NCBI RefSeq assembly: GCF_000372725.1
Contig: NW_005201298.1
Coordinates: 125,393 to 189,392, forward strand
Length of the DNA stretch: 64,000 bases
Direction: 5' to 3'
DNA from: Emiliania huxleyi CCMP1516
Lineage: Eukaryota
Shown: positions 1 through 64,000 of the stretch, one piece after another
How the letters are laid out: every line of letters begins with the position of its first letter
How positions within the stretch are numbered: the stretch's first letter is position 1
Notes under the pieces: model-generated
What the model saw: the letters and a program-made list of their open reading frames with translations, nothing else
What the model was told of the DNA's origin: nothing
Databases searched by the model: none
Program-made: the position numbers and the translations under genes

Positions 1-736
1 AGAGGTCTGTGCGCCGCGGGGAGGGCCTCAGGGCGCGTCGGGCGCGACCGGGGGGGGGGGGGGGGGGGAGGTTTCCCCCCCAGTGGCGCTTCCAATTTTG
101 AGCCCCCCCCCAAAAAGGGTGGAGGCCTGGGGTGGGGGTGGGGGGCTTTTGCTTGGAAGATTTGGGCGGGGAAACTGGGGGCACCGAGCGCCCCCCCCCC
201 CATATTGGCTGGGTTTCCCGGGATTCTTCCGCGGCGGATTCGGCGCGGACGGCGTGGGCCAACGGTGGGGCCCCCGGATGGCAAGGAAAAAAGGCCCAAA
301 CCTGGTCAAAAATCTCCCCCGGCAGGGCAAAAACCAATGCCGCGTCCGGCGTCCTGGCTTGGCACCCCCCGGCGGAAAGCCCCTGCGTCGGAAAAAAACA
401 TCCCATTTTTCTGTGGGGCGGGTCGTCCACGCGCACAAATCCCCCGTCTGCGTGAAAGCGCTCGTCGGTGTAGTAAGGATCGTCGTCCGAAATGGCAGAC
501 GCGTCGAGATGCAGGCCGCTGAAGGCGGAGCGGTAGACCGGCTCCTCCTCATACTCCTCAAAGGAGGTCGACCCCCGCTCCAGAGAGAGCCGGGAGGGAT
601 CGATCGAGGCGGAGCGGTAGACCGGCTCTGCCCATTCCTGTGACCTCTGGTGGCAGAGCGGTGGTGGCGCCAGGTCGAGCTCCGTCAAGCGAGCCTCAAG
701 GTCATCGGCATCAGGAGAGGACCTTGAGGCAAGCAT
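1..736 (-). CDS. Hypothetical protein, 5' part; runs into low-quality sequence
   Basis: Manual translation from ATG at 736 gives MLASRSSPDADDLEARLTELDLAPPPLCHQRSQEWAEPVYRSASID...EEYEEEPVYRSAFSG..., with EPVYRS twice. Sequence left of ~440 is degraded. Confidence 0.5.
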   Translation of the reverse strand, partial: MLASRSSPDADDLEARLTELDLAPPPLCHQRSQEWAEPVYRSASIDPSRLSLERGSTSFEEYEEEPVYRSAFSGLHLDASAISDDDPYYTDERFHADGGFVRVDDPPHRKMGCFFPTQGLSAGGCQARTPDAALVFALPGEIFDQVWAFFPCHPGAPPLAHAVRAESAAEESRETQPIWGGGRSVPPVSPPKSSKQKPPTPTPGLHPFWGGAQNWKRHWGGNLPPPPPPGRARRALRPSPRRTDL

Positions 737-1756
737 CCTTCTGTGGCGTCAGTCGGCGCGCATGCACTCGTCATGTCAACCTCGAGCAGCAGCGTCCAGG
801 TCCAGGACGCGGCGGAAGAAGGTCAGACGCGCGCTTTTCTTTATTTTTTGCTAAAGCACCTCAACTCGTCCTGTGCCGCGTTTGTGCCGCGTCCTGGACC
901 CCGGTTGATTTTTTCTTTGAGGCTCACCTCGAACGCATGCCTAGACCGGAAACTCGAGCGAGCCCAAGCAGGCGCCGGGACGCTCCTCTCCACCGTGATG
1001 CTCCTCGCCATCATCGTTAGGGTGCCCACAGGGCCCAAAAAAGAAAGGAAAAAAGAAATGGGCACCCCCGATCGCAGCACTTCGTGTTGGCCAGTCGAGA
1101 AATTGAGAGTGTGACTAGGAGGGTGGGACGCTGGGGATTCTCAAAGGTATACCCTTGGAATGGCCGTACCGCCCGCCAGCCGGCGCAGCAGCGGCCAGCG
1201 CAGCGGCCGCCGGCGCAGCAGCCAGATCAGCCGGTGCGCGCCTTGCGAGGCGAGTACTGCCGCCCGGCAGCCTTGAGGCGGCCGGGCGGCAGTACTCGTC
1301 GGAATGTTGCGAGCCGTGCGCGCGCCGAGGCGCGCGCGGCGCGCGCCCGCCCGGCTGCCAGTAGGAGGCGGCGCAATATGGCCTATAGTACAGCCCTTGA
1401 GGAGGAGGAAGACGCTGGCTGGCAGTGCTGTATGCCGCCGAGGGGCAGTTTTGGGGTACTGTCACGGGCCCAGGGGGCTGCAGAAGGCGTCCGCAGCCGG
1501 GACAACCCGTCCCCCCAGCCGAGGCCGGTCGAAGCCCACTTGGAGGCAGCCATGAGGAGTCCTCTTGGTGCTCCTGGCGCCCGTTGGAATGGCGAGCGCG
1601 CGCCGAGGGGGGGGGGGGGGGGTCTTGCTTGGTCCAAACCGAGCGCCATCGGTCCGNNNNNNNNNNNNNNNNNNNNNNNNNNNNNNNNNNNNNNNNNNNN
1701 NNNNNNNNNNNNNNNNNNNNNNNNNNNNNNNNNNNNNNNNNNNNNNNNNNNNNNNN

Positions 1757-2196
1757 CCGTTGAGCTCGACAGGGTCCTCGGGCACGCCAAAGATGATGAG
1801 CACCACGCCCGCGACGATTGCAACCAGGCCGGCGGCGTCTCGCCAGCGGAACGGCTCCTTTAGGAAGACGACGGCGATCACCTCGTTGGCGACCACGCCC
1901 ACCGACCCGACTGGCGCGACGACCGAGGCGGGCGCGAAGCCGTAGGCCAGCATGTTTCCCAGCTCGCCTCCGACGTTCAGCAGGAGGCCGAGCCACCAGA
2001 GCGGCAACTTGAGCATGCTCTTGACTGGCTTGCCGTCGGCGCCCTCGTTGCGCATGTGCGCCGTCTTCTGCACGTTAAGCGAGATAGCGATGATCACGTC
2101 TGCGACGACCGAGAGGATGACGCCGATGACGAAGGTGTTGGTGCCTATCACTGAGATAGACTGCGGCTGATGCGCCGCGGCCGACGGGTAGCACAT
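1757..2196 (-). CDS. NIPA-family (DMT superfamily) magnesium transporter, 3' end lost in gap
   Basis: TM-rich, with SLNVQK...LPLWWLGLLLNVGGELGNMLAYGFAPASVVAPVGSVGVVANEVIAVVFLKE matching the NIPA signature. Confidence 0.88.
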
Positions 2197-3047
2197 TTGT
2201 GGCCATCCTCCTCCTCTCCTTCCTCAGCCTCCGACTCCTCTCCCGTGCTGCTGGTGCTGTTGTCGAGAGCGCACGAGCCTGCGCCGAGGGAGAGAGAGAG
2301 AGAGGCGGTTGGTGCAGCGGCGCGCCGCGCGCTCGGGGCGTTGCGACCGCTAAGGCGCGCCGTTGATCGCGTCGCGGACCATCAAGACTGGCGGAGCGGG
2401 AGCGAGAGCGGAATCGGGGGCGAGGAAAGGCGGTTGCGTTCGAAAGCAGAGCAAAAAAAGGGCGAAAAGGGCTGTTTTGGTGCTCCCCGCACCCCAAACG
2501 CGCGCGCGCAGCGCGCGCTAGGGGTGCCGGCGGCACCCCTAAGCGGCGCGCAGCGCCGCCGCACCCCTAAAACGCCCAGGTTGCAGGTAGGTACGCCGAA
2601 TTTCGCCCTTTTCGCTTCGCTGCGCGGCCTGGGAATAGGTATAGGTGGTAGTAGGTAGATAGGTAGGGCGTTTTGGCGCGAGTCATGGTGAACAGACCCC
2701 CTATCTGAGGCGCCGGAGCTCCACATAGCAAATAAAGAATCCTCTCTCTCACGTAGCAATATACGGCTAAGAATTTTTGTTAGTTTGGTTTGACCATTGG
2801 CGGGCGTCACATGTACATGTTGTGCATGCACAACATGTTGCACATGCCATCGTGTGACGTGTNNNNNNNNNNNNNNNNNNNNNNNNNNNNNNNNNNNNNN
2901 NNNNNNNNNNNNNNNNNNNNNNNNNNNNNNNNNNNNNNNNNNNNNNNNNNNNNNNNNNNNNNCCGAGGGGGGGGGGGGGGGGTCTTGCTTGCTCCACACC
3001 GAGCGCCATCGGTCCGGACCGGTGCCTCCACCGAGGGGTGGCCTAAC

Positions 3048-3162
3048 GGAGTCGCTTAGGCGGCTCCGGTGGTGTGCCTGTGATAGTGCTAGCACGCGCC
3101 AGTTCGCACCTATGTGTCGAGCCTGTCTACTGTGAGAGAGAGTTGTTTTGTTTAAATTCTTT
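3048..3162 (+). mobile_element. Diverged 3' end of the non-LTR element also seen at 47055-47296 and 38397-38790
   Basis: GGAGTCGCTTAGGCGGCTCC...GAGAGAGTTGTTTTGTTTAAATTCT resembles the stop codon and 3' UTR of the other copies. Confidence 0.55.
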
Positions 3163-3511
3163 GAGGTTCACCTCTAACCGTGCGAATGCCTAGACCGGAA
3201 ACTCGAGCAGCAGCGTCCTGGACGCGGCGGAAGCAGGTCAAGCGATCGCTTTTCTTCTTCTTTGCGGCTCTTATTTTCCAGTGTTTTAGGTGTATTGTTG
3301 GCAGTGTTGGTGCTTAATTAATTTTTTCCAGCCTTCCATAAAAGAAACGCAATTCACTCCGATTTCTCCATTTCCCGTGGCTCTTCGGGGCCGTAGAGCT
3401 TAGCTTCCAAGTAGTCGCCGGTCGGTTCACGCCAGTCAGTGCACGTCCAGTCGAGTCGTCGACGCTGCACGCCAGGCCGCGTCTCAGGCCACGCCACGAC
3501 CATCCGTGCCG

Positions 3512-4081
3512 ATGTTCGCGTGCAGCGTCGCCGCTGCCTCGCTCGTCTCGCCAGCGGTCCAGCGTTCTTCCGTGGCCTTTGCACGAGCGCGGACTGCGCG
3601 GGCCGCCGCTCCCGACGACGACGCCGCGAGCCCCACGGACAGCTCGCTGCTCGACGCGTTCCAAGAGCGCATCGACGAGGAGGGTGGCGCGACGCGGCTC
3701 CGCCTCTCCACTGACGCAAGCCGCCTCTCGCGCGGAGCTGGGAAGATCATCGGCGACGCTGGCTCTGCGGTCAACAAGGCGCTGGATCTAGATGGCCAGG
3801 CGGCGGAGAAAAACTACCCCGGCCGAGTCGGCACGCCCGGAGGCGTTCTCGAGACGGGAGGCTGGCGCCTGACCGTCGGCTTTGCGGCTGCGACCATCGT
3901 TTTTGCCCTCTACGCCGCCGCGACGACCGACTTTGGCGACGGCGGCGCGGATGCGGCCTCCTGCACGGGAGACGAGTCGCTGTGCACCCGCAAAGAGATC
4001 GAAAACAGCAGGTTAGCAGAGATCGTCGCGAGAAACAATGAGAGAGCTCTCTCCTCCTCTCTGGCCGGGCGGCAAGAATGA
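3512..4081 (+). CDS. Hypothetical single-pass membrane protein, possibly plastid-targeted
   Basis: Intact ORF with an Ala/Ser/Arg-rich leader (MFACSVAAASLVSPAVQRSSVAFARAR) and a hydrophobic segment WRLTVGFAAATIVFALYAAA. Confidence 0.6.
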   Translation: MFACSVAAASLVSPAVQRSSVAFARARTARAAAPDDDAASPTDSSLLDAFQERIDEEGGATRLRLSTDASRLSRGAGKIIGDAGSAVNKALDLDGQAAEKNYPGRVGTPGGVLETGGWRLTVGFAAATIVFALYAAATTDFGDGGADAASCTGDESLCTRKEIENSRLAEIVARNNERALSSSLAGRQE

Positions 4082-4320
4082 GAACAGCTCTGAGTCATTC
4101 TCCAGTGGTGTCTGGTGAAGGACTCTAACAAGAGGAATCAGAGTACAGAGAGCGATTTTGTTTTGTTGGAATCAGTCGCGAACCGTGGATCGTGGGACGC
4201 GCCACATCCGACCCTCGAGATCCGACCATGCAGCTTGAACACAGGGGGTTCGTGTATGACATGAGTGAACAGTGATCCGTGTGTGAGCCTTCGTGAGTGA
4301 AAAATTTCACCCTTTCATTA

Positions 4321-4545
4321 AAATAAAACAAAAACGGACACCTCTCTACTGTGAGATGGGTAAAAAGGAACAGGTCCCCGCCCTTGCGATCTTGTGCAGG
4401 GTTCTTTTCAGTTCTTTGTGGGTGTGGTCGGCGACTAGCCGGGGTCGTCCTCCCGATGGGGGACTAGCACTAGCCGTCTTCCACATGGTCCCTCGGGCCC
4501 CTGCTGCTCCTAATCTCTTCGTACATCCTCCTGCTGATCTCCGCA
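4321..4545 (-). mobile_element. Dispersed repeat R1 (SINE/LINE-like 3' end with T-rich tail)
   Basis: Reverse complement of 23710-23940; partial copies at 33378-33471 and 40210-40285. Confidence 0.7.
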
Positions 4546-5157
4546 ACGTCCTGCTCCCTCCCTCGTCTCGCCCTGCGCGACTGCTCCGCCTCACCGTCGT
4601 CTGCCCTGCGTCGTCTGGTGACGGGTCCTCCATAGTCGGTTGAGGTCGCCGCCGCCCCTCCTCGTGCCTCTTCCCAACGTTCCCTCGGCGGTCGATGCCG
4701 TCTGGTCCGACTCCGCCGTCCCCGGGTCTGCCCTGCCCTCGTCTGCACTAGCTTCTGCCTCGTCTGGTCATCACTGGCGCCTCTCCTCTTCTTTCTCCTC
4801 TTCTTGTATGCTTTGTACCCTTTCATTGTTTCACTTTCACATGTGAATTCCTGTGAATTTCACATGAACCGTTTCGGCCGCCCCCGTTTCACTGAAAATT
4901 TCACAAGTTTGCATCCAAAACGCGGTGAAAGCGACGAAGTATAGAAAGGAGAGAGCCCAACCGAGTAACTAGTGAGAGGAGGTGCGAGAGCAGCTTGGTT
5001 CGTGTGTCCTGCTCGGGGCTCAGGCGCTCGAGGACGTGTGTGTAGCCTCAATGGTCTTTTAATGCGCCCCCCCCGCCGAAATACAAATACACCGACATGC
5101 GAGATGCGTCGGCAGCGACGCGCACGACGACCTCTAAGGAGCACCGTGATCCGTGTC

Positions 5158-5394
5158 GTTAGGGTTAGGGGTAGGGGTAGGGTCAGGGTTAGGGTTAGGG
5201 TTAGGGTTAGGGTCAGAGAGTCCAAGCCGTTGTGTGCAGCTTTTAACAGCAAATGGTCCGGTTTGGGCCGAAGCCAAATGGAGAAATCAGCGGTCCGTCG
5301 ACCCGAGCTCTCGGTGAATGCTTTGGGTTCTTCGGGCTAGGGTTAGGGTTAGGGTTAGGGTTAGGGGTTAGGGTAAGGGTTAGGGTTAGGGTAC
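5158..5394 (+). repeat. Two interstitial telomere-type (TTAGGG)n tracts
   Basis: Tracts at 5158-5215 and 5337-5391, with GTAGGG/TCAGGG variants. Confidence 0.9.
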
Positions 5395-5467
5395 GTTGGT
5401 TGTCGTCGCACGCTCTCGATATCTGGCTAAGACGAGACACAGCATCAGAGGCGACCCAAGCGACACA

Positions 5468-6280
5468 CCAGAGCACGGCCAGGGGTGCGAGCCGCCATCT
5501 TGGACTGTGAGGCGAGTATTTGCCACCGGGAGCTCGCCGCCGCCCCTACACCGCCGCCGCCGCCCTCCCGAGGCCAGATAATAGCCCAAGTCGAAGAGTG
5601 CGCTCCGCCCTCGGTATCTGGGTGGTATACGGGACTAGAGAGGCACGCCAGAGGACGGCCGGGGGCGCGAGCCGCCATCTTGGACTGTGAGGCGAGTATT
5701 TGCCACCGGGAGCTCGCCGCCGCCCCTACACCGCCGCCGCCGCCCTCCCGAGGCCAGATAATAGCCCAAGTCGAAGAGTGCGCCCCGCCCTCGGTATCTG
5801 GGTGGCAGGCGGGACTAGAGAGGCACGCCAGAGCACGGCCGGGGGCGCGAGCCGCCATCTTCGACTGTGAGGCGAGTATTTGCCACCGGGAGCTCGCCGC
5901 CGCCCCTACACCGCCGCCGCCGCCCTCCCGAGGGGCCAGATAATAGCCCAAGTCGAAGAGTGCGCGCCGCCCTCGGTATCTGGGTGGCATACGGGACTAG
6001 AGAGGCACGCCAGAGCACGGCCGGGGGCGCGAGCCGCCATCTTGGACTGTGAGGCGAGTATTTGCCACCGGGAGCTCGCCGCCGCCCCTACACCGCCGCC
6101 GCCGCCCTCCCGAGGCCAGATAATAGCCCAAGTCGAAGAGTGCGCGCCGCCCTCGGTATCTGGGTGGCATACGGGACTAGAGAGGCACGCTGGTGCACGG
6201 CCGGGGGCGCGAACCGCCATCTTGGACTGTGAGGCGAGTGTATTTGCCACCGGGAGCTCGCCGCCGCCCCTACACCGCCG
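5468..6280. repeat. 180-bp tandem repeat, ~4.5 copies
   Basis: CCGCCATCTT recurs at about 5492, 5672, 5852, 6034 and 6214; units are nearly identical. Confidence 0.95.
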
Positions 6281-7025
6281 CGGCCCTCCCAATGCGTCGA
6301 GAGTCGACTTTCGGCTGCTGAGAGAGTTCATCCCACCATCGGCACCGTCGCCCACAGCACGCCAAGATATTCATATTGGTCTAGTCGCGAGGAACAAGAT
6401 CTCCCGTGACGAGAACAACCAACGCACCGGCCGTCTGGCCAAAAACGTGGGTTCGAATCGTAGGAGGCGCCTGAGCAAAATTGTGCCCGCTCAGGTGTCA
6501 AAAAACATATAAGAGGGTCCTCACGCAGGCCATATGGCCAACTTGCTGAGTTCGATACGGCAGTCACTCGTTGCAACCGAGGATCGCTATACGACGAAGC
6601 AAATAGGATGTAGATAGATGCTCCGCTGGCATGCTCTGGACATTGTGGCATGATGCTTGCGTATGGAGTATGCTCTGGGCTCTGGCCTACATGCATGCAT
6701 ACGGCTTTACCAGATCATACATGCTCATGCATGCACACATACTATATAGTTTGCTTGCTCCTTCTAGCCGAGTATAAAGTGTATACTGCTTGCTAGAACG
6801 TAGGGAAGAGCCTCATTCTGCTCACCATGTTGCCGAAAAGCTTACATGTTGCAAAAAAAGCTTATAGCGCGGAGCGCGGTGGGAGGGCTGCTTCCTACTT
6901 GTAGATACTTACCAACGGGACTAGAATACGCGACCGCCGATGGCAAGCAGGCCCCCTCCTCACTCCTGCCTCATCCTCACTCCTGCTCGCGCCCACAAAG
7001 CGGTAGCCACCCCACGCGATCCCAA

Positions 7026-7720
7026 TCACGGGGTCCACGCACCCGTATCTGGAACATCCAAATCCATGCGAGCCAGCAAGCACGAGAAGCAACAGCACGG
7101 AGGAACCACCTCAGTCGACCACCACCTCTTCTCTACGTACCGCACGCTGATCCCTTGTGCACGCACATGCGCATCGAGCTCGTCGAGGTGCAGCGAAAGC
7201 AGCGGAAGGGTGTTGTCGGACCAGTCGCCCGCCTGAAAGGTGGGCACGTAGACGGCATTGCCGTAGTTGCTCTTGCAGTTCGAAGGCGTGTCCTCGACGA
7301 TGATCGTGCGGTCGCGCGTGAAGCCAGCCGCCGCACGCTTCTTGCCGCGCCACACCTTGAGAAGCGGCTTGATGTAGTCGCGCGCCGGATGCAAGTCGAA
7401 CATGTGCTCGATCGGCTTGCGCTTGGCGCTCGCCCTGCTCGCTGACCACACGAACGCCCACGGTCGTGGCCGGCCGTCGGCGTCTGTGAGCACGTGCTGC
7501 GTCACGTGTCGGGCCCAATCGCTGCCCGCGTGCGTCCAGATGGCAACGGCGGCAAACGAAGAGAAGCAGTCGTCGAGAAAGGCATCGACGCCTGGCCGCT
7601 TGTGAATGACCGTGTCGAAGTCGGTCGAGTCGATGAGCGTGCCGTCTATGTCGAGCACAAGCGCAAGGCGCGCTGTTGCCCTCGATTGTGGGCTGCTGCT
7701 TGCCTGAAAAATGGCTTGGG
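7026..7720 (-). CDS. NIF/FCP1-like HAD-superfamily phosphatase; start uncertain
   Basis: LVLDIDGTLIDS (DxDxT), HKRPGVDAFL, AIWT, KPLLKVW, RTIIVEDTPSNC..NYGNAV. Confidence 0.85.
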
Positions 7721-8409
7721 CGACTCGTGTCAGCCGCTCGGCCGGCCGCGTCTGGGTCTCATCCTGGGACTGCCGCGCGAGCCTCGGCCCAGAGCACGTG
7801 TGTCGTGTCTCTCGCCCCGCCCCGCCGCCCACATTATTAGGCAGGCAGGTTGCCACATTAGGCAGGTGCACCAAGGGTCTGGGACCGCCGCGCGGGCCTC
7901 GGCCCAGAGGGCCAGGGCTGGCCCGTCGATGAGATACCGTAGTATCGTCACACGTACACGTGTGTGTGCGTCGTCCTGCGTCGGTCCCTATCCTGTCCGT
8001 TTGGCCTGCGGGCGTCTTTTTGTTTGTTTCACGACGACACCATTTGCCACCGGGAGCGCCAGCAAAGCACCACCCACACGCAAAGACACCCGCAGCCACA
8101 CACACACACACACGCTCCAATTGCTCCCACACCCGCACACACGCACACACGAACGAGCACATGGCAAAGCAACGCCCACCTTACAGCGAAGGGAGTCGAG
8201 CAACAGAGGTTGCTCTGCAGCCGGCCACCTATATAGCACCGAATACCGGGGAAATTTCTGACACCACAGAAAACACACACACCGACGCCCGAAGTGTGCC
8301 AAGAAGGACGTCATTAGTACGAAACCTCAGAAGGCCATGGGCGCCGTGAAAACATTTCCTCGAGAGCACAGAGAAAGGCAAAACCGAACCTCCTTGCGCA
8401 GTGACCCTC

Positions 8410-8464
8410 GCTAAGTGTCGCCGTCATCGGGGCACGCTATCCTGAGCTGTGCAGTCAGGGCAAG
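8410..8464 (+). repeat. Short dispersed repeat, similar to 23371-23421
   Basis: GTGTCGCCGT...GGGGCACGCTATCCTG...AGTCAGGGCAAG present at both sites. Confidence 0.6.
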
Positions 8465-8785
8465 CGAGGGCGAGGCGCACTCCCGTCTCTCGACTCCTGT
8501 GTACGGATGGTGACTGTCCCTAGTCTCGGAGGCAAGGGCGAAGCTAAGAATATTTAATTTTTCATATTGGTCTAGTAAATGAGGCGTAAAACAAGGGCCC
8601 GGAGGGTCTGACCACGAGTCTCTGGGGGGGTCCTCGGCCATGACCCCCCCCCTAGCATGTGGTGAAGGCGCTGGGGGGGTCGGGACCCCCCCCCTAGCCG
8701 AAGGGGCGCTGTCGAGGTTCGCCGAGCGCGGCGAAATCCGGGGACGCCGTCACCGACGAGCGCGTTGGAGTATTCACTCCGGACA

Positions 8786-8912
8786 AAGACGGCCGCACGC
8801 ACACGAGCTGCGGTCGTGCGGCCGTCATAGCGGCGAGGCGCAGGACCGTCTGTGGCGAAGTGGGTCGCGTCCCCGGATTTCGTTCAACCCACCCTCCACA
8901 CCCGTCTACTCG
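8786..8912 (+). repeat. Dispersed repeat R3, second copy at 32851-32966
   Basis: CACGCACACGAG...GCCGTCATAGCGGCGAGGCG...GGACCGTCTGTGGCGAAGTGGGTCGCGTCCC shared. Confidence 0.8.
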
Positions 8913-9165
8913 TAGTACTACTCCACACATAGACATTCTCGCGCGGCATTTTTCTCGCGAGAGGGCTGTCGCTCGCCCGCTGATGTCCGACAGCGGGACG
9001 TGTGTCGCAAGGTTTGTAGTTCACATACGCAATATACACCCTCCGACTGGACACTGTAGCGCGACTCACTCTAGGAAAGACGAGTCACCGCTAGATGCGT
9101 TCCCCCGCCCTGCTGCTTTGCTCTCGTTCACGACACGACCCCCCCCCCCCTACCCCCCGCCCCGC

Positions 9166-9927
9166 CTACTCGCTCGTCGGCGCGGTGGCAAGCTTGAAGG
9201 GCTGCGCGTCCGCCGGGACGGGTTCCTCCTCTGCCGCCTCCGCCTCGACCTCCGCCTCCGCCTCGACCTCGGCGTCCGCCTCGACCTCGGCGTCCGCCTC
9301 CTTGCTCTTGCGTGGCGACAGGATGGTGGTGACCTTTGCGAGGAAGGACGGCTTCTTCGTCGTGGCGGGGGCCTCGTCCGCGCCCGCCTCGGGGGCCGAG
9401 CCCTCCGCGACTGCGTCCTCAGCGTTCGCCTCCTCCGGCGCCGGCGCGTCCGGCGCCGGCGCCTCAACTGCCTCGTCGGCCGCCGGCTCAGCCGCCGGCT
9501 CAGCGTCGTCCTTCTTGGGCAGGATGCTGGAGAACGCTTCCGCCACCTTGTCGGTCATGGAGCTCGCCGCTGCCGCGATGCCCTCAAGAAGGTTGGGCTG
9601 CTGCTCCTTGGTGTCCGCCTCGGCGTCGGCGGCAGCCTCGTCAACCACCTCCGATGCAGCCGCTGCGTCGCTCGCCGCCTCTGCGACCTCAGAGGCCTCA
9701 GCGGGAGTGTCAACGGCCTCGGGCTGAGCGTCATCGGTGCCAGCCTCGACAACGTTCGCCGCGATGGGGAGGCCGACGGCAGGCGCATCCACGATGTCGT
9801 CGTCGTTGACAGTCTGTGGCTCGGCGGCCTTGAGCTTGTCCTCGATCGGTTCGGCAGCGCCAGCCTTGCCCTTGGAAAAACCGTACTTGCGCAGGTACGA
9901 GATCGGATTCTTCTTTGCGAAGACCAT
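9166..9927 (-). CDS. Acidic Ala/Glu/Asp/Pro-rich, probably disordered protein
   Basis: Intact 253-aa ORF from ATG at 9927 (MVFAKKNPISYLRKYGFSKGK...), with EAEVEA-type repeats. Confidence 0.75.
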   Translation of the reverse strand: MVFAKKNPISYLRKYGFSKGKAGAAEPIEDKLKAAEPQTVNDDDIVDAPAVGLPIAANVVEAGTDDAQPEAVDTPAEASEVAEAASDAAAASEVVDEAAADAEADTKEQQPNLLEGIAAAASSMTDKVAEAFSSILPKKDDAEPAAEPAADEAVEAPAPDAPAPEEANAEDAVAEGSAPEAGADEAPATTKKPSFLAKVTTILSPRKSKEADAEVEADAEVEAEAEVEAEAAEEEPVPADAQPFKLATAPTSE

Positions 9928-10042
9928 GGCAGAGGCTGGGTTAGGAGGCTGTTGTGAGCAAGCCAAGTCGGACTTGGCTGATCAACAAGGATCCGCCTCG
10001 TTTGCCCAGAATATTTTTTGAGCTTAGCCTTCGGTGTTATGA

Positions 10043-10199
10043 TCAGGGTGTGTGGCAGCCAGCTGGCTGTGTGTCTTGTGAGCTTGTTTGTGTCTGTGTG
10101 TCGTTCGTGCGTGTCGTCATCATCTGTCTCGCGTCCACCCATACCGCGTTGGTGTCCAGTCCGAGCCTGGCTGTTCTTCACCTTTCTACCTACCTACCT
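10043..10199 (+). mobile_element. Dispersed repeat R2 ending in (TACC)n; copy at 38031-38192
   Basis: ~160 bp near-identical pair, both ending CTTTCTACCTACCTACC, a retroposon-like tail. Confidence 0.75.
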
Positions 10200-10639
10200 G
10201 TTATGAAACAACGCAAGGCGGACATGGCATATCGCTCTCGGGCCCACAGACATCCCGCACACTCGCCGCACACCCGCCGCCCCCGCGCGCGCCCCACCCC
10301 GGCCGGGAGAAAGGGGAGTGACAGTTTGGGATGGCAACAGCCCGAGTATGTTGAGTCCTGGCTCAACAACGCAGATAACAAGAGGGGGTGGTCCGGCTCA
10401 CAGGTCCGGCTCACGCGCCTCGAGCTGACCCTCTACCGCACTGGTCACTTCCGCCCCCTCGCTCCCAACCCATCCACCCCGCCCCGGGCCGCGCCGCGCG
10501 ATCTCGGGCGATCTCGCGCCATCTCGGGNNNNNNNNNNNNNNNNNNNNNNNNNNNNNNNNNNNNNNNNNNNNNNNNNNNNNNNNNNNNNNNNNNNNNNNN
10601 NNNNNNNNNNNNNNNNNNNNNNNNNNNNAGTTGTACCTA

Positions 10640-10960
10640 TTTGCAGGGGCGCCCAGCAGCTCCCGGAGGCGTGGGGGCGGTTGCGACTCGCGGTCCGTGT
10701 GCTCCGGGCGCGCACGCTCGTGTCGATACCGCGCCGGCGTCTCGTTCTCCGGTCCAGCCCATGTCCGTGACCTTGGAGGAGAAGCCCGGGTAGTGGTGCG
10801 GCACGCAGGTGCCCGGGAAGGCGTAGTAGTTGCGGAAGACGCCCTTGACGCCCTTCGGGTCGGTGAAGGGCCACGCTTGAACAACATGTAGTTGAGCGTC
10901 GCGTACTCGCCGCTCGGGTCGAGCTCGTAGATGGAGACGGGCTCGTCATTCGGGAGGATC
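10640..10960 (-). pseudogene. Coding-like exon fragment with an apparent 1-nt frameshift
   Basis: ILPNDEPVSIYELDPSGEYATLNYMLFK, then AWPFTDPKGVKGVFRNYYAFPGTCVPHHYPGFSSKVTDMGW in another frame. Family not recognised. Confidence 0.4.
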
Positions 10961-11963
10961 TCGGGCGATCTCGGAGCGTCGCTCGCGCGGCGTCACACCT
11001 GCACAAAAAAGGAAGGGCCTGGTTGGAGCCACGGGGCTCACGAGGACGTGCTCGCTCGGTTCTCGCCGCCTCGCCCTGCGCCACTTGGGCCGGTGAGGCG
11101 GCGCCCCGCGCGGCGCGTCCCTCGCCCCGTCACGCCGACCCCTGCGCGTACCGCTCATCTTCAGCCCTCTTGGGGTTACTCTTGCGCTCACGCAGGGGAA
11201 CCCGGCGGTACTCCCTTCCCCCCACCTCCGACGGGTTAGGTCGGTTCTGCGCCCCTTGGCGCCTGTGCATGTCCCGCGTGCCCGCCTGCCAGGGCTGATG
11301 CCAAGGCCAAATCAACAACATGCCCGGCTGATGCCAGGGCCAAACCCACTGCCCGGCTGGTGCCAAGGCTCAATGAATCTCCTCTCCGTCTCTTTCCCCC
11401 CCCCGCCCAGACAGGACTGATCCGCACGACACACGACACACTCTCTCCTACTATCCGACAGACGCTGCTTGACCGACACGGGACGCTCTGACAGGACACT
11501 ACTGTGACGACTACCTCTACTCCCTACCGCTACTACTCGACTGGCGGCGCTCGCGGCGCCACGCCGCCCATCCTCGGCCACGCGTTGCGCTGGATGATCT
11601 CCCAGTTGCGCCTCGCAATGATGGCCGAGTGCTGCTGCAGGAGGCGCTTGCGCTCGTTGCGCACTCGCCACTTCTTATATTTTTTAATTTGCCAAGCGTT
11701 CGAGAACTGGATCGCGCCATCAACACACAAGGGCGTCAATCTCGTAATGACATGCATCCACGAGGGCTACGGCCACCTCCGCATGCGGGGAGGCGTATAC
11801 TCCACTCACTGTGTATGAGAGAGAGAGAGTTTGTTGCTGTGTATGTGCCATTTTCGCGCAGAATAGTGTCGAATAGCGTTGAATGGACTTGAATATACTG
11901 AATATGTGTGAATGTGTTTGGGCAAAAACAACGCCCATTCGGGGCAAGAAGGCCACCACACCC

Positions 11964-12277
11964 AAGGCCCTTGCGCCATCTAATGTAAGGCCCTTGCGCC
12001 ATCTAAGGCCCTTGCGCCATCTAATGTAAGGCCCTCGCGCCATCTAAGGCTCTTGCGCCATCTAAGGCCCTCGCGCCATCTAATGTAAGGCCCTCGCGCC
12101 ATCTAAGGCTCTTGCGCCATCTAAGGCCCTCGCGCCATCTAAGGCCCTTGCGCCATCTAATGTAAGGCCCTTGCGCCATCTCATGTAAGGCCCTTGCGCC
12201 ATCTAAGGCCCTTGCGCCATCTAAGGCCCTCGCGCCATCTAAGGCCCTTGCGCCATCTAAGGCCCTTGCGCCATCTA
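11964..12277. repeat. 18/23-bp minisatellite AAGGCCCTTGCGCCATCT(AATGT)
   Basis: About 15 tandem units directly visible. Confidence 0.95.
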
Positions 12278-13601
12278 GTGCAGGGAAACGGCCCCATGGG
12301 CACGCCCCCGCTGGACACGGCGCGACAGCGACCGCGATCCCCACCGCCCCCTGAGGCGGCCACCGCCTCGCCAGCTGCACACGCTGCCGACACCGTCTTA
12401 CGGGCGAGCGGCTCGCAGCGGCTCGGCGGACAGGCCCGGCTCGCTACGCGGCGACAGGGCGGCCTCGCCCTCGTCGCGGCTCCTCTACTCGACGCACGGC
12501 GTCGAGCTCGCCACTGCGGCCACGCAGCGGCGCGTCAGGACCGCCGTCCCGACCCTCGCCAGCACACATCCGTCGCCACCCCGATGGCGATGGCGTGCCT
12601 CGGCTCGGCCAGCGGCGGAGCAACGGCGCGGCGCGCCGACGGAGCGGCGCGGCGCTCGTCCCGCGCCGCCAGCCGACGCATCGCGTCGAGGGCACATTGG
12701 CGGGTGCCTAGGAGGAAGCCAAGCACGACTATCGCCGCATTGGCATTGCTCCAACCTTGCCAGACCCAGTGACCGAACGACAACTAAACCATTGCCAAGC
12801 TCAACGTCTCTACCTGTGGCGCGGACCCACGCAACTGCGCGGGCTTCCGCTGTCGCCAAACAGCCAGGCGGCGGGCAGAGCAGGAGGCTCTGGATATCCC
12901 CTCCGTCGAGGGGAGGATCGCCCTGTCACAGTTATGCGAGCGACGCCAGCTTGCGAGACGTTCAAACCGAGCATCAGGAGAGTCATTTCCGGCCAAGGGG
13001 TCGGGCCCGAGCCGAGGGCGCCAGGGCGTCGCAATTTCGTCACGTTTGTGTCACGTGACACTTGGTCCGAACGATCTTGCTTCATGCCACCGGCCGTCAG
13101 TCTGGGACTACGCGCCGATCCTCCCTGCTTTGGTCCAAGGGTCTTCTTCCAATCTGCCAAACGGCAGGCGGCATTTCGGGCAACCTCGTACATGCTCGCA
13201 AGGGGGTACAGCCGGGGAACGAGCAGCGCGCCTCCTTGGCAGCCGCTCGCCCCCGACTCCATGTGTGCCATTTGCCGAAGAATTTCAGCCCTATACCAAA
13301 GCAAAAGCAATATCGGACGATGGGTTCGCATCCTCTTCACAGCTACCTGGCTACGAACAGGATACTACAACTTATCTACGATATCACGTGTATCTAAGAA
13401 CGATGTATGATGTATGTAGAAAGATGAACAACAGTCGAGAAGCGTGTGGAATGACGCCGTGAACGGCGGCTCGCAGAGGGGCATCCACGACCACAGATTC
13501 AGCCGAGGTTGCCACCCGCCGGTATCGGTTCGCTCCACTTTCGCTTCTCGCGCCTGCCACGCACCGCGCCGACACGGGGAACCAAGCGTGACCAAACGCA
13601 G

Positions 13602-15409
13602 ATGATCATTTTCGCCATCCGCTCGCTGCTGGCGACGCCGCTGCCCGGCTCGGCCCTGTCGCCGCCGCCGCCGGGCGCACCGAGCTCTCCGCCGCTGCTC
13701 AACCTGCTCTTCTTCTTGCAGGACGACACCGGCTACAACGACTTTCTCACCTCCACCGACTACGCCGGCGTTTACAGCGACGCGAACGCCCTGTGGCGGC
13801 AGCGAGGCATCCTGGTCGACCGGACGTACGCGGATATGGTTTGCGCGCCCAGCCGGGCGTCCTTCATCGCCGGCCGGCCGAGACACCTCGTGCAGCCCAC
13901 GCCTCGTTCGCGTGTGTACACTAGCTCGCAGGAGGTGTGTACACTAGCGCTGGCAGCACAGGCGTAAGCAGCAGCGGCAGCACAGCAGGCCATTGCTGGT
14001 TTGATACTAGGTGACGCTGATGCAAAAGCTCAGCTCCACTGGCTACCTGAGCTACATGGTCGGCAAGTGGCATTGCGGCGTGCAAGCGGCTCACCTGCCA
14101 ACCTCGCGCGGCTTCAACCGCTTCTTCGGGCACACGAGCCGGACGGATCTCACACACTGCTGTTCATCGCTATGAGTGACATCATTGATTAATAGGCTGC
14201 TCGAGAACCCGCTCGCGTACGACTCGGTTTGCGGCCATAAGACGAACAAATACAACGTGTACTACATGGAAAACACCGCCTTTGAAAACAGCGCCTCCTC
14301 TGCTCTGGTCCGATCTTAGATGCCGGGCGCGTGCCGGGCCCTGCCGGGCGCGAGATGGCGCGTGCCGGGCCACTACCAGTCTCAAAGAGAAATCACGACG
14401 ATCACGTCCTCTCCCCAGTCTCTCTCCCTGAGGTGTCCGTGGTTTCACTCAGGACCCCTTTATGCGGCGGCACTACGCGGACGCCGAGGACTACTACTCG
14501 CCGACCGAGCTGCAGGAGGAGGCGTTCCGCTTCCTGAACGACCACGTTGCCAGGTACGGGAGCGCCGGGAAGACCGCCGGCGTGCCACTCTTTCTGTACT
14601 TTGCGACGAACGCCATCCGCGATTCCGGCGACGACGACTCTCATCCGAGCCGTTTCTACGCCAACTGCACGCACGTCGCGAACCCGCAGCGCAGGAATGG
14701 GTGCGCCGCCTCGGCGACCATCAACCTCGCCATCAGCGAGCTGACGACGTACATGGACACCCTGTCGGACGACGACTGGCTCGGCATCGTCTCGAGCGAC
14801 AACGGAGGCTCTGCTTGGAACTTCAACTCGCCAGGAAACAACTATCCTCTCCGAGGGAACAAGAACGAGATCTTCGAGGGGGGCGTGCGGGTGCAGAGCA
14901 TGATCTGGGGGACCTATCCGCCACTCCTGTCGAGCAGGATGATTGGACACACGTACTCGGCGGGGTTCGTATCGATTTTCGATTGGCACGCGACCTTTGC
15001 GGAGCTCGGCGGCTGGACAACCGCAGGTGGCGCCGAGGACGACCACATCAACAACGGGGTCAACTACCTTGGCGACATCTTGGAGAACCGCACCGCGCGT
15101 CCCGAGCTGCTGTTTGTCAGTGGTTCCGGCTCAGCCTTTCTCCTCAACGGGACGTACAAGCTGCTTGAGGCAGTGCCGTACGGGCCAGAGTCGATGAATG
15201 GGCCCAACTTGGCAACTAAACTTCGGGGGCACGCGTGGCCGGTTCGGGGCGCCAGCACAGAGCTGTACTTTGCCAGCCAGATCGAGGTTGCAAGCAGTGC
15301 TTCTTATCCGTCGAATGAGGCCACGTGCCGAAAACATCTCGGCAAGTACACTGTAGACTCATGCGGACGGCTCCTTTTTGACATCGAGGCCGATCCGGAG
15401 GAGTCCACA
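13602..15409 (+). CDS. Arylsulfatase-like sulfatase, copy 1 (multi-exon, 3' end in gap)
   Basis: NLLFFLQDDTGYND, CAPSRASFIAGR (CxPxR formylglycine motif), GYLSYMVGKWHCG...RGFNRFFG, SSDNGG, NYPLRGNKNEIFEGGVRV. Confidence 0.92.
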
Positions 15410-16386
15410 NNNNNNNNNNNNNNNNNNNNNNNNNNNNNNNNNNNNNNNNNNNNNNNNNNNNNNNNNNNNNNNNNNNNNNNNNNNNNNNNNNNNNNNNNNN
15501 NNNNNNNNNNNNNNNNNNNNNNNNNNNNNNNNNNNNNNNNNNNNNNNNNNNNNNNNNNNNNNNNNNNNNNNNNNNNNNNNNNNNNNNNNNNNNNNNNNNN
15601 NNNNNNNNNNNNNNNNNNNNNNNNNNNNNNNNNNNNNNNNNNNNNNNNNNNNNNNNNNNNNNNNNNNNNNNNNNNNNNNNNNNNNNNNNNNNNNNNNNNN
15701 NNNNNNNNNNNNNNNNNNNNNNNNNNNNNNNNNNNNNNNNNNNNNNNNNNNNNNNNNNNNNNNNNNNNNNNNNNNNNNNNNNNNNNNNNNNNNNNNNNNN
15801 NNNNNNNNNNNNNNNNNNNNNNNNNNNNNNNNNNNNNNNNNNNNNNNNNNNNNNNNNNNNNNNNNNNNNNNNNNNNNNNNNNNNNNNNNNNNNNNNNNNN
15901 NNNNNNNNNNNNNNNNNNNNNNNNNNNNNNNNNNNNNNNNNNNNNNNNNNNNNNNNNNNNNNNNNNNNNNNNNNNNNNNNNNNNNNNNNNNNNNNNNNNN
16001 NNNNNNNNNNNNNNNNNNNNNNNNNNNNNNNNNNNNNNNNNNNNNNNNNNNNNNNNNNNNNNNNNNNNNNNNNNNNNNNNNNNNNNNNNNNNNNNNNNNN
16101 NNNNNNNNNNNNNNNNNNNNNNNNNNNNNNNNNNNNNNNNNNNNNNNNNNNNNNNNNNNNNNNNNNNNNNNNNNNNNNNNNNNNNNGATGTATGATGTAT
16201 GTAGAAAGATGAACAACAGTCGAGAAGCGTGTGGAATGACGCCGTGAACGGCGGCTCGCAGAGGGGCATCCACGACCACAGATTCAGCCGAGGTTGCCAC
16301 CCGCCGGTATCGGTTCGCTCCACTTTCGCTTCTCGCGCCTGCCACGCACCGCGCCGACACGGGGAACCAAGCGTGACCAAACGCAG

Positions 16387-18002
16387 ATGATCATTTTCGC
16401 CATCCGCTCGCTGCTGGCGACGCCGCTGCCCGGCTCGGCCCTGTCGCCGCCGCCGCCGGGCGCACCGAGCTCTCCGCCGCTGCTCAACCTGCTCTTCTTC
16501 TTGCAGGACGACACCGGCTACAACGACTTTCTCACCTCCACCGACTACGCCGGCGTTTACAGCGACGCGAACGCCCTGTGGCGGCAGCGAGGCATCCTGG
16601 TCGACCGGACGTACGCGGATATGGTTTGCGCGCCCAGCCGGGCGTCCTTCATCGCCGGCCGGCCGAGACACCTCGTGCAGCCCACGCCTCGTTCGCGTGT
16701 GTACACTAGCTCGCAGGAGGTGTGTACACTAGCGCTGGCAGCACAGGCGTAAGCAGCAGCGGCAGCACAGCAGGCCATTGCTGGTTTGATACTAGGTGAC
16801 GCTGATGCAAAAGCTCAGCTCCACTGGCTACCTGAGCTACATGGTCGGCAAGTGGCATTGCGGCGTGCAAGCGGCTCACCTGCCAACCTCGCGCGGCTTC
16901 AACCGCTTCTTCGGGCACACGAGCCGGACGGATCTCACACACTGCTGTTCATCGCTATGAGTGACATCATTGATTAATAGGCTGCTCGAGAACCCGCTCG
17001 CGTACGACTCGGTTTGCGGCCATAAGACGAACAAATACAACGTGTACTACATGGAAAACACCGCCTTTGAAAACAGCGCCTCCTCTGCTCTGGTCCGATC
17101 TTAGATGCCGGGCGCGTGCCGGGCCCTGCCGGGCGCGAGATGGCGCGTGCCGGGCCACTACCAGTCTCAAAGAGAAATCACGACGATCACGTCCTCTCCC
17201 CAGTCTCTCTCCCTGAGGTGTCCGTGGTTTCACTCAGGACCCCTTTATGCGGCGGCACTACGCGGACGCCGAGGACTACTACTCGCCGACCGAGCTGCAG
17301 GAGGAGGCGTTCCGCTTCCTGAACGACCACGTTGCCAGGTACGGGAGCGCCGGGAAGACCGCCGGCGTGCCACTCTTTCTGTACTTTGCGACGAACGCCA
17401 TCCGCGATTCCGGCGACGACGACTCTCATCCGAGCCGTTTCTACGCCAATTGCACGCACGTCGCGAACCCGCAGCGCAGGAATGGGTGCGCCGCCTCGGC
17501 GACCATCAACCTCGCCATCAGCGAGCTGACGTCGTACATGGACACCCTCTCGTCCGACGACTGGCTCGGCATCGTCTCGAGCGACAACGGAGGCTCTGCT
17601 TGGAACTTCAACTCGCCAGGAAACAACTATCCTCTCCGAGGGAACAAGAACGAGATCTTCGAGGGGGGCGTGCGGGTGCAGAGCATGATCTGGGGGACCT
17701 ATCCGCCACTCCTGTCGAGCAGGATGATTGGACACACGTACTCGGCGGGGTTCGTATCGATTTTCGATTGGCACGCGACCTTTGCGGAGCTCGGCGGCTG
17801 GACAACCGCAGGTGGCGCCGAGGACGACCACATCAACAACGGGGTCAACTACCTTGGCGACATCTTGGAGAACCGCACCGCGCGTCCCGAGCTGCTGTTT
17901 GTCAGTGGTTCCGGCTCAGCCTTTCTCCTCAACGGGACGTACAAGCTGCTTGAGGCAGTGCCGTACGGGCCAGAGTCGATGAATGGGCCCAACTTGGCAA
18001 CT
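16387..18002 (+). CDS. Sulfatase, copy 2 (near-identical, offset 2785 bp)
   Basis: Same exons and introns as copy 1 with a few substitutions (ELTTYMDTLSDDDW vs ELTSYMDTLSSDDW). Confidence 0.88.
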
Positions 18003-18610
18003 NNNNNNNNNNNNNNNNNNNNNNNNNNNNNNNNNNNNNNNNNNNNNNNNNNNNNNNNNNNNNNNNNNNNNNNNNNNNNNNNNNNNNNNNNNNNNNNNNN
18101 NNNNNNNNNNNNNNNNNNNNNNNNNNNNNNNNNNNNNNNNNNNNNNNNNNNNNNNNNNNNNNNNNNNNNNNNNNNNNNNNNNNNNNNNNNNNNNNNNNNN
18201 NNNNNNNNNNNNNNNNNNNNNNNNNNNNNNNNNNNNNNNNNNNNNNNNNNNNNNNNNNNNNNNNNNNNNNNNNNNNNNNNNNNNNNNNNNNNNNNNNNNN
18301 NNNNNNNNNNNNNNNNNNNNNNNNNNNNNNNNNNNNNNNNNNNNNNNNNNNNNNNNNNNNNNNNNNNNNNNNNNNNNNNNNNNNNNNNNNNNNNNNNNNN
18401 NNNNNNNNNNNNNNNNNNNNNNNNNNNNNNNNNNNNNNNNNNNNNNNNNNNNNNNNNNNNNNNNNNNNNNNNNNNNNNNNNNNNNNNNNNNNNNNNNNNN
18501 NNNNNNNNNNNNNNNNNNNNNNNNNNNNNNNNNNNNNNNNNNNNNNNNNNNNNNNNNNNNNNNNNNNNNNNNNNNNNNNNNNNNNNNNNNNNNNNNNNNN
18601 NNNNNNNNNN

Positions 18611-21479
18611 GTGGGGCGTCGACCTCGGGAGCGAGGTGTATGTGCGCTACGTGCGGCTGCAGAACGCAAACGACTGCTGCGCGGAGCGGCTGACGGACGT
18701 CGACATCTATCTCGGCTCGACGGCGGAGACGTACACGGGCAACGCGCTGGTGAAGTCGGACGTGAGCGTGTCGTCGAACGTGATGTTGGAGGTGGAGATC
18801 AACGCGCTGGGGCGCTACATCTACCTCAACCGGCCGTCTGCGGCGGGGCTGACGGTGTGCAAATTCTACGTCTTCACTTCGCCCGCGCCGCCGTCGCCAC
18901 CATCACCGCCGCCGCCGTCCGAGCCGCCCTCCCCTCCGCCCCCCTACGCCTCGCCGTCGCCGCCGCCGCCGTCTGTGTCGCCCTCGCCGCCGCCCCCGTC
19001 CGTGCCGCCGTCACCTCCGCCGCCCTCCGCCTCGCCCTCGCCGCCGCCTCCCTCCGCCTTGCCGTCGCCTCCGCCACCGTCCGTGCCGCCCTCGCCGCCG
19101 CCGCCCTCAGCGTCGCCCTCGCCGCCACCGCCGTCAGCCTTGCCGTCGCCGCCGCCGCCCTCCGCCTCGCCGTCGCCGCCGCCGCCCTCCGCCTCGCCCT
19201 CGCCGCCGCCGCCGTCGGCCTCGCCCTTTCCGCCGCCGCCGTCGGCCTCGCCCTCGCCTCCGCCCCCCTCCGCCTCGCCGTCGCCGCCGCCCCCGTCCGT
19301 GCCGCCGTCACCACCGCCACCGTCGGCGTCGCCCTCTCCGCCGCCGCCGTCCGTGTCGCCCTCGCCGCCGCCGTCCGCCCCGCCCTCCCCTCCGCAACCG
19401 TCCGCCTCGCCGTCGCCGCCGCCGCCGTCCGTGACGCCGTCGCCGCCGCCGCCCTCCGCCTCGCCCTGGCCGCCGCCGCCGTCGGCCTCGCCCTCGCCGC
19501 CGCCGCCGTCCACCTCGCCCTCGCCGCCGCCACCGTACGTGCCGCCCTCGCCGCCGCCGCCTTCCGACTCGCCATCGCCTCCGCCCCCCTCCGCATCGCC
19601 GTCGCCGCCGCCGCCGTCCGTGCCGCCGTCACCACCGCCACCGTCGGCCTCGCCCTCGCCTCCGCCGTCCGTGCCGCCGTCGACGCCGCCGCCGTCGGCC
19701 TCGCCCTCACCGCCGCCGCCGTCCGTGCCGGCCTTCCCTCCGCCCCCCTCCGCCTCGCCGTCGCCGCCGCCGCCGTCCGTGCCGCCCTCGCCGCCGCCTC
19801 CCTCCGCCTCGCCGTCGCCGCCGCCACCGTCCGTGCCGCCCTTCCCTCCGCCGCCTTCCGCCTCGCCCTCGCCTCCGCCGCCCTCCACCTCGCCCTCGCC
19901 GCCGCCCCCGTCCGTGCCGCCGTCACCACCGCCACCGTCGGCCTCGCCCTCTCCGCCGCCGCCGTCCGTGTTTCCCTCGCCGCCGCCGCCCTCCGCCTCG
20001 CCGTCGCCGCCGCCGCCCTCCGCCTCGCCGTCGCCGCCGCCGCCGTCGGCCTCGCCCTCGCGTCCGCCGCCCTCCACCTCGCCCTCGCCGCCGCCCCCGT
20101 CCGTGCCGCCGTCACCACCGCCACCGTCAGCCTCGCCCTCTCCGCCGCCGCCGTCCGTGTCGCCCTCGCCGCCGCCACCGTCCGTGCCGCCGTCACCACC
20201 GCCACCGTCGGCCTCGCCCTCTCCGCCGCCGCCGTCCGTGTCGCCCTCGCCGCCGCCACCGTCCGTGCCGCCCTCCCCTCCGCCCCCCTCCGCCTCGCCG
20301 TCGCCGCCGCCGCCGTCTGTGTCGCCGTCGCCGCCGCCCCCGTCCGTGCCGCCGTCACCTCCGCCGCCCTCCGCCTCGCCCTCGCCGCCGCCTCCCTCCG
20401 CCTTGCCGTCGCCTCCGCCACCGTCTGTGCCGCCCTCGCCGCCGCCGCGCTCAGCGTCGCCCTCGCCGCCACCGCCGTCAACCTCGCCGTCGCCGCCGCC
20501 GCCCTCCGCCTCGCCGTCGCCGCCGCCGCCCTCCGCCTCGCCCTCGCCGCCGCCGCCGTCGGCCTCGCCCTCCCCACCGCCGCCGTCGGCCTCGCCCTCG
20601 CCTCCGCCCCCCTCCGCCTCGCCGTCGCCGCCGCCACCGTCCGTGCCGCCCTCGCCGCCGCCGCCTTCCGACTCGCCGTCGCCTCCGCCCCCCTCCGCCT
20701 CGCCGTCGCCGCCGCCCCCGTCCGTGCCGCCGTCACCACCGCCGCCGTCGGTCTCGCCGTCGCCGCCGCCGCCGTCCGCCTCGCCCTCGCCGCCGCCGTC
20801 CGTGCCGCCGTCACCACCGCCACCGTCGGCCTCGCCCTCGCCAACGCCGTCGCCAATTCGACCAGGAGAGGTCGTGGTTTTCGCTTCCTCCTTCTCCCTC
20901 GAGATCGTCTCGGCCCGACGGCAGCGCGCTCTAGCCGCCATGGACTTGGTTGCCATTGAGGCCGCTTTGATCGATTCCTTCGCCACTTGCGACCCCCCTG
21001 TGATTGTCTCCGCCGAACAGATGACCCTCGAGGATCTCGGCGACGACAAGGTGCAGGCCACCATCGTGCAGGCCGAGGGTGGGCCGGCCGCGGAGGACAT
21101 CACGGCTGCCGCGGAGCAGCTAGCCTTCCTCACACGCATGGCCGAGCAGCTGGGGGTGGCTAAAGTCGGCTTCGACGCGCCGCCCGTAACGGTCACGGTG
21201 GTCGTTGCGCCGCCGCCACCCTCCGCCTCGCCCTCGCCGCCGCCGCCCTCCGCCTCGCCGCTGCCGCCGCCTGCCTCCGCGCCGTCGCCGCCGCCGCCGT
21301 CCTTCACGCCCCTCATCGACGTCGATCCAGGACGGTCTGATGAACTCACCAGCGAAAACGCTGGTGACGATGGCCCAGTGCTCGAGCTGTGGGCGGTGGC
21401 TCTTATCGCTGTGGGAGCGGCCGCTGCAGTGCTGTGCTTGGGGGGCTGTTGCATTTGGCGGAGACGGAGGGGCGCTTGA
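18611..21479 (+). CDS. C-terminal part of a cell-surface protein: F-type lectin/F5-8C-like domain, Ser-Pro stalk, TM helix
   Basis: WGVDLG...VRLQNANDCCAERL...GRYIYL...LTVCKFYVF, then ~650 aa of SPPPP repeats, then LWAVALIAVGAAAAVLCLGGCCIW and RRRRGA-stop. Confidence 0.85.
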
Positions 21480-23709
21480 GGTTTGTGCCGTCCGCCATCG
21501 CCGCGACGCGATGCAAGACTGAGGCCGAGTGTGGAGTCGTGCCGGGATTGCGGGTAAGTAGCCAACTGGAGGTGCCAACTGTGCGTCTCTGAATCTTTGA
21601 AAATATGTGTGCACCTGCTGTGTTTTCGTACCTGTGAGTGAGAGCTGATATACGCTATCGTTCCATCGGTCTCGCGCTGGAACCGAGACGCCGTCGGTCA
21701 ACCCGTCATGCGGCAGGTGGCTTGCTTTGGCTCGCTGCCACCGCGGTGGCTCACCAAGGACTTTTCAGCGTGCTGCGTCATCACCGCGCGGCGCGCAAGC
21801 CACGCCTCACCCGGGCAAAAAGAACGACCGCGCGCCGCCGCCGCCCGCCGCGCCGCCCCGCGCCTCGCCTCGCCTCGCCTTGCAGCAGCGCACGCGCACA
21901 CGCACCCACGCGCCCGCGCTCCCTCGCTCCGCGAGAGCGAAGCAACCCTCCAAGCGAGTTCCGAACCGGGAGCCAAAAGGTCCCGGCTCGAACCGGTGAA
22001 CCGGTTCGACCACCGCCGCTGGCGGTTCTTGCAAAGGCATCAAAGGCAGTGCTTGATATAACGTTAAATAGTGCGAGCGCGCGCGAGATACTCACCCGAC
22101 CCACCGTGCCCTCGCGACAGAGATCTCGCGCAGCGCGCGCTCGCACACGCCGCCCGAGAGCACTCCCACCCCCGCCGCCTCGCAAGCTCACAGGTTGATT
22201 TGAGGAGAAGCAGCTGGGGGAGGTCAAAGCGGGAGAAGGCGGCACGGCGGCGGCGGCGCGGCCCCCCCCATCCCCACGCCTCCGGGTCGTGCGTACCGCC
22301 TCCGGGCGCGAGTGTCCCCCCAGCGTCTGCTCCGGCAGTCGCTCCGGTAATCAGGCCGAGAGTACCAGGGAGGAGGGGAGAAGAGCCCAGGGTGGGGAGA
22401 GGAGAAGAGCCCAGGGAGGGGGGAGGAGAAGAGCCCAAGACGGCCTNNNNNNNNNNNNNNNNNNNNNNNNNNNNNNNNNNNNNNNNNNNNNNNNNNNNNN
22501 NNNNNNNNNNNNNNNNNNNNNNNNNNNNNNNNNNNNNNNNNNNNNNNNNNNNNNNNNNNNNNNNNNNNNNNNNNNNNNNNNNNNNNNNNNNNNNNNNNNN
22601 NNNNNNNNNNNNNNNNNNNNNNNNNNNNNNNNNNNNNNNNNNNNNNNNNNNNNNNNNNNNNNNNNNNNNNNNNNNNNNNNNNNNNNNNNNNNNNNNNNNN
22701 NNNNNNNNNNNNNNNNNNNNNNNNNNNNNNNNNNNNNNNNNNNNNNNNNNNNNNNNNNNNNNNNNNNNNNNNNNNNNNNNNNNNNNNNNNNNNNNNNNNN
22801 NNNNNNNNNNNNNNNNNNNNNNNNNNNNNNNNNNNNNNNNNNNNNNNNNNNNNNNNNNNNNNNNNNNNNNNNNNNNNNNNNNNNNNNNNNNNNNNNNNNN
22901 NNNNNNNNNNNNNNNNNNNNNNNNNNNNNNNNNNNNNNNNNNNNNNNNNNNNNNNNNNNNNNNNNNNNNNNNNNNNNNNNNNNNNNNNNNNNNNNNNNNN
23001 NNNNNNNNNNNNNNNNNNNNNNNNNNNNNNNNNNNNNNNNNNNNNNNNNNNNNNNNNNNNNNNNNNNNNNNNNNNNNNNNNNNNNNNNNNNNNNNNNNNN
23101 NNNNNNNNNNNNNNNNNNNNNNNNNNNNNNNNNNNNNNNNNNNNNNNNNNNNNNNNNNNNNNNNNNNNNNNNNNNNNNNCTCCCTCTCCCTCTCCTCCCC
23201 CCGGGCCTCCCTCTTCCCCCCTTCCTCCCGCCAAGCACCGACAGTCTCGAGGGGCCAGCCGCTGGAAGGGGCAAGCCAGCGGCACGAGGGCTTCAGCCAC
23301 ACAACTACCATGGGAACGTGACCCACACAAAGCACCAAAGTTAGGCATACCCCCCGGCGCAGTGTCCCCCGCTATGTGTCGCCGTTTGTCGGGGCACGCT
23401 ATCCTGTGTAGTCAGGGCAAGTGGGGGCGGGGTGGACAGCCCAGGCCAGATGCCCTGGGATCTCTCTGCCCAGTCCGGGGGTGCGTCGAACCTTCCATCA
23501 CCCTGTCGGAAGCGGCGTGCCGGTGGAGGCACGTCCGGGTTTTGGAAGTAAAGATATATTACTTTTTTTCCATCGGTCTCGCGCCTATATGTGTTCCGCC
23601 TCAGAGCGTCGGAGCAGTGAATGTGTCCACACCGTGTTGGCCGTGTACGGCGCTCGTTTACGGAGCCGCATCTATAACTTGTGTGCATGGTCTGAGACTT
23701 CTCTCTCCA

Positions 23710-23940
23710 GTCTACGAAGAGATTAGGTTTAGGAGCAGCAGGATCCAGGAACCCGAGGGACCATGTGGAAGACGGAGCTAGTGCTAGTCCCCCATCGGGA
23801 GGACGACCCCGGCTAGTCGCCGACCACACGCCCACAAAGAACCCTGCACAAAGATCGCACGGGCGGGGACCTGTTCCTTTTACCCATCTCACAGTAGAGG
23901 TGTCCGTTTTTATTTATTGTTTTTATTTATTTATTTATCT
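23710..23940 (+). mobile_element. Dispersed repeat R1 copy
   Basis: TACGAAGAGATTAGG...CCATGTGGAAGACGG...ACAGTAGAGGTGTCCGTTTTTATTTATT. Confidence 0.75.
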
Positions 23941-24136
23941 CTCCAGTCTCCAGAGCGGCCGATGATAAGTATGGTTGGTGGCCCGAAGGGCGATTCATAG
24001 ATTTGCCCGAAGGGCGTCACCCTGCCCGTGTGCTCGTGGCGTTTGGCCAGCGAGCTCGCGGGACAGGGGGGGTGTTGGGGACCCCGCCGCAAACCCCGTG
24101 CACCACCCCCCCTGTCCCTCGGAGGTGTGTGTGTCC

Positions 24137-24232
24137 CAGGCAGGCAGGCAGGCAGGCAGGCCGGCAGGCAGGCAGGCAGGCAGGCTGGCTGGCAGGCAGG
24201 CTGGCAGCAGCTGCTGGCAGGCAGCATGGCAG
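24137..24232. repeat. (GGCA)n microsatellite
   Basis: Directly visible. Confidence 0.85.
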
Positions 24233-24770
24233 GCTCTCCGCTCGTCGGCTGCGGGCAGCGCCTGCGCGCGATGGTCGTGCGAGTCGCGCGGCCGCGAAGG
24301 TGCCGCGCGCGCGTGTGCCTCGGCTCGCCCACCTCGTGCTGCCAGCAGTGCCAGCAGCAGGCAAATGGGCGCTGCAGGTGTTGTGGGGGTGTTGCCCCGG
24401 CAGCGCGCCGGCTGCACTGGGCCGCAGCCGCAGGCCGGCGCCATTGGCGCCAGCCTTTGGCGCTGTCGGCCAATGTTGCACGCCGCGGAGGGACGTACGT
24501 GCAAACTTTTTGATGCGCGCGCCGACCGCGCCTTCCGGCGGGTCGGGCGCGCTGCGAGCGAGCGCTGGTAGGCGCTGGGTGGCGCGGGGGGCGGCGGGAT
24601 TCCCCGCGCCATGCGAGCTGTGTCGTCTCAACGCTGTTGCGAAAACGGAGAAAAGAAAAACGTATTCCTATTGCGTAGACGAGCACGAATGCGAGACAAA
24701 ACCGAAACAGAGAGGCAGATCTGCACCTTGCACCTTCCTTCCCCCCCTTCCACAGACATTAGACAATTTC

Positions 24771-26984
24771 TCACATCACCAAATGCTGCTGGATGATTGC
24801 CGCCTTGAGCAGCCGCTGCACCCCGAGCACCGCGCGCGAGGCCAGCGCCAGGGGCGGCTGCTCGCCCCCCTCCGCGCCGCCGCCCGAGCTCGCCTTGAGC
24901 TCCTCCGCCAGCAAGCCCGCGCTGCGCCGCAGCGCGAGCAGATCGTCCATCGAGCAGCGCAGCGCCGGCCCGTCGCCGTGTAGCCACGCGTAGTGCGCCG
25001 CGTCCGCGCCGAGTGCGTGCCTCGCCACCAGCGCGCTCACCGACGCGTCGACGTGCGCGACAAACTCGTTCGGCGGCGGGCCGCCCTCCCCGCCCGGCCG
25101 CCCGTCCGCCTCTGCCAGCGAGCACGCGAGCCGTAGCTTCCTGGCCGCCTCGCCGGCCAGCACCTAGTCAGCCGCACGGGCGAGCTCCTAGACACTTCCT
25201 ATTCCTAGACACTTCCTAGACACTTCCTAGACACTTCCTAGAGGGTGCAGGGAGGGTGCAGGGAAGGTGCAGGGAGGGTGCAGGGAGGGTGTGTAGGAAG
25301 GATGTGTAGGAAGGGTGCGCAAGAGGGGTCTCTAGGTGTCACGCACCGGCCCGCTCGGCGCCGCCCGGCCGCGAGGGAGGGAGGCGGGGGCCGGGCGCCC
25401 CGCGTCGGCAGCCGCGTCGGCGGCCTCGCCGAGCGCGCCGCGCGCCCTTGCCAGGAGGCGCTCGAACAGCGACTCGGCTGGCGCCTAATGAACGAACGAA
25501 TTAACTATTAATTAACTACGACTGAGTAATTAGCTCGAGCAGCGACTCGGCTGGCGCCGCGCCGTCGCTGCCCGCTCGGCCGCCGGCAGCGGGTGCCCAC
25601 TTTCCGAGCGCGGGTTGCCGATGCGAGCAAGCAGCGCCTTTTGGGGGAAGTGGAGGAGAAGGGGGGGAGGGGGGGGGGGNNNNNNNNNNNNNNNNNNNNN
25701 NNNNNNNNNNNNNNNNNNNNNNNNNNNNNNNNNNNNNNNNNNNNNNNNNNNNNNNNNNNNNNNNNNNNNNNNNNNNNNNCAGTCGGCAAACCGTCGCGGA
25801 AGTGCCCGCCTCTCCCGCCGCCGACATCTTACCCGCTGCGAGAGCGGCGGCGGCGGCGGCGGGTGCCGCGTTGATTGCCTCGCCATACAGCACGCTCATC
25901 TGCTGCGTGGCGAGCACCTAGCCGAGCCGAGCCGAGATGTCTCCGAGAGATGTCTCCTAGATGTGGGGAGATGTGGGGAGATGTGGGGAGATGTGGGGAG
26001 ATGTCTCCGAGAGATGTCTCCGAGAGATGTCTAGGAAGTGTCTAGGAAGTGTCTAGGAAGTGTCTAGGAAGTGTCTAGGAAGTGTCTCCGAGAGAAGTCT
26101 CCGAGAGATGTCTCCGAGAGATGTCTAGGAAGTGTCTAGGAAGTGTCTAGGAAGTGTCTAGGAAGTGTCTAGGAAGTGTCTCCGAGAGATGTCTCCGAGA
26201 GATGTCTCCGAGAGATGTCTCCGAGGCTCATCCGAGATCGGCACGCTCAGCAGCTGCGTAGTGAGAGGGGTGAGAGGCCCCCAGACACTCAGTCGTGGCG
26301 CTGCTCTCGGCGAATCCCGGCGAATCCCGGCGAACCCCGGCGAATCCCGGCGAACCCCGGCGAACCCCGGCGAGCCTCGCGCGAATCTCGCGCGAATCTC
26401 GGCGGGCTCCATCTCGGCGGGCTCCATCTCGGCGGGCTCCATCTCGCCTCGCGCACGAAGCGGCGCTGCGAGGCGGGCCATGCCGCCGCGAGCAAGTCGA
26501 CCTAAACACGTCCTGGACACGTCCTAGACACTTCCCAGAGGCCATGCCGCCGCGAGCAAGTCGACCTAAACACGTCCTGGACACGTCCTAGACACTTCCC
26601 AGAGGCCATGCCGCCACGAGCAAGTCGACCTAAACACGTCCTAGACACGTCCTAGACACTTCCCAGAGGCCATGCCGCCGCGAGCAAATCGACCGTGTCC
26701 GCGTCGAGCGAGGGAGGCGGCGGCTCGTCCGAGGAGGACCCAGGCGGCGGAGGCGGCGGAGGCGGCGGAGGCGGCGGAGGCGGCGGAGGCGGCGGAGGCG
26801 GCGGCGGCGGAGGAGGAGGAGGTGGAGGTGGTGGTGGAGGCGGTGGTGGCGGAGGGGGAGGCTCCGCCGAAGCCTCGACCGGTGTGACCACCCCGCCGCC
26901 CTGCCTCTCGCCTTGCTGCCTCTCGCCTTGCTGCCTCTCGCCCACCTCGGCCCCTCCCCCCCCTCCGCCGCTGCCTCCCCCCTC

Positions 26985-27015
<31 letters not shown>

Positions 27016-28440
27016 CTGCCGCCGCGCCCTTCGCGCCGCCGCCGCGAGACGGACGGCAGTCCGGTGGCTGGAGACGTGACAACCGTGCGGCGGTCGGACA
27101 CGGCTTGGCGGGCGGCGACCGCGGCGGCGGGGGGAGCCGCGGCGGCGTCAGCGGCGGCGTCAGCGGCGGCGGCGGCGGCGGCGGCAGCGGCGCCGCCCCT
27201 CTCCGGTGTTGCCGGGCCGAATTGCGGCTCTGGCGGCGCGGCGTCGTCGGAAGCGGTGCGGCGCGTTGCGGCGGGTCGCGGGGGCGTGTCCCACTCCCCC
27301 GCCGCCACGCTCTCTCCCATCCTCCGCACCGCAACCTCCCTCGCCCTCGCCAGGACGGGCTCGCATAGTGGAGAGACCGCCTGATGGGGGAGGGTCGGAG
27401 GAGGTGGCTAGGAGGTGGCTAGGAGGTGTCTAGGAGGTGTCTAGGAGGTGTCTAGGAGGTGTCTAGGAGGTGGCTAGGAGGTGTCTAGGAAGTGTCTAGG
27501 AGGTGTCTAGGAGGTGTCTAGGAGGTGTCTAGGAGGTGTCTAGGAGGTGTCTAGGAGGTGTCTAGGAGGTGTCTAGGAAGTGTCTAGGAGGTGTCTAGGA
27601 GGTGTCTAGGAGGTGTCTAGGAGGTGGAGATCTGGGGAGATCTGGGGAGATATGGGGAGATGTGGGGAGATATGCCCGCCTGCCGAAAAGCAGCTCGCGC
27701 CGCGGCCCCGACGGCCTCCCACAGCGGCCGGCTGCGCGCCTGCTCGGGGAGAGTTCCGGGAAGGTTCCGAGAAGGGGCGGGGAGGGTTCCGAGAAGGGGG
27801 GCTGCGTGCCTCCGCCGCGTCTCGAGATGTGGGGAGATGTGGGGAGATGTGGGGAGATATGGGGCTGCGTGCCTCCGCCGCGTCTCGAGATGTGGGGAGA
27901 TGTGGGGAGATGTGGGGAGATGTGGGGAGATATGGGGCTGCGTGCCTCCGCCGCGTCTCGAGATGTGGGGAGATGTGGGGAGATGTGGGGAGATATGGGG
28001 CTGCGTGCCTCCGCGGCATCTCGAGATATGGGGAGATGTGGGGAGATATGGGGAGATATGGGGCTGCGTGCCTCCGCGGCATCTCGAGATATGGGGAGAT
28101 GTGGGGAGATATGGGGAGATATGGGGCTGCGTCCCTCCGCCGCGTCTCGAGATGTGGGGAGATGTGGGGAGATGTGGGGAGATATGGGGCTGCGTGCGGT
28201 CCGCCGCGTCTCGAGATGTGGGGAGATNNNNNNNNNNNNNNNNNNNNNNNNNNNNNNNNNNNNNNNNNNNNNNNNNNNNNNNNNNNNNNNNNNNNNNNNN
28301 NNNNNNNNNNNNNNNNNNNNNNNNNNNGGAGATGTGGGGCTGCGTGCCTCCGCGGCATCTCGAGCGTCGACCACCTCCAGAGGCTCTTCCTCGCCGCAAC
28401 CGTCGGCGGCGAGGCGCAGGCCTACCGTGCTGCACGAGGT
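24771..28440 (-). CDS. Multi-exon 3' coding region, probably the C-terminus of the DENN gene
   Basis: Exons bounded by AG acceptors and GC/GT donors (e.g. 24771-25163 ending in stop, 25780-25917, poly-Pro exon ~26694-27380). Linkage across gaps is inferred. Confidence 0.55.
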
Positions 28441-28599
28441 ATGACTTCAACGCGTCGTTGATTCCGGTGAACACGCCAGCATCGGGGCGGGAGGACGGTG
28501 TGTTGCGCAGAGCATGCGTGGCACCGCGTGAGTACGAGGGGCTACCAGGGAGATACGAGGACAGCGGAAGACCGCCGAGTGTACAGTCGACTGCGGCGG

Positions 28600-30152
28600 A
28601 GTGCGTGTCCTCTCGAGCGCTGGCTGGGAGACAGGACAGCGTCTTCCCGCTTCTAGCGTTGCCGGGCCTCCGAAGGCCGCTCCGCCGAGGATGGGCGAGA
28701 GGCTGGCGGGCGCGGGCGGCGCGTTGGCGGACGCCTCGCCGAGAGCCCAGACTAGCTGGCGGCGCGAGCGGGAGGGCAGCGGGAGGACGGGCGGGTCGGG
28801 CGGGAAGAAGACGCGCTCACCGCCCGCCGCCTCGCCGCCGACCGCCGCCACCACGAGGTCCCGGTGCTCCTCGCTCATCCGCGCGGCGTCCGCCTTCCAC
28901 GAGAAGATGGCCCGCTGCGCCCCGATGTCTCCCCCCACATCTCCCCCACATCTCCCGCGCCTTCCACGAGAAGATGGCCCGCTGCGCCCCGATGTCTCCT
29001 CCCCCATCTGCCCAAGATCTGCCGAGCATTCCTCGAGAACATGGCCCGAGGCGCCGCTAGGCTCGCACGTCCCTCGCACGGAGGTCGCGCCGCTCGAGGC
29101 GATCTTCGCCAACCTCTTCAAGACGGAAGCTCATCATATTTCTGTTTTCACGCGCGTACTGTCTCTTTTCAGGCGACCCTCGCCGACCGCTTCAAAACAG
29201 AGGAACACGTCTTTTTATACGCGCGTACCTGTCTCTTTCCAGGCGATCCTCGCCGACCTCTTCTCCCTCGCCACGGCCTCTCTCGTCCCGGGCGGGCGGC
29301 TGGTCTTCCTGCTGCCGTGCACCCTCCCCCTCGCCGAGTCGCTTGCCCTCCTCCCGCCTCACCCGACGCTCGAGGTGCCTCCGCGGGGACGAGGAGGCCG
29401 CCGAGGCAGGCAGAGGCCACACGCCNNNNNNNNNNNNNNNNNNNNNNNNNNNNNNNNNNNNNNNNNNNNNNNNNNNNNNNNNNNNNNNNNNNNNNNNNNN
29501 NNNNNNNNNNNNNNNNNNNNNNNNNGCGAGGCAGTGCAGCAGCCCCTCCGCCGCGGACGTCAGGCCGAGGGGCGAGCGCGCCACGAGGACGACCGACCGC
29601 TCCTGCGGGGGAAACGTCCGAGAAAGGTCCCGAGAAAAGGTCGAGAGAGGAGGGCGCCGAGCTGCAGCCGAGGTCAGAGCGCAGCGAACTACTCCGCGGT
29701 GGCTCCTGCAGCGCCGCCTCGCACAGCAGCACGCTCAGCTCGGCGCCGCACAGCGCGAGCATCGCCGCGGCGCTCCAGTCGCCCCACCCTTCCATGCCCA
29801 CCACGCCGCCCGCCACCCGCGCGCCGCCGCCGCCGCCGCCGCCGCCGCCGGAAGCGAGCGTGCCGCTGGCTGCGCTCGGCTGCGGCCAGAGCGAGGCGGC
29901 CGGGGCGGCGCTCTCCTCGAGCAGCGAGAGCACGTCGAGCTGGCGGGCGGCACAGCGCGCCTACAAGGGCGGGGCGAGGCGCGTGCTATCAACGGCTAAC
30001 GCAAGACAACGCGCAACGGCCCGGGGTAGGGCGCCTCCAGCCACCGGTGGAGCGAGACGGCAGGAGCGCAGCCGACGCCGCCGTCGCTTCTCTGCCGACG
30101 GAGCGTGCGGCGCACGCGCGTCTCCGCAGACACGATGGCGCTCGCTGAGACA

Positions 30153-30198
<46 letters not shown>

Positions 30199-30808
30199 TG
30201 TCACCACCGCCATCGTTGCTGCCGCCGCCGGTGGCATCGCCACGTCCGTCCGGGAAGACGCGCGTGACGTGCTGCTGCCTGCGCGCCCGCCGCCTCTCCC
30301 TCCAGTCGTCGGGGCGAGGCGGCCGCTCGCCTTCGCCTCCCGCCCGGCCGATGCCGGTGGCGGCGGCGAGGCGTCCGCCTCCACCCTCGCGCAGACTCGG
30401 GTGTGAGCGCTGCCGCTGTGGGAGAGGGAGCGAGGCGCGCGCCGCGGCGTCGGAGCGGTAGAGCTTGGAGAGCGCGCGCAGGCACCGCTGCGCGTCGAGG
30501 ATGCACGGCGCGGTGGAGAGCAGCGCGAGGCTCTGCGGGCCTTCGCCCGACGGCGGCCCGTTTCCGGCCGGAGGGGTGACCACCGAGAGGAAGAGGCGCG
30601 TGCCGCTGGCGGAGAGCACGTTGCAGGTGAAGCTTCCAAGAGCGCCGCCCGCGCTCTCGTCGGCGGTGCAGAAGGCGGTCACCTTGGGCGGGAGCGGGAG
30701 GGCGCCGGGAGCATCCTCGGGAGGGAAGCGGTACAGCACGACGCGCCGGCCGCCCGACGTGCCGCACACGAAGAGGACCCGCTGGCTGGCTGGCCGCGTT
30801 TCGAGCAT
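28600..30808 (-). CDS. DENN-domain protein (Rab GEF-like), 5' exons
   Basis: uDENN-like VLYRFPPEDAPGALPLPPKVTAFC...SLALLSTAP, and core DENN-like LLCEAALQ/ERSVVLVARSPLGLTSAAEGLLHCL. Interrupted by a gap and an inverted TRM11 fragment. Confidence 0.75.
29060..29425 (+). other. Inverted near-identical copy of the TRM11 3' region (33909-34280)
   Basis: Exon and intron sequence match the reverse complement of 33909-34280 with few differences. Confidence 0.85.
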
Positions 30809-30915
30809 GAATCAAACGCGTTTGGGGTGGCTGTTACCAAAATGATACGACGAAAGGCGCTTTTTCAGTGTACGTACTTTTAGCTTACTCAGTGTACGTA
30901 CGTACTTATAGCTTA

Positions 30916-31360
30916 CTGGGAGAAAAGAGAGAGGGGGTTGTGTTCTCTAGGCCCCTAAGGGCCCTACGCGCGGCGTGAGAGCTCGGAAGCGAGCTTTGCA
31001 CGGCGATCGAGGATGGCACGGTTCACCCCCTTCACCGAAGCGATGGAGATGCGTTCCGCGTGGTGTGACACAAATGAGAGGCGGGAGTGGGGAGGGTACG
31101 CGGTGCGGTCAACGCCCGAGCGTTGAGCCTTGCGCGCAAGGCGGTTGATCTTTGCAACTGCTGGCGGCGAGAAGCCGCCGCCGAATGTCTCGTGGAGAAG
31201 CAGGTTGAACTTGTTGCGTTTGGTGAAGATCCCATCATGGTAGTGGCCACGCTGTGACTTGACGTAGCCTTGGCCGGTGGTGTGGTCGAACGCCCGTTGA
31301 CCACGGAACCCGCGTTGCTTGCAGCCCATGTTTGCAAGGCGGGCGCGCTCTTCGGTGCCG
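30916..31360 (-). mobile_element. 5'-truncated non-LTR retrotransposon end (restriction-like endonuclease C-terminus)
   Basis: ...LLLHETFGGGFSPPAVAKINRLAR...SFVSHHAERISIASVKG-stop resembles the ETFGG...RIS C-terminus of CRE-like elements. Confidence 0.65.
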
Positions 31361-32056
31361 TACTGTGCCCAAGTGTGCCGCGGGGGGGAGACCGTCACTC
31401 TCGGACGCTACGCCACGGCAGAGGAGGCGGCGCGAATCTATGCGAGCACGCCAGAGGGCAAAGCTGAGCTGGCGGCCAGGTCAGCACCGCAGGCCAGCAA
31501 CACACCACGCAAGCGGCCTTCCGGCGCATCGAACTGGCAAAAGCGGCAGAAAGCCACCGGCGCCAACCCCTCCACCTCCTCCGCCGCCTCCTCCGCCGCC
31601 TCGGCCGAGTTCGAGGTGGACCGCATCCTGTCCGAGCGGCGCCGGCCGAGCGGCGGCGTCGAGTACCTCGTCGCATGGACGGCTGCGCGCTTCGCGCCCT
31701 CCTGGGAGCCCGCGCCCAACTTGGTGGACGAGGACGGCGCGGTGTGCTCGGCGCTGCTGGCGTGGCGTGCGTCGCGCGCCGCGCCGCAGCAAGGCGGCCC
31801 GGCGACCGAGCCTCTTCCGTCCCTCGGCATGCCGGCGGGAGAGCCCCTCCCGCCCCTCGGCATGCCGGCGGTGCTGCAGGCTCTCGAGGGCGTCGGGCTG
31901 GGCCGGTACGCGGCGGCGTTCGAAGAGCAGGGCTATGACGACCTGCGCTACTTGCGGACGATGGACGCGGCGGAGCGCGCGACGGTGGCGGAGAGCGTGG
32001 GAATGAAGCAAGGGCACGCCGGCAAGTTTGTGAAGTTCGCGCTTGAGCCGGCGTAG
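31358..32056 (+). CDS. AP2-like + chromodomain + SAM protein, 5' end missing
   Basis: PYCAQVCRGGETVTLGRYATAEEAA (AP2-like); FEVDRILSERR..GGVEYLVAW...SWEPAPNL (chromo); LEGVGLGRYAAAFEEQGYDDL...VGMKQGH (SAM). Confidence 0.8.
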   Translation, partial: PYCAQVCRGGETVTLGRYATAEEAARIYASTPEGKAELAARSAPQASNTPRKRPSGASNWQKRQKATGANPSTSSAASSAASAEFEVDRILSERRRPSGGVEYLVAWTAARFAPSWEPAPNLVDEDGAVCSALLAWRASRAAPQQGGPATEPLPSLGMPAGEPLPPLGMPAVLQALEGVGLGRYAAAFEEQGYDDLRYLRTMDAAERATVAESVGMKQGHAGKFVKFALEPA

Positions 32057-33564
32057 GCCGTCGTACTCGGGCGCCAGTCGAGAGCGGGCCGCGTGCACAC
32101 TCAAGGTTACTTGTGGGTTTCATTTTCTCTATGACACGCTGCCTGTTTTGAACTGTCAACAAGAGCAGCAAGAGCGGCCGCACATTGCTCGGTACCCCCC
32201 CTGCACATCTAAAGCCATCTCTGCTGCTAGGGGGGGGGGAGGGGGGTCTGACCCCCCCAGCAGCAGAGCGCTGCTGCTGGGGGGGGGGGGGGGGGTCCTG
32301 ACCCCCCCAACAGGAAAACCCTGCTGCTGGGGGGGGGGGGGGGCCCCACCCAAGGGTGGGGAATAAGGCTAAAGGGGCCCCCTACACTTAACCCCCGCAG
32401 GGAGGGAGGGCTCAAATTAACCCCCCCACGGAGCCCGGGTCAAAATTAAAACCTGGAAAGCCGGGGGCCCTGAACTTTAACCACACCAGGCCCACTCCCG
32501 GGAAAAACCCGGGATACCCGCAAAAATCCCGGGTAGGGGTACACCCACACCAACCCCGGGTGTGGAACCCCCATAAAGGGGAAGGGGGGGAACCCCGGGT
32601 ATTTTATAGTCCCGTCGGGTTTGGCCCCCTTGATTTAAGGGGTCAGGTTGTCCCGCCCCAATCTTGGGTAGTAGGGGCTAGAGGGTCGCTCTACACTTAG
32701 CCTCTGCAGCGAGCGAGCGCTCAACTTAGCCCCCGCACGGAGCCGGGCTCAGACTTAGACGCTGGAAGGCCGGGGGCCATGAACTTAGACGACACGAGGC
32801 CAACTCCGGGTAAAACCCGGGTATACCTGCAAAAGTCCAGGTTAGGGCTACACGCACACGAGCCGCGGTCGTGTAGCCGTCATAGCGGCGAGGCGTGGGA
32901 CCGTCTGTGGCGAAGTGGGTCGCGTCCCTCGATTTCCGTCAACTCACCCTCCACACCCTCTACCCGGAAATGTTTGACGACTCGAACCCGTGAAGCTTCC
33001 CCGTGCGCGGGTTACCCCGCACACGGGTCAGCCTGCCAGCCACGTATCCACGCAAGCGTGGTCCGCGTGCATGGCATACAGGCGTTCGCCAGACAGCGCA
33101 GAGGCTAGGCGACCGGGGAAGGACTAGCTCAAGGGGAACAACACAGCGTCACCAGCCGTTGGCGCGCAGATCGAGTCTGCGGCCCCCGGTTGGGGCGAGT
33201 GCGCGACGCGGACGAACCGCTCAATGTGGCCGGCAGCTCTTTCTGCCGGCGGGGTTGGTTGGGGAGGACCGGCACGGGGAAGGCCGACCTCCCAGGAGGG
33301 GTCGCCCCCTGGAGGGGCCCCGAAGTAAAACTCTTTTAAAGTTTTTAGAGTGCGGTGTGTGTGTAAAACCGTATATATGAATAAATAAATAAAAACGGAC
33401 ACCTCTCTACTGTGAGATGGGTAAAAAGGAACAGGCCCCCGCCCTTGCGATCTTTGTGCAGGGTTCTTTGTCGTATATATGCATGTGCATGCATTTCGAT
33501 AAAAAAAATGGACCCAACGCCCCGACTCGTGGTGACGAACCGGCGTGCATTCGCCACGCACGCG

Positions 33565-36500
33565 CTATCCGCCGTTCTGTGCGCATGCCTCAGGCGCCGG
33601 CGGCCCGTTGCGCGAATAGCCCGCCCGTCGGCGCGCAACCTTCTCCTGCAGCTCTGGGTGGAGGACGGGCGCAACGGGCCTGTCCGCCGCTGCGCCGCCG
33701 CCGCCGCATCTCCGCTCAAAAATAGTGCGGCGCAAGTCCGGCACCGCCGCTTCCTCGCCGGCGGGAGAGGGTTCGGCGCCGTTCGTCGTCGCCTCGGCCG
33801 AGCCGTCGGCCGACCGGATCATGGTGACGCACCAGCGCGACCAGCGCGCCGCCATGCGCTGCTCGCACGCGCCGACCACCTAAGGCACCGGCACGGGCGG
33901 CTGGGAAGGGCGTGTGGCCTCTGCCTGCCTCGGCGGCCTCCTCGTCCCCGCGGAGGCACCTCGAGCGTCGGGTGAGGCGGGAGGAGGGCAAGGGACTCGG
34001 CGAGGGGGAGGGTGCACGGCAGCAGGAAGACCAGCCGCCCGCCCGGGACGAGAGAGGCCGTGGCGAGGGAGAAGAGGTCGGCGAGGGTCGCCTGAAAGAG
34101 ACAGGTACGCGCGTATAAAAAGACGTGTTCCTCTGTTTTGAAGCGGTCGGCGAGGGTCGCCTGAAAAGAGACAGTACGCGCGTGAAAACAGAAATATGAT
34201 GGGCTTCCGTCTTGAAGAGGTTGGCGAAGATCGCCTCGAGCGGCGCGGCCGCCGTGCGGGGGACGTGCGAGGCGAGCTGCGCCTGTGGACGTGTCCCGGA
34301 CGTGTCGTGGACGTGTCGTGGACGTGTCGTGGACATGCCTCGAGGGACGTGCGAGGCGAGCTGCGCCTCCTCGAGAGTTCGCTGTCTAGGAAGTGTCTAG
34401 GAAGTGTCTAGGAAGTGTCTAGGAGGTGTCTAGGAGGTGTCTAGGAGGTGTCTAGGAAGTGTCGCCTCCTCGAGGGTTCGCTCGGAGAGCGGAGCGTCGT
34501 CGAGCGTCGCCGATCGCTCGCGGATGCCGTAGGGCGGGTCGGTGATGATGGCGTCAAGGAAGGGACGCGGCCGCCTGCGGACGTGTCCCGGACACGTCAG
34601 CGACGTGCCATGGACTGTCATGGACGTGTCAAAGAGGGGACGCGACCGCCCTCCGCACCCGACGGGCGGCGTCTAGGAGGTGTCTAGGAAGTGTCTAGGA
34701 GGCGTCTAGGAGGTGTCTAGGAGGTGTCTAGGAGGTGTCTGGGAGGTGTCTAGGAGGTGTCTTGGAGGTGTCTAGGAGGTGTCTAGGAGGTGTCTAGGAG
34801 GTGTCTAGGAAGTGTCTAGGAGGTGTCTAGGAGGTGTCTAGGAAGTGCACCCGACGGGCGGCGCGCGGGACGTGCGCAGCGGGCAGCCGGCGCGCCCCGA
34901 GTCGGCATGGACGAGACCGAGAAGGGGGGGCAGCCCGTACTGCTCGAAGGTGAGGCCGATCGACTGCCTCTTCGGCTGAGTCGCCTTGGAAGGGCCAGAT
35001 CGGGACCGCACCGCGCCGCGAAGCACCGGGGCGTACAGGTCGGAGCCGAGCACGCGTGCGCCAAAGGCGGCGGCGCCGACGAGGCAACTCGCGGTGCCTA
35101 CGGACATGTCCCGGACGTGTCATGGACGGGTCATGGACATGTCAGCAGCAGCGAGTAGTCCATCAGCCTACGGACATGTACATGTCCCGGACGTGTCATG
35201 GACGGGTCATGGACATGTCAGCAGCAGCGAGTAGTCCATCAGCCTACGGACATGTCCCGGACGTGTCATGGATGTGTCATGGACGTGTCAAAGGTCGAGG
35301 CGGCTCGCGGCTCCGCAGAACGGGTCGAAGACGAGCTGCGAGGGCCCGCACCTCGCCAGGTTGGCCATCACGAGCGAGAGCTCCTAATTAATGAGTTAAT
35401 TCGCTGGTTGATTCGGTCATTAAATCCAGGTTGGCCATCACGAGCGAGAGCTCCTAATTAATGAGTTAATTCGCTGGTGAATTCGTTCATTAAATCCAGG
35501 TTGGCCATCACGAGCGAGAGCTCCTAATTAATGAGTTAATTCGCTGGTTGATTCGGTCATTAAATCCAGGTTGGCCATCACGAGCGAGAGCTCCTAATTA
35601 ATGAGTTAATTCGCTGGTTAATTCGTTCATTAAATCCAGGTTGGCCATCACGAGCGAGAGCTCCTAATTAATGAGTTAATTCGCTGGTTGATTCGGTCAT
35701 GAAATCCAGGTTGGCCATCACGAGCGAGAGCTCCTAATTAATGAGTTAATTCGCTGGTTAATTCGGTCATTAAATCCAGGTTGGCCATCACGAGCGAGAG
35801 CTCCTAATTAATGAGTTAATTCGCTGGTTGATTCGGTCATTAAATCCAGGTTGGCCATCACGAGCGAGAGCTCCTAATTAATGAGTTAATTCGCTGGTTG
35901 ATTCGGTCATTAAATCCAGGTTGGCCATCACGAGCGAGAGCTCCTAATTAATGAGTTAATTCGCTGGTTGATTCGGTCATTAAATCCAGGTTGGCCATCA
36001 CGAGCGAGAGCTCCTAATTAATGAGTTAATTCGCTCGTCAATTCGTTCATTAAATCCAGGTTGGCCATCACGAGCGAGAGCTCCTAATTAATGAGTTAAT
36101 TCGCTGGTTGATTCGTTCATTAAATCCAGGTTGGCCATCACGAGCGAGAGCTCCTAATTAATGAGTTAATTCGCTGGTTGATTCGTTCATTAAATCCAGG
36201 TTGGCCATCACGAGCGAGAGCTCCTAATTAATGAGTTAATTCGCTGGTTAATTCGTTCATTAAATCCAGGTTGGCCATCACGAGCGAGAGCTCCTAATTA
36301 ATGAGTTAATTCGCTCGTCAATTCGTTCATTAAATCCAGGTTGGCCATCACGAGCGAGAGCTCCTAATTAATGAGTTAATTAGCTGGTTGATTCGTTCAT
36401 TAAATCCAGGTTGGCCATCACGAGCGAGAGCTCCTAATTAATGAGTTAATTCGCTGGTTAATTCGGTCATTAAATCCAGGTTGGCCATCACGAGCGAGAG

Positions 36501-36765
36501 CTCCGCGTCGAGGGAGGTGGTGCCAATGTAGTTCCGCCGCTTGAGGTCGAGTCGACCGACCAGCTCCCGCTGCCCAACGCCAACCTTTGGGGGGGGAGGA
36601 CGGGGGGGCGGGGGGCTTGGCATCGGCTCGTCGGCTGCCGCGGCTCACACCCGTCCGGAGCCAGCCCCATCTTCCCAAGTGTGGCTGCCAAGGTAGCAGT
36701 GCGGGGCGTGCGCAAGCCTCGAGCCCAAAGTAGAAGCGGAAGGCAGCCGCGGCGGGCCCGCCGCC

Positions 36766-36796
<31 letters not shown>

Positions 36797-37482
36797 CCAC
36801 CACCACCACCGCCGCCGCCGCCGTCACCGCCGCCCTCACCGCCGCCCTCACCGCCGCGGTCACCGCCGCGGCCACCGCCGCCGCCGCCCGCGCCCGCCGC
36901 CGCGTCGCCGGCAGTCCCACCAGCAGCAGGACCGACAAAGTCCACGAGCAGGACGAGCGTGTAGTCGGGCGACTTGAGCCGCACTTTGCCGCGAGGAGAG
37001 AGCAGCTTGGCGAGGCGCGTGATCAGCTCGAGGCGGTCCGGCTCGCTCGCGCTCCCGCCGTACCCGTCCACCACCACCTTGAAGCTCGACCCCTCGCGCA
37101 GGTACGGCGCGTACACCTCGGCCGGGCACGCGCGGAGCCGCCCCTCCAGCTCGGCAATCGAGGCGCCGCTCGCCCACACCTCGACGAAGCGCTTGACGAG
37201 CACCGCGCGCGCCGCGACTCGCGCTAGGCCGGCGGAGCCGCTGGAGCAGCTCACGGGGAGGTAGACGCCGCCCGCGCCGGCAGAGAGCTCGTCGATGTCG
37301 GCGTCGGTCGCAGAGACGTCAACGCCAACCGCCTCGGCCGCCGCGAGCAGCTCTGGCACGCGAAAGTCGAGCCACTCGTGCACAAAGTGGCAGAGGTGGC
37401 TGACGCTGGATGCCACGGTCGTAGCCACGGTCGTTGCCGACGTGGGCGGCTCCAAGGCCCGAGTGTCTATAGACGGCAGCAT
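33565..37482 (-). CDS. TRM11: tRNA m2G10 methyltransferase Trm11 (multi-exon)
   Basis: DFRVPEL, THUMP-like middle region, LKRRNYIGTTSLDAELSLVMANLA, VFDPFCGTASCL, DAIITDPPYGIRE, LVPGGRLVF; stop at 33565. Confidence 0.92.
35356..36503. repeat. 70-bp tandem array: 17 copies of a 28-nt TRM11 exon segment and 16 AT-rich 42-nt fillers
   Basis: CCAGGTTGGCCATCACGAGCGAGAGCTC starts at 35356 and recurs every 70 bp up to 36476. Confidence 0.97.
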
Positions 37483-38396
37483 GGCAGACTGAGCGATAGC
37501 CCCGCGAGGTACGAGCGGGGCGGTAGCCTTTCTTCACGTAAACGCACAACCCCGGGCCCCGAAATCGCATAGCCTTTCTTCACATACCGAGCTCAACGGT
37601 CACGAGAGAAGAGAGAGAGAGAGAGAGAGAAACACGCGCGCACCGCCGAGCCTGCGGCGGGCGCGCTGCGGCCGCACGTCTACTTCGTCATAGTGCCACG
37701 ACGTGCGGCCTAGATTTAGCACACGCGCCTCTGCTTGCATACACTCATACATTGGATTGTCATCACCTGTGAGTGCGAGACAGGGCTAGCCGTAGGCAGC
37801 TAGCCTCTGAGGAGGGCGTCCATAGACACCTCACTTAGACCCCACACACGGTCTCGTCCGTGCCTCGCCGGCCGGAGAGATTGCTGGAGGTAGAGCAAGC
37901 CTGCTCTAGCCTCGCATATCACTTCCTGTCGTCTGTTGTGTCGTTGTGCCGTTGTTTGTTTCTCTTGGCACCGTGGAGTGCTGGGGGGGGCGACAGGGAG
38001 GATATGGCCTTGAGTTATGTGTACGCCAACTCAGGGTGTGTGGCAGCCCGCTGGCTGTGTGTCTTGTGAGCCTGTTTGTGTCTGTGTGTCGCTCGTGCGT
38101 GCCGTCATCATCTGTCTAGCGTCCACCCATACCGCGTTGGTGTCCAGTCCGAGCCTGGCTGTTCTTCACCTTTCTACCTACCTACCTACCTAGAGAGAGA
38201 GAAGAGGAGGTGCCCAGCACCCCCGCGCATGAACACACATGGCGCCACCGTGAAACGAGGCGGAGGACGCACGTTTCGTAAAGTACGATCCAGACTGGGC
38301 ACGCGCCAGACGAGCCAGCCTAACGCTGGTGGCTCGCGGCGCGCTGGTACCAACAAAAGCGGAAAAGGTCACCCCACGGGAGCCTAAGCGACTCCA

Positions 38397-38790
38397 GAAG
38401 AATTTTACAACAAAACTCCCTCGCACGACACTGGGCACAGGACTGGGCACGGGACTGGCTCGCACTGGCACTAACACAGGTACACCACGGGAGCCGCCTA
38501 AGCGACTCCTGCGAGGGTGGCGAGGCACTTAGCTCCGTGCACCCGCCCACCCCCGCCACAGGCAAGCTCATTCACAATCTGCTCTGCGATTGCCGTGTGA
38601 AGAACGACTGAGATGCGCTGCTTCTGCAGCCCCAGCCAGCTCTTGGTGGTCCAAGTCACCTCATCGAGGTACTGGGCCCGCGTCAGCTTGTTCTGTAGTA
38701 CGTCCGCCGCCTTCCTGAGGATCTCACGGACCCCCTTTCCGAACCCGCCGAACTCCAGAAGAAAATACCTCTTGGGGTCTAGGTCTCGGA
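38397..38790 (-). mobile_element. Non-LTR retrotransposon 3' fragment (CRE-like endonuclease C-terminus and UTR)
   Basis: LLEFGGFGKGVREIL...QKQRISVVLHTAIA; the last ~225 bp match the reverse complement of 47055-47280. Confidence 0.75.
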
Positions 38791-39679
38791 CTACGTGCTT
38801 TCCTCGATCCCCCGCCCTCCCCCGCCATCTCCGCCGCTTTGGCTCTACAGCCTTTACCACCGGGAGGCGGCGAGGCGAAATCAGACTCGGTCGAGAGACC
38901 CCAGATTGGCATCCATGCCTTCTGGACAGGGTGGCCCGCCACAACGACCCCTGGAATTGCGACTCGCCGCTTTCCTCCCGCTGTGATCCTGTGTGAGCTC
39001 TGTGTCTTGTTTGCCAACAACATACCTAAAACCAAAACACAGTCCGACCCTGTCCTTAGCTAGCGTGTGTTTCGTTACCTAAGATCTACGCTGGAAACCA
39101 CACCGTCAAGTGGACCCGTGGGATTCGGTCAGGCTGCGGGAGGCAGGGGCGAGGCCAGGAGGGGCTGCCGGAGTGCACGACCCAGCCTGCGATACATTCC
39201 TCGCACCCACGGCCAGCCGGGAGGGCTGCTCCCCGGGAGTACGCCAGCCCGGGAGGGTCGCAAAGCCGGGAGGGCGCAGGGGCGTCGCCTCGAGCGGCGT
39301 CCAGGCGCCAACTCGGCTGCCCCCGTTAGCTGCCCACGGTAACCCCGACGCTGCCCGTTGCGAGGAGTCAGCTAGTAGCCCGTTCACACCGGCACCGGCA
39401 CCGCAAGGGTCGCTGCCACTGGAGAGGGAGTCTCTCCAGGTATGGTCATAGGGGAACGGGTTGGGCGATACACGCAGCAGAAGGGCCAACCCCGGTCGGG
39501 CCTCTGCCAGGCGGTCAGGGGCGGGAGGGGCAGGCATCAGTGCCTGTCCAACCCAGTCCATGGCAACGCAGGGCAAGCCCCTCCACCTGTGTCGCGCCGT
39601 CACACCGGCGTTGGCAGGCGTGGGGCTCTGGCACAATGTTCATCGGCCGCACGGCAGCGGGTCCCTAGTGTGCAAACTC

Positions 39680-39963
39680 CAGTCTACAAGGCCAACGTCC
39701 TCGTCGCCAACAATGCCATGTCCGCGTCGCGCTCGCGCCACTTCCTCCGCCGGTACCACACGCTCCAGCGCCGCATGGCCGAGGGCGAGTGCCGCGTCGT
39801 CAAGATCGCAGACGACCTCATGCCCGCCGACTTCCTCACCAAGTGGGTCGCGCGCGATAAGCTGAAGCGCAGCGTCGACTTCGCCACCAATGCGCGCGCG
39901 CGCAATGGGGGGGATTGACTCTCACAATGCCGGCTCTGCGGCGCCCGCCGCCATTGGGGGGGA
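39680..39963 (+). mobile_element. Ty1/copia RNase H C-terminus and polypurine tract; LTR may begin at TG 39964
   Basis: ANVLVANNAMSASRSRHFLRRY...VVKIADDLMPADFLTK, followed by GGGGGGGA-TG. Confidence 0.8.
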
Positions 39964-40454
39964 TGCGATCACCCCCCATGGGTGCCCTCTTTCTAGTCAT
40001 TCTAGTGAATGAATTGACTCGTCCCAGTGGATGTGTCCGATTTCCGACGTCCCTGTCAAAATGTGCGTGACGTCCGATCCTTTGTAATCGTCTAGAGACG
40101 CTGGATACATGAGCACGGAGCCGGCCGCTCCCGGCCCCACGCTGCGCCCACGGCCCGCGCGGCCGGCGCAGCCGCCCGGGGGCTCAGGCGCTACCGCTCC
40201 GCTTGCGCACTTCCACATGGTCCCTCGCGGGTCCCTGCTGCTCCTAATCTCTTCGAGACTTCGTACCCCATCCTCCTGCTGATCTAAAGTGCTCCAAGTT
40301 AAGTTTATCATAATACATAACATCCACCTCAAAAAACAAGAGAGAAACGACAGACGTGCGTGAGAGGAGATCGCCCGACGGCTCGCCGAGATGGGCCATA
40401 CACGCATACCGAGGCAAGCCAGCACACACGGCTAAAGAAATCATGGCGGGCCGC

Positions 40455-41966
40455 CTAGGCCCTTGGATCGGAGGTAGAGTCGGTGGAGCCTTGCTTCTCC
40501 GCCGCCCCTTCTCTCGCCGCCCCAGCCTCCGCCCCAGCTGGTCCCGTTGCCGCCGCCGGCTCCGCCGCCACTGCCTCAGCCGCCGCCGCCGGCTCCGCCG
40601 CCGCCAACTCTGGCGCCTCAGATCCGCTGGCGAACCGCAGCGGCGCTCCCTCTGCGCCGCCCGCCGCGGCGACGAAGCCGCACCTGTGAGCAGAGGGGGA
40701 GAAGAAGAAAAATCAGCGCGGCTGTGAGCAGAGAGGGGCTGACGCGGTGAGGCGTGGAACGGGGGGGGGGGGGGGGGAAGAAGATATCGGCTGCATCTCG
40801 GCGGCGTCTCGCAAGTTTCTCGGAGGGAGCTCGGCACCCCTCGTAAAAAGCAGCTCCCTCCGCCTGGTAGGCGGGGTGCAACCTCCCGTCGGCCACGCCC
40901 GCGGCACGCGCGCGCTGCGCAATGTCAGCGAGCAACACTGCCTCCCCCGCCTCTCCAAACTCGAGGTACTGCGGGTTGACAACAACCTAATTTGGGGTAA
41001 TCTCGGGTAATCTCGGGTAAGCTGGAGGTATTGCAAGAGACGCCGTGACCCGTGAGCTGCGGGAAGCTCGTTCCTCTTTGGGCGCCCTCCTCCTCTCCTT
41101 TTTTCTCCCTTTTTCTCCCCTTTTTTCCTTTTTTTTCCCCCCCCTTTTCCCCGGCCCCCCTTCCCTTTTCCCCCCCCCCCCCCGCCCCTCTCCCCCCCTC
41201 TCCCTCTTCACAGCGGCGCGCTGTGACCAGGCGCACTCCGACTTTGCGGCGCACGTGGGCAGCGTCCACTGCAGTGCCTCTCGGAGCCGGAGGACGGACG
41301 AGGGCGAACGAGGGCGAGGAGGTGGAGGCGGCGAGAGAGCCGAGATGGAGCCGAGGGATAGCCGAGATTCGTCCGAGCTGCAGCCGAGCTGTCGCCGGCA
41401 CCGCGTCGATCGAGACGTGGTCCTCCCACTGCGAGACGAAGGCGATTGCGGAGCCGCGGCCGGCGGAGATTGCGGCTGCGCGGGCGGAGAGGGAGGGAGG
41501 GTGCGTGCGCACAGCCCCCAGCACGGTGCGCAATGCCGAAGGCCAGGTGAGGGTGTCCGCGAGGGGAGCCCCACGGCGGCTCGCCTCGGAGGGATGTGCG
41601 CGAGAGCGTCTCAGCCTGCGACTTGTGCGGCTCCTCCAGCGTCTCAAACGAAAGCGAGCCCTTCTCACACAGCCCGAGGATCATCGCCGTCGACTTGACG
41701 CGCGGTAGCGTCTCGGCCAGCTGCTTCAGCTTGAGCGCTCGCTCGCCGATCGCCTCGTCCTGCGGCCCGCGAAAGCCAGCAGCGCGCAGGTCGCGGGACG
41801 CCTTCTCCCAGGCCGCCAGCAGACCGATGGACTGCGCTGGCTGCAGCTGCCGGAGCATGTATTCGGTTGCCGGGAGCACGGCGGCGGCGGGGGGGCAGCA
41901 GCGAGCGACCCGCGCCGTCCCGCTGGTGTGCAGCAGCGCCGCGGCGAAGGTGAAGGCAGCGAGCAT
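40455..41966 (-). CDS. GNAT-like acetyltransferase-fold protein with N-terminal targeting peptide (multi-exon)
   Basis: MLAAFTFAAALL leader; spliced HVSIDA/VVVNPQY...LLADIAQRARAAG...AFYEG/CGF; in-frame stop at 40455-40457. Confidence 0.6.
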
Positions 41967-44900
41967 TAACCCTGGATCGGTTGGTGTGGACCAGTGTGGA
42001 CAGCTTCACAGCTCCACTTCCTGCAGAAACAAACCTGTACAACTTGCATGCCTGGGACAGATGGGTGCCCTGAGCACCTGAGCGGAGTATCAGACCAGTG
42101 TTATAAGGTATTCGTGGAGCTGTTCACACTTGTTCGCGCTGTGAAAAGAGCTTGTCGCGGCGCCGTGTGTTGCTGCTGGCGGGCCCGCTCGCTACGAGCC
42201 CTCCTCGGCGCTGCTGGCAAGCGTTGAGCTGTCACGATCGATACCTCTGCGCCTCCTCTGTAGCCCGCGCCTCGCTGGACACGCGTAGGGCGGCAGCGGG
42301 CGATCCGCTCGCATCGCAGGTGCGTGCCGCCTGCCTCACATCACTCACCCGCTCGCCCGCCTCAACAGCAGTCCTCCCCTCCATTCTAATACGGGCAGCG
42401 CCGACCCGTTTGCTCCATTGGTCTTGCAGGAGGGTCGGCACCGGGTCTGGGCTGAGTCGGCGGGCCAGCTCTCCTCGCCAAAGTGTCGCTCGACTGCTGG
42501 TGAGCGGTAGTGCAAGAGGAGACTCCGTCTACAGACAATCATACCATCTGTACCTGTGCAAGTGATTTTAGCTTAGCTCTCTTGTTTCGCTACAATTGTT
42601 TAGCTCCTCCTCTTTAACCTAGTGCTCCCTCCTCCCCCCACTGCGCCGCTTCCGCGGCTCACCCGCAGGTGTGCCAGGCCCTCCATCACCCTTGCCGCCG
42701 CGCCGCTTCTTCCCGCCACGCGTTCCCCGGCGCCGATGCGGCGAAGCCGCGCCTGTCGGCTCGTCTGGTGCGCCCTCCCCCGCTCCCCCATCCCTCAAGC
42801 CCCGACCCCGGCGGCGCTTCTGCGGCCCGTGGGCACCCGCGGGTGTGCCCGGCCCGCCCTCTCCCTTCCCCCCACGACGCTTCGCTCCCCGCGCCCGGCG
42901 GCGCTTCCCGGGTGTGCCAGGCCCACCCTCCCCCTCGTGCTCGATCCTCTTCCGCCCTTTGTAGTGCCGACACATTGCGAGGGGGTGGTCGCCGCCGCAG
43001 CCGCTGCACTTGAGTGCGGTTCCCGCCCGCGTGGAGGGCCGCCGTTGCTCCGCGGGCGGTGCAACCTCGCACCCCGCATTGTCGAACAGCACTCGTTGTG
43101 GAGACGGACGAGGTGGAGAGTCAGCCTCTTCCTCTCCGGAGCCGCGGAAGGCCGGCAACGAGGCGGCGTTCCTCTCGGCCCAGCCGAACTGTTGTCGCCG
43201 CTCGTCGCCATCGGGGGGCGGAGGTGCGGCCTCGGCGGCGTCCTCACACGCGCTTGCTGGTTGCGACCGCAGAGCACGCATGACCGTCGAGAGTGGATCT
43301 CCTCGCGCGAACTTTCTGAGCTCGCGAAGACGGAAGTTGCCTTGTGATCTCCCCCAAAAAAAGTATTCGGCGCGTTACTTGGGCTTACTACACCCTACCT
43401 TCCGACACAGCGCCGTGCACGCAACCGACAGCACACGTCACTCTGCTGCTGGATGGCAACCACCAACACCACACCACACCTCTGCCCGTGTGCCCGTTCT
43501 GCCATGGCACCGGCGGGATCATGTGCTGAGCGGTGGCGGGGATCCACGTGCGATACACGTGCTGGGCGGTGGCGGGGGCGGCTGTGGTGAGGGTGGTGGT
43601 GGCGATGGCGGGGGCGGGCTCGGTGGCGGTGGGCTGCGAGGCGGCGGCGCGACGGCGGGGGCGGGCGGGTGGCGGAGGCAAGGGAGAGGGTGGGCGGTGG
43701 CCGTGAGGGCGGAGGCGACGCGGGCGGCGGTGGGGACGGACGCACGGGAGACGGCGGCGACGGCGGCGACGACGGAAGCGTGGGGACGGGCAGGCCCGAT
43801 GGCGGGGGCGTGCCCCGATGGCGGGGGCGTGCCTGATGGGAGGGCGGCCGGCCGACTGACAAGCGCTGCGCTGGGAGGCGGTGGTGAGCCGCTAGACTGC
43901 GTCCCCCCCCCCGCACGCCGCTGTGCGAGCACAGGTGTGCAGGACGCGACGGCGGCGCGCACTGCTCCTCGCCGTTTTCCCGCTCACTCGCCGCGACCAG
44001 GAGGGAGGAACTTGGTTATACCTATAGCATATAGTCGGATGCGGTGCTCGTCAAAGGCGCAAGGCAGAAGCCATGCGGGCGCGCAAGCCGTGGAGGGAGC
44101 TCGCAGTGCTCGGGCTGGCGCGCCCACGCGTTGTGCTCGGGCGCAGCTGACCCGACCGCAATCGGCGGGTCGCGACAATGCGCGGGGCAGCCTGCGCGTC
44201 CCGACAGCGCCGACAAGCGAGGCGCAGGCTGCGGAGGGCAACCTGAGGAACGCGCGACGAGCGAGTCGCGCGCGCGGCGAGCCGGCGAGGTAGCCGCACA
44301 GCCTTCGAGACGACGCGGATGAGCCAGCCCGTCTCGGAGGAAGAGTGCCGCCGACCCAAGTGGGCGCCCGCTGGACCTGCGACACAAGGCCGCGGCGACA
44401 GCCGCGCCGGAGGCGCAGTGCGACAGGATCGGTCCAGCGCCTCGCCGGGGAGCCGCAGGCACCCTCTCTCCACGGACGGGGCCACGGAAGCCGCTCAATC
44501 GGGCGCAGGACGCCTCGGTGTGGGCGGCACGGGCGGGACGCCGCGTCAATCGTTTCGAGGTTAAAGGGGCCCAAACCCGGAAAGTGGGTCAAAAATGGGG
44601 AGGGTACCCATTCGGTGTTGGTAGCGAACCGACGCTGCTTGACCTGCCAGCGTCGGTTCGCTCTCGTCACGGTCGGGCGTGCGAGGCTCCTGTGCCTCCG
44701 GTGAAGCCGATGCTCAGCCCTCTCCCACCGTCGCGGTTCGCCCGTCACCTCGCCTCTCCGCAGGGTTCATCTCTCGCGCCGGCTGCATCTCTCCGCCGGT
44801 CGCCAGCACCCGCGCCACCGACTAGCTGCACCGCCACTCGCGACGCGCCACCCTCGCTCACAGCCTGCATACGCTACTCCCGCCGTGCCTTTGCTACCAC

Positions 44901-47054
44901 ATGGATCGCATGTCACTGCAAACGCGCCCGCAGCCGCGCCGTAAAGGTCTGCCGTGCTGGCTGACGATCTCACTCTCCCGCTCCTATTGCATCTGCCTCC
45001 CGCCTCCCAGCTCACATTTCACACCGCAGTAGGTCGCGACGGGGTGGATCTGGTGCCTCTCGTATCACTGGTGGGCTCGGTGTGCAGCAGCCGCGCTCAA
45101 AAAGAGGAAAAAAACAGGCCCGCCTTTTTGTTTCATAACATCGAAGGCTAAGCTCAAAAAAACTAAAAAAAATGACTGTCTACTTTCTCGACACACCGTT
45201 CTCGCCCTCGCTGAAAAGCTGGCTGGTGGTCGCGCGCAGCGCGTCGGCGCCACTCCGACTGGTCGGGCACCTCGGCCGGGTCCATCAGCACGAGGCCCGC
45301 CCCGTCGGGGAGCCCCGCGAGCGCATGGGCGGCCGGCCGCGAGCGGAGATCGGCGGGCTGAGATCCGCAGCTCCTGGCACGAAAAGACGAGGCGACCAGC
45401 AGGGGGGAGTCAAGTATGGTACCCTAGATCGGCGGCGATGGCAGGACCGGCATCGAGTACTTTGACCTTTTCGAGCCGGACCCCACCCCCATGGAGGATC
45501 TCTGAGGTCCTCCCCAGTCTCACCCCACCTTACCTCTGCCCCCCCCTCTCCCCCCATCCCTCTGCCTCCGATAGGGCAGGATAGCACTAGCATATGCGCC
45601 TAGTGCGCGCACTGGGCCCACATAGGTGTGACCCGCCCACTGCACTCGAGTGCGGCGCCCGGATGCTAGTGCTTGAGAAGACACCACAAACGCGGCACGG
45701 CCCGTTTTGGATGTCTGCGGAGATTCTGTCTTAGCACACACAGTGAGTCATTCGGAGTCATTCGATGGCCAGAGTGCGATTGTGTGTGTGCGGGAGTTGG
45801 TTTGTCGGGAGGGAGGGGCAGGCTGCTCACCCACGTGCACCGGGCCAGTGCTTGCACTTTTATATATGAATGCCGTGGGGCTCCTGCCCGTGTCCGGGTG
45901 TGGAGATGCGAGGGGGTCGCCCCCCCCCTTGCCCCACCACTTTGTGTGTGTGGAGAAATTTACCTTACCTTACCTTACCTGTGAGGCCCCAGCGGCAGCG
46001 CCCCCACACGCGCAGGGACGCGCGGCGACACGCCAGCCCGCTACCTCTATACCTGCGCACCCGGCCCTCCGGGCCACAGAGTAGTGACTTGTACTCGTCG
46101 AAAAGTAAACAAATCGCGCGTTTCGGGTTTCGCCACACTCTACACGGCGAAAGTAGCTCGACGTTGCGCGGCTAGATTGCCCGGGTATCTCCGCGCATAA
46201 GTTCCGCATACGAGAGGCTGCAATCGCCACAACCAGTGTTCGCGCGCAATGGTTGTGGCGAGATCGCGAGGAACGAGCCAGTGGCGTGCATGGCAAGCCA
46301 TGCAAAGGGTACCAGATCCCCGGGCCCGAAGTAAAGTTGGTGTACACGGCGCTCGAGCGACGGCGGAGCGCAGCCACGCGACTCAACCAGCGTCAGCCTC
46401 TCGGCGACAATATCCCGCTCTTCCGCCGGACCAGCAATCGCGATAGGCGACTTCGACGCGACCCGAGCGAGCGGCCGGGCCCAAAGTTCAGCGAGGGTGG
46501 TCCTGGCGGTCCGTCTCTCTCGGTGAAGCCCTCGATGTCGCAGTCAGCATTCTGGTTACACCTCGGGGTGGGCACGCGGGCGATCGCAAAGTGGCGGCCG
46601 CTCCTCGGAGAGCTCTCAGGCCCGTCGAGCGACGAGGATGCCGCCGGCGAAAGCTCCAACCCCGTTGTGGTTTCGTCTGCAGGATTGCTCGGAGAGGCGA
46701 TGCTTCGCGCCTCGGCAGCATAGGCAGCAACCGCGCTGTACGCATCTCCCTCCGGCTTTGGCACCAATGCCAGCGGCAGCGGAGTCGGCGTCGCCGGGGC
46801 TGCGGCGCTCAGACCGATGGCTGCCGGCGGCGACTCAGGCGGCAGCGGCTCAGGTGGCACCTCGGGCGCCTCTGACGCGTCTGACGCGTCCGCCGCATCC
46901 GCCGCATCAGCTGTAGGCGCGGCATATGCGTCTGCTGCGTCCGCTGCAGGACTTCGCTCGGCTGGCCGGGGCACCGGCCCGACGGAGGCGCCGCTCTTGA
47001 GCTGGCGCTCCGCGGACTTTAGCTGCATGCGTAGCGACGCGTTGACCTTCATCA

Positions 47055-47296
47055 TGCAGAAGCAGCGCATCTCAGTCGTTCTTCACACGGCAATCGCAGA
47101 GCAGATTGTGAATGAGCTTGCCTGTGGCGGGGGTGGGCGGGTGCACGGAGCTAAGTGCCTCGCCACCCTCGCAGGAGTCGCTTAGGCGGCTCCCGTGGTG
47201 TACCTGTGTTAGTGCCAGTGCGAGCCAGTCCCGTGCCCAGTCCTGTGCCCAGTGTCGTGCGAGGGAGTTTTGTTGTAAAACCCTAACTAACTAACC
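47055..47296 (+). mobile_element. 5'-truncated copy of the same non-LTR element, with (CTAA)n tail
   Basis: QKQRISVVLHTAIAEQIVNELAC...GVA-stop, UTR, then CCCTAACTAACTAACC. Confidence 0.75.
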
Positions 47297-48519
47297 AAAA
47301 AAGCACGGTAGCTCTTTGTGTTGCGATGCTTCCTGGCGAGAGAGTGCTGGGCTTTCCGGCCCACACTCGGCTCTTGAGGCATTTATCGGCATTAATATGC
47401 CGTAGGGACACACAGCAAGGAGAGTAGTGTCTACGCGCGCACACGCCCGAGTGCCAATTTGGCTACGGGTTAGGGTTGCGTTGTCCTAACGCCTCCGTCC
47501 GTCCTGGACGGGCGTTGGCGCGTGCATATCCCACCGCTAAGCTAGCGACACTACTGCTAATGCTGGCCTCGTCCCCTCAAGTTGAGCAGCTTGGCCTTGC
47601 CATACGGTTCGACTGCTCAGACACTGGAGGAGATAAGGGGATGGTGGTGGGTAGAAGAATGCGGAACGAGCAGCCAGAAGCAGTCGCGCGAGTCAGAGTC
47701 GGGCACGAGACGTCGAGCATCGAAACCGTCCGTTTCGTGCGCCCGTCCCCAATACAGGATTCCCCTGTCAGGGTGTGAACATCGTGCACTCGATGGTTTT
47801 CCCCGGCCCATGCCGGGTACTCTCCAGTCGAATCTGACGTTTGGCTACACTAGTAGAGCCGTGGGCTCATTTCACGTAGCTCTTTGTGTTGCGATGCTTC
47901 CTGGCGAGAGAGTGCTGGGCTTTCCGGCCCACACTCGGCTCTTGAGGCATTTATCGGCATTAATATGCCGTAGGGACACACAGCAAGGAGAGTAGTGTCT
48001 ACGCGCGCACACGCCCGAGTGCCAATTTGGCTACGGGTTAGGGTTGCGTTGTCCTAACGCCTCCGTCCGTCCTGGACGGGCGTTGGCGCGTGCATATCCC
48101 TTCCGGTGCTTGCGTGACGCCCAGCGACTACCGCGCTCCGGCATCCTTGCGTGTCCCTACTGGGTGGGTGGGTCGTGGCCCGCGCGCCATCGCGCGGGAT
48201 TATTGCGCCCCTCGCTCCCTCGAGCGGGCGCCCCCCCTTTTCCCATTACGGGCCCGTCGCGCTCCGCGCACCAGGACAGGCCCATATTCCACGCCCCTCG
48301 GCGTTACGCCATCTCATGGCCTTACTGGTAGTACGTAGCTCTCCCTCGAGCTACACTACCTCGTGCTCCGCACGACCTCGCGCTCCGCACGAGTCACCAC
48401 ACCACGCCCGCCTCTCCGGACGGCACATGCCCTTGCGGGTGTGGAGTGCATACCCCGTGCACTGTCCGCCCTTCCGCGTCGTGCCGCCAGTGGCCCGTGT
48501 CGCGGAATGAAGGAGATGG

Positions 48520-49500
48520 ACTAGAGGTGGGCGCTCCGGCCGTCCCTCCTGGCCAGCGCCACCATGGCGCTGGCACCCAGCCGTCGGCCCCTGAGGGCGT
48601 CAGGCTACGACTAGCCTCTCCGGGCTCTCTGTCTGTCGCCCACCCTTCCGCGCCGAGGCACGTACTCGTGTGACGAGACCGTGCGACGCCGGCTCCATGC
48701 CTAACGCCGCACTGGAGTTGGGCGCTCCGGCCGTCCCTCCAGGCCAGCGTCACCGCTGGCCCCCGGCCGTCGGCCCCTCGTGCGGGCGTCGGGCTACAAC
48801 TCGCCTCTCCGGGCTGCTGTCTGTCGCCCACCCTTCCGCGCCGAGGCACGTACTCGTGTGACGAGACCGTGCGACGCCGGCTCCATGCCTAACGCCGCAC
48901 TGGAGTTGGGCGCTCCGGCCGTCCCTCCAGGCCAGCGTCACCGCTGGCCCCCGGCCGTCGGCCCCTCGTGCGGGCGTCGGGCTACAACTAGCCTCTCCGG
49001 GCTGCTGTCTGTCGCCCACCCTTCCGCGCCGAGGCACGTACTCGTGTGACGAGACCGTGCGACGCCGGCTCCATGCCTAACGCCGCACTGGAGTTGGGCG
49101 CTCCGGCCGTCCCTCCAGGCCAGCGTCACCGCTGGCCCCCGGCCGTCGGCCCCTCGTGAGGGCGTCGGGCTACAACTCGCCTCTCCGGGCTGCTGTCTGT
49201 CGCCCACCCTTCCGCGCCGAGGCACGTACTCGTGTGACAAGACCGTGCGACGCCGGCTCCATGCCTAACGCCGCACTGGAGTTGGGCGCTCCGGCCGTCC
49301 CTCCAGGCCAGCGTCACCGCTGGCCCCCGGCCGTCGGCCCCTCGTGCGGGCGTCGGGCTACAGCTGACCTCTCCGGGCTCGCTGTCTGTCGCCCACCCTT
49401 CCGCGCCGAGGCACGTACTCGTGTAGCGAGACCGTGCAACGCCGGCTTCAAGCCCACAGCGCCGCACTGGGAGTTGGGCGCTCCGCGCCATCCCTCCCGC
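48520..49500. repeat. 188-bp tandem repeat, ~5 copies
   Basis: Equivalent positions at 48750, 48938, 49126 and 49314. Confidence 0.95.
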
Positions 49501-49526
49501 CAGCGATCCGTTACGCTGGCAACCGT

Positions 49527-49620
49527 CTGCTTTCCGAAAGAGGCAGCGTTGCTGCTTTCCGAAAGAGGCAGCGGTGCTGGCTTTCCGAAAGAGGCAGCGG
49601 TGCTGCTTTCCGAAAGAGGC
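49527..49620. repeat. Four ~23-26-bp repeats containing CTTTCCGAAAGAGGC
   Basis: Directly visible. Confidence 0.85.
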
Positions 49621-49689
49621 CCGATCGAGGTAGGCGCCATGCCATGCCTCCAGTCCTAGTGTGACGCCATCTGGGGATCCCCGAGATCG

Positions 49690-52600
49690 CAATCTCTGTC
49701 CAACATCTCGCCCGAGATCGCCCGAGATCGCCGAGATCGCGATCTCGCCCAGATGATGGAGAGTAGGCGGCGGCGGCGCTGCCATCGCGCCCCACGCCTC
49801 GCCAAAGCCTCGACGGCGTGATGATCGACATCAGCTCACGCAGACCACATCGAGTCCATGTCCGACATCTCGCTCCAGATCGCCCGAGATCGCCGAGATC
49901 GCGATCTCGTCTCGAGATGAAGGATGATTAGGCGGCGGCGGCGCTGCCATCGCGCCCCGCGCCTCGCCAAAGCCTCGACGGCGTGATGATCGACATCAGC
50001 TCACGCAGACCACGTCGAGTCCATGTCCGACATCTCGCTCGAGCTCGCCCGAGCTCGCCCGAGATCGCGATCTCGTCACCAGATGAAGGATGATTAGGCG
50101 GCGGCGGCGCTGCCAGCGCGCCCCACGCCTCGCCAAAACCTCGACGGCGTGATGATCGACATCAGCTCACGCAGACCACGTCGAGTCCATGTCCGACATC
50201 TCGCTCGAGCTCGCCCGAGCTCGCCCGAGATCGCGATCTCGTCACGAGATGAAGGAGAGTAGGCGGCGGCGGCGCTGCCAGCGCGCCCCACGCCTCGCCA
50301 AAGCCTCGACGGCGTGATGATCGACATCAGCTCACGCAGACCACGTCGAGTCCATGTCCAACCTCTCGCTCAAGATCACCCGAGATCACCGAGCTCGCGA
50401 TCTCGTCACCAGATGAAGGAGAGTAGGCGGCGGCGGCGCTGCCAGCGCGCCCCGCGCCTCGCCAAAGTCTCGACGGCGTGATGATCGACATCAGCTCACG
50501 CAGACCACGTCGAGTCCATGTCCGACATCTCGCTCGAGCTCGCCCGAGCTCGCCCGAGATCGCGATCTCGTCACGAGATGAAGGAGAGTAGGCGGCGGCG
50601 GCGCTTCCAGCGCGCCCCACGCCTCGCCAAAGCCTCGACGGCGTGATGATCGACATCAGCTCACGCAGACCACGTCGAGTCCATGTCCGACATCTCGCTC
50701 GAGCTCGCCCGAGCTCGCCCGAGATCGCGATCTCGTCACGAGATGAAGGAGAGTAGGCGGCGGCGGCGCTGCCAGCGCGCCCCACGCCTCGCCAAAGCCT
50801 CGACGGCGTGATGATCGACATCAGCTCACGCAGACCACGTCGAGTCCATGTCCAACATCTCGCTCGAGATCACCCGAGATCACCGAGATCGCGATCTCGT
50901 CACGAGATGAAGGAGAGTAGGCGGCGGCGGCGCTGCCATCGCGCCCCACGCCTCGCCAAAGCCTCGACGGCGTGATGATCGACATCAGCTCACGCAGACC
51001 ACGTCGAGCCCATGTCCGACATCTCGCTCGAGATCACCCGAGATCACCGAGCTCGCGATCTCGTCACGAGATGAAGGAGAGTAGGCGGCGGCGGCGCTGC
51101 CAGCGCGCCCCGCGCCTCGCCAAAGCATCAACGGCGTGATGATCGACATCAGCTCACGCAGACCACGTCGAGCCCATGTCCGACATCTCGCTCGAGATCG
51201 CCCGAGATCGCCGAGATCGCGATCTCGTCTCGAGATGAAGGAGAGTAGGCGGCGGCGGCGCTGCCATCGCGCCCCGCGCCTCGCCAAAGTCTCGACGGCG
51301 TGATGATCGACATCAGCTCACGCAGACCACGTCGAGTCCATGTCCAACCTCTCGCTCGAGATCACCCGAGATCACCGAGCTCGCGATCTCGTCACGAGAT
51401 GAAGGAGAGTAGGCGGCGGCGGCGCTGCCAGCGCGCCCCGCGCCTCGCCAAAGCATCAACGGCGTGATGATCGACATCAGCTCACGCAGACCACGTCGAG
51501 TCCATGTCCGACATCTCGCTCGAGATCACCCGAGATCACAGAGCTCGCAATCTGGTCACGAGTTGAAGGAGAGCAGGCGGCGGCGGCGCTGCCATCGCGC
51601 CCCGCGCCTCGCCAAAGCCTCGACGGCGTGATGATCGACATCAGCTCACGCAGACCACGTCGAGTCCATGTCCGACATCTCGCTCGAGCTCGCCCGAGCT
51701 CGCCCGAGATCGCGATCTCGTCACCAGATGAAGGAGAGTAGGCGGCGGCGGCGCTGCCAGCGCGCCCCGCGCCTCGCCAAAGTCTCGACGGCGTGATGAT
51801 CGACATCAGCTCACGCAGACCACGTCGAGTCCATGTCCGACATCTCGCTCGAGCTCGCCCGAGCTCGCCCGAGATCGCGATCTCGTCACGAGATGAAGGA
51901 GAGTAGGCGGCGGCGGCGCTTCCAGCGCGCCCCACGCCTCGCCAAAGCCTCGACGGCGTGATGATCGACATCAGCTCACGCAGACCACGTCGAGTCCATG
52001 TCCGACATCTCGCTCGAGCTCGCCCGAGCTCGCCCGAGATCGCGATCTCGTCACGAGATGAAGGAGAGTAGGCGGCGGCGGCGCTGCCAGCGCGCCCCGC
52101 GCCTCGCCAAAGTCTCGACGGCGTGATGATCGACATCAGCTCACGCAGACCACGTCGAGCCCATGTCCGACATCTCGCTCGAGATCACCCGAGATCACCG
52201 AGCTCGCGATCTCGTCACGAGATGAAGGAGAGTAGGCGGCGGCGGCGCTGCCATCGCGCCCCGCGCCTCGCCAAAGTCTCCACGGCGTGATGATCGACAT
52301 CAGCTCACGCAGACCACGTCGAGTTCATGTCCAACCTCTCGCTCGAGATCACCCGAGATCACCGAGCTCGCGATCTCGTCTCGAGATGAAGGATGATTAG
52401 GCGGCGGCGGCGCTGCCATCGCGCCCCACGCCTCGCCAAAACCTCGACGGCGTGATGATCGACATCAGCTCACGCAGACCACGTCGAGTCCATGTCCAAC
52501 CTCTCGCTCGAGATCACCCGAGATCACCGAGCTCGCGATCTCGTCACGAGATGAAGGAGAGTAGGCGGCGGCGGCGCTGCCAGCGCGCCCCGCGCCTCGC

Positions 52601-55600
52601 CAAAGCATCAACGGCGTGATGATCGACATCAGCTCACGCAGACCACATCGAGTCCATGTCCGACATCTCGCTCGAGATCGCCCGAGATCGCCGAGATCGC
52701 GATCTCGTCACGAGATGAAGGAGAGTAGGCGGCGGCGGCGCTGCCAGCGCGCCCCACGCCTCGCCAAAACCTCGACGGCGTGATGATCGACATCAGCTCA
52801 CGCAGACCACATCGAGTCCATGTCCGACATCTCGCTCGAGCTCGCCCGAGCTCGCCCGAGATCGCGATCTCGTCACCAGATGAAGGAGAGTAGGCGGCGG
52901 CGGCGCTGCCAGCGCGCCCCGCGCCTCGCCAAAGTCTCGACGGCGTGATGATCGACATCAGCTCACGCAGACCACGTCGAGTCCATGTCCGACATCTCGC
53001 TCGAGATCACCCGAGATCACCGAGCTCGCGATCTCGTCACGAGATGAAGGAGAGTAGGCGGCGGCGGCGCTGCCAGCGCGCCCCACGCCTCGCCAAAGTC
53101 TCGACGGCGTGATGATCGACATCAGCTCACGCAGACCACGTCGAGTCCATGTCCAACCTCTCGCTCGAGATCACCCGAGATCACCGAGCTCGCGATCTCG
53201 TCACGAGATGAAGGAGAGTAGGCGGCGGCGGCGCTGCCAGCGCGCCCCACGCCTCGCCAAAGCCTCGACGGCGTGATGATCGACATCAGCTCACGCAGAC
53301 CACGTCGAGTCCATGTCCAACCTCTCGCTCGAGATCACCCGAGCTCGCCCGAGATCGCGATCTCGCCTCGAGATGAAGGATGATTAGGCGGCGGCGGCGC
53401 TGCCAGCGCGCCCCACGCCTCGCCAAAGCCTCGACGGCGTGATGATCGACATCAGCTCACGCAGACCACGTCGAGTCCATGTCCAACCTCTCGCTCAAGA
53501 TCACCCGAGATCACCGAGCTCGCGATCTCGTCACGAGATGAAGGAGAGTAGGCGGCGGCGGCGCTGCCAGCGCGCCCCACGCCTCGCCAAAGCATCAACA
53601 GCGTGATGATCGACATCAGCTCACGCAGACCACATCGAGTCCATGTCCGACATCTCGCTCGAGATCGCCCGAGATCGCCGAGATCGCGATCTCGTCTCGA
53701 GATGAAGGATGATTAGGCGGCGGCGGCGCTGCCATCGCGCCCCACGCCTCGCCAAAACCTCGACGGCGTGATGATCGACATCAGCTCACGCAGACCACGT
53801 CGAGTCCATGTCCAACCTCTCGCTCGAGATCACCCGAGATCACCGAGCTCGCGATCTCGTCACGAGATGAAGGAGAGTAGGCGGCGGCGGCGCTGCCAGC
53901 GCGCCCCGCGCCTCGCCAAAGTCTCGACGGCGTGATGATCGACATCAGCTCACGCAGACCACGTCGAGCCCATGTCCAACCTCTCGCTCGAGATCACCCG
54001 AGATCACCGAGCTCGCGATCTCGTCACGAGATGAAGGAGAGTAGGCGGCGGCAGCGCTGCCATCGCGCCCCACGCCTCGCCAAAACCTCGACGGCGTGAT
54101 GATCGACATCAGCTCACGCAGACCACGTCGAGTCCATGTCCAACCTCTCGCTCGAGATCGCCCGAGATCACCGAGCTCGCGATCTCGTCACGAGATGAAA
54201 GAGAGTAGGCGGCGGCAGCGCTGCCATCGCGCCCCGCGCCTCGCCAAAGTCTCGACGGCGTGATGATCGACATCAGCTCACGCAGACCACGTCGAGTCCA
54301 TGTCCAACATCTCGCTCGAGATCACCCGAGATCACCGAGCTCGCGATCTCGTTTCGAGATGAAGGATGATTAGGCGGCGGCAGCGCTGCCATCGCGCCCC
54401 GCGCCTCGCCAAAGTCTCGACGGCGTGATGATCGACATCAGCTCACGCAGACCACATCGAGTCCATGTCCGACATCTCGCTCGAGATCGCCCGAGATCGC
54501 CGAGATCGCGATCTCGTCACGAGATGAAGGAGAGTAGGCGGCGGCGGCGCTGCCAGCGCGCCCCACGCCTCGCCAAAGCCTCGACGGCGTGATGATCGAC
54601 ATCAGCTCACGCAGACCACATCGAGTCCATGTCCGACATCTCGCTCGAGATCGCCCGAGATCGCCGAGATCGCGATCTCGTCTCGAGATGAAGGAGAGTA
54701 GGCGGCGGCGGCGCTGCCATCGCGCCCCACGCCTCGCCAAAGTCTCGACGGCGTGATGATCGACATCAGCTCACGCAGACCACGTCGAGCCCATGTCCGA
54801 CATCTCGCTCGAGATCACCCGAGATCACCGAGCTCGCGATCTCGTCACGAGATGAAGGAGAGTAGGCGGCGGCGGCGCTGCCATCGCGCCCCACGCCTCG
54901 CCAAAGTCTCGACGGCGTGATGATCGACATCAGCTCACGCAGACCACGTCGAGCCCATGTCCGACATCTCGCTCGAGATCACCCGAGATCACCGAGCTCG
55001 CGATCTCGTCACGAGATGAAGGAGAGTAGGCGGCGGCGGCGCTGCCAGCGCGCCCCACGCCTCGCCAAAACCTCGACGGCGTGATGATCGACATCAGCTC
55101 ACGCAGACCACATCGAGTCCATGTCCGACATCTCGCTCGAGCTCGCCCGAGCTCGCCCGAGATCGCGATCTCGTCTCGAGATGAAGGAGAGTAGGCGGCG
55201 GCGGCGCTGCCATCGCGCCCCGCGCCTCGCCAAAGTCTCGACGGCGTGATGATCGACATCAGCTCACGCAGACCACGTCGAGTCCATGTCCAACCTCTCG
55301 CTCGAGATCACCCGAGATCACCGAGCTCGCGATCTCGTCACGAGATGAAGGAGAGTAGGCGGCGGCGGCGCTGCCATCGCGCCCCGCGCCTCGCCAAAGT
55401 CTCCACGGCGTGATGATCGACATCAGCTCACGCAGACCACGTCGAGTTCATGTCCAACCTCTCGCTCAAGATCACCCGAGATCACCGAGCTCGCGATCTC
55501 GTCACGAGATGAAGGAGAGTAGGCGGCGGCGGCGCTGCCAGCGCGCCCCACGCCTCGCCAAAGCATCAACAGCGTGATGATCGACATCAGCTCACGCAGA

Positions 55601-58600
55601 CCACATCGAGTCCATGTCCGACATCTCGCTCGAGATCGCCCGAGATCGCCGAGATCGCGATCTCGTCTCGAGATGAAGGATGATTAGGCGGCGGCGGCGC
55701 TGCCATCGCGCCCCACGCCTCGCCAAAACCTCGACGGCGTGATGATCGACATCAGCTCACGCAGACCACGTCGAGTCCATGTCCAACCTCTCGCTCGAGA
55801 TCACCCGAGATCACCGAGCTCGCGATCTCGTCACGAGATGAAGGAGAGTAGGCGGCGGCGGCGCTGCCAGCGCGCCCCGCGCCTCGCCAAAGTCTCGACG
55901 GCGTGATGATCGACATCAGCTCACGCAGACCACGTCGAGCCCATGTCCAACCTCTCGCTCGAGATCACCCGAGATCACCGAGCTCGCGATCTCGTCACGA
56001 GATGAAGGAGAGTAGGCGGCGGCGGCGCTGCCATCGCGCCCCACGCCTCGCCAAAGTCTCGACGGCGTGATGATCGACATCAGCTCACGCAGACCACGTC
56101 GAGTCCATGTCCGACATCTCGCTCGAGCTCGCCCGAGCTCGCCCGAGATCGCGATCTCGTCACGAGATGAAGGAGAGTAGGCGGCGGCGGCGCTGCCAGC
56201 GCGCCCCGCGCCTCGCCAAAGTCTCGACGGCGTGATGATCGACATCAGCTCACGCAGACCACGTCGAGCCCATGTCCGACATCTCGCTCGAGATCACCCG
56301 AGATCACCGAGCTCGCGATCTCGTCACGAGATGAAGGAGAGTAGGCGGCGGCGGCGCTGCCAGCGCGCCCCGCGCCTCGCCAAAGTCTCCACGGCGTGAT
56401 GATCGACATCAGCTCACGCAGACCACGTCGAGTCCATGTCCAACCTCTCGCTCGAGATCACCCGAGATCACCGAGCTCGCGATCTCGTCACGAGATGAAG
56501 GAGAGTAGGCGGCGGCGGCGCTGCCAGCGCGCCCCACGCCTCGCCAAAGTCTCGACGGCGTGATGATCGACATCAGCTCACGCAGACCACGTCGAGTCCA
56601 TGTCCGACATCTCGCTCGAGATCACCCGAGATCACCGAGCTCGCGATCTCGTCACGAGATGAAGGAGAGTAGGCGGCGGCGGCGCTGCCATCGCGCCCCG
56701 CGCCTCGCCAAAGTCTCCACGGCGTGATGATCGACATCAGCTCACGCAGACCACGTCGAGTTCATGTCCAACCTCTCGCTCGAGATCACCCGAGATCACC
56801 GAGCTCGCGATCTCGTCTCGAGATGAAGGATGATTAGGCGGCGGCGGCGCTGCCATCGCGCCCCACGCCTCGCCAAAACCTCGACGGCGTGATGATCGAC
56901 ATCAGCTCACGCAGACCACGTCGAGTCCATGTCCAACCTCTCGCTCGAGATCACCCGAGATCACCGAGCTCGCGATCTCGTCACGAGATGAAGGAGAGTA
57001 GGCGGCGGCGGCGCTGCCAGCGCGCCCCGCGCCTCGCCAAAGCATCAACGGCGTGATGATCGACATCAGCTCACGCAGACCACATCGAGTCCATGTCCGA
57101 CATCTCGCTCGAGATCGCCCGAGATCGCCGAGATCGCGATCTCGTCTCGAGATGAAGGATGATTAGGCGGCGGCGGCGCTGCCATCGCGCCCCACGCCTC
57201 GCCAAAACCTCGACGGCGTGATGATCGACATCAGCTCACGCAGACCACGTCGAGTCCATGTCCAACCTCTCGCTCGAGATCACCCGAGATCACCGAGCTC
57301 GCGATCTCGTCACGAGATGAAGGAGAGTAGGCGGCGGCGGCGCTGCCAGCGCGCCCCGCGCCTCGCCAAAGCATCAACGGCGTGATGATCGACATCAGCT
57401 CACGCAGACCACGTCGAGTCCATGTCCGACATCTCGCTCGAGATCACCCGAGATCACAGAGCTCGCAATCTGGTCACGAGTTGAAGGAGAGCAGGCGGCG
57501 GCGGCGCTGCCATCGCGCCCCGCGCCTCGCCAAAGTCTCGACGGCGTGATGATCGACATCAGCTCACGCAGACCACGTCGAGTCCATGTCCAACATCTCG
57601 CTCGAGATCACCCGAGATCGCCGAGCTCGCGATCTCGCCTCGAGATGAAGGAGAGTAGGCGGCGGCGGCGCTGCCAGCGCGCCCCACGCCTCGCCAAAGT
57701 CTCCACGGCGTGATGATCGACATCAGCTCACGCAGACCACGTCGAGTCCATGTCCAACCTCTCGCTCGAGATCACCCGAGATCACCGAGCTCGCGATCTC
57801 GTCACGAGATGAAGGAGAGTAGGCGGCGGCGGCGCTGCCAGCGCGCCCCACGCCTCGCCAAAACCTCGACGGCGTGATGATCGACATCAGCTCACGCAGA
57901 CCACGTCGAGTCCATGTCCGACATCTCGCTCGAGATCACCCGAGATCACCGAGCTCGCGATCTCGTCACGAGATGAAGGAGAGTAGGCGGCGGCGGCGCT
58001 GCCATCGCGCCCCGCGCCTCGCCAAAGTCTCCACGGCGTGATGATCGACATCAGCTCACGCAGACCACGTCGAGTTCATGTCCAACCTCTCGCTCGAGAT
58101 CACCCGAGATCACCGAGCTCGCGATCTCGTCTCGAGATGAAGGATGATTAGGCGGCGGCGGCGCTGCCATCGCGCCCCACGCCTCGCCAAAACCTCGACG
58201 GCGTGATGATCGACATCAGCTCACGCAGACCACGTCGAGTCCATGTCCAACCTCTCGCTCGAGATCGCCCGAGATCGCCGAGATCGCGATCTCGTCACGA
58301 GATGAAGGATGATTAGGCGGCGGCGGCGCTGCCAGCGCGCCCCGCGCCTCGCCAAAGCATCAACGGCGTGATGATCGACATCAGCTCACGCAGACCACAT
58401 CGAGTCCATGTCCGACATCTCGCTCGAGATCGCCCGAGATCGCCGAGATCGCGATCTCGTCTCGAGATGAAGGATGATTAGGCGGCGGCGGCGCTGCCAT
58501 CGCGCCCCACGCCTCGCCAAAACCTCGACGGCGTGATGATCGACATCAGCTCACGCAGACCACGTCGAGTCCATGTCCAACCTCTCGCTCGAGATCACCC

Positions 58601-59530
58601 GAGATCACCGAGCTCGCGATCTCGTCACGAGATGAAGGATAGTAGGCGGCGGCGGCGCTGCCAGCGCGCCCCGCGCCTCGCCAAAGCATCAACGGCGTGA
58701 TGATCGACATCAGCTCACGCAGACCACGTCGAGTCCATGTCCGACATCTCGCTCGAGATCACCCGAGATCACCGAGCTCGCGATCTCGTCACGAGATGAA
58801 GGAGAGTAGGCGGCGGCGGCGCTGCCATCGCGCCCCACGCCTCGCCAAAGTCTCGACGGCGTGATGATCGACATCAGCTCACGCAGACCACGTCGAGCCC
58901 ATGTCCGACATCTCGCTCGAGATCACCCGAGATCACCGAGCTCGCGATCTCGTCACCAGATGAAGGAGAGTAGGCGGCGGCGGCGCTGCCAGCGCGCCCC
59001 GCGCCTCGCCAAAGTCTCGACGGCGTGATGATCGACATCAGCTCACGCAGACCACGTCGAGTCCATGTCCGACATCTCGCTCGAGATCACCCGAGATCAC
59101 CGAGATCGCGATCTCGTCACGAGATGAAGGATGATTAGGCGGCGGCGGCGCTGCCAGCGCGCCCCACGCCTCGCCAAAGTCTCGACGGCGTGATGATCGA
59201 CATCAGCTCACGCAGACCACGTCGAGTCCATGTCCAACCTCTCGCTCGAGATCACCCGAGATCACCGAGCTCGCGATCTCGTCACGAGATGAAGGATAGT
59301 AGGCGGCGGCGGCGCTGCCATCGCGCCCCATGCCTCGCCAACGCCTCGACGGCGTGATGATCGACATCAGCTCACGCAGACCACGTCGAGTCCATGTCCG
59401 ACATCTCGCTCGAGCTCGCCCGAGCTCGCCCGAGCTCGCGATCCCGCCTCGAGATGAAGGAGAGCAGGCGGCGGCGGCGCTGCCAGCGCACCACACGCCT
59501 CGCCAACGCCACGACGGCGTGATGATCGAG
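49690..59530. repeat. 164/165-bp satellite, ~60 copies
   Basis: GATGATCGACATCAGCTCACGCAGACCAC recurs at 164-165 bp spacing; ends are degenerate. Confidence 0.98.
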
Positions 59531-60501
59531 ATTGAACCGCGCCCCAACACGGTCCAGCTCGCGCCCGCTATCGAGGCTCGCGGTCGAGCTCGCAGCTGTG
59601 CAGGCCTGTTCCCTCTGCGGCCTCAGTGGCCTGCGCAGCGCGCTGCTGATGGCGGAATAAGAGCGACCTCGTTCACGACGTGCCGTGCGCCTCGTCAGAG
59701 CCACGACGGCGTGACGCCGTAGAGCCGAGCACGTCGAGTCCGTACGCAGCATCTCACCAGCTCCTGTTCAGTCAGCGGCTTGTGCGGCGCTTGGCTCCGT
59801 GACCTGAGGCAAACCCCTTGCTGCACCAGTGCCAGCTCCGACAGGTGCAAGACAGCGCCGCTGTCTGATGCTGCCACTCACCGCCTCTAGCATCCCCGTC
59901 ACTCCCTGTGCACTTCGCCCATGCCTGACGGGAGCTCCTCATGCCCTCTCCCCATGCCTGACGGGAGCTCCTGCATGCCCTCTCCCCCGACGAGGCGCCT
60001 CAGTCCGCGTACTCCGCGTCCGTTGCGAGGTGACGGACGGCGCGACCACCTCCGCACGCACGTCTACACCGCCTTCTTGATTCCATCCACCAGCGGAAAA
60101 TCAAGCGATGTGATCCCAGAAGGCTTGCGTGATGCGTCGTCATGACGGGTGTCACTGCCGCGGCGCCGCGCCGCGTGCCGCGTCGTCAGTACTGAAGCAG
60201 TCGCGCGAGTCAGAGTCGGGCACGAGACGTCGAGCATCGAAACCGTCCGTTTCGTGCGCCCGTCCCCAATACAGGATTCCCCTGTCAGGGTGTGAACATC
60301 GTGCACTCGATGGTTTTCCCCGGCCCATGCCGGGTACTCTCCAGTCGAATCTGACGTTTGGCTACACTAGTAGAGCCGTGGGCTCATTTCACATTTTGAA
60401 GTCGGGCCCTCAGGAGGACCGCTCGGGTTCGACACCAACCCGGGGCTGCTCCGCGCCATGTGCATGGCGTTCGAGTGAACGCCGTGCAGGCAGCCCGTGG
60501 T

Positions 60502-63500
60502 ATGATGCACATACTCGCCACCGCGCTCTCTGGCACCACTCGGCCCTCGAACCGGGTCGGTGGCTCGCCGCTCATCCCCCTCTCAGACCCGCGCAACGCT
60601 CAACGAGCCGGCCCGGAGCAGATCCACCTCACCGGCGCGAGCGTCGACAGCATCCACGTGACTTGGTCCGACAACGACACCTCCACCGCTCCGTCCGTGG
60701 TCGAGGTTCGAGCGGTCTCTGATGCCGCTTCGTGGACGGCGGTGCCGGGTCCGAGTGGGTCCGTGTACTCGGCATTGCAGGCAGCGGACGCTTGCCCCGG
60801 AGGCTACACCGACCCGTCCTGCATCTACACGTCGAGCGTGCTGCACTCGGTCCAGCTCACGCAGCTCGAGCCAGCGACCGAGTACGAGTACCGCGTCCGC
60901 AGCGCAGCAGGAAAGGTCCAGGAGAGGTCCTCGCGGTCGCTCCGCTTCACCACGCCGCCGGCTCGCTGGCTGTCTTGCGGCAGTGTGTGGTGCCGTGAGG
61001 GGCGCCGCCCCCAAAACTACGACCGTCATAACGTAGGCCGCGGGCTCGCCCGCCGTCCGGTTTGGCGTTGTCGCCGACCTGGGGCAGACAACCAACTCGA
61101 GCGCGACGGTGGCCGGGCTGCAGCAGGTGGCGGAGATATGGGGAGATATGGGGAGATATGGGGGCCGGGCTGCAGCAGGTGGCGGGGAACCAGGGGCGGC
61201 GTGAACCTCCCGCCGCGCAGTCGCGTGAGCCGAGCCCGTTTCGCAGGCGGCTGAGGACGGCTCGATCGACGCCATCCTACTGGGCGGAGACCTCTCGTAC
61301 GCTGACGGCGAGATGATCGACATCAGCTCACGCAGACCACGTCGAGTCCATGTCCGACATCTCGCTCGAGATCGCCCGAGATCACCGAGCTCGCGATCTC
61401 GTCACGAGATGAAGGAGAGTAGGCGGCGGCGGCGCTGCCAGCGCGCCCCACGCCTCGCCAAAGTCTCGACGGCGTGATGATCGACATCAGCTCACGCAGA
61501 CCACGTCGAGTCCATGTCCGACATCTCGCTCGAGCTCGCCCGAGCTCGCCCGAGCTCGCGATCTCGTCACGAGATGAAGGAGAGTAGGCGGCGGCGGCGC
61601 TGCCAGCGCGCCCCACGCCTCGCCAAAGTCTCGACGGCGTGATGATCGACATCAGCTCACGCAGACCACGTCGAGTCCCATGTCCGACATCTCGCTCGAG
61701 CTCGCCCGAGCTCGCCCGAGATCGCGATCTCGTCACGAGATGAAGGAGAGTAGGCGGCGGCGGCGCTGCCAGCGCGCCCCGCGCCTCGCCAAAGTCTCGA
61801 CGGCGTGATGATCGACATCTGCTCACGCTTACCACGTCGAGCCCATGTCCCGACATCTCGCTCGAGATCACCCGAGATTACCGAGTTCGCGACTCGTCAC
61901 GATATGAAGGATAGTAGGCGGCGGTGGCGCTTGCAGCTGCGCCCGCGTCTTCGCCCAAATTCTCNNNNNNNNNNNNNNNNNNNNNNNNNNNNNNNNNNNN
62001 NNNNNNNNNNNNNNNNNNNNNNNNNNNNNNNNNNNNNNNNNNNNNNNNNNNNNNNNNNNNNNNNCGGAGGGAACCACGAGGCGAGAGCTACTCCAACCCC
62101 AACCCGGACCCTGACCCTTACCCTGACCCGTACCCTTACCCTTGCCCCAACCCTGACCCTGACCCTGACCCTGACCCCAACCCGAACCCTGACCCTCACC
62201 CTAGGTCAGCAGCGGGGGCGAGAACTGGCTGGCGTACTCGCGGCGGTACCCAAACGGCCACGCCGCCGCGCGGACCGACTCCTTTCACAGTGAATCATTC
62301 ATCGCGAAGCAGTTATTGGTAGGCCACGCCGCAGCGCAGTCCGACTCCTTCCTCTGGTACTCGCTCGAGGTATATCTCCCCACTCCCCCATATCTCCCCC
62401 ACATCTCCGCCTTCCCGGCAGAGGTGGGTCCACCCTCCCCTACCCCAACGGTACCCGAACCCACCCTCCCCTACCCCACGGTACCCGAACCCACCCAGCC
62501 TTCCCGGGCGAGGTGGAGTGCTCACCTCCCTGCACCGACCCTTGCACTTTGAGTGTGCCGTGCCGGCTCCAGCCCGTGTGGGGATGCGAGGGCTGCCTGG
62601 CCCTTGCCCCACCAGGAAAGTGACCCTTCCTTCCTTCTCTCGAGGCGGGGCCGGCGCATGTGATGATGCTCTGCTCGTACGCCGCGAGCGGCCCAGGCTC
62701 GCCGCAGCATGAGTGACTGACAGGTCCATGACATGTCCTGGACATGTCCGGGACATGTCGTGCAGGCTCGCCGCAGCATGAGTGGCTCACACGCGACCTC
62801 GCTTCGGTCGACCGCCGCCGCACGCCCTGGCTGATCGCAGTGCTGCACACGCCGTGGCGCGCCTCTCATGATATCTCCCCATAGTATCTCCCAATACCTC
62901 CCCGTATCTCCCCATAGTATCTCCCAATACCTCCCCATATCTCCCCATATCTCCCCACATCTCCCCATATCTCCCCATATCTCCCCGTACCTCCCCGTAT
63001 CTCCCCATATCTCCCCATATCTCCCCGCGTCTCATGCCGTGGCACGCCTCCAACCGCCACGAGGAGCGGATAGATAGGTAGGAAGGCGAAACACAGTCCG
63101 ACCAACGACAGGGACACTGGCGCGGTATGGGCGGACGCACGACGGGCGGTGACGGTCACACAGGAGCGACGAGGAGCGGGGAGATATGGGGAGATATGGG
63201 GAGATATGGGGAGCTGCGCTCCTCGCGTGGTGAGAGCGACTCGGTGATGCCCCTTTGAGGTACACCTCCAACCGCCACCACCCGATGAGCGAGGGCGCGA
63301 GGATGCGAGAGGACCTCGAGCCCCTCCTCCTCGCCGCGGGAACAGACCTCGTCCTCAACGGCCGCGCGCACCCTCGACGAGCACGCCGGGCCCAGAACGA
63401 AGAAGCACGCGCGCAGATCGACTTCTTTTATTAGGCCGTGTGCGCCTCTACGAGCGGGCCCAGAAAAAGAGACATCACGCGACACTGTACTTCTTTCTTA

Positions 63501-64000
63501 GGCCACGTGCACGCCTACGAGCGGACCCACCCGGTCGCCCCCCCCCNNNNNNNNNNNNNNNNNNNNNNNNNNNNNNNNNNNNNNNNNNNNNNNNNNNNNN
63601 NNNNNNNNNNNNNNNNNNNNNNNNNNNNNNNNNNNNNNNNNNNNNNNNNNNNNNNNNNNNNNNNNNNNNNNNNNNNNNNNNNNNNNNNNNNNNNNNNNNN
63701 NNNNNNNNNNNNNNNNNNNNNNNNNNNNNNNNNNNNNNNNNNNNNNNNNNNNNNNNNNNNNNNNNNNNNNNNNNNNNNNNNNNNNNNNNNNNNNNNNNNN
63801 NNNNNNNNNNNNNNNNNNNNNNNNNNNNNNNNNNNNNNNNNNNNNNNNNNNNNNNNNNNNNNNNNNNNNNNNNNNCGGGTCCATGACACGTCCCCGACAT
63901 GTCCAGGCTGCGGAACGACGACCCGTGAAACCACCCGGCGGCCGCATCGGCGACTGCGCCGCCCCCCTCGCCCCGAGCGGAGGAAGTGGGCGATGGACGA
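60502..64000 (+). CDS. Purple acid phosphatase (FN3-like + metallophosphoesterase), multi-exon, incomplete
   Basis: PEQIHL, YEYRV, FGVVADLG, GGDLSYADG, GGNHE, QHEWLTRDL..VDRRRTPWLIAVLHTPWY, GHVHAYERT: all five metal-ligand motifs. Confidence 0.93.
61312..61964. repeat. Second block of the 164/165-bp satellite (~4 copies) inside the phosphatase gene
   Basis: Same unit as 49690-59530; ends at a gap. Confidence 0.92.
62081..62204 (+). repeat. GC-AG intron filled with degenerate telomere-like CCCTGA/CCCTTA/CCCCAA repeats
   Basis: GGNHE|gc...ccctag|VSSGGENW splices in frame. Confidence 0.8.

Follow-up and report, generated by a model that had tools for sequence, protein, structure and literature searches.

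Exon-edge copies and shared repeat filler in spliced introns of the Emiliania huxleyi TRM11 gene

Where new introns get their sequence is an old and unsettled question; the short repeats on which the earlier proposal of break repair was based are hard to separate from background. The question arises again in a window of 64,000 nucleotides of Emiliania huxleyi CCMP1516 (contig NW_005201298.1; the window is the whole stretch of DNA analysed here, and supplies the coordinates below). A first-pass annotation described introns of the minus-strand gene TRM11 as starting with or containing copies of adjacent exon sequence, followed by filler ending in AG, and proposed that an intron-creating process had made them. 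Its three quoted examples are present in the sequence on the minus strand. The cleanest cases of a copy supplying the donor, introns 2 and 3, were not among them.

The gene is E. huxleyi TRM11 (tRNA m2G10 methyltransferase; 33565..37482, minus strand), modelled here with 8 exons and about 588 amino acids in open translation. Exon 1 is a 100% match to E. huxleyi EMIHUDRAFT_451662, and the PF01170 domain was found on P0019, a transcript-derived protein that matches TRM11. Annotation of the gene is affected, since the public model, which starts three codons earlier than ours, has 333 amino acids and lacks the whole catalytic region. A second, partial copy lies on the plus strand between N gaps (29049..29426; exons 6-7, intron 6 and the start of intron 7). 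It is 97% identical to TRM11 over 377 nt, is the better fit to RNA at the exon 7 start, and probably represents the second allele, put in the wrong place by the assembly.

RNA contigs from three studies (4/4 runs), compared over 28300-35420, confirm the joints of four of the seven TRM11 introns, namely 4-7; introns 1 and 2 fall outside this region or at its margin. These RNA joints, together with those of two neighbouring-gene introns, one of them GA-AG (29705-29603), show exact removal from G[TCA] to AG. For introns 2 and 3 the joints are confirmed at the protein level by transcript-derived protein, and those of introns 2-7 all match P0019. No intron 3 joint is among the RNA rows listed for 28300-35420; a contig starting at 35098 in 4/4 runs hints at a branch between spliced and retained forms at the intron 3 acceptor. 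The window does hold many N gaps besides the misplaced second copy, and the copy number of 16 in intron 2 (below) comes solely from the draft assembly. That these structures are an artefact of the draft genome is nevertheless practically out of the question. An independent environmental contig (L013, 98% identity) has the 3′ part of intron 5 and introns 6 and 7 with the same layout, so the intron structure is not an assembly artefact; introns 3-7 recur independently in L013 and in database proteins P0058-P0072, and the exact skipping in RNA refutes an artefact for introns 4-7.

Five of the seven TRM11 introns contain a copy, 13-28 nt long, of the start of the next exon. Three open with the copy, which supplies a GA or GC donor, and two hold it internally. 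Intron 1 (36585..36717; 133 nt, GC-AG, predicted from open frame and homology) and intron 7 (33880..33959; 80 nt, GT-AG, with an RNA joint) have no exon copy. Intron 2 (35384..36503; 1120 nt, predicted GA-AG, its joint precise in P0019) is made of 16 70-mers, each an exact 28-nt copy of the exon 3 start (template at 35356..35383) followed by 42 nt of AT-rich filler ending in AG; GA is the sole G-starting donor in the sequence that pairs with an AG. All 16 exon copies are identical while the fillers form 8 variants, so the copies have probably been homogenised, and the earlier suggestion that divergence between copies forms an age series is doubtful; it is not a clean clock. Intron 3 (35098..35313; 216 nt, predicted GA-AG, joint in P0005, P0017 and P0019) begins with a 15/20 copy of the exon 4 start (35313-35294) and continues as B-family filler with two foreign 24-nt pieces, one behind an AG at 35220..35243 and a second copy at 35167-35144. 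Its 3′ end was also found in other samples (P0022, P0026, P0058). One frame of the foreign piece reads LMDYSLLL, and MDYSLL is a functional motif of PIP4K (PMC6379509); judged by sequence, the piece likely represents an exon start from a phosphatidylinositol-phosphate kinase gene. It had no other occurrence in the window or in 26 loci.

The quoted examples come from introns 4-6. The first is one GC-AG intron of 143 nt, intron 6 (34092..34234; RNA joint in 4/4 runs, via the second gene copy), built of a 74-nt and a 69-nt unit, in each of which a copy of the exon 7 start (matching at 18/21 and 20/21 positions, respectively) precedes filler ending in AG; L013 has the same layout. The second is internal to intron 5 (34283..34465; GC-AG), as had been stated, and RNA confirms the 183-nt skip in 4/4 runs: an A array (34462-34384) is followed by a joined copy of the exon 5 end and exon 6 start (34383-34344) and by B filler ending in AG, of which L013 has one unit fewer in the 3′ part. 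The third had been read as an intron start. Its exon copy is real, but RNA (4/4 runs) skips a single GT-AG intron of 276 nt, intron 4 (34850-34575), and the copy lies 201 nt inside. This copy (34637..34649), a 12/13 match to the exon 5 start, stands 9 nt behind an older GT donor and precedes B filler ending in AG. Upstream lies a later insert of 192 nt (34659..34850), in which an 11-mer array (34846-34671) is flanked by two identical 16-nt copies spanning the donor (34862-34847, 34670-34655). Introns 4 and 5 have thus both been lengthened by later insertion beside the donor. The claim that the duplicate supplies the donor stands where the copy opens the intron and fails for two of the three examples, whose copies are internal. 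The further claim that the protein is unchanged may fail at intron 4, where we infer that three codons were possibly lost.

Across three window genes, leaving aside four introns that run into N gaps, 7 of 24 introns match the next exon from their first bases at 14-18 of 18 positions, a count biased upward because four of the 24 (X7, X10, P5 and P7) were first found by a scan for the same layout. The maximum among 552 mismatched intron/exon pairs was 12/18, and 0 of 200,000 permutations reached the observed level, so that the expected excess of intron-start/exon-start identity holds at window scale. A next-exon copy of at least 14/18 anywhere in the intron was found in 10/24 introns against 0/552 control pairs, which leaves 2/7 TRM11 introns and 14/24 window introns without one at this threshold. 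In five of the seven introns of the donor type the acceptor AG comes from the filler, the upstream exon there not ending in AG.

The copy-bearing introns of the neighbouring genes repeat the layout. In a uDENN-like gene, the intron at 26502..26693 (minus strand, GT donor, predicted from the open frame) is three units of a 25-nt exon copy plus reversed A/B filler ending in AG, and that at 25485..25557 (minus, GC donor, junction predicted) is a 25-nt exon copy plus AT-rich filler related, in opposite orientation, to that of intron 2. On the plus strand, a purple acid phosphatase gene has, at predicted junctions, a diverged 30-nt exon copy plus filler (62257..62322, GC donor), an exact 19-nt copy plus B filler ending in AG (62697..62765, GC donor), and a joined exon-end and exon-start copy lying internally behind a 10-mer array (62857..63259). 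One exon of this gene matches purple acid phosphatases, while a homology search with another exon of the phosphatase and uDENN-like genes gave nothing useful; junctions of both genes were predicted without full-length homologues to compare. Mirror-type layouts, beyond the pattern first described, also occur: at 28894..28960 (minus) filler is followed by a copy of the upstream exon end that supplies the AG, the donor lying in an N gap, and an RNA joint skips the region. Among other scan matches, 525-608 proved to be an in-frame coding repeat, and arrays at 5464, 11967, 18900-21300 and 48520 were judged not to be introns.

The filler, first described as low-complexity, is drawn from a few shared repeat families of 10-13 nt, and one intron appears to carry the exon start of another gene. 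Unrelated pairs of fillers align with scores of 8-17, whereas the four B fillers score 54-68 among themselves and the two AT-rich ones 40. Four filler motifs are intron-only in the window: 132 of 136 matches fall in the 24 listed introns (9.3% of non-N DNA) and the remaining four in two introns adjoining gaps. Such confinement to introns is not predicted by untargeted break repair and counts against it. Within the window the fillers share repeat units and vary in length, ends and make-up. Searches with the filler patterns gave nothing relevant in viral contigs (8 unrelated AT-rich chance matches in one search, 0 in the others) and 0 matches in prokaryote genomes; no TRM11 relative was found in viral contigs, and filler folding, run without a shuffle control, gave no common structure.

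Relatives bear on whether the introns were gained. We surveyed 18 metagenome loci, with a DNA-level comparison that covers introns 2-7, intron 1 being at the alignment edge. Loci that repeat others (L011, L018, L020, L025) were not counted separately, and L016/L017 (outside the clade), L021-L023 (distant, and ambiguous between residues 91 and 137) and L026 (residue 249 onward only) were not counted as independent. Five distinct haptophyte-type orthologues (L009, L010/L011, L012, L014, L015), which branch separately within a clade (100/99) that includes E. huxleyi and Prymnesium parvum, are uninterrupted at the intron 2-7 positions that they cover; L014 has one frameshift, at residue 81-82, not at an intron site. 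In the more similar L018-L020 (77% identical), introns 5-7 are missing and introns stand at other positions. The positions are thus not shared with these relatives, and since the relatives lack introns at these sites the TRM11 introns are likely derived rather than inherited, a direction read from sequence by parsimony only. The intronless relatives may instead be intron-poor lineages that lost introns, the deep nodes of the tree being unsupported; ORF coverage, tried as a gauge of intron poverty in them, is uninformative in GC-rich DNA.

Two comparisons of empty and filled sites show insertion of duplication plus filler directly. The 192-nt insert of intron 4 is present in P0069 and absent from alleles P0058, P0067, P0070 and P0071. 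These four, known from database proteins, have an intron 4 of 84 nt that is read straight through and matches the window once the insert is taken out. Presence/absence between close alleles was seen for this secondary insert, not for a whole TRM11 intron: no primary intron was found absent in a close allele of the E. huxleyi clade, the secondary insert being the sole close empty site. The other comparison sets L014 against L024/L025, a gene fragment of another alga in which splicing is not implied. There a 16-nt duplicate surrounds a 102-nt telomere-type insert ending in AG, with 95% and 92% DNA identity on the two sides. These pairs and the shared filler families bear out the proposal of duplication plus copied filler, and the two intron 4 alleles that of nested events, by showing a second insertion. 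Calling the process active holds in so far as close lineages vary; the staggered break itself we infer.

We think it reasonably probable that these spliced introns, with copies of their own exon edges and shared repeat filler, arose by repair of staggered breaks, in which 13-30 nt of the target were duplicated and filler was copied in from repeat arrays elsewhere. The target would be duplicated by a staggered break, or by re-replication to the same effect, and 30-200 nt would be placed between the copies. The insert would be copied, in either orientation, from minisatellite or telomere-type arrays of other introns, as the shared filler families and captured foreign exon start suggest. An exonic insertion would survive only if spliced out exactly: usually the first copy, starting G|GC, G|GA or G|GT, would provide the donor and the filler ending in AG the acceptor, and the permissive donor of E. 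huxleyi would make such splicing frequent. A filter of this kind fits the finding that filler provides the AG in five of seven donor-type introns, while none of five later inserts beside donors has an AG end. The same type of insertion can recur beside splice sites, as the intron 4 alleles show for that intron, and leave internal exon-edge copies. Unequal exchange between direct repeats would then expand and homogenise units, as in the array of 16 70-mers, and could also delete an intron precisely.

Retroposition is one alternative: the endonuclease and reverse transcriptase of a non-LTR element would copy pieces of intron RNA that contains repeats, from retained introns or debranched lariats, into new sites, as 5′-truncated inserts with 13-30 nt target duplications. 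Long target duplications are present, and their lengths fit the range typical of non-LTR elements. An RNA source would also explain the intron-type fillers and the captured foreign exon start, and intron retention is common in E. huxleyi (89% of 535 introns; PMC4028052). We still consider it rather unlikely, as about 13 inserts read by eye show no poly(A) tail, fixed 3′ end or shared target motif at the duplicate ends, and the telomere-type filler of L024 fits break repair as well. The end of an excised intron as a fixed insert end is disfavoured too: none of five later inserts beside donors, also read by eye, ends in AG, which means that AG does not mark a fixed end of an RNA. Another account starts from pre-existing introns, to which acceptor-spanning duplications or repair templated by spliced mRNA add exon copies, the original 5′ part being lost later. 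Remodelling certainly occurs. In L019, four exon edges are present in 13, 7, 3 and 5 additional copies, with a 36-nt GT-AG core between exon-end and exon-start copies; these copies enlarge GT-AG introns that do not themselves open with an exon copy, so that in L019 the process is seen only as remodelling. The 9-nt piece before the exon copy in intron 4 and the joined exon-exon copies in introns 5 and P8 fit it as well. As the origin of these introns it is quite unlikely, given the five distinct orthologues without introns at the positions covered and the rise of the layout at an uninterrupted coding site (L014 against L024); the joined copies need no RNA if one insertion followed another, and the second step is seen in the intron 4 alleles.

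Simple tandem duplication of an exon stretch with AG|G[TC] in it (the Rogers model), with filler growing later by slippage, could give both splice sites in intron 6, P7 and the mirror unit (28960-28894), and is very improbable overall: the filler is foreign in every case, common to several genes, and supplies the AG in five of seven donor-type introns, both sites can come from the duplicate in only 2/7, and both empty/filled pairs already carry foreign filler of full length. An Introner (MITE-like) transposon family with unusually long target duplications would likewise draw its donor from the duplicate (PMC9860276) and the other splice site from the insert, as in those five introns. One AT-rich filler (25485-25533), whose relative lies in opposite orientation, has a 5-nt terminal inverted match, the one such match seen. 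Yet insert length and family are variable, the inserts of a single intron form a mosaic, fixed ends are lacking, end-to-end homologous introns of similar length are absent from the window, and the duplicates vary from 13-30 nt against the 3-9 nt reported, which upholds the distinction first drawn from short-TSD Introners; we regard this account as scarcely credible.

Extending the favoured reading of break repair with copied filler, we suggest tentatively that several haptophyte lineages may run a self-feeding, non-transposon intron factory, in which long duplications and filler from the minisatellite or telomere-type arrays of other introns would be the source of a large share of Emiliania introns. 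GC and GA donors would then be recruited exon sequence, exon fragments would move between genes, and introns could expand or be deleted precisely through their own repeats. Because the duplicates are long enough for scoring intron by intron, the filler sources identifiable, and alleles known in both empty and filled form, the long-read genomes and Iso-Seq data already available would allow a genome-wide test of the model.

The donors offer one comparison. The 24 window introns have 15 GC, 6 GT and 3 GA donors, against 56-65% GC and about 4% GA in the consulted part of PMC4028052, which ascribes GC donors to genome GC content and in which donor recruitment from duplicated exon sequence was not found. 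An origin by duplication plus filler would help explain these unusual splice signals, and offers a mechanistic reason for the GC-AG majority class in E. huxleyi. Repeat filler at repaired breaks is also known from interstitial telomeric sequences of mammals, sometimes with target duplication (6/130 rodent and 4/25 primate loci); the consulted part of that study (PMC2246262) does not mention intron creation, and in the present material the surviving cases as a rule show a duplication, and 10-13-mers, not telomere repeats, make up most fillers. Another known route, the tandem genomic duplication of exon sequence that contains AGGT (PMC3443670), likewise gives splice sites from the duplicate with the protein unchanged, but here foreign filler stands between the copies and usually supplies the AG. 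Introners with a TSD-recruited donor (e.g., in Symbiodinium; PMC9860276, PMC11282704) also take the acceptor from the insert and the donor from the duplicate and leave mRNA length unchanged; they differ in having a fixed element, extended terminal inverted repeats and TSDs of 3-9 bp in place of variable long duplicates, and the main text of these two surveys does not name Emiliania. The closest parallel is Daphnia pulex, where introns were gained by staggered double-strand-break repair (PMC4202315; reviewed in PMC3443670): there too a direct exon repeat flanks new introns, and later staggered inserts lie inside young introns ('staggered then staggered'). The Daphnia repeats are 4-12 bp and their insert source is mostly unknown, whereas those of E. 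huxleyi are 13-30 nt with recognisable shared repeat families, donors that are mostly GC or GA, and units that expand into arrays. The insertion pattern is best read as a variant of break repair on the Daphnia model in which the duplicates are long, rather than as an Introner family.

We modelled TRM11 (minus strand, 33565..37482) with seven introns, numbered 5′ to 3′, which yields an open frame of 588 aa containing the TRM11 motifs. Over 153 residues, exon 1 is 100% identical to Emiliania huxleyi EMIHUDRAFT_451662; the public model (P0003, 333 aa) joins exon 1 straight to exon 7 and leaves out the methyltransferase core. The joints of introns 2–7 are present in the transcript-derived protein P0019, which has a PF01170 match. 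A GGC-rich tract in exon 1 (36758–36910) gives a long glycine run, at which two other transcript-derived proteins (P0004, P0015) are chimeric.

RNA contigs from four runs of three studies, two recorded as RNA and two guessed to be RNA, were mapped on 28300–35420. One transcript, found in all four runs, skips intron 4 (276 nt, GT-AG), intron 5 (183 nt, GC-AG), intron 6 (143 nt) and intron 7 (80 nt), confirming these junctions, those of introns 6 and 7 via a second partial TRM11 copy at 29049–29426. The joints of introns 2 and 3 are supported at the protein level, and both require a GA donor. GA donors account for ~4% of curated E. huxleyi junctions, one of them Sanger-confirmed (PMC4028052), and a neighboring-gene RNA joint (29705–29603) is compatible with GA-AG only. 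The second TRM11 copy lies in a gap-bounded intron of a multi-exon gene with a weak uDENN match (minus strand, 24780–30808; E 0.004), a placement that is most likely a scaffolding error.

Donor-type introns open with a copy of the start of the next exon, which supplies the donor, and continue with filler ending in AG. The clearest cases are introns 2 (16 units, each an exact 28-nt copy of the exon 3 start followed by 42 nt of AG-ending filler), 3 (a 15/20 exon copy at its start) and 6 (two units of exon copy plus filler). In introns 4 and 5 the exon copy is internal, downstream of an 11-mer array flanked by a donor-spanning duplicate; two of the three examples in the first-pass annotation are these internal ones (introns 5 and 4). 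Introns 1 and 7 have no exon copy. An environmental contig (L013), 98% identical and with one filler unit fewer, shows this layout again in introns 6–7 and in the 3′ part of intron 5, so the layout is no assembly artefact. Nine in-frame bases (34658–34650, minus strand) separate the older GT donor of intron 4 from the exon copy, marking a possible shift of the donor through which a variable loop lost three codons. At the start of exon 7 (34091–34083, minus strand) the window encodes Thr, where Ile is found in L013, in the second gene copy and in the transcript-derived proteins; the window letters are those of the adjacent intronic copy, so either the exon was converted by the intron copy or reads were mis-stacked.

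Exon copies were scored against chance on 24 introns from three window genes (6 with RNA support, 2 with protein support and 16 predicted from open frames), excluding four that run into gaps. Counted from the intron start, 7 of the 24 match the next exon at 14–18 of 18 positions; four of these first surfaced in a scan for this very layout, so the unbiased figure is that of TRM11 alone (3/7 at the start, 5/7 anywhere). The 552 mismatched intron/exon control pairs averaged 5.2 and reached at most 12 of 18, and none of 200,000 permutations attained the observed level. A next-exon copy of 14/18 or better occurs anywhere in the intron in 10/24 (controls, 0/552), and an upstream-exon-end copy in 4/24 (controls, 4/552). 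No scored intron ends in an upstream-exon copy (0/24); one such mirror-type unit adjoins a gap.

Fillers recur between introns. Four fillers of repeat family B, from two genes, align pairwise with scores of 54–68; for the AT-rich filler of intron 2 paired with that of 25557–25485, in opposite orientation, the score is 40. Unrelated pairs score 8–17. Four filler motifs gave 136 matches in the window, 132 in the 24 introns (9.3% of non-N DNA), four in two introns beside gaps and none outside introns. This restriction speaks for breaks targeted to genes, copying from one intron to another or a role in splicing. Ahead of the B filler, intron 3 carries two foreign 24-nt pieces, each after an AG, one reading frame of which is LMDYSLLL and contains MDYSLL, a PIP4-kinase functional motif (PMC6379509). 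The piece is absent from the rest of the window and from 26 loci, and so was likely captured from the intron edge of another gene, its putative source. Telomere-type repeats fill a phosphatase intron ending in AG (62081–62204) and form further tracts at 5158–5392. Another phosphatase intron (61308–61965) is filled with the 164-bp unit repeated ~60 times at 49697–59529 (9.8 kb), 1.8 kb upstream; since the donor region of this intron is copied within the unit, the array may be misplaced intron sequence. Near-identical stretches on either side of an N gap (13390–15410 and 16188–17400), whose protein we take from its motifs to be sulfatase-like, are probably two alleles.

Were these introns gained, or lost elsewhere? 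A metagenome scan for TRM11 relatives gave 18 loci. Five relatives (L009, L010/L011, L012, L014, L015) read straight through the positions of introns 2–7 with no stops, L014 having a single frameshift at residue 81–82, and in L018–L020 (77% identical) the exon is unbroken over the intron 5–7 positions, with introns at other sites. At the sites covered, these relatives do not share the intron positions of E. huxleyi. In a tree of 34 rows, which omitted L011, L013, L018 and L020–L026 and leaves deeper nodes open, L009, L010, L012, L014 and L015 form separate branches within one 100/99 clade that includes E. huxleyi and Prymnesium parvum. Parsimony favors a gain on the lineage leading to E. huxleyi; the alternative is loss in intron-poor relatives.

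In four database proteins (P0058, P0067, P0070, P0071) an 84-nt intron 4 is translated in frame, and the sequences match the window translation minus a 192-nt array-plus-16-nt-duplicate; another, P0069, ends where the array starts. There is no AG at the insert boundary, so splicing cannot yield the insert-free proteins, and from these proteins we infer alleles lacking the insert. In another alga, L024/L025 differ from uninterrupted L014 (DNA identity 95% and 92%) by a 16-nt duplicate, starting with GT, that flanks 102 nt of telomere-type, AG-ending filler; this locus is a TRM11 fragment only, and splicing of the insert is putative. The fragment (L024 1745–2260 and 2990–3140) is embedded in telomere-type repeats immediately 3′ of a presumably EF-P-like gene, with more units of duplicate plus telomere filler nearby.

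Of the 7 donor-type introns, 5 follow an exon that lacks a terminal AG, and their acceptor therefore comes from the filler. By reading, none of five later inserts adjoining donors ends in AG; the AG end thus looks selected rather than built in, which favors repair at the DNA level rather than copying from the ends of intron RNA. What such repair would involve (break, enzyme, template switch) is inferred throughout. At existing splice sites the same insertion event expands introns, and the direct repeats then make unequal exchange possible. In locus L019, an example of such expansion, four exon edges recur in 13, 7, 3 and 5 additional copies, in introns without an exon copy at the start; at 1–7700, as in L018 and L020, its TRM11 introns run to kilobases and consist of exon edges, splice sites included, in repeated form, a pseudo-exon puzzle for the spliceosome. 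The first-pass annotation took copy divergence to suggest an age series; the 16 exon copies of intron 2 are identical, whereas its 70-mers form 8 variants, so divergence is no simple clock.

The 2013 E. huxleyi genome paper reportedly found 10–11 bp repeats enriched in introns. Introns of this species are described as rich in repeats (bioRxiv 283549), Calcidiscus has interstitial telomeric tracts (PMC13518057), direct repeats of 4–30 bp close to splice sites are widely reported (PMC11782384), and of the loci with telomeric inserts at breaks a minority show target duplication (PMC2246262). The exon-copy-plus-filler layout was not described in the titles and abstract openings searched, nor in passages of bioRxiv 2024.05.26.595999, PMC2784329 and PMC10290126. 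A Chrysochromulina Introner family has 4-bp TSDs (PMC9860276); term search of the main texts of PMC9860276 and PMC12130899 gave no mention of Emiliania or haptophytes, and their supplements may list Emiliania. The architecture is real and recurrent. It works like break-repair intron gain in Daphnia, where exon repeats span 4–12 bp and later staggered inserts lie inside (PMC4202315; PMC3443670), but its repeats are not short. With Introners, which recruit donors from 3–9 bp TSDs (PMC9860276; PMC11282704), it has splice-site logic in common; here the duplications are longer and no fixed element is present, so the contrast originally drawn with short-TSD Introners stands.
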